A DNA stretch of 35,805 nucleotides from a virus, in the IMG/VR virus record IMGVR_UViG_3300045988_027647, positions 1 through 35,805 of that record; one strand, given 5' to 3'. Position numbers and translations under genes: made by a program. Of this stretch, positions 1-35,805 are shown one piece after another. Every line of letters starts with the position of its first letter. The stretch's first letter is position 1. The notes under the pieces are model-generated. The model was not told the DNA's origin and searched no databases. It was given only the letters and a program-made list of their open reading frames with translations.

Positions 1-329
1 TCTTCTACTGGTGCTGGCTCTTCTGCTGGTGCTGGCTCTTCTGCTGGTGCTGGCTTTGCGGCACGTTTAGCACGTGTCTTAGCGCGTTCTGATTCTACGA
101 TCTCGGCCACTGTTTTAGGCTTCTCTTCGTCCTTCACCTTTGTTGCTTCTACAACTGCGTCCGCCAACTTGTCGAGGTCGGTTTTTGCGTCGGCCGGGCT
201 TTCCAATTTTGACGATTTGAAACCAATGGTTTCGCGGGCTGCTGTTCCTGCCAGCTCGCGCAAATAGTTAGACGTTGCCAACAAATCCTTTGCACTCTCA
301 TTTCCAATTAATTCAATTGTTACTGTCAT
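1..329 (-). CDS. N-terminal part of a gene that wraps the circular junction: PAPAEE-repeat hypothetical protein (continues at 35477..35750; 200 aa in total when circularised)
   Basis: ATG at 329 overlaps the stop of the upstream ORF (TGA at 326-328). The frame stays open to position 1 and is in frame with the ORF ending at TAA 35477-35479 once the 55-nt end overlap is removed (274+329 = 603 nt). The translation ends in PAPAEE/PAPVEE hexapeptide repeats. Confidence 0.6.
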   Translation of the reverse strand, partial: MTVTIELIGNESAKDLLATSNYLRELAGTAARETIGFKSSKLESPADAKTDLDKLADAVVEATKVKDEEKPKTVAEIVESERAKTRAKRAAKPAPAEEPAPAEEPAPVE

Positions 330-505
330 TTCTTCTTAAAATTAAAAATTGTTTCTAATAGCTCATTTTTGTTCACTCTGATTTTGCCCGTCCCATTCTC
401 GTACCGGGTGAGTTTTCCGGCATTGAGCTGGTAGCGTATTGCGTTTTCGGTGCACTCCGCTAACCGGGCGGCTTCCGCCACTGTGATAAGTTCTACTTTT
501 TCCAT
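326..505 (-). CDS. Small helix-turn-helix DNA-binding protein, 59 aa (excisionase/MerR-like HTH)
   Basis: Hand translation gives MEKVELITVAEAARLAECTENAIRYQLNAGKLTRYENGTGKIRVNKNELLETIFNFKKK. The pattern (h)TvxEAAxxLgvsxxxIxxxxxxGkL...g.(i)R(v) is typical of HTH_17-type domains. It is below the ORF-track length cutoff and overlaps both neighbouring genes. Confidence 0.6.
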   Translation of the reverse strand: MEKVELITVAEAARLAECTENAIRYQLNAGKLTRYENGTGKIRVNKNELLETIFNFKKK

Positions 506-822
506 TTCATCTTTTCGTTAAATTTAAAACTCAATTTGTCAGACGTTCGATAAGTTTGTACGTGATCGGAGTATGCGGCGCGCCGGGCCTGCTCGAAAAT
601 AGTTTCGTAGCGTTTGGCGTGTGGAATTATGAAGCCCCGGATTTTATATTTAAACTTTTTTCCGGCTTCTTCTTCTCGTTGCAAATCGGCGAACACCATT
701 TTCGAGTTGCCCGGATAGCCATATAGCATTGTAGCCTCGCCTATCGTTTTGCACGCTGTAATCCTCTCCCGTATAATCTTGTAAAAGAACGCTTCTAACT
801 TATAAATGTCTATTGCTGCCAT
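493..822 (-). CDS. Hypothetical early protein, 109 aa (first gene after the early promoter)
   Basis: ORF track. It lies on the same strand as all other genes and its 3' end overlaps the next gene's start by 13 nt. No motif recognised. Confidence 0.55.
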   Translation of the reverse strand: MAAIDIYKLEAFFYKIIRERITACKTIGEATMLYGYPGNSKMVFADLQREEEAGKKFKYKIRGFIIPHAKRYETIFEQARRAAYSDHVQTYRTSDKLSFKFNEKMKWKK

Positions 823-1036
823 ATCTAGTAATGTTTAAAACGATTCTCCGGTATCGGAATAGTTCAACAAATTTAGTAGGCTTTTCAGTTGTTTTATCGA
901 TTGGGATTCTGGCTTTATAACTTCAATTAAGCGGATACCGCACCGTCTTTTCAAATGAATTGGGATACCGTCCGTGTTTCCCTTCTAACGCCCTTTGGTT
1001 ACGATTGGCGGCGCTCTCATTTCTCTTTCGATATTA

Positions 1037-1066
1037 CAAAGATACGGCTTTATTTTGAACTACAAA
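1037..1066 (-). promoter_or_regulatory. Bacteroidota-type promoter for the early operon (-33 TTTG, -7 TATCTTTG)
   Basis: The minus strand reads TTTG (1066-1063), then 18 nt, then TATCTTTG (1044-1037). The extended sequence is about 85 percent identical to the promoter at 28952-28999. It is intergenic, about 200 nt upstream of the ATG at 822. Confidence 0.6.
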
Positions 1067-1211
1067 ACTATTTCCCAAAAAACTTTAGTAATTTAACTCC
1101 AATTAACGGTTTTGAAGGTTTGGTAACAGTGTCAATGATGAATGGCCCTTTTTCAATGCATCTTTCCACCCTTAACTGCGTGCGTATCAGTTAGTTAAGT
1201 GGCAAAAACGG

Positions 1212-1447
1212 GTAAAGTGGAAAGATGGAAACATGTTTTCCTATTAGTTTATATTTAAATATTTCTATAAATTCATTCACATATTAATTCATATATTTAC
1301 ATATTTTATAGATATACTACTATTTCATTCTTATCTCTATATAACATCTTTCCATCTTTGACAAATGATATATATTGATAGATAAAGTACTAGTTATTAG
1401 TGAGTTAAGTGTCAAAGATACAAATTTTAATCTTTGACAAGCAAAAA
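1212..1447. repeat. Intergenic module copy A (homologous to 21295-21534): inverted AAAGATGGAAAG arms, AT-rich core, palindromic box
   Basis: By-eye alignment with 21295-21534. The left block of about 36 nt and the right block of about 100 nt are conserved. The core of about 100 nt is of similar length but unrelated AT-rich sequence. Confidence 0.8.
1411..1445 (-). promoter_or_regulatory. Promoter-like element overlapped by the perfect palindrome GTCAAAGAT-N10-ATCTTTGAC
   Basis: Minus strand: TTTG (1445-1442), 21 nt, TATCTTTG (1420-1413). The 9-bp inverted arms lie at 1411-1419 and 1430-1438. The same arrangement occurs at 21499-21533. Confidence 0.45.
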
Positions 1448-1475
1448 CGCCAACTCGTTATGAATCAGCGTTTTA
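1441..1475 (-). terminator. Candidate Rho-independent terminator ending the late operon
   Basis: The minus-strand RNA reads AAAACGC-17 nt loop-GCGUUUU followed by U. It lies about 50 nt downstream of the stop of the last late gene (1525). The stem is AU-rich and the loop long, so this is a weak call. Confidence 0.4.
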
Positions 1476-1524
1476 AGTTTTCAAGCGTCAAAGATGAAAG
1501 GTTGTTTGTGAAAGATGAAAGGCG

Positions 1525-2112
1525 TTATTTGCCGAATTCCGCCGAGAATTCTACGTGTATTTTAGATTTTGGATTTTTATTCGATACGGTTATAGTTTGT
1601 TTCGGTTTTCCGATCCGAAAGAATAAAAACCTCTTTTGTTTGACTGATCCGATCACGTCGATCGTGTCAACACTGCTAGATTTTATAATTGCTGTGTCCG
1701 GTCGGGCTTCGACTTGTATATCATTCCATCCGTCGAAATAGTGCGCAAATCGGTTTTCTTTGTTCCCGTCCCGGTATTCTGTCTTAACCACGGTGTCCAC
1801 CTTGGTAACTGTCTCGGCCCTTGTAGCGTTCTTTAGCTCCCGTATCTTTATTCCCGCCTCGCGTACCTTATTATATAGATCGGCGTTATACAGTTCTAGC
1901 TCGTCCTTCTCTAGTTTTAACTGCCTAGCCTGTTCCGCATAATCGCCCGCCGTAGTTTTGAACGCTACGGCCTCGGTGTTAAGCGCGGTGATGTTGTTTC
2001 CCTGCCGTTCTAGCTCTTTATGCTGCCTTTTTATAGTCTTATACGACGCGTACAATAAAATGGCTAGAAGGACCGCTAAACACACCAATATCTTATTTAA
2101 TGTTATTTTCAT
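1525..2112 (-). CDS. Spanin-like / lysis accessory protein (N-terminal TM anchor plus coiled coil), 195 aa
   Basis: N-terminal hydrophobic segment ILVCLAVLLAILLYA, followed by a charged coiled-coil-like region. It sits immediately after the endolysin with an ATGA-type overlap. The function is inferred from position only. Confidence 0.45.
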   Translation of the reverse strand: MKITLNKILVCLAVLLAILLYASYKTIKRQHKELERQGNNITALNTEAVAFKTTAGDYAEQARQLKLEKDELELYNADLYNKVREAGIKIRELKNATRAETVTKVDTVVKTEYRDGNKENRFAHYFDGWNDIQVEARPDTAIIKSSSVDTIDVIGSVKQKRFLFFRIGKPKQTITVSNKNPKSKIHVEFSAEFGK

Positions 2113-2507
2113 AGGTGAAGTATTTGGCGTTTCACATTGTTCTTATCGTATGAGATATGCACCCATGAAAAATTCTTCTCGTCGATAAGCTGGCAAAACG
2201 GTAAATTGAGTTTTTGCGCCAGTTCGAAGAGTTTCTTATTCTCCTGTTTGCTACCTCCCGTTATGTCCGCCGCTTGTCCCTTCATGTGCTGCGACGTTTT
2301 AGAGCCTTTCACCGCCGTGTTAAGGGCGGGCGATCTATATCCACTATTAACTCGGATCGGTTTGCCGTACGCGTCCCGTAGAGGGTCTAGCACGTTATCA
2401 ACTAACAGTTTCAGATTCTCCACCGCTTCCGGGGTCGGATCGTTGTTGATCTTCTTCGCCGCCGCCGTCGTTGACGCGGTTAGCTCTTGGATTGTGAAGT
2501 TTCGCAT
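2109..2507 (-). CDS. Endolysin, peptidase M15 (VanY / D-Ala-D-Ala carboxypeptidase-like zinc peptidase), 132 aa
   Basis: The SGYRSPALNTAVKGSKTSQHMKGQAADI motif (SxHxxGxAxD zinc site) plus a later WVHISY histidine. It lies next to the holin-like gene. Confidence 0.85.
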   Translation of the reverse strand: MRNFTIQELTASTTAAAKKINNDPTPEAVENLKLLVDNVLDPLRDAYGKPIRVNSGYRSPALNTAVKGSKTSQHMKGQAADITGGSKQENKKLFELAQKLNLPFCQLIDEKNFSWVHISYDKNNVKRQILHL

Positions 2508-2925
2508 TTTTCAAATGTTTTATAAAGTCCAAATATTTAGTATTAATCAGTATATCCAGTACCGCTATAAATTCGTTATCCGGCTGAATCTTCTTAAAGT
2601 TACGGATAATATTCTTAGAATACACCAGCGCGAAAAGCGTTGTAAGTAATCGTAATAAGTCCGTATAATTCCCCTCCGGCTCTATAAGCCGCGCGGCTGC
2701 TGCTGTGAATAGAATCACGATCGCCGCGATCGCGTACTCGAAAAAGACGTGGAAAGCCTTTTTATGACTGTATTTTTCACCAGCCTGTAAGCCTGCAATA
2801 AGTCCTACTATAAAATTTAATGTGCCGAATAAGATTATCAGGACAAAGAATGTCATCACATCGTTAGTAACTGTTAGCAGGAAAGCTAAAGACGCGACAC
2901 GCGCCGTATCAAAAACCCCATCCAT
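2398..2925 (-). CDS. Holin-like membrane protein (3-4 TM segments)
   Basis: Hydrophobic segments VASLAFLLTV..., FFVLIILFGTLNFIVGLIAGL and FEYAIAAIVILFTAAAA, with a GLxxGxxYSxKK motif resembling the phage_holin_4 family. The start is placed at ATG 2925 (a TAATG overlap with the upstream stop) rather than the track start at 2967. The 3' end overlaps the endolysin by 110 nt. Confidence 0.6.
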   Translation of the reverse strand: MDGVFDTARVASLAFLLTVTNDVMTFFVLIILFGTLNFIVGLIAGLQAGEKYSHKKAFHVFFEYAIAAIVILFTAAAARLIEPEGNYTDLLRLLTTLFALVYSKNIIRNFKKIQPDNEFIAVLDILINTKYLDFIKHLKNAKLHNPRANRVNDGGGEEDQQRSDPGSGGESETVS

Positions 2926-3362
2926 TATTTTATCAAACATATCCGTGATTGTACCCTGTGTGAACATTCCTCCTCAATCAGTTTAGCGTCTTTTAACGCC
3001 TTGATTAACGGGACTATAAATAAATCGGCTTTTCCGCGTTCTGCCTCAAACCGCTTTGATTTGTTGTCGTCAGCCAGAACGTAGCTGCCACCATAGTTTT
3101 GTATTTTTAGGCCGCTCGCCGTGCTCTGCTGCTCGCTTGTCTGCAAGTAGCGCGCAAAGGCGTAGTAGCACAATACCTTATTAGCTCCTGTACGCGCCGG
3201 CGTATCAACCAGGTATTCCGGCGGTATCTCTTCATACGATCGGTGAAGTTGTGGCGACATGTCGAGCATGTCAGCCTCGTAAAATGCCTTCTCAATGTCG
3301 CTATCTTTAACGTCTTTCGCGATCGTAAACAAATCTCGTAGTAATTGAATCGGGTATGCCAT
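2925..3362 (-). CDS. Hypothetical virion-module protein, 145 aa
   Basis: ORF track. It abuts the portal-candidate stop (3364). No motif recognised. Confidence 0.55.
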   Translation of the reverse strand: MAYPIQLLRDLFTIAKDVKDSDIEKAFYEADMLDMSPQLHRSYEEIPPEYLVDTPARTGANKVLCYYAFARYLQTSEQQSTASGLKIQNYGGSYVLADDNKSKRFEAERGKADLFIVPLIKALKDAKLIEEECSHRVQSRICLIK

Positions 3363-3363
3363 A

Positions 3364-4512
3364 TCAATCTGTTATTACTTGGTCGGCGGGTGTAGCCACA
3401 TTGCCTTCCAAATCGTTTTTAATCTTAGTTAGTTCCGGGTCTATGTCGAATATATACGCCAGGTCGCGGGAAATCTTATCACGGACACGCGCCAATGAAC
3501 GGCGGTAAACGCGTTGCATCTCCTTAACCACTTCGCCCGACGCGTTCGAGAAGCTAATCAATGATGAATCAATAAGCGGGATTGGAATGGTAAAGCAAGA
3601 AATTGCAATATCTTTTCGCAACGGCTCGCAATATGATTTGTACAGATCGGAATCAATGGGCGTACCAATTTGATCCACCCGAATAAAGGGCTTCTCTGTA
3701 ATACCTACATTCTCGTCTCTTACTGTGAGAACCGCTCCAGTTCCCTCTACTCCCATCATTTCGGTAATAGCATCCCGGAATTCGTTTTGCTCTTGATCGC
3801 TTTGAAACATTCCGTGTGATACGACGCTACAGGCGTGGAATCCACGTGCCAGTACGTTCTCGACATACAAGGCATTCCCGTGCTCGGCTCCCATTTCCGG
3901 CTGTACCGCGTGAAACGGACTGATCGGATAAGGGCGACGGTTTGAAAAATTAGCGTAATAAAGTTGTCCCGGGTGGTTTTCAATACCTCCGTACTCTTCG
4001 CACTCCTTCCAAAAGTTTTTTGGGTTGAAGTTCGGATAAACAACGCCCGTTTTAACGTTCGTGTCCTTTAGTTGTTCCCTCTCCCAGTTATCGAATACGC
4101 GCCATTTCCGTACGATCGAATCACGTTTGTAGTCCTCGTTAAGAACGGCACGAACGTAACCGAACGGCACGGGATAACAGTACAAAGGGCGACCATCGCC
4201 GCCGTATTGTACTATTAACGCATATCCCCTATATCTTGGTATCTCGTCGGCCACGAACTCTAAAACGTCGTTCATGTCCTGACCGTGCTCGTTGGTTCTC
4301 GCCGCAAATTCTTCGTTAACGAACCCTTCGCAAATTATATTTTCTTTCGCTTTGTCACAACACGCCGTAGCGGTCTTACTAGCGTCGATGAGATTTGCGA
4401 TACGTTGCGGGTATAAGTTATCTACGTCGTAACTAACCACCCCTTCAGAAGTACGGGGCACTAAATTCAGTGCCCTACGTACTATTAACTCTATTTTCTT
4501 TGCTGCGATCAT
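3364..4512 (-). CDS. Portal protein candidate, 382 aa
   Basis: Its size, its position in the head module and its general sequence character resemble small portal proteins by eye. This is not verified by any search. Confidence 0.5.
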   Translation of the reverse strand: MIAAKKIELIVRRALNLVPRTSEGVVSYDVDNLYPQRIANLIDASKTATACCDKAKENIICEGFVNEEFAARTNEHGQDMNDVLEFVADEIPRYRGYALIVQYGGDGRPLYCYPVPFGYVRAVLNEDYKRDSIVRKWRVFDNWEREQLKDTNVKTGVVYPNFNPKNFWKECEEYGGIENHPGQLYYANFSNRRPYPISPFHAVQPEMGAEHGNALYVENVLARGFHACSVVSHGMFQSDQEQNEFRDAITEMMGVEGTGAVLTVRDENVGITEKPFIRVDQIGTPIDSDLYKSYCEPLRKDIAISCFTIPIPLIDSSLISFSNASGEVVKEMQRVYRRSLARVRDKISRDLAYIFDIDPELTKIKNDLEGNVATPADQVITD

Positions 4513-4529
4513 TGATTTACATTTTTATA

Positions 4530-5009
4530 TTATTCTTCGAACTCTTTCAGACCCTCGGCGGCTTCTGCTTCTGCTTTTTTAGCTGCTCTAGTAGCCGCTG
4601 CCTTTTTAGCCGCTTCGCTGCGTTTTGCCGCGGCGATCTCTTCTTCTGTCAGCTCCGGCTCTTCTGCTGCCATTACTTGAACGGCGTCTGTTTCCGGTTC
4701 ACCTTCTACAGGCGCTTCCGGTTCTGCTTGCAGGTCTATAAAATAGTCCTTGTATTCCTCGGCGGCTTCCATGAACTCCATGGCCTTCTCGTCGCTTGTG
4801 TTAAATGCGCGGTACACTCTTCCATCCTCGATCGAGTTGATGAATAGTCCCGGCTTCATCACGTAGCGGGTGTGTACACCAGTCAAATAACGCTCTTCAT
4901 ACCAGCGTTGTGCAAACAGGCGATCCGCACCGCACACAATATCCAATTTTAGGTTAGTCATTGTTTGGCACAATGAAACGATCTGCCCTATATCTGTAAT
5001 TTTTTCCAT
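4530..5009 (-). CDS. Hypothetical protein with an acidic/Ala-rich low-complexity C-terminus, 159 aa
   Basis: ORF track. The C-terminus reads AAEEPELTEEEIAAAKRSEAAKKAAATRAAKKAEAEAAE. Confidence 0.55.
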   Translation of the reverse strand: MEKITDIGQIVSLCQTMTNLKLDIVCGADRLFAQRWYEERYLTGVHTRYVMKPGLFINSIEDGRVYRAFNTSDEKAMEFMEAAEEYKDYFIDLQAEPEAPVEGEPETDAVQVMAAEEPELTEEEIAAAKRSEAAKKAAATRAAKKAEAEAAEGLKEFEE

Positions 5010-5031
5010 CTTTTAAACTGTTTTTAATTTA

Positions 5032-5583
5032 TTAAACTTTCGGTATTTTTAGACCGTCGTACATCCCTTTGGGTATGACAATAAGCATATCACCCGTTGA
5101 CGCTTCCGGCGTTTTAAGTGTTACCGTTGAAATACCGCCAGTGCTTGAATCGGTTGCAAGGTCCGAAGCTTCCAAACCGCAAAATGCGCCTGCTAAAAAA
5201 TAAGTATTAGCTTTAGATTTAAGAGCCACCCGGAAATTCCCTCCTAAAAGTTGCTGTATTATTTCACGATAGCCTGTTAAATCATCTATTGACCTTAAAA
5301 TTTTTAGAATAACGCTCTGATCTTCCGCTGCGGGTACTGTATCGTTTACTTTAATTGCATCTTGATACATCACGGAGTTATTAACAGAATTTATTACGTA
5401 CCCTTTTTTTCCTGTTTGCATTACGATAGTCCCTGCGTTATGATTTCCTGAATCCGCCGAAATGCTTGCTATATCGTTAGAGTTGATAATAACAGCTTCA
5501 TCTATCTCCCCGATTCCACCGGTTAACCCTAAATTGTAGCAATCATACGATATATCTGTATTTAATTTTTTAATACATGCCAT
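5032..5583 (-). CDS. Structural paralog 3 of 3 (MACIKKLN... family), 183 aa
   Basis: It shares the N-terminal M(A/G)C(I/L)xxLN motif and the C-terminal GG(F/I)(T/S)TVT(L/I)KTPE motif with 5600-6130 and 6132-6668. It is preceded by the only clear intergenic SD-like AAGGGAGGA sequence. Confidence 0.7.
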   Translation of the reverse strand: MACIKKLNTDISYDCYNLGLTGGIGEIDEAVIINSNDIASISADSGNHNAGTIVMQTGKKGYVINSVNNSVMYQDAIKVNDTVPAAEDQSVILKILRSIDDLTGYREIIQQLLGGNFRVALKSKANTYFLAGAFCGLEASDLATDSSTGGISTVTLKTPEASTGDMLIVIPKGMYDGLKIPKV

Positions 5584-5599
5584 ATAATATCCTCCCTTA

Positions 5600-6130
5600 T
5601 TATTCTGTTACGATCGCCGCGGCTCTCAATGTGTTATAATTATCTCCCCAGTAACTTAACCTCGCTTCTCCAATAACGCTTTCCGGTGTCGATACAGTAA
5701 TGGTTGTAAAACCCCCGTTCGCGTTCAGATCCTCCGAAATAGCGGTCGCACTCAAACCATAGTTATACCCGTATGCCCGAATTCTTCCTGCCTTAGTTTT
5801 AACAAGCGCTAGGAACGTACCGTTTAAAATCTGATTCACAATCGCAGTTCCGCTTACGCCGCCCTGATACAATGTGAACGTAACCGCCTGCGTTAATGCC
5901 GTCGGCGCGTTGTCGTTCTCCTTGATCTCTTCCGTAGCGTTTACACCCTTCTTGTTACTCTCAACCAGCACGGCTTTAGCGTTAGCGGCTAGCGTTATAG
6001 TGGCAATACCATCCGCTACGCTCTTTGTAGCAATATCCGCGAAATTGACAAGAAGCATTTCGGCTACGCCTGTTGCCCCTCCGTCGCAATCAACTAAGAT
6101 CGCCTTATTTAATTTATTTAAGCATCCCAT
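5600..6130 (-). CDS. Structural paralog 2 of 3 (MGCLNKLN...), about 176 aa
   Basis: The start is moved to ATG 6130, one nt after the TAA stop of paralog 1, so that the N-terminus aligns with the paralogs. The track start at 6205 would overlap paralog 1. Confidence 0.7.
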   Translation of the reverse strand: MGCLNKLNKAILVDCDGGATGVAEMLLVNFADIATKSVADGIATITLAANAKAVLVESNKKGVNATEEIKENDNAPTALTQAVTFTLYQGGVSGTAIVNQILNGTFLALVKTKAGRIRAYGYNYGLSATAISEDLNANGGFTTITVSTPESVIGEARLSYWGDNYNTLRAAAIVTE

Positions 6131-6131
6131 A

Positions 6132-6668
6132 TTATACAAGTTTTGCGGCTGTGATCGTTGTCCACGTTGCCGAAGCGATTGTTGTTCTATTTTCTCCCCT
6201 AGCATCGTCCGGTGTTTTAATAGTTACCGTAGTAAAACCCCCCGCCGCGTTAGAATCCGTATCAGCTTGTGAAATTTCAAGCCCACATTTGTAACCAACC
6301 AATAAAGGCGCGGCATTAATATCGTTTAGCTTCACGGCTGCCATGAAGCGCCCCGATAAAAGAGCTGCCATAATTAGGTTAGCGTTCGCTGTAGTCTTAT
6401 CATATAAGGTAAACATGATAGACTGATCCAAACCTGCTGAAACGTCTGATAACTTCAACGCTTCCGTCAACTTCGCACCATTTTTGTACGCCTCAACCGG
6501 AATAGTTTTTGCCCCCGATTTAAGCGACAACGCGGTAATTTGATTACTAGCGTCTACGGTTGCGGCGGTTACGTCGTCAAAGTTAATAAGATACATTTCA
6601 GCGATACCTACGCTACCGGGTTGGCAGGCGTAGGTAATTGCTTTATTTAATGTCTTTATACAAGCCAT
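6132..6668 (-). CDS. Structural paralog 1 of 3 (MACIKTLN...), 178 aa
   Basis: ORF track. It lies directly downstream of the major capsid gene and is paralogous to the two following genes. Confidence 0.7.
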   Translation of the reverse strand: MACIKTLNKAITYACQPGSVGIAEMYLINFDDVTAATVDASNQITALSLKSGAKTIPVEAYKNGAKLTEALKLSDVSAGLDQSIMFTLYDKTTANANLIMAALLSGRFMAAVKLNDINAAPLLVGYKCGLEISQADTDSNAAGGFTTVTIKTPDDARGENRTTIASATWTTITAAKLV

Positions 6669-6685
6669 CTATTTTTGTTTTTAGA

Positions 6686-7642
6686 TTATACCGTTGCAGC
6701 GGTACAAAGTTTCATATACTCCGGAACTGCAAGCATAGCATCAGCCGCAAATACGGTTGTACTGTAATACTTACGGTCTTTAGCGTCACGGATGAACGGA
6801 TCAATAGTCAAACTTGCATCTTCCAAAGCCAACTGAATGTTAGTTTTCGGAGAGAAAGCAATGAAAGACTGAACTGTCAAAGCGTCGCCTTTAGCGCTGT
6901 TAGATACGTGGCGAAGTTCGTTCACCTTGTAACCTTCGAAGTAGTACGCCGGTTTTCCATTCTCCATGTTAGCTTGTGCCAAATGGTTATCTTTTGCTTC
7001 TACCAGATCCTTGTAAGCACGCATAATGTCGCTAGTTACATAGAATTCTGAATCGTCCAGTTGATCGGCGCGCTGGTTGTCGATACACCATTTCAGACAT
7101 TCCAAAACGTTAGCACCAGCTCCAGATGGAACAAGGGCCTTAATTGATTCGGCTGATGCCTGCATCTGCTTGATGATACCACCGTTTTTAAACACGGTGT
7201 ATACACCCGCTGTATCAGTTGCTTTCAGACCGTCCAGCCATACGAGACGTAACATGTCAGCTTCCAATACTTTCAGAATTTCATTCTGCATGAAAGCCGC
7301 CAACTGTGTTTGGTCGAAATCAGCTGAAAGGTGAACGCCTTTTGCAACCATTTTGCCCCACAAGTCTTGCAGACAAACCACGATAGGCAACTCAATTTGT
7401 GCGTGATCGTAGTATTTAACCTTATCGTTAAGAGAACTATACTTGTATTCGCTATCACAGCCCGCGGAACGTCTTACCGCTTTGTCTGTTGCTGTGAAAG
7501 TCAAGATAGGTTTACCCTTTTCAATACCTGCTAACACGGTTACGCCGTTGGACAATTCGCCCTCCAGACCCAGTGTCAAAGAAATAACATCGGCTAGGCT
7601 GTCGATATTCAATTTGTTTAAATCGCTAAATGTAAATGCCAT
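6686..7642 (-). CDS. Major capsid protein candidate, 318 aa
   Basis: Its position directly after the scaffold/protease candidate, its size and its composition are typical of HK97-fold capsid proteins. No search was possible. Confidence 0.65.
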   Translation of the reverse strand: MAFTFSDLNKLNIDSLADVISLTLGLEGELSNGVTVLAGIEKGKPILTFTATDKAVRRSAGCDSEYKYSSLNDKVKYYDHAQIELPIVVCLQDLWGKMVAKGVHLSADFDQTQLAAFMQNEILKVLEADMLRLVWLDGLKATDTAGVYTVFKNGGIIKQMQASAESIKALVPSGAGANVLECLKWCIDNQRADQLDDSEFYVTSDIMRAYKDLVEAKDNHLAQANMENGKPAYYFEGYKVNELRHVSNSAKGDALTVQSFIAFSPKTNIQLALEDASLTIDPFIRDAKDRKYYSTTVFAADAMLAVPEYMKLCTAATV

Positions 7643-7662
7643 AATTTTAATGTTTTAGTAGA

Positions 7663-8682
7663 TTAATATTTGAATTTTTTACGCTGTTCATCCGCTGCTT
7701 TTTGAACGGCTTCACGGCTCAACTTAGTTTCGGTCTTAGTTTCTGTTTTGACCTCTGTTTTAGCCGCTGCTGGTGCGCCTGTACGTTTGCTTAACTGCGT
7801 TTTGAGTTCGGTTACAGTTTTCTTCAACTCGGTAACTTCTTTGCGGATCGCTGCAAGTTCTTCCGGTGTAGCCGTTTTCTTCTTGTCCTCTTCCGGCTTT
7901 TCTTCCTCGGTTGCTAACTCTTCCGGCTTTTCTTCCTCGGGCTTAGCTTCGCTTTCCACTTCCTTAACGTCGGAAATCTTTCCGGCTACGACTGAAATAA
8001 TCATGTCTTCACCTTCACCGATCGAAATGTAATAATCACCGTCTTCTACGGGTTTGCCCTCGGCGTCCTGTACTTCGTCGCCCAAAGCAGCTTGTTCGCC
8101 TTGTGCGATAATAACAAGCTCTCTTCCTTCTTTGGTTGTGACGGTTTCCCTAGCCAGCTTAGTAGATTTAACTCGCTCGACTAATTTTGTCCAAAATTTG
8201 CTCATTGATAATTTTTTTAAATTGTTATTAAATAAAGAACTAGTAGCCGCGGGAAGTCCCACCAAATCGGCACTAAATAATTCTCTTACTTCTGTTACGG
8301 TTGCGGTTTGCGTCGCTTCATCCAACTGCTTAACGTCAGACTGATTAACCGATACGCCTAATAATTCCGGCTCCTTCTCGATCATGGTAACCATAAAATT
8401 ATATTCGCTAGGATACGCTTTTTCCAGTGCTTCTGACATAACTAGATCAGCATAAACGGCTTTTTCGTCGTGCGTGAAGTTGACAAAATACCCGATATAC
8501 CCGTCTAGCAAGTCCTCACCGTTATGTGTGCGGCGTGCGTGAATAGGCCGGGTATTACCCAAGCCAACTATAGAAGGGAAAGCACTTGCAGAGATGACTA
8601 ATTTATAAGCCTTTCCCCCTTCTTCATAGTGGTTTGTGGTTTCCCCGGCTTCTATAATGCGTAATTTTTTAAATATTTTCAT
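7663..8682 (-). CDS. Scaffolding protein, possibly fused to an N-terminal prohead protease, 339 aa
   Basis: The C-terminal half is a highly charged E/K coiled coil with a duplicated PEEEKPEE segment. The N-terminal ~150 aa contain His (RRTHNGED) and GVSVN segments reminiscent of the S78 prohead protease. It lies immediately upstream of the MCP. Confidence 0.5.
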   Translation of the reverse strand: MKIFKKLRIIEAGETTNHYEEGGKAYKLVISASAFPSIVGLGNTRPIHARRTHNGEDLLDGYIGYFVNFTHDEKAVYADLVMSEALEKAYPSEYNFMVTMIEKEPELLGVSVNQSDVKQLDEATQTATVTEVRELFSADLVGLPAATSSLFNNNLKKLSMSKFWTKLVERVKSTKLARETVTTKEGRELVIIAQGEQAALGDEVQDAEGKPVEDGDYYISIGEGEDMIISVVAGKISDVKEVESEAKPEEEKPEELATEEEKPEEDKKKTATPEELAAIRKEVTELKKTVTELKTQLSKRTGAPAAAKTEVKTETKTETKLSREAVQKAADEQRKKFKY

Positions 8683-8702
8683 ATATTACTGTATTATTGG
8701 TA

Positions 8703-8710
8703 CAAAGATA
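8703..8710 (-). promoter_or_regulatory. Possible internal -7 box (TATCTTTG) ahead of the scaffold/capsid genes
   Basis: An intergenic TATCTTTG lies 21 nt upstream of ATG 8682. There is no correctly spaced -33 TTTG, so support is weak. Confidence 0.35.
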
Positions 8711-8749
8711 TATTATTTTACGGCACGAGGCCGCGGCTTTACCTACGAT

Positions 8750-11263
8750 TTATAGGCTAGCCGCTACCTGTACACTATTATATTGTTGTTGACCCTCGTC
8801 TATGTCGGTAACTGCCACCCGTGGAGCGGGAACACTAGCCACCGAATCGTACATAATCGCCGCTAATTTCCGCAAACTGTCATTCGACAAGCTGAAATTA
8901 CTAGGTAACTGCATAGTCGATCCGCCGCCTACGTCGATCTTCCCACCATTGGCGTACCGATACACACCAGACGAACCGAACGAACGCCCGCCGTACTCCA
9001 TATTAAGAGCCGATAACGCGTTGATCGCGCCGGACGCTTTACGATTGAGAATATACATATTCTCTCCGCCCTCGGCTTCGAACTGTTGACCATTCGACCC
9101 GGTGAACGTTACGCCGCCCGCCGCGTGGCTAGCTCCGTAAATCTGTCCACCCTTTGCGTATTTCTTCACGCTTGTATTTATCTTAGTGTCCGGATCTTTA
9201 GTCTTGTTAATGCTCATAACGTTCTTCATACCAGCCGCCACTACAATAGCCGCCTGCGCGATACCCCAGATACCACCCTGCGCCAGTGCTTTAGACGCAC
9301 CTAGATAAGTATTGATAAGTGCTTGTGCCGTGGCAAATGCTTTGCCCGCCGCGCTCTCTTCGCCTAGTAAGCTAGAGAGTTGTCCGGCTGTGCCCGCCGC
9401 CATCTCCAATTGCGCGTTATAGTAGTCCCGTTTCCGCTCTTTCTTCAGAATATCGTACTTCTCCTCTATGGAGGCCGTCTCTGCTCCGATGGCTTCCGCG
9501 TTAGCGATCTCGGCCGCCTTTTGCGCGTCTAACCGGGCTAACTGACTTTCAAGATCGTTGTTCATTTTCATATCAGCTAGCGCGCGGTCGTTCTCCAGGT
9601 TGAGGGCTTGACGGTCTCTTTCCTTCTGGTCTTCCTCGTCCTTCCGGGACTTGACCTCCGCGGCGTATTCCAACTCGAGTTGGCGAACGTTGTTAATGTA
9701 TTCTTGTTCACCTATAAGACCTTGTGCCCGTCTGTACGTCTCAATCTCTATCTTTTTATCGTTCACCGCTTGCAATTCTTGTAACGACGTTTGAGCGCCT
9801 TCTAGTTCCCGTTGCGCTATATCCAGCTGCATCGCGGTAACCGCTTCCGAATATTTCTTAAGTTGTGCGTCCTGTGCCGCCTTGATCGCGTCCTGCGCCT
9901 TCTTATGCGCGTCCGCTTCTCTCTTCGCTGCATCTTCCGCCGCCTTCGCTGACTTCGCCGCCGCCGCTTGTGCCGCTTGTGCCTGCTTGTCACGCTCCTG
10001 TTTGATGAAGCCGGACACTTGTCCCGCCATTTCTTTCTCCTGTGTAGCGTAACTTGCTCTAGCCGCTTCGAGTGCTGCAAGTGCTTCCTGTTCTTTCCGT
10101 GCGTCCTCGTCGCTAGTATATCCTAATTGGTTCTCGGCTTTGATCTGCTTGTATTTAGCATCCAGTACTGACAACTCCATATCACGGATGGCATGCAACT
10201 TTTCCCTAGCTTGTTCCAATAACTTAGTACGCTCCGCCGCTGACTTGTTTTGATCCGCTGCCAGTGTCTTAAGTTCTTCCATCTCGCGCCGCATTTGCGC
10301 CATTGGAACGAGTGCCGCCGTTTCAGCTTGGTAAATCTTCTGCGTTTGGGCTGCTAGTTTCGCACCTTCCGCCGCCGCTCTCTTTGTCTCCTCACTGATA
10401 AGCCCTAGTTTGTCTAGAAGCCATGTAACGGCTTTAGCAATGTTCTCAAGCACGAACGCCACACCTTTGAATAGATCGGTTATCCAGTCCAGCAAACGCC
10501 CGAGAATGACCTTAAACGGAGCGAACGCCGCTTGCAGGCTAGTCGCTAACTCGCTGTTGCGTTTCATCAGCTTCTCGATGATACCGATAAGAGTTAAGAC
10601 TATAGACACGACAAATATAATAGGGTTCGCCTTTAGCGCCGCGTTGAACGCCTGCACCCCGGTTATGCCGCTTTTCATTTGCCCTACCAGCGCACCCGTG
10701 CTACCAGACAACCCTTGTGTTTGCAATATGCCGTCCTTGACGCTCTCGGCATAATTACCGACATTACGACGGTTGTCGCCTACCGACTTTTCCAGCTCCT
10801 TAAGTTTGTCCGATAACGCCTTGGTTTGCTCGGTCAGGTCTTGACCTTCCTTGCTGGTAGTCCGTTGCGCCTCGCTCATCTTGTTCAGCTCCGTGGTGTT
10901 TTGCGCCAGTTGGGCGCGTAGGGCGTTGACGCTCGTAGCCTCATTGTCCAGGAGCGTTTTTGTAGACTTGATTTCGGCGTTATTCTTTTTGTTCGCCTCG
11001 GTATTGTCCAGTATCGCTTTTTGCGTCTCGATCAGAGACTTGTTCAGCTTCTTAACAGTCGCGTCGTACTTGTCCTGCTGTACAAGCCCGTCCGCGTAGT
11101 TCTGGTTTAGCGCGTCCAGCTCCTTCTTCTCGGAGGCGTACGCCGCTTGCAAATCCTTTTTAGTCTTTGCAAGGGACATACTCTTAGCTATTAACGCGTC
11201 TAGCCCCTTCTCGGCTTCTGACGTGCCGAAATTAAGGTCTAATAATGTTACTTGATCCGCCAT
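8750..11263 (-). CDS. Tape-measure-like protein (or internal/ejection protein), 837 aa
   Basis: Long Ala/Gln/Glu/Lys coiled-coil stretches, internal hydrophobic segments (IIFVVSIVLTLIGII; GIWGIAQAAIVVAAG) and a Gly-rich C-terminal region. No upstream chaperone pair or frameshift site was seen. Confidence 0.55.
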   Translation of the reverse strand: MADQVTLLDLNFGTSEAEKGLDALIAKSMSLAKTKKDLQAAYASEKKELDALNQNYADGLVQQDKYDATVKKLNKSLIETQKAILDNTEANKKNNAEIKSTKTLLDNEATSVNALRAQLAQNTTELNKMSEAQRTTSKEGQDLTEQTKALSDKLKELEKSVGDNRRNVGNYAESVKDGILQTQGLSGSTGALVGQMKSGITGVQAFNAALKANPIIFVVSIVLTLIGIIEKLMKRNSELATSLQAAFAPFKVILGRLLDWITDLFKGVAFVLENIAKAVTWLLDKLGLISEETKRAAAEGAKLAAQTQKIYQAETAALVPMAQMRREMEELKTLAADQNKSAAERTKLLEQAREKLHAIRDMELSVLDAKYKQIKAENQLGYTSDEDARKEQEALAALEAARASYATQEKEMAGQVSGFIKQERDKQAQAAQAAAAKSAKAAEDAAKREADAHKKAQDAIKAAQDAQLKKYSEAVTAMQLDIAQRELEGAQTSLQELQAVNDKKIEIETYRRAQGLIGEQEYINNVRQLELEYAAEVKSRKDEEDQKERDRQALNLENDRALADMKMNNDLESQLARLDAQKAAEIANAEAIGAETASIEEKYDILKKERKRDYYNAQLEMAAGTAGQLSSLLGEESAAGKAFATAQALINTYLGASKALAQGGIWGIAQAAIVVAAGMKNVMSINKTKDPDTKINTSVKKYAKGGQIYGASHAAGGVTFTGSNGQQFEAEGGENMYILNRKASGAINALSALNMEYGGRSFGSSGVYRYANGGKIDVGGGSTMQLPSNFSLSNDSLRKLAAIMYDSVASVPAPRVAVTDIDEGQQQYNSVQVAASL

Positions 11264-11270
11264 TTTTATG

Positions 11271-13016
11271 TTATTTTAAATCCATTTTGTACAAAGATAG
11301 CTTACAATTCCCGGTTGCTACGTCATATTCGCCTAGAGATTTGATATAGAAGTAGCTGTTCAGCTGCGAAAAGTAGTAAGCATCCCCCAATCGTAGGTTT
11401 TCAACGTCCGCGTATTCTAGTTGCGCTTTGATTTTAACCTGTACCCGTGATCTGAACATCTTGAAATGCCGGTTTACATACTGGTAATAGATATTTTTTA
11501 CAAACGTATAATTGTAATTATAATTGTTAGGTTTGGCAAACGCTGCAGTTAGCCCCATGATCGGGAATACCCTGCTGTTATACGAGAACTTAACAGATGA
11601 TTTGTACGCCTCCTTAACAGGTGTTACCGTTCCAGGCCCGTTGGAATAGCTGAATTTTTCCGATCCAATCGTACAAATGTATTGGTCCGCGAATTCGTCG
11701 GGAACGTCTACGGTTTCAACGCTACGTAGTTTGTCACTCCAATCGTGTACGCGTGCCCATGCCATCGATGTACCGTCCCGTAGGTCGGCATCTACTATCG
11801 GCTCGACACGTAACGTGCCGTTGCGGTAAATCTTCCTCCAATGCCATGCCGTGCACATGTCGTCCACTATGTTTTTTACGTCCGTGTATGGAAAATCTAT
11901 GGCTACATTAGTGACTGAATCGTATTGCGGCTTGAGGGCTGCATCGAACACCGCCTGCCCCGCCCCGCATCTTATCAGCTCTTCCGGGTCGTATCCGTCC
12001 GGGAATCTGAAATAATCCGTACGGGTCACGCCTCCGATAGTCGCCGCCAGTTGCATGTATGCGTCCTGTTTAGGGCAAACCGTCATTTGTGCATTATTCT
12101 CTGTAACGTAAATCCAGATGCGGTCGGTTATGCTCCCGTAGTAAGACATTGACCGCCCCACCCCCGATACCGCACCGCGTAACTGAATAGTAGGTTTAGT
12201 AGTCGGTATTGCATTTCCCTTGTATTCGACGATCATTTGGAACTGCTGGTTCTCGCCCGCCGAAATGAGGAATCCCGCTGGGCTTCCCCCCGTACGGTTT
12301 CCGAAGTACGAAGCGTACATATATATCTGTGAGTTATCCAGCACAACCGCCGCGGTGTCCGGATACTTATATCCCCCGCGTCCCTTGGTGCTGCCTTTAG
12401 GCAGAAACTTCACCGTTCCCGTCGCTACGTTGTCCTGCCAGGTGATATTGCCACGTGCGCAAACCATGGTAGGCGCTAATACATCAGCGTCTTCCGGTTG
12501 AGGAAGCAGACCACCCGGGTTGAAAAACGGGTTGATCGCCGGGAACGTTATTTGCGGAAAGTCCACGTACTCGCGGACTATCTTTGCAAGGTTAGCGGCG
12601 CTTAAGTTTATGCCGCCGTCCTTCACAAGGCTGAAATCCGGTAACGTCGATATAGGCTTGCTCACGTCAGCCCACTTATCCGTACTCTCGATCAAATTAA
12701 TAGTGTACTCCGTTTCAGTCGCTGATACCTTCGCATAAAACTGTGTAGGCTCGTCGGACACATAAGCGTAATACTTGAACGGTATAGACGATACGCGCAC
12801 CTCGGCTACGTAATACTCACAGTTAAGCAAGCCTTTGTTCAGCCCTATGAACGTCCGGTCATTGTCGGGCGTTCTCGGCACTTTTATCGTAGCACTGAAC
12901 GCTACACTATCCCCGGTCATAGTAACCGGGGAAATGTTGTTTAATGTGATCTTGACCGTTGCGTTATCTAAACCGTCTATGTCGTAACCGTTAACTCTTA
13001 ATGATACTATTTTCAT
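11271..13016 (-). CDS. Tail/baseplate structural protein, 581 aa
   Basis: A large ORF between two tail-type genes. The N-terminus is vaguely like a distal tail protein. The function is not established. Confidence 0.5.
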   Translation of the reverse strand: MKIVSLRVNGYDIDGLDNATVKITLNNISPVTMTGDSVAFSATIKVPRTPDNDRTFIGLNKGLLNCEYYVAEVRVSSIPFKYYAYVSDEPTQFYAKVSATETEYTINLIESTDKWADVSKPISTLPDFSLVKDGGINLSAANLAKIVREYVDFPQITFPAINPFFNPGGLLPQPEDADVLAPTMVCARGNITWQDNVATGTVKFLPKGSTKGRGGYKYPDTAAVVLDNSQIYMYASYFGNRTGGSPAGFLISAGENQQFQMIVEYKGNAIPTTKPTIQLRGAVSGVGRSMSYYGSITDRIWIYVTENNAQMTVCPKQDAYMQLAATIGGVTRTDYFRFPDGYDPEELIRCGAGQAVFDAALKPQYDSVTNVAIDFPYTDVKNIVDDMCTAWHWRKIYRNGTLRVEPIVDADLRDGTSMAWARVHDWSDKLRSVETVDVPDEFADQYICTIGSEKFSYSNGPGTVTPVKEAYKSSVKFSYNSRVFPIMGLTAAFAKPNNYNYNYTFVKNIYYQYVNRHFKMFRSRVQVKIKAQLEYADVENLRLGDAYYFSQLNSYFYIKSLGEYDVATGNCKLSLYKMDLK

Positions 13017-13017
13017 C

Positions 13018-15252
13018 TTATCCCTCCTGTGTGATTAAACAAATTGCGATCTCGTGCGTAGTCGTGTTCTCTAGTCTCAACTGCCCGCTGCGTTTTGCCC
13101 CCGTGTTGTTCGGCTGGTCGAAACCTACGCCTATTACACTCGAGCCAGAACTGCCAGCCGTAGGTGCAACAAATACCCAATTCGGCGCGCTACTCACAAT
13201 CCAGCTATTGCTAGAAACACAAGTAACCGGTGCAGAATCCGCTCCGGCTTTAGGCCCCGTCACCTTTGTAGGCGTTACACTGATTGAAGTTGGCACGCCT
13301 CCCTGATTAACTGTAACTACCGCTATTTCCCCGGTTACATCATTGCGAAACGTTATTGTTCCGATTCTCGCGTCGTTACTCGTGTTGTCTGCGATCGTTA
13401 ACGTTACGGCGGTTGTTCCGTTTGCACCTGCAAATAAGTTCGGTGTGATCCATGAATCCCTTTGAAAAATAAGCCATGCGCCAACCGAAATTACATTAAT
13501 GGAAACAGGTAAATTAACGTACCCCGCTGCGATCGTCGGGGTGTCAACCGATATGTTACCCGAAACCCCGGCCTGCATAACGGTTATATTGTACGTAGCG
13601 GACCCCGCCTTGCTCTTCAATACGATGTTACCCGATCTAGCCCCGCCCGTATTTGGGGCTATTGTGCCGTATATGTATTGTGTCCCCGCCTTGCCTATCC
13701 GTGTGTATATACTGTTGTCAGACACGCCAATTTGGGCGGCTGTTGCTTCGCTAGGCGCGATGGGGGAACTAGGGACTTTAGAAAGACGTATGCTAACGAA
13801 CGCCACCGTTCCGGAAGATGTGTAAACCCTAGTGCTAACATTTGCATCCGTTGCAATGGTTTGTGCGCTAATTACTTTTAAATCAGAGCCGTACGAAAAA
13901 ATAGCCATAGAGTATCCAGGAATAAATGACCGTACCAGCATTTGCATCCCGTATATAGGTATTAAATTTTTAAGCCTAATATAAACAGATGAATCAAATT
14001 TTGAATCCTCGTATGGAGTGCCCACAGAACCCGACAAGCTCCCTTGCTCGAAATCAGCCGCGGTCAACGTTATCATATCACCGAAGGAGAACCAAACCGG
14101 TTTGCTCTGCACCTCCCATGCCGCGTTACTGTATATGCTGTTAGTAAGTCCTTCCGCATAGCTTGCACCGATCGTCCACGGGTTGCGCTGCGCGCTAAAC
14201 GCGATCGACGGTGTAGACGGTTGATCCGGTGAAAGCGGAAACATGTAGTTATCTTGTAGCTCCGTTGTTCTGAACCGTACTTGTTGGCGATACGTCTTGG
14301 TACTGTTTGACCAGCGCGCGCCTGTGTCTCCTGAAACTTCCGCCCTAAAGCGTTTAGACTGGTATTGGTTTATACCTGGTATGTTCAACTCGAACACTAC
14401 GTTTGAAGAAACTAGCAACTCTTGATACACGTTATACCACTCTTCGCCGTACTCTAGATTAATGGTGATCTCCGCTTGTTCCGTCACGCCTCCACGTCCC
14501 CGGATCGGTGTGAACTTGTTAGACCAAAAGTAGTCCTTGAACGCCGCCCAAAACCATTGGCCATTGCGCATGTTCCATCTAGCGCGCAAAGCGCATTGCA
14601 GGCTCTCATCATAAACAGCGTCGGACATTAGGCGATCTTCGTAGTTAATCACTTGATCCAGTCCAGACCCCCAAACATTCTTAATCGTCAACTTCTTGAT
14701 ATACGTAATATCAATAGTGTTCCCCAGCACGTAGGTAGTGGGAAAGATCGCCGAACCAGGCGCACCCGACACAGGTTCAATTTGAACAGATAACGCGTCA
14801 GACGGGTGTATAACATGGGGGAAGAATATGTCTAGTGTATGCCCCGGTATACGCGGTTTCGGCGGTTGGGGAAGAGCGGCATCTACTCCTAGAGTGTCCC
14901 AGTATGTAAGATCGCAATGGAATACGGGTATGATGATCCTAGTCGCTATATCAGTACTCCAGAACAATAGTTCTTGCTGCATAAACCAAGGCGTACCCTC
15001 TGATACGTTACGGTCCGCGCGCTTAAGCAAAGGGGCGGCAAAGGATAGGTCTAAGTCCATCCCGTACTGCTGATAGGGCAAAGTTACGGTTTTAACCGCC
15101 GATCCGCTGTTCCTCACAGTAATATTCACAGGCTCGTTTGTGCCCGTTGTCACCTTCACCATTAGCGGGCGTGTAGCCCACAAGGGTAATTGCCCGTCAT
15201 AGGTTTGCCCGTCGGTTAGTGTTACATCTGCTATCGGTATATATATGTTCAT
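13018..15252 (-). CDS. Tail-associated receptor-binding protein with a CBM-like domain and C-terminal BACON-like repeats, 744 aa
   Basis: Three C-terminal repeats end in ARSGNIVLKS..YNITVMQAG, DARIGTITFRN..AVVTVNQGG and AKRSGQLRLEN..AICLITQEG, which is the BACON signature R-x-G/A-x-I...V-x-Q-x-G. The DFEQG...AAQIGV segment is shared with the 793-aa protein. Confidence 0.7.
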   Translation of the reverse strand: MNIYIPIADVTLTDGQTYDGQLPLWATRPLMVKVTTGTNEPVNITVRNSGSAVKTVTLPYQQYGMDLDLSFAAPLLKRADRNVSEGTPWFMQQELLFWSTDIATRIIIPVFHCDLTYWDTLGVDAALPQPPKPRIPGHTLDIFFPHVIHPSDALSVQIEPVSGAPGSAIFPTTYVLGNTIDITYIKKLTIKNVWGSGLDQVINYEDRLMSDAVYDESLQCALRARWNMRNGQWFWAAFKDYFWSNKFTPIRGRGGVTEQAEITINLEYGEEWYNVYQELLVSSNVVFELNIPGINQYQSKRFRAEVSGDTGARWSNSTKTYRQQVRFRTTELQDNYMFPLSPDQPSTPSIAFSAQRNPWTIGASYAEGLTNSIYSNAAWEVQSKPVWFSFGDMITLTAADFEQGSLSGSVGTPYEDSKFDSSVYIRLKNLIPIYGMQMLVRSFIPGYSMAIFSYGSDLKVISAQTIATDANVSTRVYTSSGTVAFVSIRLSKVPSSPIAPSEATAAQIGVSDNSIYTRIGKAGTQYIYGTIAPNTGGARSGNIVLKSKAGSATYNITVMQAGVSGNISVDTPTIAAGYVNLPVSINVISVGAWLIFQRDSWITPNLFAGANGTTAVTLTIADNTSNDARIGTITFRNDVTGEIAVVTVNQGGVPTSISVTPTKVTGPKAGADSAPVTCVSSNSWIVSSAPNWVFVAPTAGSSGSSVIGVGFDQPNNTGAKRSGQLRLENTTTHEIAICLITQEG

Positions 15253-15698
15253 TATTTAATATTTAAAGTGTCAATAATAGCGTATCTAATTATAGTTACT
15301 ATCTCATTTTGTAACTTCAAGACCCTAGCAGGGTTGAGAACGTCCGACACCACGCCGCCGGGGTTGTGGCTGTTTGGTACCTTGATCCCTTCTTCACCGA
15401 TAGCCTTCGCGATCGGATAAGCCGCGCTTAACGGTATGTTCGCGCCTTGCTTGTTCTTGTCCTCGATCCATTTACGTATGATCCACAATGGCGGACGTTT
15501 TCCCGCTATCCTTCCGCCTTCCATCGCACCCACATAGCGCGGCGCTGTGATACGGGCGTTATTGCCGCTTACAACCAACTTTAGCTCTTTGGCAAAGTTA
15601 CCGGATGCCATCAGCCCTTTAGCCTTGTACGAGGCTTCTATATCGTCCCGTAGCTTGGTTAGTAGTACCTCTATTTCCAACATCGCGTTACGTGCCAT
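15252..15698 (-). CDS. Hypothetical virion protein, 148 aa
   Basis: ORF track. Its start and stop are coupled to both neighbouring genes. No motif recognised. Confidence 0.5.
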   Translation of the reverse strand: MARNAMLEIEVLLTKLRDDIEASYKAKGLMASGNFAKELKLVVSGNNARITAPRYVGAMEGGRIAGKRPPLWIIRKWIEDKNKQGANIPLSAAYPIAKAIGEEGIKVPNSHNPGGVVSDVLNPARVLKLQNEIVTIIRYAIIDTLNIK

Positions 15699-16096
15699 TA
15701 TTCAGATAGATTAAGAGTTATCTCCCAGCCCGATTTGGGACTGTCATATATGTTTTGGCGCTTGACAACCGCCGCGCCTTCCGACTCATAGAGGCAAACC
15801 GCCTTCTTCGCTATGTCCGTTATGACTGTAAACGTCCGATCTAGTACGTCGATCTCGGACATGTCGTCGCGCTCGTAGTGCGAAGTCCCCAGCACCTGTA
15901 TAAGCACTGTGATCGAGAACGCCTCGGCGGCGTAGTCGTTATAGTCCTGCCTTCCTCCGGGCACATCAACAAAGATAAAATCACCCGTTATATCGTTTGC
16001 CAGTCGATTACGTGTGGCTTCATCTCCAAAGAATACGGGAAGCGCGTGTTGCGCCCCCCATGTTCCAACCTGATCTAGTATTCCTTTAAAGGTCAT
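15698..16096 (-). CDS. Hypothetical virion protein, 132 aa
   Basis: ORF track. It overlaps the upstream gene's end by 11 nt. No motif recognised. Confidence 0.5.
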   Translation of the reverse strand: MTFKGILDQVGTWGAQHALPVFFGDEATRNRLANDITGDFIFVDVPGGRQDYNDYAAEAFSITVLIQVLGTSHYERDDMSEIDVLDRTFTVITDIAKKAVCLYESEGAAVVKRQNIYDSPKSGWEITLNLSE

Positions 16097-18467
16097 ATTT
16101 TGATTTTACGTTATTATCATATTCCGGCTCGTTTACATCTGTAATGGTCCGTTTGCCTACCCACGTTTTTACTACGTTACCCTTGTAATTACCGGCTAGT
16201 GTAATAGCCCCGATAACGGTTGTGTCCGCCTCGATACTAGCGTTATCCTTCATTACAAGAGCGCCGCGGCTAGCTGACGTTATCTGCCCGGTTGCCGTAA
16301 TTTTGGAATTGCCCGACATAACCACACCCGAACGTGTATTAGCTTTTCCTTCTATAACGGCGTTGTTCCCCATGATGAACGAAAGACTCATAATTGGTAC
16401 AGTCGACGACCCGATAAACTTGGCATTGCCCTCCATGTGAACAAGTGCACACGCCCCGGTTAATGCTGTTGGCGCGAATACCGCGTTGTCCTTCATGTGC
16501 ACCGTTCCGGTAGCGTCAAGGGCCGCCCAAACCGCCGGGTTGTAATACACTACGGAATTATCCCCGAAGTAGCCTGTTCCGGTAACGCCAGCATTAACGA
16601 GTGTAGCGTTATCCTCTACTCTGATATTGCCCTTCATGTTAACCGCTGTTGCGCCGGTGTTCATGATCTTACAACCGTTGTACACCGTTACGGTTACGCC
16701 TGCAAGGTCTGCGGGTGTAAGCCCGCCCCCTGATTCACGGTTGAATTGAATCATCGCATAAGGATGTTGCAATAAGGCAGCCTCTATTGTGCTTGTCCCG
16801 GTTTTCCACTGTGAATTTTGGGTGAACTTAAGATTTGCATCTAATATAACGTACATGTATCGCACACCGGCGGGGACATTTTCAACCTTAAGCCCGTTTG
16901 CGCCATTGATCCGTAACGGCACGTTCATGACGGTATTCGTTAACTGCTCCGATACAATGGTGGGTGGCGTGGTTGTAGTGTTAAAACCTCCTCGAACCGC
17001 ACGCGGCTGAACGTTCAGAACCTGCGCCAATGGATGGCTACGTACTTTGTTACCGAATACGTTCGTACCCGCGAAGTCAAACAGACCACTAAAATACGCA
17101 TCTTTGTAAATGGTTGTGCCATAAGCGCCTGCTGCGTTTGCCATGTTTAGAGACTTGACACTATCGTATGCTTCAATCAATGGACCCATAGCACCCGTTG
17201 CGGAAACCTGTCTGTACATTCCTTCTACCTCCGAGCTTACGAGAGGACGACCAGATACTATTTTACCCAAATCAGTTTGAGCCTTCGCAAAATCAATGTT
17301 CTTGTAAGTGTTGGCTATCTGCACGTGATGGTAGAATATACCGTTCGGAACGTTACAACCTTGGAAGATAAATGGCATGTTAGCCGTTTGGGCTGTTGCC
17401 AGTCCCGGAAAGATTGTAGGCGATACAGCGAAGTTATCACAGTCGGTAACTTGAATAATAGACCGCGCCGCTACGTTCCAGTTGTTAGTAACCCGCCCTG
17501 TAAACGTCAAGTTATTAACATTGCTATAAATCCCTACGCCCTGTGAATCGCCCGACGTCGCGTCAATGGTTACATTACACCCTATAAATTCGGAAATAAG
17601 ACGGATCGTCCGATTAGCCGTCGCGTGCCCGTTTATAGCTACTTTGGAGTTTCTAATCACGCTATCCGGGTAGGCTGCTCCGGGTGCGATTGAATACAAA
17701 CCGCCCGAACGAATGGAAACAGTACCCGTGCTAGTTACCGGGTTTATCTCAAGGCGTGAATCAGCCACTACCAGCTTTGTATCGTACAACGCCGTAAACG
17801 TGATTTGTGCGGCCGCCGCGTCTGCCGGCGTTATCGCTGATGCCGGGTCTTTCATTACGCGTATAACAAAATATTGGCATGCCCCAATAGTAAGGGTAAC
17901 GCCCTCCCCCGTATTAGCTGATGCCGTAGCGAATTGGGAAACCCCATCCCTGTCAAGTCTGAAAGCCTGGATATTGTACCCTGCCACATCGCATTTCAAA
18001 ATCATAGGGACACCGCCCGCAAATATAGGGCTTTTAGTCCTTATGCTGTTTGGGCTGCTTGTTTTCGTGTCCTCCCAATTAACGCCAGCGGCGTAATTAA
18101 ATCCGCCTTGTTCGAAATCGCCCTCCGACAATGTCATCCCGTCTACCGCCCCGGCGCCTACGGTGAAATTCACCTTAGAGCCAACTACGACGCTAGACCC
18201 TAGAATGTCTACGTTAGCCGATCCGTTTGCGTCGATAGCTGCTTCGGCTACGTCTACTATCGAATCCCCGCCGATGCGTGCGCCGGGAAAACCGAAGTTG
18301 CCCCTGAACAGCCAGCAAAGCCCGTCCTGCGATAATGTCTTCTCGTCGTACACGATGCCGCCCACGTCGCCAATATTGACGTAACGGCCGCCTACCGCCC
18401 ACGAACGAAGGGCACGTACTCTCTTGTTGCCCCCTACTGTGATAATCTCATACTTTTTTAAACCCAT
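16086..18467 (-). CDS. Tail fibre/spike-like protein with beta-helix-type repeats and CBM-like domain(s), 793 aa
   Basis: The N- and C-terminal regions are built from short repeats rich in G/N/V/I, for example VHMKDNAVF, VHMEGNAKF, IMGNNAVIEG, VMSGNSKITA and VMKDNASIEA. The central GDFEQGG...ITPADAAAAQITF segment is homologous to 13723-14067. Confidence 0.6.
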   Translation of the reverse strand: MGLKKYEIITVGGNKRVRALRSWAVGGRYVNIGDVGGIVYDEKTLSQDGLCWLFRGNFGFPGARIGGDSIVDVAEAAIDANGSANVDILGSSVVVGSKVNFTVGAGAVDGMTLSEGDFEQGGFNYAAGVNWEDTKTSSPNSIRTKSPIFAGGVPMILKCDVAGYNIQAFRLDRDGVSQFATASANTGEGVTLTIGACQYFVIRVMKDPASAITPADAAAAQITFTALYDTKLVVADSRLEINPVTSTGTVSIRSGGLYSIAPGAAYPDSVIRNSKVAINGHATANRTIRLISEFIGCNVTIDATSGDSQGVGIYSNVNNLTFTGRVTNNWNVAARSIIQVTDCDNFAVSPTIFPGLATAQTANMPFIFQGCNVPNGIFYHHVQIANTYKNIDFAKAQTDLGKIVSGRPLVSSEVEGMYRQVSATGAMGPLIEAYDSVKSLNMANAAGAYGTTIYKDAYFSGLFDFAGTNVFGNKVRSHPLAQVLNVQPRAVRGGFNTTTTPPTIVSEQLTNTVMNVPLRINGANGLKVENVPAGVRYMYVILDANLKFTQNSQWKTGTSTIEAALLQHPYAMIQFNRESGGGLTPADLAGVTVTVYNGCKIMNTGATAVNMKGNIRVEDNATLVNAGVTGTGYFGDNSVVYYNPAVWAALDATGTVHMKDNAVFAPTALTGACALVHMEGNAKFIGSSTVPIMSLSFIMGNNAVIEGKANTRSGVVMSGNSKITATGQITSASRGALVMKDNASIEADTTVIGAITLAGNYKGNVVKTWVGKRTITDVNEPEYDNNVKSKYDL

Positions 18468-18471
18468 AACG

Positions 18472-19152
18472 TTATGATTTATAATGTTTCTTCATCTCTG
18501 CCTTTTGTTTCTCGTTCTCTTCGTGCCGCTTCGATAGTGCTAGCATAGCGTCCAGGTAGTTGATCCGCTTCGCGTCCTCGAACGAACAAGCGAATAACTC
18601 CGCCGTAGCCTGCACAAGCGTTAACACGTTCTTTGCCTCCTTGATCGGATCGTCTTCCGGCGTGCTCCCTGCGTCAAATGGAAATAGACGTTTCTCTAGT
18701 CCGTCCGCCGTTTCGATCTGCTCCTTAATGTACTTCGTCGCACAAAGCAAATGATAGACATTGTCCGGCGCATACTCGGCTGGCTTGTGCTCGATAGGCG
18801 TACACCACTTCGTAACCTTTTCCGTTGCCGTCTCGCTCCTTCTCGCCTCGATAACCTGCCATAGTGTTACGTCCTCGATGCGCGGTATACGGTACACGAG
18901 CTTCCTGTCTTTTATAATAAAAGGGTCGGCCTTAGCGTACTCTGCCACCGCGTTAAGTGTCGCTGCTTGGTCAGAAGTTAGGCCGCCCTTGTAATTCGGA
19001 TGCAAGTTACAAATATATTCTAATTGTTTGCCGTTGTAATACCCACAAATTTTCCACCACAAGCGACGGAATATGTTTTTAATCTTTCCCCGCCAGTTGG
19101 TTTGCTCATTCAGGATCAACCACTCCACGCCATAAAACGCTGTTTTACTCAT
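18472..19152 (-). CDS. Hypothetical protein, 226 aa
   Basis: ORF track, with the start moved from TTG 19158 to ATG 19152 (MSKTAFYG...). No motif recognised. Confidence 0.55.
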   Translation of the reverse strand: MSKTAFYGVEWLILNEQTNWRGKIKNIFRRLWWKICGYYNGKQLEYICNLHPNYKGGLTSDQAATLNAVAEYAKADPFIIKDRKLVYRIPRIEDVTLWQVIEARRSETATEKVTKWCTPIEHKPAEYAPDNVYHLLCATKYIKEQIETADGLEKRLFPFDAGSTPEDDPIKEAKNVLTLVQATAELFACSFEDAKRINYLDAMLALSKRHEENEKQKAEMKKHYKS

Positions 19153-19303
19153 ATTCAATCAGTTCTAGTTCTTCGTAATAATACCACTCCTCAACGTTCG
19201 ATCCGTCCCATTGCACGACCACGCCTAACACGTCGGCCTCTGTAACCGTCCCGGTGTTCCCGGCGTAATCGTATTTAATGCGTACTCGATCGTCTACTCT
19301 CAT
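19145..19303 (-). CDS. Possible small protein, 52 aa
   Basis: Hand translation gives MRVDDRVRIKYDYAGNTGTVTEADVLGVVVQWDGSNVEEWYYYEELELIEYE. It fills the gap between terL and the next gene, and its stop overlaps the next ATG. It is below the track cutoff. Confidence 0.35.
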   Translation of the reverse strand: MRVDDRVRIKYDYAGNTGTVTEADVLGVVVQWDGSNVEEWYYYEELELIEYE

Positions 19304-19312
19304 GCTGCAAAT

Positions 19313-20485
19313 CTAATCATTATTTGCGTATCTCGGGCGGTATTTACGTATAAGATAGTCAACGCCGTAGCGCACCGCATCCAATGCGTGGTTGTAAGCG
19401 TCTACCGGCTCGTTGGTGTAAGTGTCGGTTAGGTTGTCCTTGACGTAGGTATAATTGTCTGCCTCATCCAGTACGTTAGTGCTACGCTTCGTTACGAACA
19501 GGTTGAACTGCTTCACCTGCTGTATGCCCGCACGGATAGAGCCTTTCCCCTTGATGCACGGGATCGTGTTACAGCCTAGGCCGCGTAACTCTATAATAGA
19601 CTTCTGTTCTGCGTTGTCGCATACCGTAATGGTACGGTCCAGTCTTTCCGCCTTAAGCCGCTCGGCGATCGTTCGGTTTAACATTTTCGTCTCGTAGCAC
19701 ACTTCATCTATATACAGGTTCATGCCCCGCATGTAGATTTTGACGATAGCGGTCGGGTCGTTCTGAAAGCCGAAATCAAGCCCCGTAACGAACTTAACGT
19801 CCTCGCCCGTTAAATCCTCCGGGAGATTGTCGATCGTCTCAATTTGGGGATATACGAGGCCTTCTAGCCCACCAGTCAGTCCTTCACCGTAGACGCGCCA
19901 CCAATTAGCGTCTTTGGCGTTTCGTTCGATCGCCTCTACTTGTTGCTTGGATAAGTACGGGTTGTCCTTATAGGTCGAGTGGATCGTTACGTACTTGTCG
20001 CCTGTGAAGTCCGTCTCGCCCCAGAAGCGCCGCACCGGGTTGAAGTCAATGATAACCTTGATCGTGGTACGCACGTCCAACTGCCTGAATATCTCGCGGG
20101 GCACGCGTTGCGCCTCGTTGATGAAAAGAATGTCACGCGCCGGGCCGTGTACCTTTGACGCGTTGTCGCACCCGAAGAACTCGATGCAGACCCCTGGCTT
20201 CACCGTGTAGATCAGATCAGACTTGTTGAGGGCGTTGTCGTCCCACACCCCTTCGTCCAGCAACATATTCTGAAAGTCACGGAACATACCGCGCTTCACG
20301 GCTGGGAGCGTGTCGGTAACGCATGAGATCATAAGAGGCTCGGTGCTTTCGTTAGCAACCAAATAGAGGAGCTGTAACACACTCCACGTCTTAGATGAAC
20401 GCGTACCGCCCTTGCTTGCTATACCTCTTATATAGGGGTCGCAAAACGGTCCTATCATCTTATTGAATACATAGGTACAATTCAT
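19313..20485 (-). CDS. terL: Terminase large subunit, 390 aa
   Basis: Walker A-like SKGGTRSSKTWS, Walker B ILFINEAQ, and the nuclease-domain motifs GLDFGFQNDPTA and HALDAVRYG. It has a TAATG overlap with the upstream small-subunit candidate. Confidence 0.85.
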   Translation of the reverse strand: MNCTYVFNKMIGPFCDPYIRGIASKGGTRSSKTWSVLQLLYLVANESTEPLMISCVTDTLPAVKRGMFRDFQNMLLDEGVWDDNALNKSDLIYTVKPGVCIEFFGCDNASKVHGPARDILFINEAQRVPREIFRQLDVRTTIKVIIDFNPVRRFWGETDFTGDKYVTIHSTYKDNPYLSKQQVEAIERNAKDANWWRVYGEGLTGGLEGLVYPQIETIDNLPEDLTGEDVKFVTGLDFGFQNDPTAIVKIYMRGMNLYIDEVCYETKMLNRTIAERLKAERLDRTITVCDNAEQKSIIELRGLGCNTIPCIKGKGSIRAGIQQVKQFNLFVTKRSTNVLDEADNYTYVKDNLTDTYTNEPVDAYNHALDAVRYGVDYLIRKYRPRYANND

Positions 20486-21174
20486 TACTTATCCTCCTCT
20501 TTATGATCCTTCTTGAAGTTCTTAATTGAACTAACCTTCGCACGCACTTTCGGATCGGTCACGTTCACAGTCAAGCCGCCCTTGATGGCTTCGCCGTTGG
20601 ACGTGTAGTCCATTTGCGTTTTAATGCCCCGTAGCGCACGAACGTAGTTGGCGTCAAACTGTCCCACCGTCGCACCTTGATCGAGGTCCTGCGCGATGGC
20701 TTCGCGTATCCTATCAATCACCGCTATGAAATCCGCACATATCGTTAGATCGAACTCCTTGAGGTTCTCGGCGTATGTAGCGCGGCGGTTGTGCAAATAG
20801 TTGACGTTAGCCCCCAGGAACATGCAGAACTCTCCCTCCGATTGAAGGTGCTTCTTTGGCACTTCATAGAGCGTCCCAGCCATGTTTCCGGACTTGACGG
20901 CCTCCTGTGTTATAACGGGCGTAGCTTCGCACCAAGCCGAGTAAATCGCGTAGGCTTCCCAAAGTTCTTGAGGCTCCTGCCATATCGGTGTCATACCGTA
21001 ATGCGCCGTAGCGACCTGGTAACACTTGGTGTAATTGAACGAATCTGCCAAATAGCGGGTCGTCGCGTATGTGGGAGCCAATTGGAAGTGGGCGTAATCC
21101 GGCCTAACCTTTTCGACTTTTGGCAGCTGTACCGCTTCCTTCGTTTCTATAATTTCTTTCTTCTTTGTAGCCAT
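20485..21174 (-). CDS. Terminase small subunit candidate, 229 aa
   Basis: It lies immediately upstream of terL and is translationally coupled to it. The central region (FCMFLGANVNYLHNRR...) resembles the HTH of gp3-type packaging proteins. The start is moved to ATG 21174 (MATKKKEIIE) because the track start at 21249 runs through the promoter region. Confidence 0.55.
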   Translation of the reverse strand: MATKKKEIIETKEAVQLPKVEKVRPDYAHFQLAPTYATTRYLADSFNYTKCYQVATAHYGMTPIWQEPQELWEAYAIYSAWCEATPVITQEAVKSGNMAGTLYEVPKKHLQSEGEFCMFLGANVNYLHNRRATYAENLKEFDLTICADFIAVIDRIREAIAQDLDQGATVGQFDANYVRALRGIKTQMDYTSNGEAIKGGLTVNVTDPKVRAKVSSIKNFKKDHKEEDK

Positions 21175-21196
21175 ATAATTTTTATTTACAACTCTA

Positions 21197-21237
21197 CAAA
21201 AATACGCTTTTTCCGCCCAAATCGCCATCTTTCCACC
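21197..21237 (-). promoter_or_regulatory. Late promoter candidate: -7 TATTTTTG with a GGTGGAAAGATG box in place of the -33 element
   Basis: On the minus strand, TATTTTTG (21204-21197) lies 22 nt upstream of the terS ATG. The -33 position holds GGTGGAAAGATGG (21237-21226) rather than TTTG. The only TTTG present is 13 nt away, which is too close. Confidence 0.4.
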
Positions 21238-21294
21238 TACCAAAAACATCTTTCCGCCCCAAAACCCCGATGAACAGGGCGTTTCAGCCCAAGT

Positions 21295-21534
21295 GTCAAA
21301 GATGGAAAGATGGAAAGACGTTTTCCTATTAGATTAAAAATAAAAAATATCATAATTTTATTATTATTTTTATACAATAGTATATTTATGTTAACTATAT
21401 TATTACTTTCTATTCTCCCCTCCACTAGTATCTATCTTTCCATCTTTGACAAATACACTATATTACAGTATAAAGTACTATAAATAAGCAAGTTAGGTGT
21501 CAAAGATACAAATTTTAATCATTGACATCAAAAA
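21295..21534. repeat. Intergenic module copy B (homologous to 1212-1447), with perfect 17-bp inverted arms
   Basis: The arms gtcaaagatggaaagat (21295-21311) and atctttccatctttgac (21434-21450) are exact reverse complements. They enclose a very AT-rich 122-nt core. The right flank aligns with copy A. Confidence 0.8.
21499..21533 (-). promoter_or_regulatory. Promoter-like element overlapped by the palindrome GTCAAAGAT-N10-ATCATTGAC
   Basis: Minus strand: TTTG (21533-21530), 21 nt, TATCTTTG (21508-21501). The inverted arms lie at 21499-21507 and 21518-21526 with one mismatch. This is a duplicate of 1411-1445. Confidence 0.45.
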
Positions 21535-21710
21535 CTTGAAAAGTGCGTTCTGCGTCTTGTGGAGCTGATCGGGTGTCAATGATGAAATTGGGTTGTCAAA
21601 GATGTTTTCACTACTTTTTTGTCAAAAACAAGCTTTTTAGTCAAAATACCGTTAAAATCAAGCTTTTTTCTTTTAAAGTTTTCTCTCACAAAGTTTTTTG
21701 AGAAGTGCAT

Positions 21711-21770
21711 CAAAAGCGTGTTAACGGTTTTAACACAAAAAGGGGTTAACGTTTTTATACATTAACCCCT
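21711..21770 (-). terminator. Tandem Rho-independent terminators ending the early operon
   Basis: The minus-strand RNA begins 7 nt after the stop at 21777. It reads AGGGGUUAA-12 nt-UUAACCCCU followed by UUUU, then GUGUUAA-AACCG-UUAACAC followed by GCUUUUG. Confidence 0.65.
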
Positions 21771-21776
21771 CAATCC

Positions 21777-22316
21777 TTATATAACCAACCCGTATAAAAC
21801 CTCCCAGTCGTCTAAAATTTCTTTACATTTCCATTTCTCCGCCCTTTCTATGTTTTCCCATCTCAAGGTACGGTGGTTCAACTTGTCTAGCGTCCTGCTA
21901 CCGTCGCAATACATATTAACCCTGTACAGCATTGAAACCTCTATGCCATATTTGTTCGTCTCGGTGTCTTTGCTCGTGTAGATCGGCCGCTCTATATCGT
22001 CATTCTCATAAGGCCCCACGCGCTTCTTGTCCTTGTCACGGTACAGCATATTCTCTACTGTTGGTATGCGTTCTGGATCGGTCCGGGTGTTCCTGTAGTC
22101 CCGTACTTTACTAGCCGCATATATTATGTCACGGATCGCCTCGCAGAATATCTCGGCGTTTACGGCGTGAAACGGTTTGCCCTTCACTTTGGCGTACTTC
22201 ACACCGTTCGCCTCAAACCAGTTGAAGATGAAAAACGCGTGGAGATTATAAACTCGTGCCATATCTTCGATAAGCAACACTTTTCTCTGTTTTTTCTTAA
22301 TATATGGTGTCGGCAT
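21777..22316 (-). CDS. Hypothetical protein with an N-terminal HTH-like segment, 179 aa (last gene of the early operon; candidate late regulator)
   Basis: The N-terminus VLLIEDMARVYNLHAFFIFNWFEANGVKYAKVKGKPF resembles an excisionase-type HTH. Its position directly before the terminators and the late control region suggests a regulatory role. The function is inferred only. Confidence 0.5.
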   Translation of the reverse strand: MPTPYIKKKQRKVLLIEDMARVYNLHAFFIFNWFEANGVKYAKVKGKPFHAVNAEIFCEAIRDIIYAASKVRDYRNTRTDPERIPTVENMLYRDKDKKRVGPYENDDIERPIYTSKDTETNKYGIEVSMLYRVNMYCDGSRTLDKLNHRTLRWENIERAEKWKCKEILDDWEVLYGLVI

Positions 22317-22317
22317 A

Positions 22318-22419
22318 CTATAAATTATTTAAGATACATACTAAAATACAACCAAGCGCGATCCCCGCCACTATCGCCAGGACCATTTGTCCCAGCCATT
22401 TCATAAATTCCTTCATCAT
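22318..22419 (-). CDS. Possible small single-pass membrane protein, 33 aa
   Basis: Hand translation gives MMKEFMKWLGQMVLAIVAGIALGCILVCILNNL. It has an ATGA overlap with the upstream stop and ends 1 nt before the next ATG, so it fills the gap exactly. Confidence 0.4.
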   Translation of the reverse strand: MMKEFMKWLGQMVLAIVAGIALGCILVCILNNL

Positions 22420-22703
22420 AGCTTCAATGCTTCTTTAAGTTCACCGATCAAACGCAACGCCTCAATTCTCGATAAGTCCACCCGGCGTTGCGGCTCGCTC
22501 TTCCGGTAAATCGTGATCGTCGTAATCTCTTTAGCCGTACGCGGCACACGCTCGGCGTAAACCTCCACTTTATCGGGCGCGACCTTTGTAATACGTTCGT
22601 ACTGCGGTTTACCCTCTTTCCCTAGGGCTGTCTTAAAACGGCCCGTTGCTTTCTGCATTTCTTCTATTTCTCTCATTTCGAATAAATAATTCATATTTTC
22701 CAT
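22416..22703 (-). CDS. Hypothetical early protein, 95 aa
   Basis: ORF track. No motif recognised. Confidence 0.55.
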   Translation of the reverse strand: MENMNYLFEMREIEEMQKATGRFKTALGKEGKPQYERITKVAPDKVEVYAERVPRTAKEITTITIYRKSEPQRRVDLSRIEALRLIGELKEALKL

Positions 22704-22709
22704 AACTGT

Positions 22710-23189
22710 TTAAATTAAACTAATTAATAACCTTATTAAATAATTCAGCCCTACCACCACCATAACGCCGTGTCCGATCGCCCCGCCAACCGCGGTTAGA
22801 AGGAAATCTACAAAGTCGGCCTTCCCGCCGTATAAGTGATCCTTTACTTCCATCCCTAGCCCTACGCCCGTAGTGAACGGAGCGCCACATACCGCGCCTA
22901 GCGGGATCGCGAATAGGAAATGCTTCCAGCGGTTCGACGCTTTCCACCAATCGGCTATCTTCTCGTACCATTTCAAACCTACCACCTCGACGGCTAACTT
23001 GCTGGAGAACGGCACGAACTCACCCTCGGTGTCCTTAATTGCGAAGTACTCGGTCTTTCCGTCTAGCGGTCTATATGCGTTCACCATAATGCCATGTACG
23101 GGCAATTCGCCTAAATACTCGAAGCGTTTATCACTCCCGCCATCACTCATTAATACTATGTCACCTTTCTTGTAATTTGTTGTTTTCAT
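22710..23189 (-). CDS. Hypothetical membrane protein with a Gly-zipper-like C-terminal half, 159 aa
   Basis: Soluble N-terminal half. The C-terminal segments FLFAIPLGAVCGAPFTTGVGLGM and FLLTAVGGAIGHGVMVVVGL are hydrophobic and Gly-rich. It has an ATGA overlap with the upstream gene. Confidence 0.6.
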   Translation of the reverse strand: MKTTNYKKGDIVLMSDGGSDKRFEYLGELPVHGIMVNAYRPLDGKTEYFAIKDTEGEFVPFSSKLAVEVVGLKWYEKIADWWKASNRWKHFLFAIPLGAVCGAPFTTGVGLGMEVKDHLYGGKADFVDFLLTAVGGAIGHGVMVVVGLNYLIRLLISLI

Positions 23190-23389
23190 ACCTTCTTAAA
23201 TATTATGTTACTACTGTCTATTACATCTACACATACCCAACCTCTAGGACATTCGCACGGCTCGCCGCGCTTGTTGAACACGCACCCGGCGCATAGCCCG
23301 CCTTTCGCCTGTAACTCGGCTACGTATGTTACGCCTTCGTGTTCGGCCTGTTGGCCGGGTTCGAAAAATATAAGCTTAACTTTTTTCAT
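23186..23389 (-). CDS. Small 4-Cys protein, 67 aa (paralog of 24743-24961)
   Basis: It shares the pattern G-x-TY-x-A-x-(E/L)...C-x-GC-x-F...C...C-V-x-V...(N)(I/V)IFK with the other copy. ATGA overlaps occur on both sides. Confidence 0.6.
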   Translation of the reverse strand: MKKVKLIFFEPGQQAEHEGVTYVAELQAKGGLCAGCVFNKRGEPCECPRGWVCVDVIDSSNIIFKKV

Positions 23390-24759
23390 ACTCTATATTT
23401 TTTAATTAGTTCCTTAACCATATTCATTAAGCCGTTCTGCGTGTCCGCTTTCCCGGTCAACGCTCCAATAACCCTTTCGTCAATTGTACCCCTCGTAATG
23501 ATGTGGTGTACAAACACGCTGTTCTTTTGTCCCTGTCTCCATAACCGCGCGTTGAACTGCTGGTATAACTCCAAGCTCCAAGTAGTACCGTACCATATTA
23601 TACGGTTGCCACCCTTCTGCATATTCAGACCGTGCCCCGCGCTAGCCGGGTGTGTCACTAGGACGGGTATTTGTCCTTCGTTCCACCTGCGTACGCTATC
23701 CACGCCTTCAAGGGCTTCCGCTCCGAAACTCTTTAGAGCTTCCAGTATCCGGTGCTTCTCGTGCTGGAAGTTGTAAGCCACCAGCACGGGCGACCCGTTC
23801 GCGGCTTCCACCATCTCTACTAGCGTCTCTAGCTTCTCGTTGTGGACCTCGTGCACCCGCCGATCGGCATCGTAGATCGCACCGCCCGCAAACTGCAGGA
23901 GCTTGTTCGATAGGGCGGCGGCGCTTAGTGCTGTGATTTCTTCTTCCTGCATAAGCTCCAGCACTTGATCCTCTTCAAACTTATCGTACTGCTTCTTCAC
24001 CTTCGGCGATAACTCCACGTAGTTGTTGAGGTATGTAAGTTCCGGCATATCCAGGAAGTCTAGGGCTTTCATTGATAGAGTTATGTCGGCTATCTTTTCG
24101 CCTAATACCGCCTCGGTTGTTGCAAGTGGTTTGTACTCGTAAACGATCCCGCCGTTTTGTGCTCCGGGTCTAAAGTAGTTAGCCCGGTAATCGGTTATCG
24201 TCTTTCCTAACCGTTGCCCCCCATCGACTAAATACATTTGTGCCCATAGGTCTATTAGTCCGTTTGGCGCGGGCGTTCCCGTCAGACCAACCACCCGGCT
24301 AACGCTACGCCGGATAATCTTCGCGGCCTTAAAGCGTTTTGATTGGTGATTCTTGAAAGAGGATAGTTCGTCTAGTACTAACATGTCGTACGGTACTTTA
24401 GACCCGCCCCACATTTGCAGAAGCCATACGAGATTGTCACGGCTCACTGTGTAAACGTCTGCGTCTGCTCGTGCGGCGATCTCGCGTTGTTTGGCGGTGC
24501 CTTTAATGACTGACAAACGAAGGTGGCGGATATGCGCCCAGTTCTCGATCTCATCGCCCCACGTCATTTCGGCGACGCGCTTTGGCGCTACTATCAGAAC
24601 CTTAGTAACTTCGAACTCGTTTATTAGATCGGCTACGGCTGTTAGCGTGCTCACTGTCTTTCCCAGTCCCATATCAAGGAATAGAGCCGCGTCGGGGTGA
24701 TCCTTGATGTGCTGGACGGCGGTACGCTGATAGCCGTGTAAATTACTCCTCTGTAACAT
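23386..24759 (-). CDS. SNF2/SWI2-family helicase, 457 aa
   Basis: LHGYQ, DMGLGKT (motif I), LDELSSFKN (motif II), GTPAPN (motif III), and the C-terminal helicase motifs HPASAGHGLNMQ and QQFNARLWRQGQ. Confidence 0.9.
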   Translation of the reverse strand: MLQRSNLHGYQRTAVQHIKDHPDAALFLDMGLGKTVSTLTAVADLINEFEVTKVLIVAPKRVAEMTWGDEIENWAHIRHLRLSVIKGTAKQREIAARADADVYTVSRDNLVWLLQMWGGSKVPYDMLVLDELSSFKNHQSKRFKAAKIIRRSVSRVVGLTGTPAPNGLIDLWAQMYLVDGGQRLGKTITDYRANYFRPGAQNGGIVYEYKPLATTEAVLGEKIADITLSMKALDFLDMPELTYLNNYVELSPKVKKQYDKFEEDQVLELMQEEEITALSAAALSNKLLQFAGGAIYDADRRVHEVHNEKLETLVEMVEAANGSPVLVAYNFQHEKHRILEALKSFGAEALEGVDSVRRWNEGQIPVLVTHPASAGHGLNMQKGGNRIIWYGTTWSLELYQQFNARLWRQGQKNSVFVHHIITRGTIDERVIGALTGKADTQNGLMNMVKELIKKYRV

Positions 24760-24961
24760 TGTTAGCCATTAATTTAAATATCACGTTCTTCTCCTCATCT
24801 CCCACTACCGAAACACATTGAAATTCAGGGATATTAGCCGCGGTGCATCGTGGTGTATTCAAGTCCCAACCAACGGTATAAAATATGCAGCCTTTGCACG
24901 CTACGTTCTCGTCTACTTCCACCGCGGCGTATGTACGTCCGTCTACTCTTATCGTTTTCAT
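24743..24961 (-). CDS. Small 4-Cys protein, 72 aa (paralog of 23186-23389)
   Basis: ORF track. It contains CKGC...C...C and the shared C-terminal VIFK motif. It has an ATGA overlap with the methyltransferase stop, and its 3' end overlaps the SNF2 start by 17 nt. Confidence 0.6.
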   Translation of the reverse strand: MKTIRVDGRTYAAVEVDENVACKGCIFYTVGWDLNTPRCTAANIPEFQCVSVVGDEEKNVIFKLMANNVTEE

Positions 24962-25437
24962 AACCTTATAAATTTTCCTTCTAGTTCATTACATTCTAAT
25001 ATATCTGCGTCCTCTTCACCGTACGCGATTAACACGCTACCACATCCGGGTGTCCCAGCTTCTGTACCGTCAGGCCTTAGAAACTTAATTCTACCTTTCA
25101 AGAACTTAACGGCGGATGCTTTGTCGAACACTTCCGTGTGAAATAGTTCCGTGTCAGTCCTCGAGAATATTAAAGCCGTTCCCCGGTTGTGCTCTGTCAT
25201 CCGGCGCATAAAATGGTTTATCAGCGGGCGGGAATACGGCGGGTTAAGCCATACGCGCCCCTCCCATTTTTGCGCTAGTCCGTCGTCGAATTCATTATAC
25301 ATCACTTTGGCGGTTTTGAATAGCGGTACGCTCGGTGCGCACGGATCTAAATCAAATTTTCCTAAACTGTCTATAATGAATTTGGGCGTGTACCACTCAT
25401 CAGAGTATGAGCTAGATTTTTTGAATCCCTCATTCAT
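24958..25437 (-). CDS. DNA N6-adenine methyltransferase (phage Dam-type), 159 aa
   Basis: EWYTP...FDLDPCAP...WLNPPYS motifs. The start is set at ATG 25437, which forms an ATGA overlap with the upstream stop. The track start at 25503 would overlap the upstream gene by 70 nt. Confidence 0.85.
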   Translation of the reverse strand: MNEGFKKSSSYSDEWYTPKFIIDSLGKFDLDPCAPSVPLFKTAKVMYNEFDDGLAQKWEGRVWLNPPYSRPLINHFMRRMTEHNRGTALIFSRTDTELFHTEVFDKASAVKFLKGRIKFLRPDGTEAGTPGCGSVLIAYGEEDADILECNELEGKFIRL

Positions 25438-25862
25438 AGCCCTAAATCCTTTTTGTACAACATATCGAAAATATCGTCCAGCGTGTACCGCTCCGGGAAA
25501 CACTTAAGGACCTCGGCGATTACGTCCAGCATATCAGGGAACTTTGATTTGATCCCTAGCAGGTCCTTCAGGGATTCCGCCCGGTTAGCGTTAAACACTT
25601 CTTCCTTGTAAACCTCTGCCACTGTGTCGGCTCCCTCGAATACCACGCCCTCGCCTTTATGAAGTTCCCGGCGGCTGTACTCCCTGCGTAGTATGTTATC
25701 CGGTACTTCTGATATTAAATATTGTTGCAGGTTCTCTGGTAACTGCTTGATAGCGTCCCCAATCGCATAGCCCTCGGCGGGCGTTCCGTTCGCCATCTTC
25801 GTAACCACATCGCAAAATAGATTGATGCGGTCTGCCTTTAGTTTCTTGTTGAAGTCTACCAT
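25434..25862 (-). CDS. Hypothetical early protein, 142 aa
   Basis: ORF track. It is coupled to both neighbouring genes. No motif recognised. Confidence 0.55.
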   Translation of the reverse strand: MVDFNKKLKADRINLFCDVVTKMANGTPAEGYAIGDAIKQLPENLQQYLISEVPDNILRREYSRRELHKGEGVVFEGADTVAEVYKEEVFNANRAESLKDLLGIKSKFPDMLDVIAEVLKCFPERYTLDDIFDMLYKKDLGL

Positions 25863-26290
25863 TATTCGATCCCTCCCTCTATTATAATCAGTTCGTCAAT
25901 CCTAACCGCTATCGCTTTATACCCTTGCCAGTTAACCGCGGCAAATGGTGCGTTGCATGATACCTCTACAGTTCCGTCAGCATTGTCAGCTAGAAACCAA
26001 CAAGAAAAAATATCCCCGTTACGCTCTACGGCCAGCTCCGAGTTAGGTATGATCGTCAGCAGTTCATCGCTTAGATCGTTCTCCGTGAAGTTACGGCCAA
26101 AACGTTTGCTACGTTCTGTCATTGCAAGGTGATAACCATTGTTGTATAAGAACGCGTTTAGTTCCTTGACGGTGCCTACGCTCTTTGACTCCCGGCGGCC
26201 TGCGTTCCGTACCTGTGATAACTTTATGCGCCCGTTAGGTAATTTAGATACTTCCAGGATCTCGCCGCTATTGCTTTTATATACTTCCAT
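25862..26290 (-). CDS. Hypothetical early protein, 142 aa
   Basis: ORF track. No motif recognised. Confidence 0.55.
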   Translation of the reverse strand: MEVYKSNSGEILEVSKLPNGRIKLSQVRNAGRRESKSVGTVKELNAFLYNNGYHLAMTERSKRFGRNFTENDLSDELLTIIPNSELAVERNGDIFSCWFLADNADGTVEVSCNAPFAAVNWQGYKAIAVRIDELIIIEGGIE

Positions 26291-26297
26291 GATGATC

Positions 26298-26735
26298 TTA
26301 TTTGTTTAGGGATTCATTAATTGCTTCTGCCATCTTCTTAAGTTCGTTACGTGAGATGTTAACGGTGAACTGGTTGCCCGGGCTGAATATCTGCCACACA
26401 CCTGCCATCTTCGGGAAACGTGCGGTATGTCCCGCCGGGTTGTTGAGATAAACAATCTCGTTGCTACTTGACGGTTTGTACTCGGCCAGGCTTAAGAGCG
26501 TCTTAACTGCCTTGTCCGCGTCTCCTAGGTCTATATCCATTTCCCATGAACTGGTCCCGGCCAGTTGTCCGGTGATCTGATAGGTTACCGCGTCGCCCTT
26601 CGTGACTTCCACGATCTTACATGTTCCCAGGCGGAAAGACTTAAGCGTTTTTAAACTGCCTGTTGCGGTTGATACTTGTGCCATGGCACTAACTGATAAT
26701 AAAACTACTGCTAAAATACTGATTAACTTTTTCAT
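26298..26735 (-). CDS. Secreted protein with a cleavable signal peptide, 145 aa
   Basis: MKKLISILAVVLLSVSAMA-QV is a classic Sec signal with an AxA cleavage motif. The gene has its own promoter/leader cassette directly upstream. Confidence 0.65.
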   Translation of the reverse strand: MKKLISILAVVLLSVSAMAQVSTATGSLKTLKSFRLGTCKIVEVTKGDAVTYQITGQLAGTSSWEMDIDLGDADKAVKTLLSLAEYKPSSSNEIVYLNNPAGHTARFPKMAGVWQIFSPGNQFTVNISRNELKKMAEAINESLNK

Positions 26736-26775
26736 GATTTCTAATTTTTAATTGGTTTATTTCCTTTTGACATTT

Positions 26776-26806
26776 CAAAGATACGGGTTCTTTTCATACT
26801 ACCAAA
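26776..26806 (-). promoter_or_regulatory. Bacteroidota-type promoter (-33 TTTG, 19 nt, -7 TATCTTTG)
   Basis: Minus strand: TTTG 26806-26803 and TATCTTTG 26783-26776. The promoter plus leader (GAAATGTCAAAAGGAAATAAACCAATTAAA) is nearly identical to 28923-28985. Confidence 0.6.
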
Positions 26807-26851
26807 ATATAGGGTAAACTCTTAACTTTGATTTGCATTAAACGCTCCTAA

Positions 26852-27193
26852 TTAACGCCCGTTAACATAAAAGTCTATTAATTCCTTCAAATCGTTGTAC
26901 TCGTCAGAGTTCGACACTACGCGTACATTGAAGTCTAGCGCGGCGATCCGATCCAAAATAACGCGCTGTATCGGTCTAGGTTTGCAGCCCGTAGACTTGA
27001 ATTCAACAAAGATAACCGTCCCGCCCGGTAACAAGTACATCCGATCCGGCAAACCATTAATAAATTGGGATAGCAGTTTAACTGCCATCCCTCCTTTACT
27101 CTCGACGTACTTAGACATAGTACGCTCGAATACCTTTTCGCTAGTTTCCGTTGCCTTCATCCGTTGGTACGTTAATATGCAGGCTCGCGCCAT
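26852..27193 (-). CDS. VRR-NUC domain nuclease, 113 aa (start uncertain)
   Basis: GLPDRMYLLPGG..IFVEFKSTG...RPIQ matches the PD...E-x-K core of VRR-NUC. The first ATG overlaps the upstream ORF by 53 nt. Internal ATGs at 27160 or 27118 are alternative starts. Confidence 0.75.
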   Translation of the reverse strand: MARACILTYQRMKATETSEKVFERTMSKYVESKGGMAVKLLSQFINGLPDRMYLLPGGTVIFVEFKSTGCKPRPIQRVILDRIAALDFNVRVVSNSDEYNDLKELIDFYVNGR

Positions 27194-27410
27194 TTGTCAC
27201 TTTGCACGCTTTGCGTAGTGCTACGTAATTCTTTCGGGCCGTGGTTGCTTCCGTCCATGTCAGAAGGGCGCACCCTTCTATATCGCTCCATTGGTCGGCC
27301 TCCTTGTCATACGCTTGCAGCTTATACATACCGCAAAAATACCCTACATTCTTATCCGGTGTTATCCGTGTCGAGCCATCACGAGACTTTAGTTTTTTCT
27401 TGTTACTCAT
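27141..27410 (-). CDS. Hypothetical early protein, 89 aa
   Basis: ORF track. Its start overlaps the upstream stop by 8 nt. No motif recognised. Confidence 0.5.
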   Translation of the reverse strand: MSNKKKLKSRDGSTRITPDKNVGYFCGMYKLQAYDKEADQWSDIEGCALLTWTEATTARKNYVALRKACKVTNGASLHINVPTDEGNGN

Positions 27411-28344
27411 TGCTGTATTCTTTTAATAAAATTTCCGCCGCTTCCTCGGCTGTTATTAATTTAAATCCATTCTCTAAAGGAAGTACACATCTTTCCCCAG
27501 CAGGGTGTTTGATAACTGAATACAATAGTCTAATCGCCGTAACTTTTTCCTCTTCTATGTCTACCGATTCGACTATATAGAGGGAAATCCCGCTCTTCAA
27601 ATATGATCCGCGTACAATGTTGCCGTACTTCTCTCGAAACGTTTCTCTCTGTTCCGCTATGGCTTCCTCGCGCTTCTTGTTCTTCCACTCTTCCTTTTGC
27701 CGGGCTAGTTCCCTTATCGCCGATTCCGGGCTAATCGCGGTGAGTTCCGTCCCGTCACATAAATAGAACATACCCCGCTTTACTCCCGATAGCATCCGTA
27801 CCGTAAATTCAAATTTATAAGTGCTCCGGTTGGTTATCATTCCCAGGGTTTCCACCCCTTCGAAATTGAAAACTACATAGCCATTAACCGCAATAGGGTT
27901 TTTTAATTCTTCTAGTCCTCTGGAAATTATCCCGGCCTCCGTCACCGAGCACCTACGGTCCAAAAAATCTGGCGTTCCGTGGCCCCCGAACATTTGGCGC
28001 ATCACGTGTTTATAATCCTCCAGGCTGCTCCAGCAGTCAGGCCTGAAGGGACTTTCCCAAAACACTACAATAAAGTTCTTATCTGATCTTACACTCCACG
28101 CGTTCGTATTCTGAACCATCCATTCGAAAATAACGTCCTGCTGGTTACGCGTGAGACGCAAACCGTCTTCTCCCAGCACCAACAAAATAAGGTTAGGGGA
28201 AACTTTTCCCTCTTTTAAGTCCCGTGTAATTTTGGCCTTTAAGCCTTGTTCAATACTTTCCATACGATAAAATTTTATAAGTTTAATTGGATAATACGCG
28301 GCGATCGCGATAAGCGCCACCGCTAATATAATATATAATATCAT
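27403..28344 (-). CDS. N-terminally membrane-anchored hypothetical protein, 313 aa
   Basis: The N-terminal TM segment is MILYIILAVALIAIAAYYPI. The remainder is soluble with a charged helix (KEEWKNKKREEAIAEQRE). No motif recognised. Confidence 0.6.
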   Translation of the reverse strand: MILYIILAVALIAIAAYYPIKLIKFYRMESIEQGLKAKITRDLKEGKVSPNLILLVLGEDGLRLTRNQQDVIFEWMVQNTNAWSVRSDKNFIVVFWESPFRPDCWSSLEDYKHVMRQMFGGHGTPDFLDRRCSVTEAGIISRGLEELKNPIAVNGYVVFNFEGVETLGMITNRSTYKFEFTVRMLSGVKRGMFYLCDGTELTAISPESAIRELARQKEEWKNKKREEAIAEQRETFREKYGNIVRGSYLKSGISLYIVESVDIEEEKVTAIRLLYSVIKHPAGERCVLPLENGFKLITAEEAAEILLKEYSNE

Positions 28345-28535
28345 TCTTTTGTTACATAGGTTAGATTAACCCGCTTAACCGTAAATCCCGCTAGGGTCCG
28401 ACACTCGGCGATATACCGCCGTTCCGATTCTATGTCTGATACGACATACACACCTAAACTATCTTGGACTTCTGCATAGTCCTGTACTATAACGCCGTCC
28501 GTCGTTATAATCAATGCTCTTAATATCTGTACCAT
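28341..28535 (-). CDS. Hypothetical small protein, 64 aa
   Basis: ORF track, with the start moved from 28586 to the internal ATG at 28535 (MVQILRALI...). It has an ATGA overlap with the next gene. Confidence 0.45.
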   Translation of the reverse strand: MVQILRALIITTDGVIVQDYAEVQDSLGVYVVSDIESERRYIAECRTLAGFTVKRVNLTYVTKE

Positions 28536-28539
28536 ATCA

Positions 28540-28626
28540 TTAAATATTAGTTGTTGGCTCGCAGCACAACAAAATGAATAATACAAATAGGATCGCCCAA
28601 AACGTGTAAACTACAAATTGTTTCAT
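28540..28626 (-). CDS. Possible tiny membrane peptide, 28 aa
   Basis: Hand translation gives MKQFVVYTFWAILFVLFILLCCEPTTNI. This is speculative. It would explain why the longer 28586 start is unlikely. Confidence 0.25.
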   Translation of the reverse strand: MKQFVVYTFWAILFVLFILLCCEPTTNI

Positions 28627-28749
28627 AACTAAAATATTTTAAAGGTTGATATTGCGTGATTAAAATCTGATTCGCTAGCACTCCGCACTGTGTGCATATC
28701 AGGGGTAAAACCCTTCGCCCATATAGCGGCACGTATTTCTTTAGCTTCC

Positions 28750-28911
28750 TCAAGGGAAAAGGGTTTTCAACGCCTTAACTAGTTTCTGCATTTTCATTGA
28801 ACTACGTTCGATTTGTTTCTTTGTAGGCTCCCCGAAGAACCCTTTCTTGTTCCAGAAGCGGCGGCGTGCCGCCATTTCTTTATCATCTAAGATGCCTTGA
28901 TTACTTTTCAT
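28750..28911 (-). CDS. Hypothetical small basic protein, 53 aa
   Basis: Hand translation gives MKSNQGILDDKEMAARRRFWNKKGFFGEPTKKQIERSSMKMQKLVKALKTLFP. It lies directly downstream of the promoter/leader cassette at 28923-28985. Confidence 0.45.
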   Translation of the reverse strand: MKSNQGILDDKEMAARRRFWNKKGFFGEPTKKQIERSSMKMQKLVKALKTLFP

Positions 28912-28951
28912 AACTGTAATACTTTAATTGGTTTATTTCCTTTTGACGTTT

Positions 28952-28982
28952 CAAAGATACGACTTAATCCTGAACTACCAAA
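28952..28982 (-). promoter_or_regulatory. Bacteroidota-type promoter (-33 TTTG, 19 nt, -7 TATCTTTG)
   Basis: Minus strand: TTTG 28982-28979 and TATCTTTG 28959-28952. The upstream element TACTAAAGTTTTTTGAGAAA is shared with the promoter at 1037-1101. Confidence 0.6.
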
Positions 28983-29000
28983 ACTTTTCTCAAAAAACTT

Positions 29001-29040
29001 TAGTATATTAACAAAAATAAAGTCTCGCGTATCACTACGA
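29001..29040 (-). terminator. Rho-independent terminator after the primase-helicase gene
   Basis: The minus-strand RNA reads AAAGUCU(UUCG)-loop-(CGCG)AGACUUU followed by AUUUUUG. It lies about 80 nt downstream of the stop at 29119. Confidence 0.55.
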
Positions 29041-29118
29041 AAGACTTTTTAACTGAAAAACCACCCTAAAAGTATTAACCTTAAAAATTAGAAAAGAAAG
29101 TATTGTTTTAATTTGATG

Positions 29119-31509
29119 TTACAAAGATAGCAATTTTCTGCTTTCCTCGCTACCTTTACGGATATAAACTACTTGTCGGCCGTACAATTTAGTTCTATTT
29201 AACTTTCCTTTAAACCAGCCCTTCATTTGCCGTATCGCTGTTGCCAGTTCGCGCCCCTTCGCACTTGTATAATCTTCTTTCCGGCGTCCCAGTGCATCGA
29301 CCCAAAGCTCCATTAAACAGAACTCGTTTTTAACGGTGTCTCCGATCTCATCCAATGATCCCGCTAGGAAATCGGCTCGTTGTTGTTCGGTGCGGTCTTC
29401 ATAGTCAGCTGGGAAAAACTTATCTACGTAGTTTTCTATAATACCTACTAGCGGGCTTTCTTCTGTAAATTCCTCGCGTCCCTCGTTTGCAATCGCTTCA
29501 GCTTCATCGGATAAAATAAGGCTTTCACCTAACATGTACAGCTCCATAGCCTCGGCCCAAAGTTGGTCTACTACGTCCTCGAATGACTTCTCAAACAACT
29601 TGTGCGTGTTTTTGTTGGCGCGTACCTCGATCGGAAAGAAACGGCGGTTTCCGGTCTTGTCCTTCAAAAATTCATCATCGTTTGTAGACCCGAAAAATAC
29701 ACATTGTCGGCGGTGCGTTTTTACCCGGCGGGCGTATGCGCTACGATACGTATCTTCACGTTTGCTTATGAAGTTCTTAGTAGCCTCCACGTCCGAACGG
29801 CGAAGGGCCGACAACTCGGCTAGCTCCACTATCCAAGCATGCTGTATCGCTTCGTACGCTTTTTGGCCGGACACGTCCGTTAATGAGTCGTTGAACCAAC
29901 CTTTAGACAACGCTTGTATAAGCGTGGACTTTCCCGCGCCCTGTCCTGAATACATAACCAGCGCTGTATCAAATTTGCGGCCTGGCTCATAAACTCTAGT
30001 AACGGCGGCAACCAGCATTTTGCGGAACGCCTCGGAAACGTATATGCTAGGCTCTGCCCCCATGTATTCAACCAAGAAATTATCAATACGTTTCACGCCG
30101 TCCCACCTTTGCGCCTCTAGATACTTCTTGATAGGGTGGAAAGCATTTTCACTGCAGACCTTTTCCAGCGCATCGTTTAATTTGCTGTCATTATAAATAC
30201 CGTGCAAATCTTCTATGCGTCCACGGACAATCGCTACGGCGGTATCGTCCAGCATATCACCCTTCTTGATGTCCTTCGAGAAGAACGGCGTACGGGTGTA
30301 CACGATCGTATCAAGAAACAAGTCGTATGCTAAAAGATCATTTAACAGCGGATCACATTTGAAGGCGTTAACGAAGTTGCGAACGGTACACAATTTATCA
30401 CCTTTGCGATCCAAGTCCCAAACAAGTTCGGCGGCGGTCTGCGCGTCGCTCTTAACCTCGTCCGTGTAATCCTCGAAGTCGGCTAGATCATCGTCCACGG
30501 CTACCATATCTTTAACGCATTCTTTATCCGCGCAAATTAGCTTGTTCATCTCGCGGGTGCTATCTTCTTTACCTAGGTGTCCGAACTTGTGCACACGTAC
30601 CAAATCGTAGGCATTGTATGCGTGTCCGTCTCCGATCGGGTCGGTTGAGTGGTGAGAAAAACAAAGCACGTCATCATACACTACCAGCCCAGCAGCGCCC
30701 GATCCAAGGACGTACGTATAACGACCGTTTTCCGCTTCTGTGTAAACGTCTGGAAGGTACTTGTCTATTGCTGCCTGTATCGTGTACGAGCGGCAAAACG
30801 CGCCTACCAAACCTTCTTTATCGCGGGGGTCTTTCGCCATCTCTTTACTAATAATAGAACGGGTATCACGTTCTACTTCTGAATGGAACGCCCATTTGCG
30901 CACGTCGCGCCATTCTTCATTGTCTCCGTACAAACCTATTAGATACTCCGCGCTGATCGGTTCACCTTCGAATACTTCGAATAGTCCGGTTTGGTCTTTG
31001 GAAAGCGACTGCCAGTACATCATACGTTCGGGCTGGAAGGTTGTTTTATCAAATAAATCAATGCCTAACAACTCGGCTACTTTACGCGCCGCGGCTTCGT
31101 ACATAGTCACGTCTGTAACCTCTTCCTTAAACGGCATTATAAGACGGTAACGGCGTGATCCGGGGCGGTCTGAACGCGTTGTATATATAGCTGCTGCCAC
31201 ACCCGGAAAACGATCCGCAAAATCGAACGGGAAAAGATCATCTCCGAAGTCTACATCTAGCGTAATCATCGAACGGGACATAACGGCCTTCTTAAGGCGT
31301 TGCGCGCCAGACAACTCGCCAGCCATGAATCCGCCCACGTCCTTCAAAGACGATTTGGCGGGCTTGTCTAATTTATCGTACTCGCGTACCGTTTCATTGG
31401 TAATAACGGGAGTTCCTAAACGTTTTACAAAATCGTCCCATGTGAGGCGCACCGCCTTCCATTTCAGAGACGCCGAAGAACCTGCAAGCGATAAGGTGTA
31501 TTTTTCCAT
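29119..31509 (-). CDS. DNA primase / SF3 helicase (VirE/D5-like, with an N-terminal primase-polymerase-like domain), 796 aa
   Basis: Walker A YSGQGAGKSTL and Walker B WIVELAEL, in a C-terminal half like VirE-type helicases. The N-terminal ITLDVDFG acidic motif resembles AEP primases. Confidence 0.8.
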   Translation of the reverse strand: MEKYTLSLAGSSASLKWKAVRLTWDDFVKRLGTPVITNETVREYDKLDKPAKSSLKDVGGFMAGELSGAQRLKKAVMSRSMITLDVDFGDDLFPFDFADRFPGVAAAIYTTRSDRPGSRRYRLIMPFKEEVTDVTMYEAAARKVAELLGIDLFDKTTFQPERMMYWQSLSKDQTGLFEVFEGEPISAEYLIGLYGDNEEWRDVRKWAFHSEVERDTRSIISKEMAKDPRDKEGLVGAFCRSYTIQAAIDKYLPDVYTEAENGRYTYVLGSGAAGLVVYDDVLCFSHHSTDPIGDGHAYNAYDLVRVHKFGHLGKEDSTREMNKLICADKECVKDMVAVDDDLADFEDYTDEVKSDAQTAAELVWDLDRKGDKLCTVRNFVNAFKCDPLLNDLLAYDLFLDTIVYTRTPFFSKDIKKGDMLDDTAVAIVRGRIEDLHGIYNDSKLNDALEKVCSENAFHPIKKYLEAQRWDGVKRIDNFLVEYMGAEPSIYVSEAFRKMLVAAVTRVYEPGRKFDTALVMYSGQGAGKSTLIQALSKGWFNDSLTDVSGQKAYEAIQHAWIVELAELSALRRSDVEATKNFISKREDTYRSAYARRVKTHRRQCVFFGSTNDDEFLKDKTGNRRFFPIEVRANKNTHKLFEKSFEDVVDQLWAEAMELYMLGESLILSDEAEAIANEGREEFTEESPLVGIIENYVDKFFPADYEDRTEQQRADFLAGSLDEIGDTVKNEFCLMELWVDALGRRKEDYTSAKGRELATAIRQMKGWFKGKLNRTKLYGRQVVYIRKGSEESRKLLSL

Positions 31510-31514
31510 ATTAA

Positions 31515-33515
31515 TTAATCTTTCTTATAATAATTACTAGTAAATCCTTCTGCCTTCAACGGAATGCCGAAAGCGTCCGCCCATTTTGGTGTGGCTGCCA
31601 TAGCTTCGCAAATCTCATTTAGTGATACGGTTGGCTCGCCAAAATCATCTAAAGGCGTTTCGTTTACTGTCTCGTCATGGATATGTCCCACGATCTTAAC
31701 AGCCGGATAGCGTTTTACGATTTCTTGCATACCATATGCCAATAGGTCGCGGCTGATAGCCTGCGTGATATTCTCGGCTAGCTTTCCGCCGTATGTGTCC
31801 AGGTCTGCCCATTTTCCTGTAAGGTCCTGACCCTTGTATGTTATAACCTCCCTGTCTCGTCCGTTCACGCTTTTCGTAGCGATCCGGCAAAACGGGTAAA
31901 ACAAACGACGGCCCGAAGGTAATAAAATTGCTAGAGAATTGTTTTCTTTAAACCATTGAAATGTACAAACGTGTACGCCGTACCGGATAACCTCCACGTC
32001 TTTCTTGTTACGAATACAGAGTTTCGCCCGGCTGTCTAGGGCTTCCCAAAACTCAACTATGCGCGGAGAAGCGGCGCGCCATCTCAATATAATATCCTTG
32101 TACAATGCCGGATCAATCGCCTTTTTGTCGTCCATCGCAGCCATGGCACCCACCCAACCAGCATAACCTAATGCAAGCTCGGTCACTTTCCCTTGTTGGC
32201 GGTAATGGGTGCCTTTTCCGCATTGATCCTCCGGCAAATTAAATGTCATACTTGCAGACACTACATATATATCTTTCCCGTTGCGGAACGCTTCAATACG
32301 CCAATCTTCACGGCAAAGACAGGCCAATACGCGGGCCTCAATAGCCGAATAGTCGGCAACGTGGAATACCGTTCCCTTTGGAGCTACAAACGTTGTACGG
32401 ATCAGTTGTGAAAGCGTGTCGGGTACATTTCCCCAGAACAATTCGAAGTCCTGCAAACACATGTGTTTAACGTTATCACGCGCGCCGTCTAAATCGTGTA
32501 TGTAGTTACGCGGCAAATTCTGCATTTGAACAAGTCTACCCGCCCATCTGCCAGTACGACCCGCTCCATAGAAACGGTACAAACCGTGTACGCGTCCGTC
32601 AAAGCACACGCAATTGCGCATCGCGGTATATTTGGCGTTGCTAGTCTTGTTTATGATCTTCCGGGCGTTTAGTACTTCGTCTACCCGCTCGTTGTCGCAC
32701 CCCTGCATAATCTCCTCTATGTCCTCTTTGCGGAATGAATCGAAAGACTTTCCGGTTTGGATCATTACAAAGTCCTTTAGTTGCATTGTGGACTTTAAAG
32801 AAGATATGCCGTACTTAGTTTTAATCCGGTTCTTCAGCTCCTCGCAAAATTCCTCGTTCAGAGCGTCCGCCCGTTCCGCTAGTTCCATATCCACGGCTAT
32901 GCCGTTGTCATTAATGTCCTGATCCAGTCTATAAAGGTCTATTTCCGACTGCGGGAAATCACAATAGGCCAGGCGCTTCAGGGCTTCGCGCTCCGAAAGA
33001 ATGTCGTAACGTAGGTAATCCTTAAATTCCTCCCACTTTTCCGGATAATCTTTTGGCAAGTTCCGGTACCCTTCCGGTTTCGCTCTAGTCGGCTTCTGTG
33101 GTTGGCAGAAGAATTTTATAAGGGCTAGACCCGTGCCCTTTTTCCCTTCTTTCAAGTCCAGTGCTTTAGATAGGTTTCCCAAGCTTTCGGGGAATCCGGC
33201 GTATAATGCCATAGTTGCGGTACACAGGAAACGCTCCGCGGGAATGTCTACCTTATACTCTTTCAAACATAACCGTTCAAATTGGGCATTGTGCGCCACA
33301 ATCGTATATTGGGGCGACAAGATGAGACGGGCGAAAGCTGCAAATTTTATGATCGATCCGGGCTGCGTCATATCAATAATATTAACGTCTCCGTCTCCGA
33401 TTGCGTACCCGATAAGAAGTATTTCGGAGTCGGGCGATTGCGTATATCGGTACGCGCCGCCGCTCTTAATATCCTCACCGGAAAATGTTTCAAAATCTAT
33501 ATAAATTGGTTTCAT
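31515..33515 (-). CDS. Family A DNA polymerase with a 3'-5' exonuclease domain, 666 aa
   Basis: Exo I YIDFETFS, pol motif A VADYSAIEARVLA, motif B RQQGKVTELALGYAG and motif C GHIHDET. The start is moved to ATG 33515 (MKPIYIDFETFS), because the track start at 33581 runs through a hairpin. Confidence 0.9.
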   Translation of the reverse strand: MKPIYIDFETFSGEDIKSGGAYRYTQSPDSEILLIGYAIGDGDVNIIDMTQPGSIIKFAAFARLILSPQYTIVAHNAQFERLCLKEYKVDIPAERFLCTATMALYAGFPESLGNLSKALDLKEGKKGTGLALIKFFCQPQKPTRAKPEGYRNLPKDYPEKWEEFKDYLRYDILSEREALKRLAYCDFPQSEIDLYRLDQDINDNGIAVDMELAERADALNEEFCEELKNRIKTKYGISSLKSTMQLKDFVMIQTGKSFDSFRKEDIEEIMQGCDNERVDEVLNARKIINKTSNAKYTAMRNCVCFDGRVHGLYRFYGAGRTGRWAGRLVQMQNLPRNYIHDLDGARDNVKHMCLQDFELFWGNVPDTLSQLIRTTFVAPKGTVFHVADYSAIEARVLACLCREDWRIEAFRNGKDIYVVSASMTFNLPEDQCGKGTHYRQQGKVTELALGYAGWVGAMAAMDDKKAIDPALYKDIILRWRAASPRIVEFWEALDSRAKLCIRNKKDVEVIRYGVHVCTFQWFKENNSLAILLPSGRRLFYPFCRIATKSVNGRDREVITYKGQDLTGKWADLDTYGGKLAENITQAISRDLLAYGMQEIVKRYPAVKIVGHIHDETVNETPLDDFGEPTVSLNEICEAMAATPKWADAFGIPLKAEGFTSNYYKKD

Positions 33516-33537
33516 GTTTTTAGGGGTTTTTAAAGTT

Positions 33538-33571
33538 AAAAGCCGCACCGCTTCTACTCGGCACGGCTTTT
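33538..33571 (-). terminator. Candidate intra-operon terminator/attenuator between the SSB and polymerase genes
   Basis: The minus-strand RNA reads AAAAGCCGUGC-12 nt-GUGCGGCUUUU. The two G-U pairs exist only in the minus-strand transcript. It lies in the 131-nt gap between stop 33647 and ATG 33515. Confidence 0.45.
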
Positions 33572-33646
33572 GGAAAATCATTTTACACCTGTTTTAACGA
33601 GATTGATTAATAATTAATTTAATTGTTTATACTTGAAATAATTGTT

Positions 33647-34213
33647 TTAGTTGAAATCCGCCAGACCGTCGTTTTCATCGCTCAAATCTTCGAAGTCGTT
33701 TACGCTTGATCCGCCGTCCAGTCTATCATCGTCGGTTACCTTCTGTATTCCGTTCAATCCGGCGGTTATACCGCGGTTGTCGCTACTCATGTTGTAACCG
33801 TAGATTGAGATGGAAGCCACGCCCCAAGATCCGGAATACATATCTTCCTTTACCGTGATCGGGCGTTTGCTCTTATCAATAACGATCGGTTGCCCATGTT
33901 CCTCTTTGCGCTTCGCTGTGATGTAGTAACAACCTTCATACCCGGCTTGTCCTTCTTTCTCTGGCGCATCACCATCCCGTAACGGGCTTTTGTAATTTTC
34001 CGGTACGCGTCCTTTGAATTTGGGGTCTCTTGAAAAATAATCCTGCGCTTCTGCCTTAACTGCGTCATTGATTTGCTTAATCAAAGCCGTATCAGTTTTG
34101 GGGATCAACAAAGTTACACTGTAATGATATTCACCTACGCCTTGATACTGTTCTGCCTCGAAAACTCTTACATAAGAGAAACGTACGTTTTTTAAGATCA
34201 ATTTTCTACTCAT
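33647..34213 (-). CDS. Single-stranded DNA-binding protein (DUF2815-like), 188 aa
   Basis: The N-terminus LILKNVRFSYVRVFE and the acidic C-terminal tail DFEDLSDENDGLADFN are typical of the SSB found between the DUF2800 nuclease and PolA in this replication module. The start is moved from GTG 34240 to ATG 34213. Confidence 0.7.
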   Translation of the reverse strand: MSRKLILKNVRFSYVRVFEAEQYQGVGEYHYSVTLLIPKTDTALIKQINDAVKAEAQDYFSRDPKFKGRVPENYKSPLRDGDAPEKEGQAGYEGCYYITAKRKEEHGQPIVIDKSKRPITVKEDMYSGSWGVASISIYGYNMSSDNRGITAGLNGIQKVTDDDRLDGGSSVNDFEDLSDENDGLADFN

Positions 34214-34244
34214 AATTTTTAAGATTTTAATTTGTTTCACGGTT

Positions 34245-34274
34245 CAAAGATATTGCTTTATTTTAAACTTCAAA
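34245..34274 (-). promoter_or_regulatory. Bacteroidota-type internal promoter ahead of the SSB gene
   Basis: Minus strand: TTTG 34274-34271, 18 nt, TATCTTTG 34252-34245. It is intergenic, 32 nt upstream of ATG 34213. Confidence 0.55.
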
Positions 34275-34310
34275 CCGTTTATACATTCTTTAATTGTTTT
34301 TTAACTTCTG

Positions 34311-35477
34311 TTAGCCTTCGATGTCAAAGTCGCATAGTGGGCTATACTCCACACCCTTAGCGGATTCCGGCACTAGCTTTGGCGCGCCAGGTCGTGATTC
34401 AATCGCGTCTCCAAACCTTGCGCTAAATACCTTTTTGCCTAACAACTTCTCGAGATCTCCGATACCTTTTAGCTTGATGTTTAGTACTTCATCCTCTAGG
34501 AACTCATTTAAGAGTGCTTGACGTATCTTTGCTTCGTCCTTGATAACTCGGCTTGATCGCCCGGCTACTAGCTTGTAGCCCTCCCATTTATACCCCTGTA
34601 TCGCTCTATCGTAAACGTACTTATTCACTGATTCGATCCAGCTCTTATACGTGTCGATCTTACCGATTAGGTCTACTATTTCCTCGTCAGACAATAACAG
34701 CGGTTCGGGCTTTTCGTCGAAGTCTGCAAGTATCGCGTCACGTTGCGCCCTGCATTGGGCTTTAACCGGGCAAAATCCGCACCAACTTCCAATAACTTGT
34801 TTCCCTTTGCCCTGTATTGCTGCTTTTGCGGCTGGTTTCAGGACTTTCTCCGCCCAGTCGAGTAACTCACCCTTTGACATCTCAAACGTGTCGTAATGGT
34901 CTAATCTGACTTGTGCTATCGTCATTCGAATATTGGTTATGTCCTTTGACGCTGCTGCTGCCTTCAAAGCCCCCAAAGCGTATAACATCATTTGTTCGTT
35001 ATGATCTGCAAACACCTTAACGCCGGCACCGTACTTCAAGTCTATAATGTGTATCGTGTGGCTTGATTCAAGTGTTACGTCTACCGATCCGAAAGAATCC
35101 GGCGCGTAATCGGTGATATCCACCTTTCTTTCCAAAAACACTTTAGTCGGCCAGTCTACTTTGTCCGTCTCGTAGACTTCTGCTATAACATACTCGCAAT
35201 AATCGCGAATGTAATTCGCCATGTCAATACTAAACAGCGGGTTTTTAAGGTGTTCGTCTTTCAACGGTATTGCATCGTCTATGATCGGATCGTATATACC
35301 TTCTAGGTATTGGGTCAAAGCATATTCGGCTATTTCGTGGGCTAGTGTGCCCTCTTCAGCGTAAACGCTTGTCTTGCTGCCTGCTTCTTCTGCTAGTAGC
35401 GCCGATGGAGTACAATGTATCCATCGTTTCGCACTACTCGGCGATAAAATCGCATGATCTCTCTCTGAATGTTTCAT
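34311..35477 (-). CDS. PD-(D/E)XK / Cas4-like exonuclease (DUF2800-like) with a 4-Cys cluster, 388 aa
   Basis: LSPSSAKRWIHC at the N-terminus, the nuclease core IIDLKYG, and the C-terminal CGFCPVKAQC (C-x2-C-x5-C) typical of Cas4/AddB-type Fe-S nucleases. Confidence 0.8.
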   Translation of the reverse strand: MKHSERDHAILSPSSAKRWIHCTPSALLAEEAGSKTSVYAEEGTLAHEIAEYALTQYLEGIYDPIIDDAIPLKDEHLKNPLFSIDMANYIRDYCEYVIAEVYETDKVDWPTKVFLERKVDITDYAPDSFGSVDVTLESSHTIHIIDLKYGAGVKVFADHNEQMMLYALGALKAAAASKDITNIRMTIAQVRLDHYDTFEMSKGELLDWAEKVLKPAAKAAIQGKGKQVIGSWCGFCPVKAQCRAQRDAILADFDEKPEPLLLSDEEIVDLIGKIDTYKSWIESVNKYVYDRAIQGYKWEGYKLVAGRSSRVIKDEAKIRQALLNEFLEDEVLNIKLKGIGDLEKLLGKKVFSARFGDAIESRPGAPKLVPESAKGVEYSPLCDFDIEG

Positions 35478-35805
35478 TATAAACGGCTTGAAATGTATGC
35501 AACAAAATCATTAAACATCTCTTCCTTCAGGGTCGGGAAACTAGACGCGCCTACGCTTTCAAAAGCTTCCTGTACAATTGGGCGTTTCTTTGCGTTTAGT
35601 GCCTTCATAGCCCAGGACTTACAATCGTCAATAGTATAAGACGCTGCGTCACATTTAGGCTCTTCTGCTGGTGCTGGCTCTTCTGCTGGTGCTGGCTCTT
35701 CTGCTGGTGCAGGCTCTTCAACCTTTGCAGGCTCTTCTACTGGTGCTGGCTCTTCTACTGGTGCTGGCTCTTCTGCTGGTGCTGGCTCTTCTGCTGGTGC
35801 TGGCT
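35477..35805 (-). CDS. C-terminal part of the wrap-around PAPAEE-repeat protein (35751-35805 duplicates 1-55)
   Basis: The frame is open from the window end to TAA 35479-35477, which shares one nt with the next ATG. The C-terminal translation reads ...PAPAEEPKCDAASYTIDDCKSWAMKALNAKKRPIVQEAFESVGASSFPTLKEEMFNDFVAYISSRL. Confidence 0.6.
   Translation of the reverse strand, partial: PAPAEEPAPAEEPAPVEEPAPVEEPAKVEEPAPAEEPAPAEEPAPAEEPKCDAASYTIDDCKSWAMKALNAKKRPIVQEAFESVGASSFPTLKEEMFNDFVAYISSRL
35658..35805. repeat. 18-bp tandem repeat (ggctcttctgctggtgct and variants) continuing into 1-55; about 8 units in the circular molecule
   Basis: Read directly. Units start at 35658, 35676, 35694, 35712, 35730, 35748 (which wraps the junction), 16 and 34. 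They encode PAPAEE / PAPVEE / PAKVEE on the minus strand. Confidence 0.9.

What the first reader, a model, noticed from the sequence alone, without database searches (positions are those of the whole stretch)
1212..1447. Duplicated ~240-bp non-coding module at both operon junctions (copy A, late-to-early junction)
Regions 1212-1447 and 21295-21534, 20 kb apart, are clearly homologous, while most other intergenic DNA is unique.

- Left block: gtaaagtggaaagatggaaacatgttttcctattag versus gtcaaagatggaaagatggaaagacgttttcctattag.
- Core: about 100 nt of similar length but unrelated, extremely AT-rich sequence.
- Right block: about 100 nt (atctttccatctttgacaaat...ataaagtacta...gtgtcaaagatacaaattttaatc[t/a]ttgaca..caaaaac) at roughly 80 percent identity.

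The two copies occupy the only two large non-coding gaps of the circular genome. Copy A lies between the late-operon terminator and the early promoter. Copy B lies between the early-operon terminators and terS. Core A also carries CATAT at 1280, 1290 and 1300, an exact 10-bp phasing.

Conserved protein-box flanks, inverted arms and a freely drifting AT-rich core fit three models: an origin (iterons plus an unwinding element), a looped operator/switch region, or a long-stem structured RNA. I cannot distinguish these from sequence alone. I know of no described phage element with this paired layout, so this is my best candidate for something new in the window.
Basis: partly seen in the sequence, partly recalled or inferred. 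Interest (0 to 1): 0.7.

Follow-up and report, generated by a model that had tools for sequence, protein, structure and literature searches.

The report
Twin iteron replication origins, Bacteroides phage
The two look-alike non-coding blocks are most likely a pair of replication origins: arrays of short binding sites for the phage's own primase-helicase flank an easily melted AT-rich stretch, a known design seen here in a new host group and in duplicate.

Summary
The repeat is real. Window 1214-1448 matches 21298-21535 at 75.6% over 242 columns (E 4e-31). It is the strongest dispersed repeat in this circular ~35.8-kb Bacteroides siphophage.

Each copy belongs to a ~390-bp module (1129-1517 and 21226-21604). 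A module holds at least 8 short boxes with core (C/T)ATCTTTGACA / TGTCAAAGATG. The boxes face each other across a ~100-bp, 13-14% GC core, and these cores are the two least stable 100-bp windows of the genome.

About 45 relatives keep both modules, and so do two clades whose primase-helicase is only ~69% identical. The boxes change in concert within a genome (TTGACA versus TTTACA type) in both modules. Among 37-47 phage proteins tested, the column that best tracks this switch is residue 778 of the 796-aa primase-helicase (p 8e-8; next best 5e-4). It is Arg in G-type phages and Ala/Gln/Val/Ser in T-type phages.

That protein is homologous to the SaPI Rep self-loading helicase-initiator (PDB 7PDS, E 1e-72). 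Residue 778 lies in the wing of its C-terminal winged-helix domain.

Best reading: twin SaPI-Rep-type iteron origins, each with an embedded host-type promoter. The RNA-stem and pac-site readings are disfavoured. The kind is known and paired origins have a precedent (SPP1 oriL/oriR), so this is a new variant. All evidence is in silico.

The parts
1129..1517 (-). Module A: the whole origin-like unit at the late-to-early junction. Genes read on the minus strand, so in the coding direction it runs 1517 -> 1129.
   Evidence: Alignment to module B. Box positions. Present in all 19 close GenBank relatives and about 30 IMG/VR contigs.
1507..1517 (-). Box a1 (CATCTTTCACA on the coding strand)
   Evidence: aligned across relatives
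1486..1496 (-). Box a2 (CATCTTTGACG on the coding strand)
1409..1442. Head-to-head box pair a3/a4 (TGTCAAAGAT - TAAAATTTGT - ATCTTTGACA). The spacer ACAAATTTTAATC (1420-1432) is identical in copies A and B; TTAAAATTTGTATCT is unchanged in 25 of the 29 copy-A sequences and, in the rows printed there, in 20 of 23 copy-B sequences (single-base changes in the rest).
   Evidence: (I1)
1413..1445 (-). Bacteroides-type promoter consensus TTTG-N21-TATCTTTG, reading towards the core and the early operon. It overlaps boxes a3/a4.
   Evidence: 6 hits in the window, all on the coding strand, 0.88 expected. The final G of the -7 box is not conserved in many relatives (site a4).
1345..1363 (+). Tandem boxes a5/a5b (TGTCAAAGATGGAAAGATG on the coding strand), at the upstream edge of the core
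   Evidence: (I7, I24). The type switch is tied to residue 778 (p 4e-7 and 3e-8).
1243..1343 (.). AT-rich core A (14% GC), the putative DNA-unwinding element. It is the least stable 100-bp window of the genome.
   Evidence: dG -97.3 vs genome mean -137.9, sd 8.9. Nearly invariant in 29 relatives.
1280..1304 (.). Three 10-bp-phased repeats (CATAT on the plus strand; ATATGnnAnT on the coding strand) inside core A
   Evidence: The columns are invariant or nearly so among relatives.
1212..1247 (-). Tandem boxes a6 (GTTTCCATCTTTCCACTTTAC on the coding strand) plus the conserved CTAATAGG border, at the downstream edge of the core
   Evidence: I24
1159..1171 (+). Box a7 (GGGTGGAAAGATG on the coding strand)
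1129..1142 (-). Box a8 (TTCATCATTGACAC on the coding strand). It has no aligned counterpart in module B, yet it switches type with residue 778.
   Evidence: p 4e-7
21226..21604 (-). Module B: the whole origin-like unit at the early-to-late junction, directly upstream of terS
21573..21604 (-). Boxes b2 (21573-21587) and b1 (21593-21604), direct repeats
   Evidence: association with residue 778 p 1e-5 and 5e-5
21497..21532 (-). Head-to-head pair b4/b3 overlapping a Bacteroides-type promoter consensus (21501-21532)
   Evidence: (I1)
21433..21451 (+). Tandem boxes b5/b5b, at the upstream edge of core B
   Evidence: (I6); p 9e-9 and 9e-8
21314..21414 (.). AT-rich core B (13% GC), the putative DNA-unwinding element. 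It is the second least stable 100-bp window of the genome.
   Evidence: The block AGTTAACATAAATATACTATTGT is largely conserved in relatives.
21293..21332 (-). Triple tandem boxes b6 (GTCTTTCCATCTTTCCATCTTTGACAC on the coding strand) plus the CTAATAGG border
   Evidence: I6; p 2e-7
21226..21260 (+). Boxes b8 and b7 (GGTGGAAAGATG and GGGGCGGAAAGATG on the coding strand), just upstream of the terS -7 box
29119..31509 (-). Primase-helicase (796 aa), the proposed initiator. It has an N-terminal primase, a VapE/SF3 helicase domain and a C-terminal winged-helix domain.
   Evidence: Pfam PF05272 at residues 464-682. phrog_9765 primase at 4-317. PDB 7pds_A (SaPI1 Rep1) E 1.2e-72. Foldseek top hits are the 7pds chains, E 1.8e-14.
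29122..29460 (-). C-terminal domain (residues ~684-796). The wing loop is N771-Q779. The R778 codon is 29176-29178 and the N771 codon is 29197-29199.
   Evidence: The CTD profile hits only 7pds_A residues 324-455, E 0.006. The AF2 CTD has pLDDT 71-87 with a beta-helix-helix-beta-wing-beta order. Codons were checked by translation.
1037..1066 (-). Early-operon promoter (TTTG-N18-TATCTTTG), downstream of module A
   Evidence: (D3, D6)
21740..21771 (-). Intrinsic terminator closing the early block, upstream of module B

Best explanation
Each module is an iteron-type replication origin of the kind used by SaPI Rep/PriRep self-loading helicase-initiators. Short boxes (iterons; core (C/T)ATCTTTGACA, also read as TGTCAAAGATG-GAAAGATG tandems) lie in opposite orientations on the two sides of a ~100-bp, 13-14% GC DNA-unwinding element, with further boxes on the outer flanks.

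The proposed mechanism runs as follows. The phage's 796-aa primase-helicase (29119-31509) binds the boxes through the wing of its C-terminal winged-helix domain. It assembles on both sides of the core, melts it, loads itself and primes synthesis, and the phage family-A polymerase (31515-33581) elongates.

The genome carries two such origins, one at the head of the early operon and one at the head of the late (terS) operon. Each also holds a host-type promoter inside a head-to-head iteron pair, so initiator occupancy and transcription into the origin are probably coupled.

Shown in silico: the repeat; the box enrichment; the least-stable cores; conservation of both modules across clades with clade-specific boxes; homology of the protein to SaPI Rep; and co-variation of the boxes with the wing residue.

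Inferred: actual binding, melting and origin firing, and whether both copies fire or one serves as an auxiliary site.
For: (1) Box enrichment. TGTCAAWGAT gives 10 hits, all in the two modules, against 0.14 expected. GAAAGATG gives 7 of 8 hits in the modules.

(2) Architecture. Opposed tandem boxes flank the two least stable 100-bp windows of the genome (dG -97 and -99 vs mean -138, sd 8.9). This matches the published SaPI ori description: 6-12 iterons, an AT-rich centre, and at least 2 iterons on each side pointing in opposite directions (PMC9371898).

(3) Conservation. Both modules are present in all 19 close GenBank relatives and in every IMG/VR contig for which the fetched DNA gave a full-length match at both junctions (22 contigs have both; the others lack a full-length match at one or both sites, some of them cut by a contig end). 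In clades with only ~69% primase-helicase identity, the clade-specific boxes (CATCTGTGACA, CTATTACA) occur only in two clusters ~15 kb apart with the same orientation pattern.

(4) Concerted type switch. Genomes are either TTGACA/TGTCAA type or TTTACA/TGTAAA type, and the type agrees between modules A and B.

(5) Genome-wide protein-column scan. The best column is primase-helicase residue 778 (KLYG[R]QV): p 3e-6 in the discovery set with the next best at 4e-4, and p 8e-8 in the enlarged set with the next best at 5e-4. Eight further GenBank genomes replicated it 8/8 at box 5. The split holds inside three different CTD sequence backgrounds. Eight separate boxes each associate at p 5e-5 to 9e-9, including a8, which has no counterpart in module B. 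For a second box position (CATC[T/G/A]TT), the top four associated columns all lie in the same CTD, residues 759-766.

(6) Protein identity. 7pds_A SaPI1 Rep1 matches at E 1.2e-72. The CTD profile hits only the Rep1 CTD, E 0.006, aligning KRTKLYG with KKQTRYG. The AF2 CTD (pLDDT 71-87) places residues 771 and 778 at the two ends of the wing loop. The Foldseek top hits are the 7pds chains. The N-terminus matches a primase family.
Against: There is no experiment, so binding, melting and initiation are all inferred.

In SaPIs the ori lies immediately downstream of rep and is single. Here the two sites are ~5.5 and ~7.5 kb from the gene.

Two genomes break the rule: 038600 has Arg with T-type boxes, and 035735 has Ala with mostly G-type boxes.

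About half of the boxes (a1-a4, a7, b3, b4, b7, b8) follow residue 778 weakly or not at all.

The association p-values are not corrected for shared ancestry; stratification by CTD background is only a partial control.

The CTD-to-Rep1-CTD sequence match is marginal (E 0.006). The AF2 model is poor outside the CTD (mean pLDDT 55) and the Foldseek TM-scores are low (~0.3).

The box core resembles the Bacteroides -7 promoter element (TAnnTTTG), and both modules sit just upstream of operons, so a purely transcriptional role for the same protein-DNA contacts is not excluded.
Confidence: 0.68

Rival explanations
1. The modules are transcriptional control regions only. The boxes act as operators around a promoter at the head of each operon, are bound by the primase-helicase CTD or another regulator, set the early/late programme, and have no origin activity.
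For: Both modules lie directly upstream of the two operons. Each holds one of only six Bacteroides promoter-consensus matches in the window, overlapped by a head-to-head box pair. The box core resembles the -7 element. terS has a -7 box but no -33, which suggests read-through or activation. Iteron-plasmid Rep proteins repress their own promoters through inverted repeats (own knowledge).
Against: The protein whose residues track the boxes is a Rep-type helicase-initiator, not a dedicated regulator. The layout of opposed boxes around the least stable DNA of the genome is an origin layout. In most relatives the module promoter loses the G of TAnnTTTG (site a4/b4). The small HTH protein (326-505) is 93-100% identical across relatives, so it cannot explain the box switch.
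Confidence: 0.15
2. The modules are packaging (pac) recognition regions. The boxes are small-terminase binding sites arranged like SPP1 pacL/pacR around a cleavage region.
For: Module B lies immediately upstream of terS (phrog_606). Repeated boxes around a bendable AT-rich stretch resemble known pac sites (own knowledge). One GenBank record (BKO1-1) starts inside module B.
Against: Module A is 20 kb from terS, at the other junction. The best terS column associates only at p 2e-3 to 4e-3, against 8e-8 for the primase-helicase. Record start points differ among relatives and look arbitrary.
Confidence: 0.05
3. The module is a transcribed, structured RNA whose inverted arms form a long stem enclosing the AT-rich loop.
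For: The 18-nt arms are complementary in the window (I6). Two arm columns show changes on both sides in 10-13 of 36 relatives. A promoter consensus lies upstream and reads through.
Against: There is no Rfam family at gathering or E<=1 level. Four arm pairs are unpaired in 14-25 of 36 sequences, and overall pairing is 84% against 80.7% in shuffles. The two 'compensatory' columns are exactly the type-switch positions, which change in the same way in direct-repeat boxes that have no stem partner and in the other module. In BK745P1 the arms differ outright.
Confidence: 0.04
4. The pair is a by-product: a duplicated junction sequence kept similar by gene conversion, serving at most as a recombination hot spot for swapping early and late gene blocks.
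For: Some copy-A sequences carry a copy-B-like segment (L036_A), so conversion between the copies does occur. These phages are highly mosaic.
Against: The architecture and both positions persist across clades whose boxes have diverged completely. Each core is conserved among relatives but differs between A and B. The boxes track a specific protein residue, including box a8, which has no homologue in module B.
Confidence: 0.04

Closest known systems
SaPI replication origins with Rep / PriRep self-loading helicase-initiators (Staphylococcus aureus pathogenicity islands; PDB 7PDS, 7OLA; PMC9371898)
   Same: The initiator is homologous (E 1.2e-72 over the helicase region; the CTD profile hits only the Rep1 CTD) and is fused to a primase, as in PriRep5. 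The origin has short iterons on both sides of an AT-rich centre in opposite orientations. Initiator and iterons have matched specificities, shown here by co-variation.
   Different: The host is a Bacteroides siphophage rather than a satellite island. There are two origins per genome, not one. Neither adjoins the initiator gene (~5.5 and ~7.5 kb away). The modules are larger (~390 bp, at least 8 boxes of ~11 bp including outer-flank boxes). A host-type promoter is embedded in a head-to-head box pair.
Bacillus phage SPP1 oriL / oriR (PMC6316719)
   Same: There are two origins of similar organisation (repeats plus an AT-rich DUE), kilobases apart in the circular map, recognised by one origin-binding protein. 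One of them lies in a long intergenic region of the late block.
   Different: The SPP1 initiator gp38 works with a separate loader (gp39) and a DnaB-type helicase (gp40), a different protein system. oriL lies inside gene 38. SPP1 uses direct repeats rather than opposed arrays. Here both copies are intergenic and sit at the operon heads.
Satellite phage P4 ori and crr with the alpha primase-helicase
   Same: A single primase-helicase polypeptide with a C-terminal winged-helix origin-binding domain recognises short iterons at two separate sites several kb apart.
   Different: crr is an auxiliary cis element made of two direct 120-bp repeats, not a second copy of the full ori layout. Homology of P4 alpha to the protein here was not tested.
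Iteron plasmids (pPS10, F, R6K, RK2): iterons plus DUE plus an inverted-repeat operator at the rep promoter (PMC4980987 listed; details from own knowledge)
   Same: They combine winged-helix initiator sites, an AT-rich DUE carrying phased short repeats, and an inverted repeat of the same site overlapping a promoter.
   Different: Plasmid Rep proteins are not helicases and recruit host DnaB. Here the initiator is itself the helicase and primase.

Membership tests
SaPI-type Rep/PriRep iteron origin | An initiator homologous to Rep: VapE/SF3-type helicase with a C-terminal winged-helix DNA-binding domain | tested here: met
   PF05272 at residues 464-682. 7pds_A E 1.2e-72. CTD profile to Rep1 residues 324-455, E 0.006. 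AF2 CTD with beta-helix-helix-beta-wing-beta order, pLDDT 71-87. Foldseek top hits are the 7pds chains.
SaPI-type Rep/PriRep iteron origin | Six to twelve short repeated sites (iterons) clustered at the origin | tested here: met
   At least 8 boxes per module. All 10 TGTCAAWGAT hits fall in the modules, against 0.14 expected. The boxes are ~11 bp, longer than SaPI penta- or hexamers.
SaPI-type Rep/PriRep iteron origin | An AT-rich region near the centre with at least two iterons on each side pointing in opposite directions | tested here: met
   Tandem boxes a5 and a6, and b5 and b6, face each other across the 13-14% GC cores (I6/I24, 92). The cores are the two least stable windows of the genome.
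SaPI-type Rep/PriRep iteron origin | The origin lies immediately downstream of the rep gene and is single-copy | tested here: not met
   The gene is at 29119-31509 and the modules are at 1129-1517 and 21226-21604. The 207-nt gap after the gene holds a promoter but no box cluster.
SaPI-type Rep/PriRep iteron origin | Cognate specificity between the initiator CTD and its iterons | tested here: met
   Tested in silico only. Residue 778 vs box type gives p 8e-8, is the best of all protein columns, replicates 8/8, and holds within three CTD backgrounds.
SaPI-type Rep/PriRep iteron origin | ATP-independent origin binding and melting, and origin-dependent replication | not testable with these tools
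   This needs EMSA or footprinting, KMnO4 melting assays, and plasmid or marker-frequency replication assays.
SPP1-like dual origins (oriL/oriR) | Two similarly organised repeat-plus-DUE regions, kilobases apart, recognised by the same origin-binding protein | tested here: met
   Two homologous modules lie 20 kb (15.7 kb the other way round the circle) apart. Boxes in both modules switch type with the same protein residue. Binding itself is inferred.
SPP1-like dual origins (oriL/oriR) | A gp38-type origin-binding protein with a separate helicase loader and DnaB-type helicase | tested here: not met
   The initiator here is a primase-VapE helicase fusion. No DnaB-type helicase or loader turned up among the proteins scanned, but that scan was not exhaustive.
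P4 ori/crr | An alpha-type primase-helicase whose C-terminal winged helix binds iterons at ori and at a distant crr | not tested
   The functional resemblance is recalled from the literature.
Known structured RNA family (Rfam) | A match to a curated covariance model | tested here: not met
   No hits at gathering score over the whole window. Only chance-level hits (E 0.6-1) in both regions.
SPP1-type pac region (pacL/pacC/pacR) | Repeated TerS-binding boxes next to terS, matched to TerS specificity | tested here: inconclusive
   Module B adjoins terS but module A does not. The best TerS columns associate only at p ~2e-3 to 4e-3. Termini were not mapped.

The most novel reading that the evidence does not exclude
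The twin origins form a coupled replication-transcription switch. Each module places a host-type promoter inside a head-to-head iteron pair, so primase-helicase occupancy would both license initiation and gate read-through transcription into the early and late operons. The copy upstream of terS, which lacks a complete promoter of its own, would additionally act like SPP1 oriR: as an initiator-bound fork barrier, or as a looping partner of copy A, that triggers the change to concatemer synthesis and late expression right where packaging starts.
Probability: 0.2. Interest if true: 0.65.

Novelty: new variant of a known kind. Interest (0 to 1): 0.45.

Why it matters
In the literature searched here I found no replication origin described for Bacteroides or gut Bacteroidales phages. 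This analysis gives concrete, testable origin candidates for a large family of ~33-38-kb phages that infect Bacteroides, Phocaeicola and Parabacteroides.

It also names the initiator and a single wing residue (R778) that appears to set iteron specificity. That offers three handles: engineering replicons or phage-derived vectors for Bacteroides, predicting replication incompatibility or cross-talk between co-infecting phages, and studying how SaPI-type self-loading helicases read DNA.

The duplicated layout, with an embedded promoter at both operon heads, raises a testable question about how replication and the early/late programme are coupled.

Tried and rejected
1. RNA reading. Rfam at gathering score on the whole window, and at E<=1 on both regions, found nothing meaningful. 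The arm-pairing test on 36 relatives showed that the stem is not maintained.

2. CTD-only AlphaFold model with a 6-sequence alignment. Its pLDDT was 45, so it was unusable and was not sent to a fold search.

3. The 411-residue model. It is good only in the CTD. Foldseek recovered the 7pds chains but with low TM-scores, and the other winged-helix hits were all E>0.1, so they count only as a trend.

4. The search for homologous proteins with the CTD alone returned only nine close fragments. The full-length search returned many hits, but the 120 listed were all between 68% and 95% identical to the window protein.

5. TerS, the 59-aa HTH, the 109-aa protein and the 179-aa protein as the box binder. 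None of their columns comes near the primase-helicase signal.

6. Small ORFs inside the modules (955-1194 +, 21237-21425 -, and others). 955-1194 has no PHROG family; 21237-21425 has only 3 orthologues at >=60% coverage (955-1194 lies on the plus strand and was not in that ortholog scan), and their frames are not conserved, so they were treated as spurious.

7. Literature on these phages. The Gut Microbes 2025 paper does not mention origins, iterons or primase. No paper was found for the OP1726xx isolates. The P4 crr search gave nothing usable.

8. The sigma-70 promoter scan is not informative for Bacteroides, so the Bacteroides consensus was scanned instead.

9. GC skew gives no origin signal, because all genes lie on one strand and the cumulative skew is monotonic.
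Full report
**What the window is**

The 35,805-bp window is a circular genome. An 18-nt tandem repeat array spans its ends. It belongs to a Bacteroides siphophage about 90% identical to B. ovatus phages BK745P1, BK687P2 and BO1.

All credible genes lie on the minus strand and form two blocks.
- The early block, in the coding direction, holds a 109-aa protein, a small HTH, a repeat protein, an exonuclease, an SSB-like protein, a family-A polymerase, a primase-helicase, a second helicase, further small genes and a 179-aa protein (methylase genes sit here in several relatives; none was looked for in the window).
- The late block runs from terS and terL through the structural genes to the endolysin and a phrog_14010 protein.

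They occupy the two largest non-coding gaps, 702 and 527 nt; the next largest are 240 and 207 nt.

Yes. Self-BLAST aligns 1214-1448 with 21298-21535 at 75.6% over 242 columns, E 4e-31 and 132 bits. The best of 100 shuffles scored 30 bits. It is the strongest dispersed repeat in the window. CATAT occurs at 1280, 1290 and 1300.

A box family with core TGTCAAAGATG / CATCTTTGACA, and the related GGAAAGATG, extends over 1129-1517 and 21226-21604.
- TGTCAAWGAT has 10 hits, all in these two stretches, against 0.14 expected.
- GAAAGATG has 7 of its 8 hits there.

**Anatomy**

Read in the coding direction, each module contains, in order:
1. two direct boxes;
2. about 40 nt of copy-specific conserved sequence;
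3. TTTTTGC followed by a head-to-head box pair around the nearly invariant spacer TAAAATTTG;
4. about 45 nt;
5. a tandem of two reverse-oriented boxes;
6. a ~100-bp core of 13-14% GC;
7. a conserved TAATAGG(G)AAAA border;
8. two or three tandem forward boxes;
9. about 40 nt;
10. two more boxes, and then the operon start.

The cores at 1243-1343 and 21314-21414 are the two least stable 100-bp windows of the genome. Their nearest-neighbour dG values are -97.3 and -98.8, against a mean of -137.9 (sd 8.9); the third-ranked window is -108.8.

**Comparative evidence**

All 19 close GenBank relatives carry both copies. So does every IMG/VR contig for which the fetched DNA gave a full-length match at both junctions (22 contigs).

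- The AT-rich cores are not freely drifting. Core A is almost invariant in 29 sequences, including the three 10-bp-phased ATATG repeats. Core B keeps a largely conserved AGTTAACATAAATATACTATTGT block. The cores differ only between A and B.
- The boxes are the most variable columns, but they vary in concert. A genome uses either TTGACA/TGTCAA with GGAAAG, or TTTACA/TGTAAA with GTAAAG, at most boxes, and the type agrees between modules A and B. The discovery set has 14 G-type and 23 T-type genomes.

Some copy-A sequences carry a copy-B-like segment, so gene conversion between the copies does occur.

**Who reads the boxes?**

I extracted orthologues of the 47 window proteins from the fetched loci. 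The 37 with at least 5 G-type and 5 T-type genomes were tested, every alignment column against box type.
- The best column, by two orders of magnitude, was residue 778 of the 796-aa primase-helicase (motif KLYG-R-QV). It is Arg in 11 of 13 G-type genomes and Ala, Gln or Val in 20 of 21 T-type genomes. Fisher p is 3e-6, and the next best column anywhere is 4e-4.
- Eight further GenBank genomes, fetched afterwards as a replication set, agreed 8 of 8 at the core-flanking tandem in both modules. Arg went with TGTCA..GAT.GAAAG; Ala or Ser went with TGTAA..GAT.TAAAG.
- In the enlarged set p is 8e-8, with the next best at 5e-4.
- Eight separate boxes each associate at p 5e-5 to 9e-9. One of them is a8, which has no aligned counterpart in module B, so simple A/B conversion cannot explain the pattern.
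- The Arg/non-Arg split tracks box type within three different sequence backgrounds of the C-terminal domain.
- A second variable box position (CATC[T/G/A]TT) has its four best-associated columns in the same domain, residues 759-766.

There are two exceptions: 038600 (Arg with T-type boxes) and 035735 (Ala with mostly G-type boxes). About half of the boxes follow residue 778 weakly or not at all. The p-values are not corrected for ancestry.

**What the protein is**

- Pfam finds a VapE-like helicase domain at residues 464-682.
- PHROGs finds a primase family at residues 4-317.
- The only PDB sequence hit is 7pds_A, SaPI1 Rep1 bound to DNA, at E 1.2e-72.
- A profile of the C-terminal ~140 residues again hits only that chain, at residues 324-455 (E 0.006), aligning KRTKLYG with KKQTRYG.
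- An AlphaFold model of residues 386-796 is poor in the ATPase part but confident in the C-terminal domain (pLDDT 71-87). The order there is strand-helix-helix-strand-loop-strand. Residues 771 and 778, the two associated positions, sit at the two ends of the wing loop.
- The Foldseek top hits are the six 7pds chains (E 1.8e-14), aligned over almost their full length. The weaker hits are mostly winged-helix DNA binders, ORC/Cdc6 and plasmid Rep proteins, and none of those is significant.

Qiao et al. 2022 (PMC9371898) describe SaPI Reps as self-loading helicases that also act as initiators. A C-terminal winged helix reads the iterons. The ori holds 6-12 iterons and an AT-rich centre, with at least two iterons on each side in opposite orientation. 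That is the layout found here.

**More distant clades**

Contigs whose primase-helicase is ~69% identical keep both modules at the same two junctions with the same orientation pattern, but with different boxes.
- L112 uses CATCTGTGACAC, TATCTATTACAC and TGTAATAGATGTAATAGAT.
- L124 uses CTATTACA and TGTAATAG.

In the two loci that reach both junctions with each clade's pattern (L112, L124) the boxes occur nowhere else; L120 and L121 also show only clustered hits, while L123 and L131 have one or two stray matches.

A still more distant ~33-kb phage (L060) shows CTGTGCAG / TGCACAG repeats in opposed orientation around an AT-rich stretch at the equivalent site. The twin layout is therefore a conserved trait of this phage group, with lineage-specific sites, as expected for initiator and iteron pairs.

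**Transcription**

The Bacteroides promoter consensus TTTG-N17-22-TAnnTTTG has six matches in the window, all on the coding strand, against 0.88 expected.
- Four are operon promoters (1037-1066, 26776-26806, 28952-28982, 34245-34274).
- Two lie inside the modules (1413-1445 and 21501-21532), overlapping the head-to-head box pair.

In many relatives the last G of the -7 box is T or C, so the strength of these module promoters is uncertain. terS has a -7 box but no -33 at proper spacing. I read this as probable coupling of transcription with origin function. Precedents are transcriptional activation of origins and the inverted-repeat operators of iteron plasmids (own knowledge). It also keeps a purely regulatory reading alive as the main rival.

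**Rivals**

- Structured RNA. There is no Rfam hit. Arm pairing is 84% against 80.7% in shuffles, and four pairs are unpaired in 14-25 of 36 sequences. The only 'compensatory' columns are the type-switch positions, which change in the same way in non-partner boxes.
- Pac site. Only module B adjoins terS, and the TerS columns associate weakly.
- Neutral duplicated junction. This is contradicted by conservation of both positions and of the architecture across clades, and by the protein co-variation.

**Comparison with what is known**

- The element works like, and by most testable criteria belongs with, SaPI-type Rep/PriRep iteron origins. One defining feature is not met: it is not a single origin directly downstream of rep.
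- Paired origins bound by one protein are known in SPP1 (oriL and oriR, ~13 kb apart, repeats plus DUE; oriR lies in a late intergenic region and is proposed to stall forks; PMC6316719). The SPP1 initiator system is unrelated.
- P4 ori/crr with the alpha primase-helicase is a further functional parallel (own knowledge, not tested here).

I therefore class the finding as a new variant of a known kind. It is a Rep-type iteron origin in a Bacteroides phage, duplicated at both operon heads, with an embedded promoter and a readable specificity residue.

**Verdict**

- Observation: confirmed.
The origin model is favoured, the RNA model is disfavoured, and the novelty claim is overstated.
- Confidence that the boxes are primase-helicase sites: about 0.75.
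- Confidence that at least one module is a working origin: about 0.68.
- Whether both copies fire remains open.
- Interest: 0.45.

Noticed in passing
window 823-1030, minus strand (also L112 3676-3900, L124 3608-3835, L131 4765-4990): The ~200-nt leader between the early promoter and the first early gene is conserved across clades. A hairpin AGCGCC-[GCCAAUCGUAACCAAAGG]-GGCGU shows compensatory changes (GC->CG, CG->UA), and a second hairpin changes from GCGG-UAU-CCGC to GUGG-UAU-CCAC. Eight of 34 predicted pairs change on both sides in only 5 sequences. There is no Rfam hit and no conserved reading frame. It is a candidate structured leader RNA.
   Followed up: partly
window 1037-1066, 26776-26806, 28952-28982, 34245-34274 (minus strand): Four near-identical Bacteroides-type promoters (TTTG-N18-19-(C/A)(G/A)TATCTTTG, repeat family D3/D6/D7) divide the early region into transcription units. 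Together with the two module promoters they are the only consensus matches in the genome, and all are on the coding strand.
   Followed up: partly
window 21640-21776; L112 18230-18470: Upstream of module B there is an intrinsic terminator (21740-21771) and repeated TTGAGAG(A/G)AAA...TTTTTT motifs. The window has one or two copies (~21680-21702) and the distant clade L112 has four or five. Their role is unknown; they could be further terminators or another protein's sites.
   Followed up: no
window 1-86 and 35639-35800 (gene 35718..329 across the junction, minus strand): An 18-nt tandem repeat array encodes an Ala/Pro/Glu-rich repeat protein that spans the window ends, showing that the window is a circularly closed genome. 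The protein is only 55-75% identical among relatives, so the repeat number is probably variable.
   Followed up: no
L060 3600-3850 (IMG/VR contig 3300029608_000025, ~33 kb): A more distant phage group (phrog_14010 protein ~36% identical) has, at the equivalent late-to-early junction, opposed CTGTGCAG / TGCACAG repeats around an AT-rich stretch. The origin-like layout therefore seems general in these Bacteroidales siphophages.
   Followed up: partly
window 21176-21249: The terS start is ambiguous. The longest ORF starts at 21249, inside boxes b8/b7, whereas relatives annotate a 229-230-aa product that corresponds to the ATG at ~21175, just after a -7 box (TATTTTTG). The shorter start fits the conserved non-coding pattern better.
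   Followed up: no
window 5536-6674: Three direct repeats of ~54 nt, 67-70% identical to the reference copy and spaced ~540 nt apart, sit at the starts of three consecutive ~180-200-aa structural genes (5032-5583, 5600-6205, 6132-6668). This suggests tandemly duplicated paralogous genes, and these are also the least conserved late genes among relatives.
   Followed up: no

Follow-up and report, generated by a model that had tools for sequence, protein, structure and literature searches.

The window, the whole 35,805-nt stretch of virus record IMGVR_UViG_3300045988_027647, holds the circularly assembled genome of a Bacteroides siphophage (~35.75 kb), in which two similar non-coding modules lie 20,088 nt apart, and the question they raise is what such a pair does for the phage. 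One of them (module B) adjoins the gene for the small terminase, terS, and a preliminary description had left it between a packaging site, a replication origin and a structured RNA. Here it is proposed that both copies are probably assemblies of the replication-origin type, served by an initiator helicase that the phage itself encodes. The origin option is supported by an architecture that matches SaPI-type origins and by the covariation of one helicase residue (778) with the repeated boxes of the modules; the packaging and RNA options did not find support. A search of the literature on these phages and their replication origins returned nothing on the modules, and within that literature no replication origin has been described for this abundant gut Bacteroides/Phocaeicola siphophage family.

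Module B is built around an inverted repeat. As first described, GTCAAAGATGGAAAGAT (21295-21311) and ATCTTTCCATCTTTGAC (21434-21450) are exact reverse complements; the pairing reaches 18 perfect pairs with T21294/A21451 and 20 of 21 when extended further, against a chance level, for perfect inverted repeats with loops up to 300 nt in 30 shuffles, of 16 for the longest and 11.7 on average. This perfection is limited to the present genome and a few relatives (BK687P2, BK687P3 and L087), the inverted repeats being imperfect in half of the relatives. The 122 nt between the arms (21312-21433) have 20.5% G+C, in line with the earlier estimate of about one G/C in five, and past the small hairpin the AT-rich core (21328-21430), a proposed DNA unwinding element, has 16.5%. 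A scan of both strands likewise found the TAnnTTTG motif absent from the core. Two ORFs overlap the core (21310-21483 on the plus strand, 57 aa, and 21237-21425 on the minus strand, 62 aa); neither is kept in the other copy or in relatives, so the statement that it contains no convincing ORF stands.

The two arms lie within arrays of short boxes, which are treated here as iterons. The left array (21294-21320, plus strand) consists of L1 TGTCAAAGATG, L2 (AT)GGAAAGATG and L3 (AT)GGAAAGACG, all pointing to the core, and holds the left arm, while the right array (21433-21451, minus strand) consists of R2 (21433-21443) and R1 (21441-21451), inverted with respect to L1/L2, and holds the right arm. 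The perfect 17-bp repeat is two neighbouring iterons mirrored across the core and not a stem selected as RNA or as a cruciform. The small hairpin-capable sequence GGAAA-GACGT-TTTCC, correctly located in the other copy (1227-1241), occupies 21312-21326 in module B, one base to the left of the 21313-21327 given for it before, and overlaps box L3 and a conserved GTTTYCYCTATTAG block (21320-21333); GTTT..CTATTAG is unchanged between module A, module B and the B. caccae phage. Most relatives also have a hairpin-capable sequence at this site (4-5 bp, of varying sequence). Further boxes lie outside the arrays. The outer boxes b1 (21226-21236) and b2 (21247-21257), on the minus strand and reading CATCTTTCC on the plus strand, are separated from the left array by a conserved G+C-rich block, AAACCCCGATGAACAGGGCGTTT (21262-21284; pairwise identity 92-95%). 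On the other side of the core, boxes P7 (21498-21508, plus strand) and P33 (21517-21527, minus strand) overlap a match to the Bacteroides promoter consensus TTTG-N20-TATCTTTG that is directed leftward into the core (21498-21532, minus strand), and the distal boxes u1 (21574-21584) and u2 (21594-21604) are on the plus strand. The upstream border of the module is an intrinsic terminator of the early/middle transcription unit (21740-21771, minus strand), with a 13-pair stem and then a T run. Immediately downstream, as had been claimed, is the first late gene, the P22 gp3-like terS (20485-21174, minus strand, with the start codon of the annotated relatives; the longest ORF spans 20485-21249).

Module A shares ~77% identity with module B over ~330 nt, and the positions of its boxes, b2 among them, keep an offset of exactly 20,088 nt even where the spacers differ. 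Its outer boxes are a0 (1130-1140, plus strand) and b2 (1159-1169, minus strand), and a hairpin-capable sequence (1170-1198) takes the place equivalent to the G+C-rich block of module B with a different sequence. The left array with the small hairpin (1217-1241, plus strand) contains L2 GTGGAAAGATG and L3 ATGGAAACATG; the left arm is as poorly preserved as reported, only GGAAAGATG being kept. The AT-rich core (1242-1344) has 13.6% G+C and is almost unchanged among close relatives. The right array (1345-1363, minus strand; R2 at 1345-1355 and R1 at 1353-1363) has 19 nt with 100% complementarity to 21294-21312 of module B. Boxes P7 (1410-1420, plus strand) and P33 (1429-1439, minus strand) are also present here, within 1410-1445 and overlapping a minus-strand promoter consensus at 1413-1445, together with the distal boxes u1 (1486-1496) and u2 (1507-1517) on the plus strand.

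Paired modules with different boxes were also found in phages of B. caccae, B. thetaiotaomicron and Phocaeicola, and in each of the four phage groups studied the early genes are preceded by a second module of the same build. This bears on the idea of mobile or invertible DNA, either a miniature inverted-repeat element or an invertible promoter segment of the Bacteroides type with the 17-bp repeats as its borders, which two copies of a short AT-rich core framed by terminal inverted repeats could suggest. Such an identity is extremely improbable, since every relative has its two copies at the same places, even where the large terminase subunit (terL) is only 57-64% identical, the core has no promoter motif, and no recombinase was found in the early proteins covered by the searches or in the tables of the annotated relatives. 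An apparent presence/absence polymorphism of copy A was dismissed, as the shorter matches of 11 relatives correspond to a 137-nt gap at 888-1025, outside the core, which none of them lacks. A pattern scan of viral contigs with AGATACAAATTTTAA was set aside as too unspecific (120 matches, mostly unrelated); BLAST yielded a few useful loci.

All 21 boxes of the two modules, 10-11 in each, contain the 8-nt sequence SAAWGATG. In the window, GTCAAWGAT occurs 12 times, 11 of them inside the two modules, and GTNANNGAT occurs 31 times against 16.4 expected, with 12 of the 31 within ~800 nt; none of the boxes was found in 28900-29120, directly after the helicase gene. Around each core (103-122 nt, 14-17% G+C), two to three boxes on the left and two on the right have opposite orientations and point inward. 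The cores are also the least stable DNA of the genome: the 100-bp window with the lowest stability is 1243-1342 in core A (-97.3 kcal/mol) and the second is 21314-21413 in core B (-98.8 kcal/mol), 4.4-4.6 sd below the genome mean of -137.9 kcal/mol (sd 8.9). GC skew was tried as an origin indicator and is uninformative; with every gene on one strand it falls monotonically along the genome, and so says nothing on origins.

The repeat could also act in RNA, as a long hairpin in a 5' leader whose transcription would start at the 21501-21532 promoter, serving in processing or in nut/put-like antitermination, one for each long operon. A consensus promoter is indeed directed into the repeat, RNA from the minus strand of copy B has a folding energy of -50 kcal/mol (z = -5.8), and two copies at operon starts recall nutL/nutR of lambda. 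The stability of the copy B fold follows from the perfect repeat of this single genome, and copy A folds no better than shuffled sequences (z = -1.6). Conserved pairing across homologs, the check that had been suggested for an RNA, did not emerge from 13 module B copies, in which 82.1% of positions are paired versus 80.2% after shuffling, with a covariation score of 0.048 versus 0.044, and the variable stem positions are mostly unpaired. The changes that are compensated, in genomes with pure A/T-type boxes, are equally explained by a joint change of all boxes; the last bases of the -7 motif of the module B promoter vary in relatives and the motif is missing from the B. caccae phage. Rfam matched no family. 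An RNA function is accordingly very unlikely.

The candidate initiator is a PriRep-like primase-helicase of 796 aa (29119-31509, minus strand), proposed to bind the boxes. Its residues 386-711 are homologous to SaPI1 Rep1 (7PDS_A, E=1.2e-72), 7PDS being the Rep1-DNA complex (PMC9371898), and it carries a VapE-like domain (PF05272, 9e-76). Contigs of ~36 kb with this helicase number in the hundreds. The C-terminal ~120 aa are the most divergent part of the protein between phage groups. AF2 models, with an overall pLDDT of 52 and 47, give residues 730-790 a pLDDT of 72-79 and the order strand-helix-helix-helix-strand-strand, and a winged-helix topology is predicted for the C-terminal domain (~712-796). 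A Foldseek search with this domain retrieved 7pds_F first (E=0.014) and then many winged-helix proteins, none with E<0.001; the full-length AF2 model (pLDDT 46.7), built from too shallow an alignment, was judged unfit for a fold search. Codon 778 (29176-29178, minus strand), Arg in this phage, falls in the predicted beta-hairpin wing with the conserved motif K-L-Y-G-x-Q, and among 41 close relatives no other of the 796 residues varies as much as residue 778. Between groups, the x of YG-x-Q varies (R, K, N, P, A) and the boxes are group-specific (TGTCATAGAT, TGGATAGATA, GGAACA); a group with Ala778 has pure TGTAATAGAT boxes.

In 39 genomes, the first base of the box core (box position 4) tracks residue 778, being C/G with Arg and A/T with Ala, Gln, Val or Ser. 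The median C/G fraction at this position is 0.88 in Arg778 genomes versus 0.11 in the others (Mann-Whitney p=1e-6), and the same split is found when either module is taken by itself (p=3.6e-5 for A, p=2.1e-5 for B), statistics that ignore kinship and draw on contigs of which the majority come from a single metagenome project. Among 4,546 variable sites outside the modules, the second base of codon 778 (29177) ranks first with an R2 of 0.81, against 0.50 for the runner-up and 0.46 for the 99.9th percentile. Variable sites 2-8 nt from this base have an R2 of 0.00, and both Arg and non-Arg are found on many haplotypes of the C-terminal domain. The rule is visible box by box in module B: with Arg778, L1, R1 and u1 have C in all 11 genomes, u2 has C in 10 of 11 and R2 has G in 10 of 11, while the other genomes have A at L1 (11/15), R1 (15/15), u1 (13/15) and u2 (14/15) and T at R2 (14/14). 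The P7/P33 boxes obey it less closely, and L147 (Arg, 0.25 C/G) and L144 (Ala, 0.50) are exceptions. For T at box position 7, the top site (29341) is again in the C-terminal domain of the helicase (R2 0.69, next site 0.62); covariation is not claimed for box positions 6 and 7, the margin for position 7 being small and the trait varying little. The covariation argues for binding of the boxes by the C-terminal domain of the helicase and not for initiation as such. No candidate emerged among the other proteins considered for specificity (HTH_17, the 109-aa and 179-aa proteins and terS), either by whole-protein identity or in a four-genome split; neither the 109-aa nor the 179-aa protein had a match in PDB or Pfam, and the latter has only close homologues, without a Pfam domain.

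The same scan is relevant to packaging. In a pac region, the small terminase would bind boxes flanking bent AT-rich DNA and the large terminase would cut between them, as in SPP1 pacL/pacC/pacR, where binding sites flank the cut (PMC6316719). Module B is directly upstream of terS, the P22 gp3-like terS and the circularity of every record fit headful packaging, the N-terminal region of terS cannot be aligned between phage groups, and terS gives a secondary covariation signal (R2 0.47-0.50 at 20993-21015). This signal is attributed to linkage, module B being ~200 nt away, and falls well below that of codon 778 at a distance of 7.6 kb; in the four-genome comparison, V45P alone among terS residues follows the box type. 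A pac region also predicts a single site in or next to terS, but there are two homologous modules 20,088 nt apart, kept in all four groups, an objection already raised in the preliminary description against a simple pac site and counted here against packaging, which is an improbable function for the pair. A physical genome end at module B was considered and rejected: record BKO1-1 begins inside the module, but its ends are a 141-nt assembler overlap, and k-mer overlaps of 54-141 nt were found at the ends of all nine records tested, this window included.

The location of the modules also suggests operators. They could be operator arrays at the early/late switch, with a 59-aa HTH_17 protein (326-505) or the helicase as regulator and no role in replication. 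Each module occupies a junction of two transcription units, past the end of one and ahead of the first gene of the other, a position kept in all groups, and each overlaps a consensus promoter. The full Bacteroides consensus is matched six times in the window, each time on the minus strand, against 0.88 expected, and the late block has no internal consensus promoter. Boxes b1 and b2 are ~40 and 61 nt upstream of a -7-like motif, TATTTTTG (21197-21204), that precedes terS as read from the sequence, and they may have a role in late transcription. Against operators alone, genomes with different boxes share 93-100% identity in the HTH protein and in the first early protein (109 aa), neither of which has a site following the box type, the sole strong covariation is with the helicase C-terminal domain, and inverted arrays around the least stable DNA are the origin layout of the SaPI-type helicase family. 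A purely regulatory function is consequently unlikely, if less so than packaging. Since the modules are at the starts of two large transcription units and overlap promoter-like sites, a regulatory contribution is possible, and operator and origin roles could coexist. The simpler idea that the boxes are themselves Bacteroides -7 elements was rejected, as TAnnTTTG arises only from a C-type box in the P7 orientation and its G is lost in A/T-type genomes, while the true promoter at 1037-1044 retains TA and TTTG and varies in the middle bases.

As origins, the modules would work as follows. The predicted C-terminal winged helix of PriRep would read the iterons flanking the core, one hexamer would assemble on each side, and the AT-rich centre would be melted open after self-loading of the helicase. 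Binding would then lead to replication initiation, and the promoter 45 nt upstream, firing into the core, may aid opening or priming. Both copies may act, either as two origins or, by analogy with the proposal for SPP1 oriR, as one origin and one initiator-bound fork barrier. Several observations count against an origin function: the modules are ~7.6 and ~7.9 kb from the helicase gene, their iteron core is longer than in the SaPI family, the structure models have low overall confidence, the covariation has exceptions, and the AT-rich core of copy A is conserved far beyond what easy melting demands. The second copy is no obstacle, since SPP1 has two origins of similar build. A more specific combination is put forward tentatively and is, taken as a whole, rather doubtful: two Rep-type origins at the early/late block junctions, initiator and iterons re-matched through one wing residue (Arg where the first base is C/G, and Ala, Gln or Val where it is A/T), and the terS-proximal copy doubling as an initiator-bound fork barrier or as a transcription-coupled site, and in that way timing when the phage turns to concatemer synthesis, late expression and packaging.

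If the origin assignment is true, the origins of these phages are located and their initiator is named, and twin origins account for two look-alike non-coding modules 20 kb apart, which a pac model cannot. It would also extend the SaPI-type self-loading helicase with iterons from Gram-positive satellites to virulent Bacteroidota phages and provide a testable recognition rule, one wing residue versus one iteron base. This rule could serve the engineering of replication specificity and of phage-derived Bacteroides vectors, and could help to sort metagenomic phages by replication-compatibility type. Were the re-matching true, phages infecting the same strains would fall into replication-specificity types resembling plasmid incompatibility groups.

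Among known systems, lambda cosB has boxes flanking bent AT-rich DNA beside terS. The pac site of SPP1 (pacL-pacC-pacR) is alike in that protein-binding boxes flank bent AT-rich DNA beside terS (PMC6316719). Both are single-copy and read by the small terminase, whereas here the helicase covaries with the boxes and a second copy is 20 kb from terS. The alpha protein of P4 is a fused primase-helicase whose C-terminal domain binds short repeats at ori and crr, both needed in cis; P4 differs in that crr lacks its own AT-rich unwinding region, in the 4.5 kb that separate the two sites, and in having an unrelated host and unrelated sequences. SPP1 is closer in having two origin-type sequences in a lytic siphophage, oriL and oriR, each with repeats and an AT-rich unwinding element (PMC6316719); both are bound by the same initiator, one is intergenic, and a role proposed for the second copy is to arrest forks and set off the synthesis of concatemers (PMC6316719; PMC3485210). 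It differs in that gp38 is a separate origin-binding protein working with a loader and a DnaB-type helicase, its repeats are direct, and oriL is inside gene 38.

The closest systems are the SaPI origins. Members of the SaPI Rep family are VapE-like, SF3-related, self-loading initiator helicases whose C-terminal winged helix reads iterons of 5-6 nt, and their origins, immediately downstream of the rep gene, have 6-12 iterons, half on each side of an AT-rich centre, with at least two per side in opposite orientations (PMC9371898). The phage modules differ from them in being two per genome with neither beside the rep gene, in an iteron core of 8 nt instead of 5-6 nt, in belonging to a virulent Bacteroides siphophage and not to a Gram-positive satellite, and in their additional outlying boxes and internal consensus promoter. 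The likenesses are a homologous primase-fused initiator (796 aa, against 790 aa for the primase-fused PriRep5; PMC9371898), inverted iterons, 10-11 here, split around an AT-rich centre, and probably the element-specific matching of initiator and iterons, which in these phages appears as the covariation of residue 778 with the first base of the box core.

The window begins and ends with the same 55 nt and is thus a circular assembly, ~35,750 bp in length. Tandem copies of an 18-nt sequence (GGCTCTTCTGCTGGTGCT and its variants) also extend across both window ends (1-62 and 35639-35805), which, together with the 55-nt identity, indicates that the break in the circle falls within an early gene of ~200 aa that contains the repeat. 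Related GenBank records are opened at this same point or have k-mer overlaps of 54-141 nt. Bacteroides ovatus siphophages, among them BK745P1, BK687P2, BO1 and BKR1, are ~90% identical to the window, and BKR1 was assigned to the proposed family "Bacteroiduroviridae" (2025, PMC12694917). All genes are carried by the minus strand, in a late block from terS (20485-21174) and terL (19313-20485) to the lysis genes near 1525, and an early/replication block from 822 via the window ends to 21777. The latter includes genes for an HTH_17 protein, DUF2800 nuclease, Enc34-type SSB, family A polymerase, VapE-type primase-helicase, VRR-NUC, SNF2 helicase and Dam-like methylase. The Dam-like methyltransferase gene (24958-25503) lies in a cassette that varies: of eight related genomes only BK687P5 has it, the rest having other methyltransferases there. 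Three ~54-nt repeats (5536-5589, 6083-6136 and 6621-6674), ~540 nt apart, are found where three neighbouring genes (178-201 aa) begin; these may be the "three tail-related genes" of this phage family (PMC12694917).

The only long non-coding stretches, 823-1524 (module A) and 21175-21776 (module B), are found one at each junction of the early and late blocks, and the homology reported in the preliminary description is real (~77% identity across ~330 nt). The repeated boxes (iterons) of both modules, aligned by their 3' ends, have SAAWGATG in common in 21 of 21 cases, preceded by TGT or TG. GTCAAWGAT has 11 of its 12 window occurrences inside the modules, and GTNANNGAT occurs 31 times in the window versus 16.4 expected, with 12 of these in ~800 nt. 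Module B reads, in order of coordinate: the reverse-oriented boxes b1 and b2; a conserved G+C-rich block; three forward boxes, L1-L2-L3; GTTTTCCTATTAG and then the core; the reverse pair R2-R1; after 46 nt, forward P7 with reverse P33; after another 46 nt, the forward boxes u1 and u2; and last the terminator of the early unit (21740-21771). Module A has the same order, with an A-to-B offset of exactly 20,088 nt for the boxes right of the core and the outer box b2, despite several unrelated spacers, and of 20,085 nt for the left array. Upstream of module B, the terminator region (21705-21771) comes in two alleles in close relatives, GTGTTAACGG...AGGGGTTAAC and TTTTTTAACTAAAAAGCGTGTTAAC..., which are unrelated; each can form a hairpin followed by a T run. 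Directly upstream of module B is encoded a 179-aa protein (21777-22316) with homologues confined to this phage group and no match in Pfam, PHROG or PDB; its two alleles (~83% identical) are independent of box type.

Genome-wide, no 100-bp windows are less stable than the two cores (-97.3 and -98.8 kcal/mol), the next lowest being -108.8 and the genome mean -137.9 kcal/mol (sd 8.9). The copy A core (1242-1344), where CATAT recurs with a 10-nt period, hardly varies between relatives otherwise 10-15% different, a sequence constraint exceeding what ease of melting needs. In copy B, the inverted repeat previously described (21295-21311 and 21434-21450) has exactly complementary arms and reaches 18 perfect pairs (20/21 overall), enclosing 122 nt at 20.5% G+C that lack TAnnTTTG, as had been noted; the small hairpin beside it is also present, at 21312-21326, one base further left than first placed. 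Each arm consists of two adjacent boxes and is not a unit. An RNA or cruciform stem is not supported. Over 13 module B copies, 82.1% of cells in the 18-pair stem are paired versus 80.2% after shuffling, with its variable positions mostly unpaired. Shuffled sequences fold as well as copy A, and an Rfam search gave no match for the element. A mobile or invertible element is argued against by the fixed synteny and a core without promoter. The location of module B just upstream of terS would suit a packaging (pac) site, but the second conserved copy 20 kb away from terS speaks against it; the assemblies are circular, and physical ends are not readable from them.

Both modules were found in 19/19 close GenBank relatives. 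Conservation of the spacers, and of much of the core, equals or exceeds that of coding sequence; variation between genomes is highest in the boxes, which vary jointly within one genome. Their first core base (box position 4) is C or G in 19/19 scored boxes, in the window and in BK687P2, and A or T in nearly all boxes of BK687P3 and BKO1-1, with further genomes mixed. Tracts common to A and B show gene conversion between the modules, both in the window (1140-1520 versus 21228-21620) and in relatives. BKR1 has copy B sequence in the right half of its copy A core, and the R1-P7 spacer has two alleles, each occurring in both modules of different genomes. More distant phages too have modules paired in this way at these two junctions, and use boxes of their own: BC679P2 of B. 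caccae (TGTCATAGAT / TGTAATAGAT), BT34 of B. thetaiotaomicron (TGGATAGATA), BM127P3 of Phocaeicola (GGAACA / TGTTCC) and two metagenomic groups (TGTCACAGAT and TGTAATAGAT). This constant frame with group-specific boxes points to a phage-encoded protein as the probable reader of the boxes.

The candidate reader is the primase-helicase PriRep (796 aa, 29119-31509), whose residues 386-711 match PDB 7PDS, the SaPI1 Rep1-DNA complex (E=1.2e-72). Reps of the SaPI1 Rep1 family are self-loading initiator helicases, which read 5-6-nt iterons by a C-terminal winged helix, at origins with 6-12 iterons around a central AT-rich region, half per side, including at least two on each side in opposite directions, where two hexamers, one per side, are thought to load; PriRep5 of SaPI5 is likewise a primase fusion, of 790 aa (PMC9371898). 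The last ~120 residues of PriRep are its most divergent part between phage groups. In two AF2 models, both low-confidence, the C-terminal part (pLDDT 68-79) is strand-helix-helix-helix-strand-strand, and a Foldseek search with this part gave 7pds_F as best match (E=0.014), then many winged-helix proteins.

Residue 778, in the predicted wing, is the x of a conserved K-L-Y-G-x-Q motif (R, R, K, N, P and A by phage group, the Ala778 group having pure TGTAATAGAT boxes) and the most variable of the 796 PriRep residues among 41 close relatives. From 48 viral contigs (the helicase gene and up to 10 kb either side) plus complete GenBank genomes, 39 genomes were taken, and in each the fraction of boxes whose first core base is C or G was scored. 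With statistics that ignore phylogeny, and genomes largely from one metagenome project, the median fraction was 0.88 in Arg778 genomes (n=14) versus 0.11 where residue 778 is Ala, Gln, Val or Ser (n=23; p=1e-6). The split is present in module A alone and module B alone, and is nearly deterministic for core-adjacent boxes, B.R1 having C in 11/11 Arg778 genomes and A in 15/15 non-Arg, and B.R2 having G in 10/11 of the former and T in 14/14 of the latter. In an unbiased scan of 4,546 variable non-module sites, the top rank went to position 2 of codon 778 (window 29177; R2 0.81); the runner-up (R2 0.50) is in terS, ~200 nt from module B, and the 99.9th percentile is 0.46. Variable sites 2-8 nt off codon 778 scored 0.00, therefore haplotype linkage does not explain the signal, and both Arg and non-Arg residues occur on many C-terminal-domain backgrounds. 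Arginine with a G:C base pair is a classical protein-DNA contact. A second variable C-terminal patch (residues 722-729, window 29341; IGDTV..E versus VGTVQ..T) has the top score for the T fraction at box position 7 (R2 0.69 versus 0.62 for the next), a margin too narrow to claim an association.

Each module also has a full Bacteroides promoter consensus over P7/P33, directed into the core, and the window has six full sites, all on the minus strand, versus 0.88 expected. The last -7 motif bases of the P7/P33-overlapping promoter are not kept in relatives, so it is treated as an accessory feature. The four further sites (1037-1066, 26776-26806, 28952-28982 and 34245-34274) all have the -7 motif TATCTTTG and stand before early and middle genes, none being inside the 19.6-kb late block; at least those at 1037 and 28952 have a common upstream AAAGTTTTTTGGGAAA-like element. 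In the interval from the early promoter to the first early gene, a 137-nt segment (888-1025), overlapping a plus-strand ORF (955-1194), is present in the window, BO1 and BK687P3 and missing from BK687P2 and BK745P1, nine further relatives having matches as short as these two. Because b1 and b2 are ~40 and 61 nt upstream of a -7-like motif before terS, the boxes may have a regulatory side role.

The layout of the modules, the homology of PriRep and the covariation are the parts that the analysis shows; beyond these, it is proposed that modules A and B are twin Rep-type origins at which replication would initiate. PriRep would bind the iterons via its wing and recognition helix and assemble on either side of the core, which would then open, and synthesis would be started by the fused primase and the family A polymerase. 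The inward-firing promoter may assist, lambda and T7 being the comparison for such assistance. A literature search found no description of these modules. For the two-copy arrangement and its possible purpose, SPP1 is a precedent: it has two origins of like build, and initiator bound at the second is suggested to halt forks and set off concatemer synthesis (PMC6316719). The modules have the layout described for the SaPI Rep origin (PMC9371898) and appear to work like it, with most features of that family present. Unlike the SaPI Rep origin, the phage modules are not adjacent to the rep gene, the origin-type module is duplicated, the iterons are of 8 nt instead of 5-6 nt, and the element is found in a virulent Bacteroidota phage.
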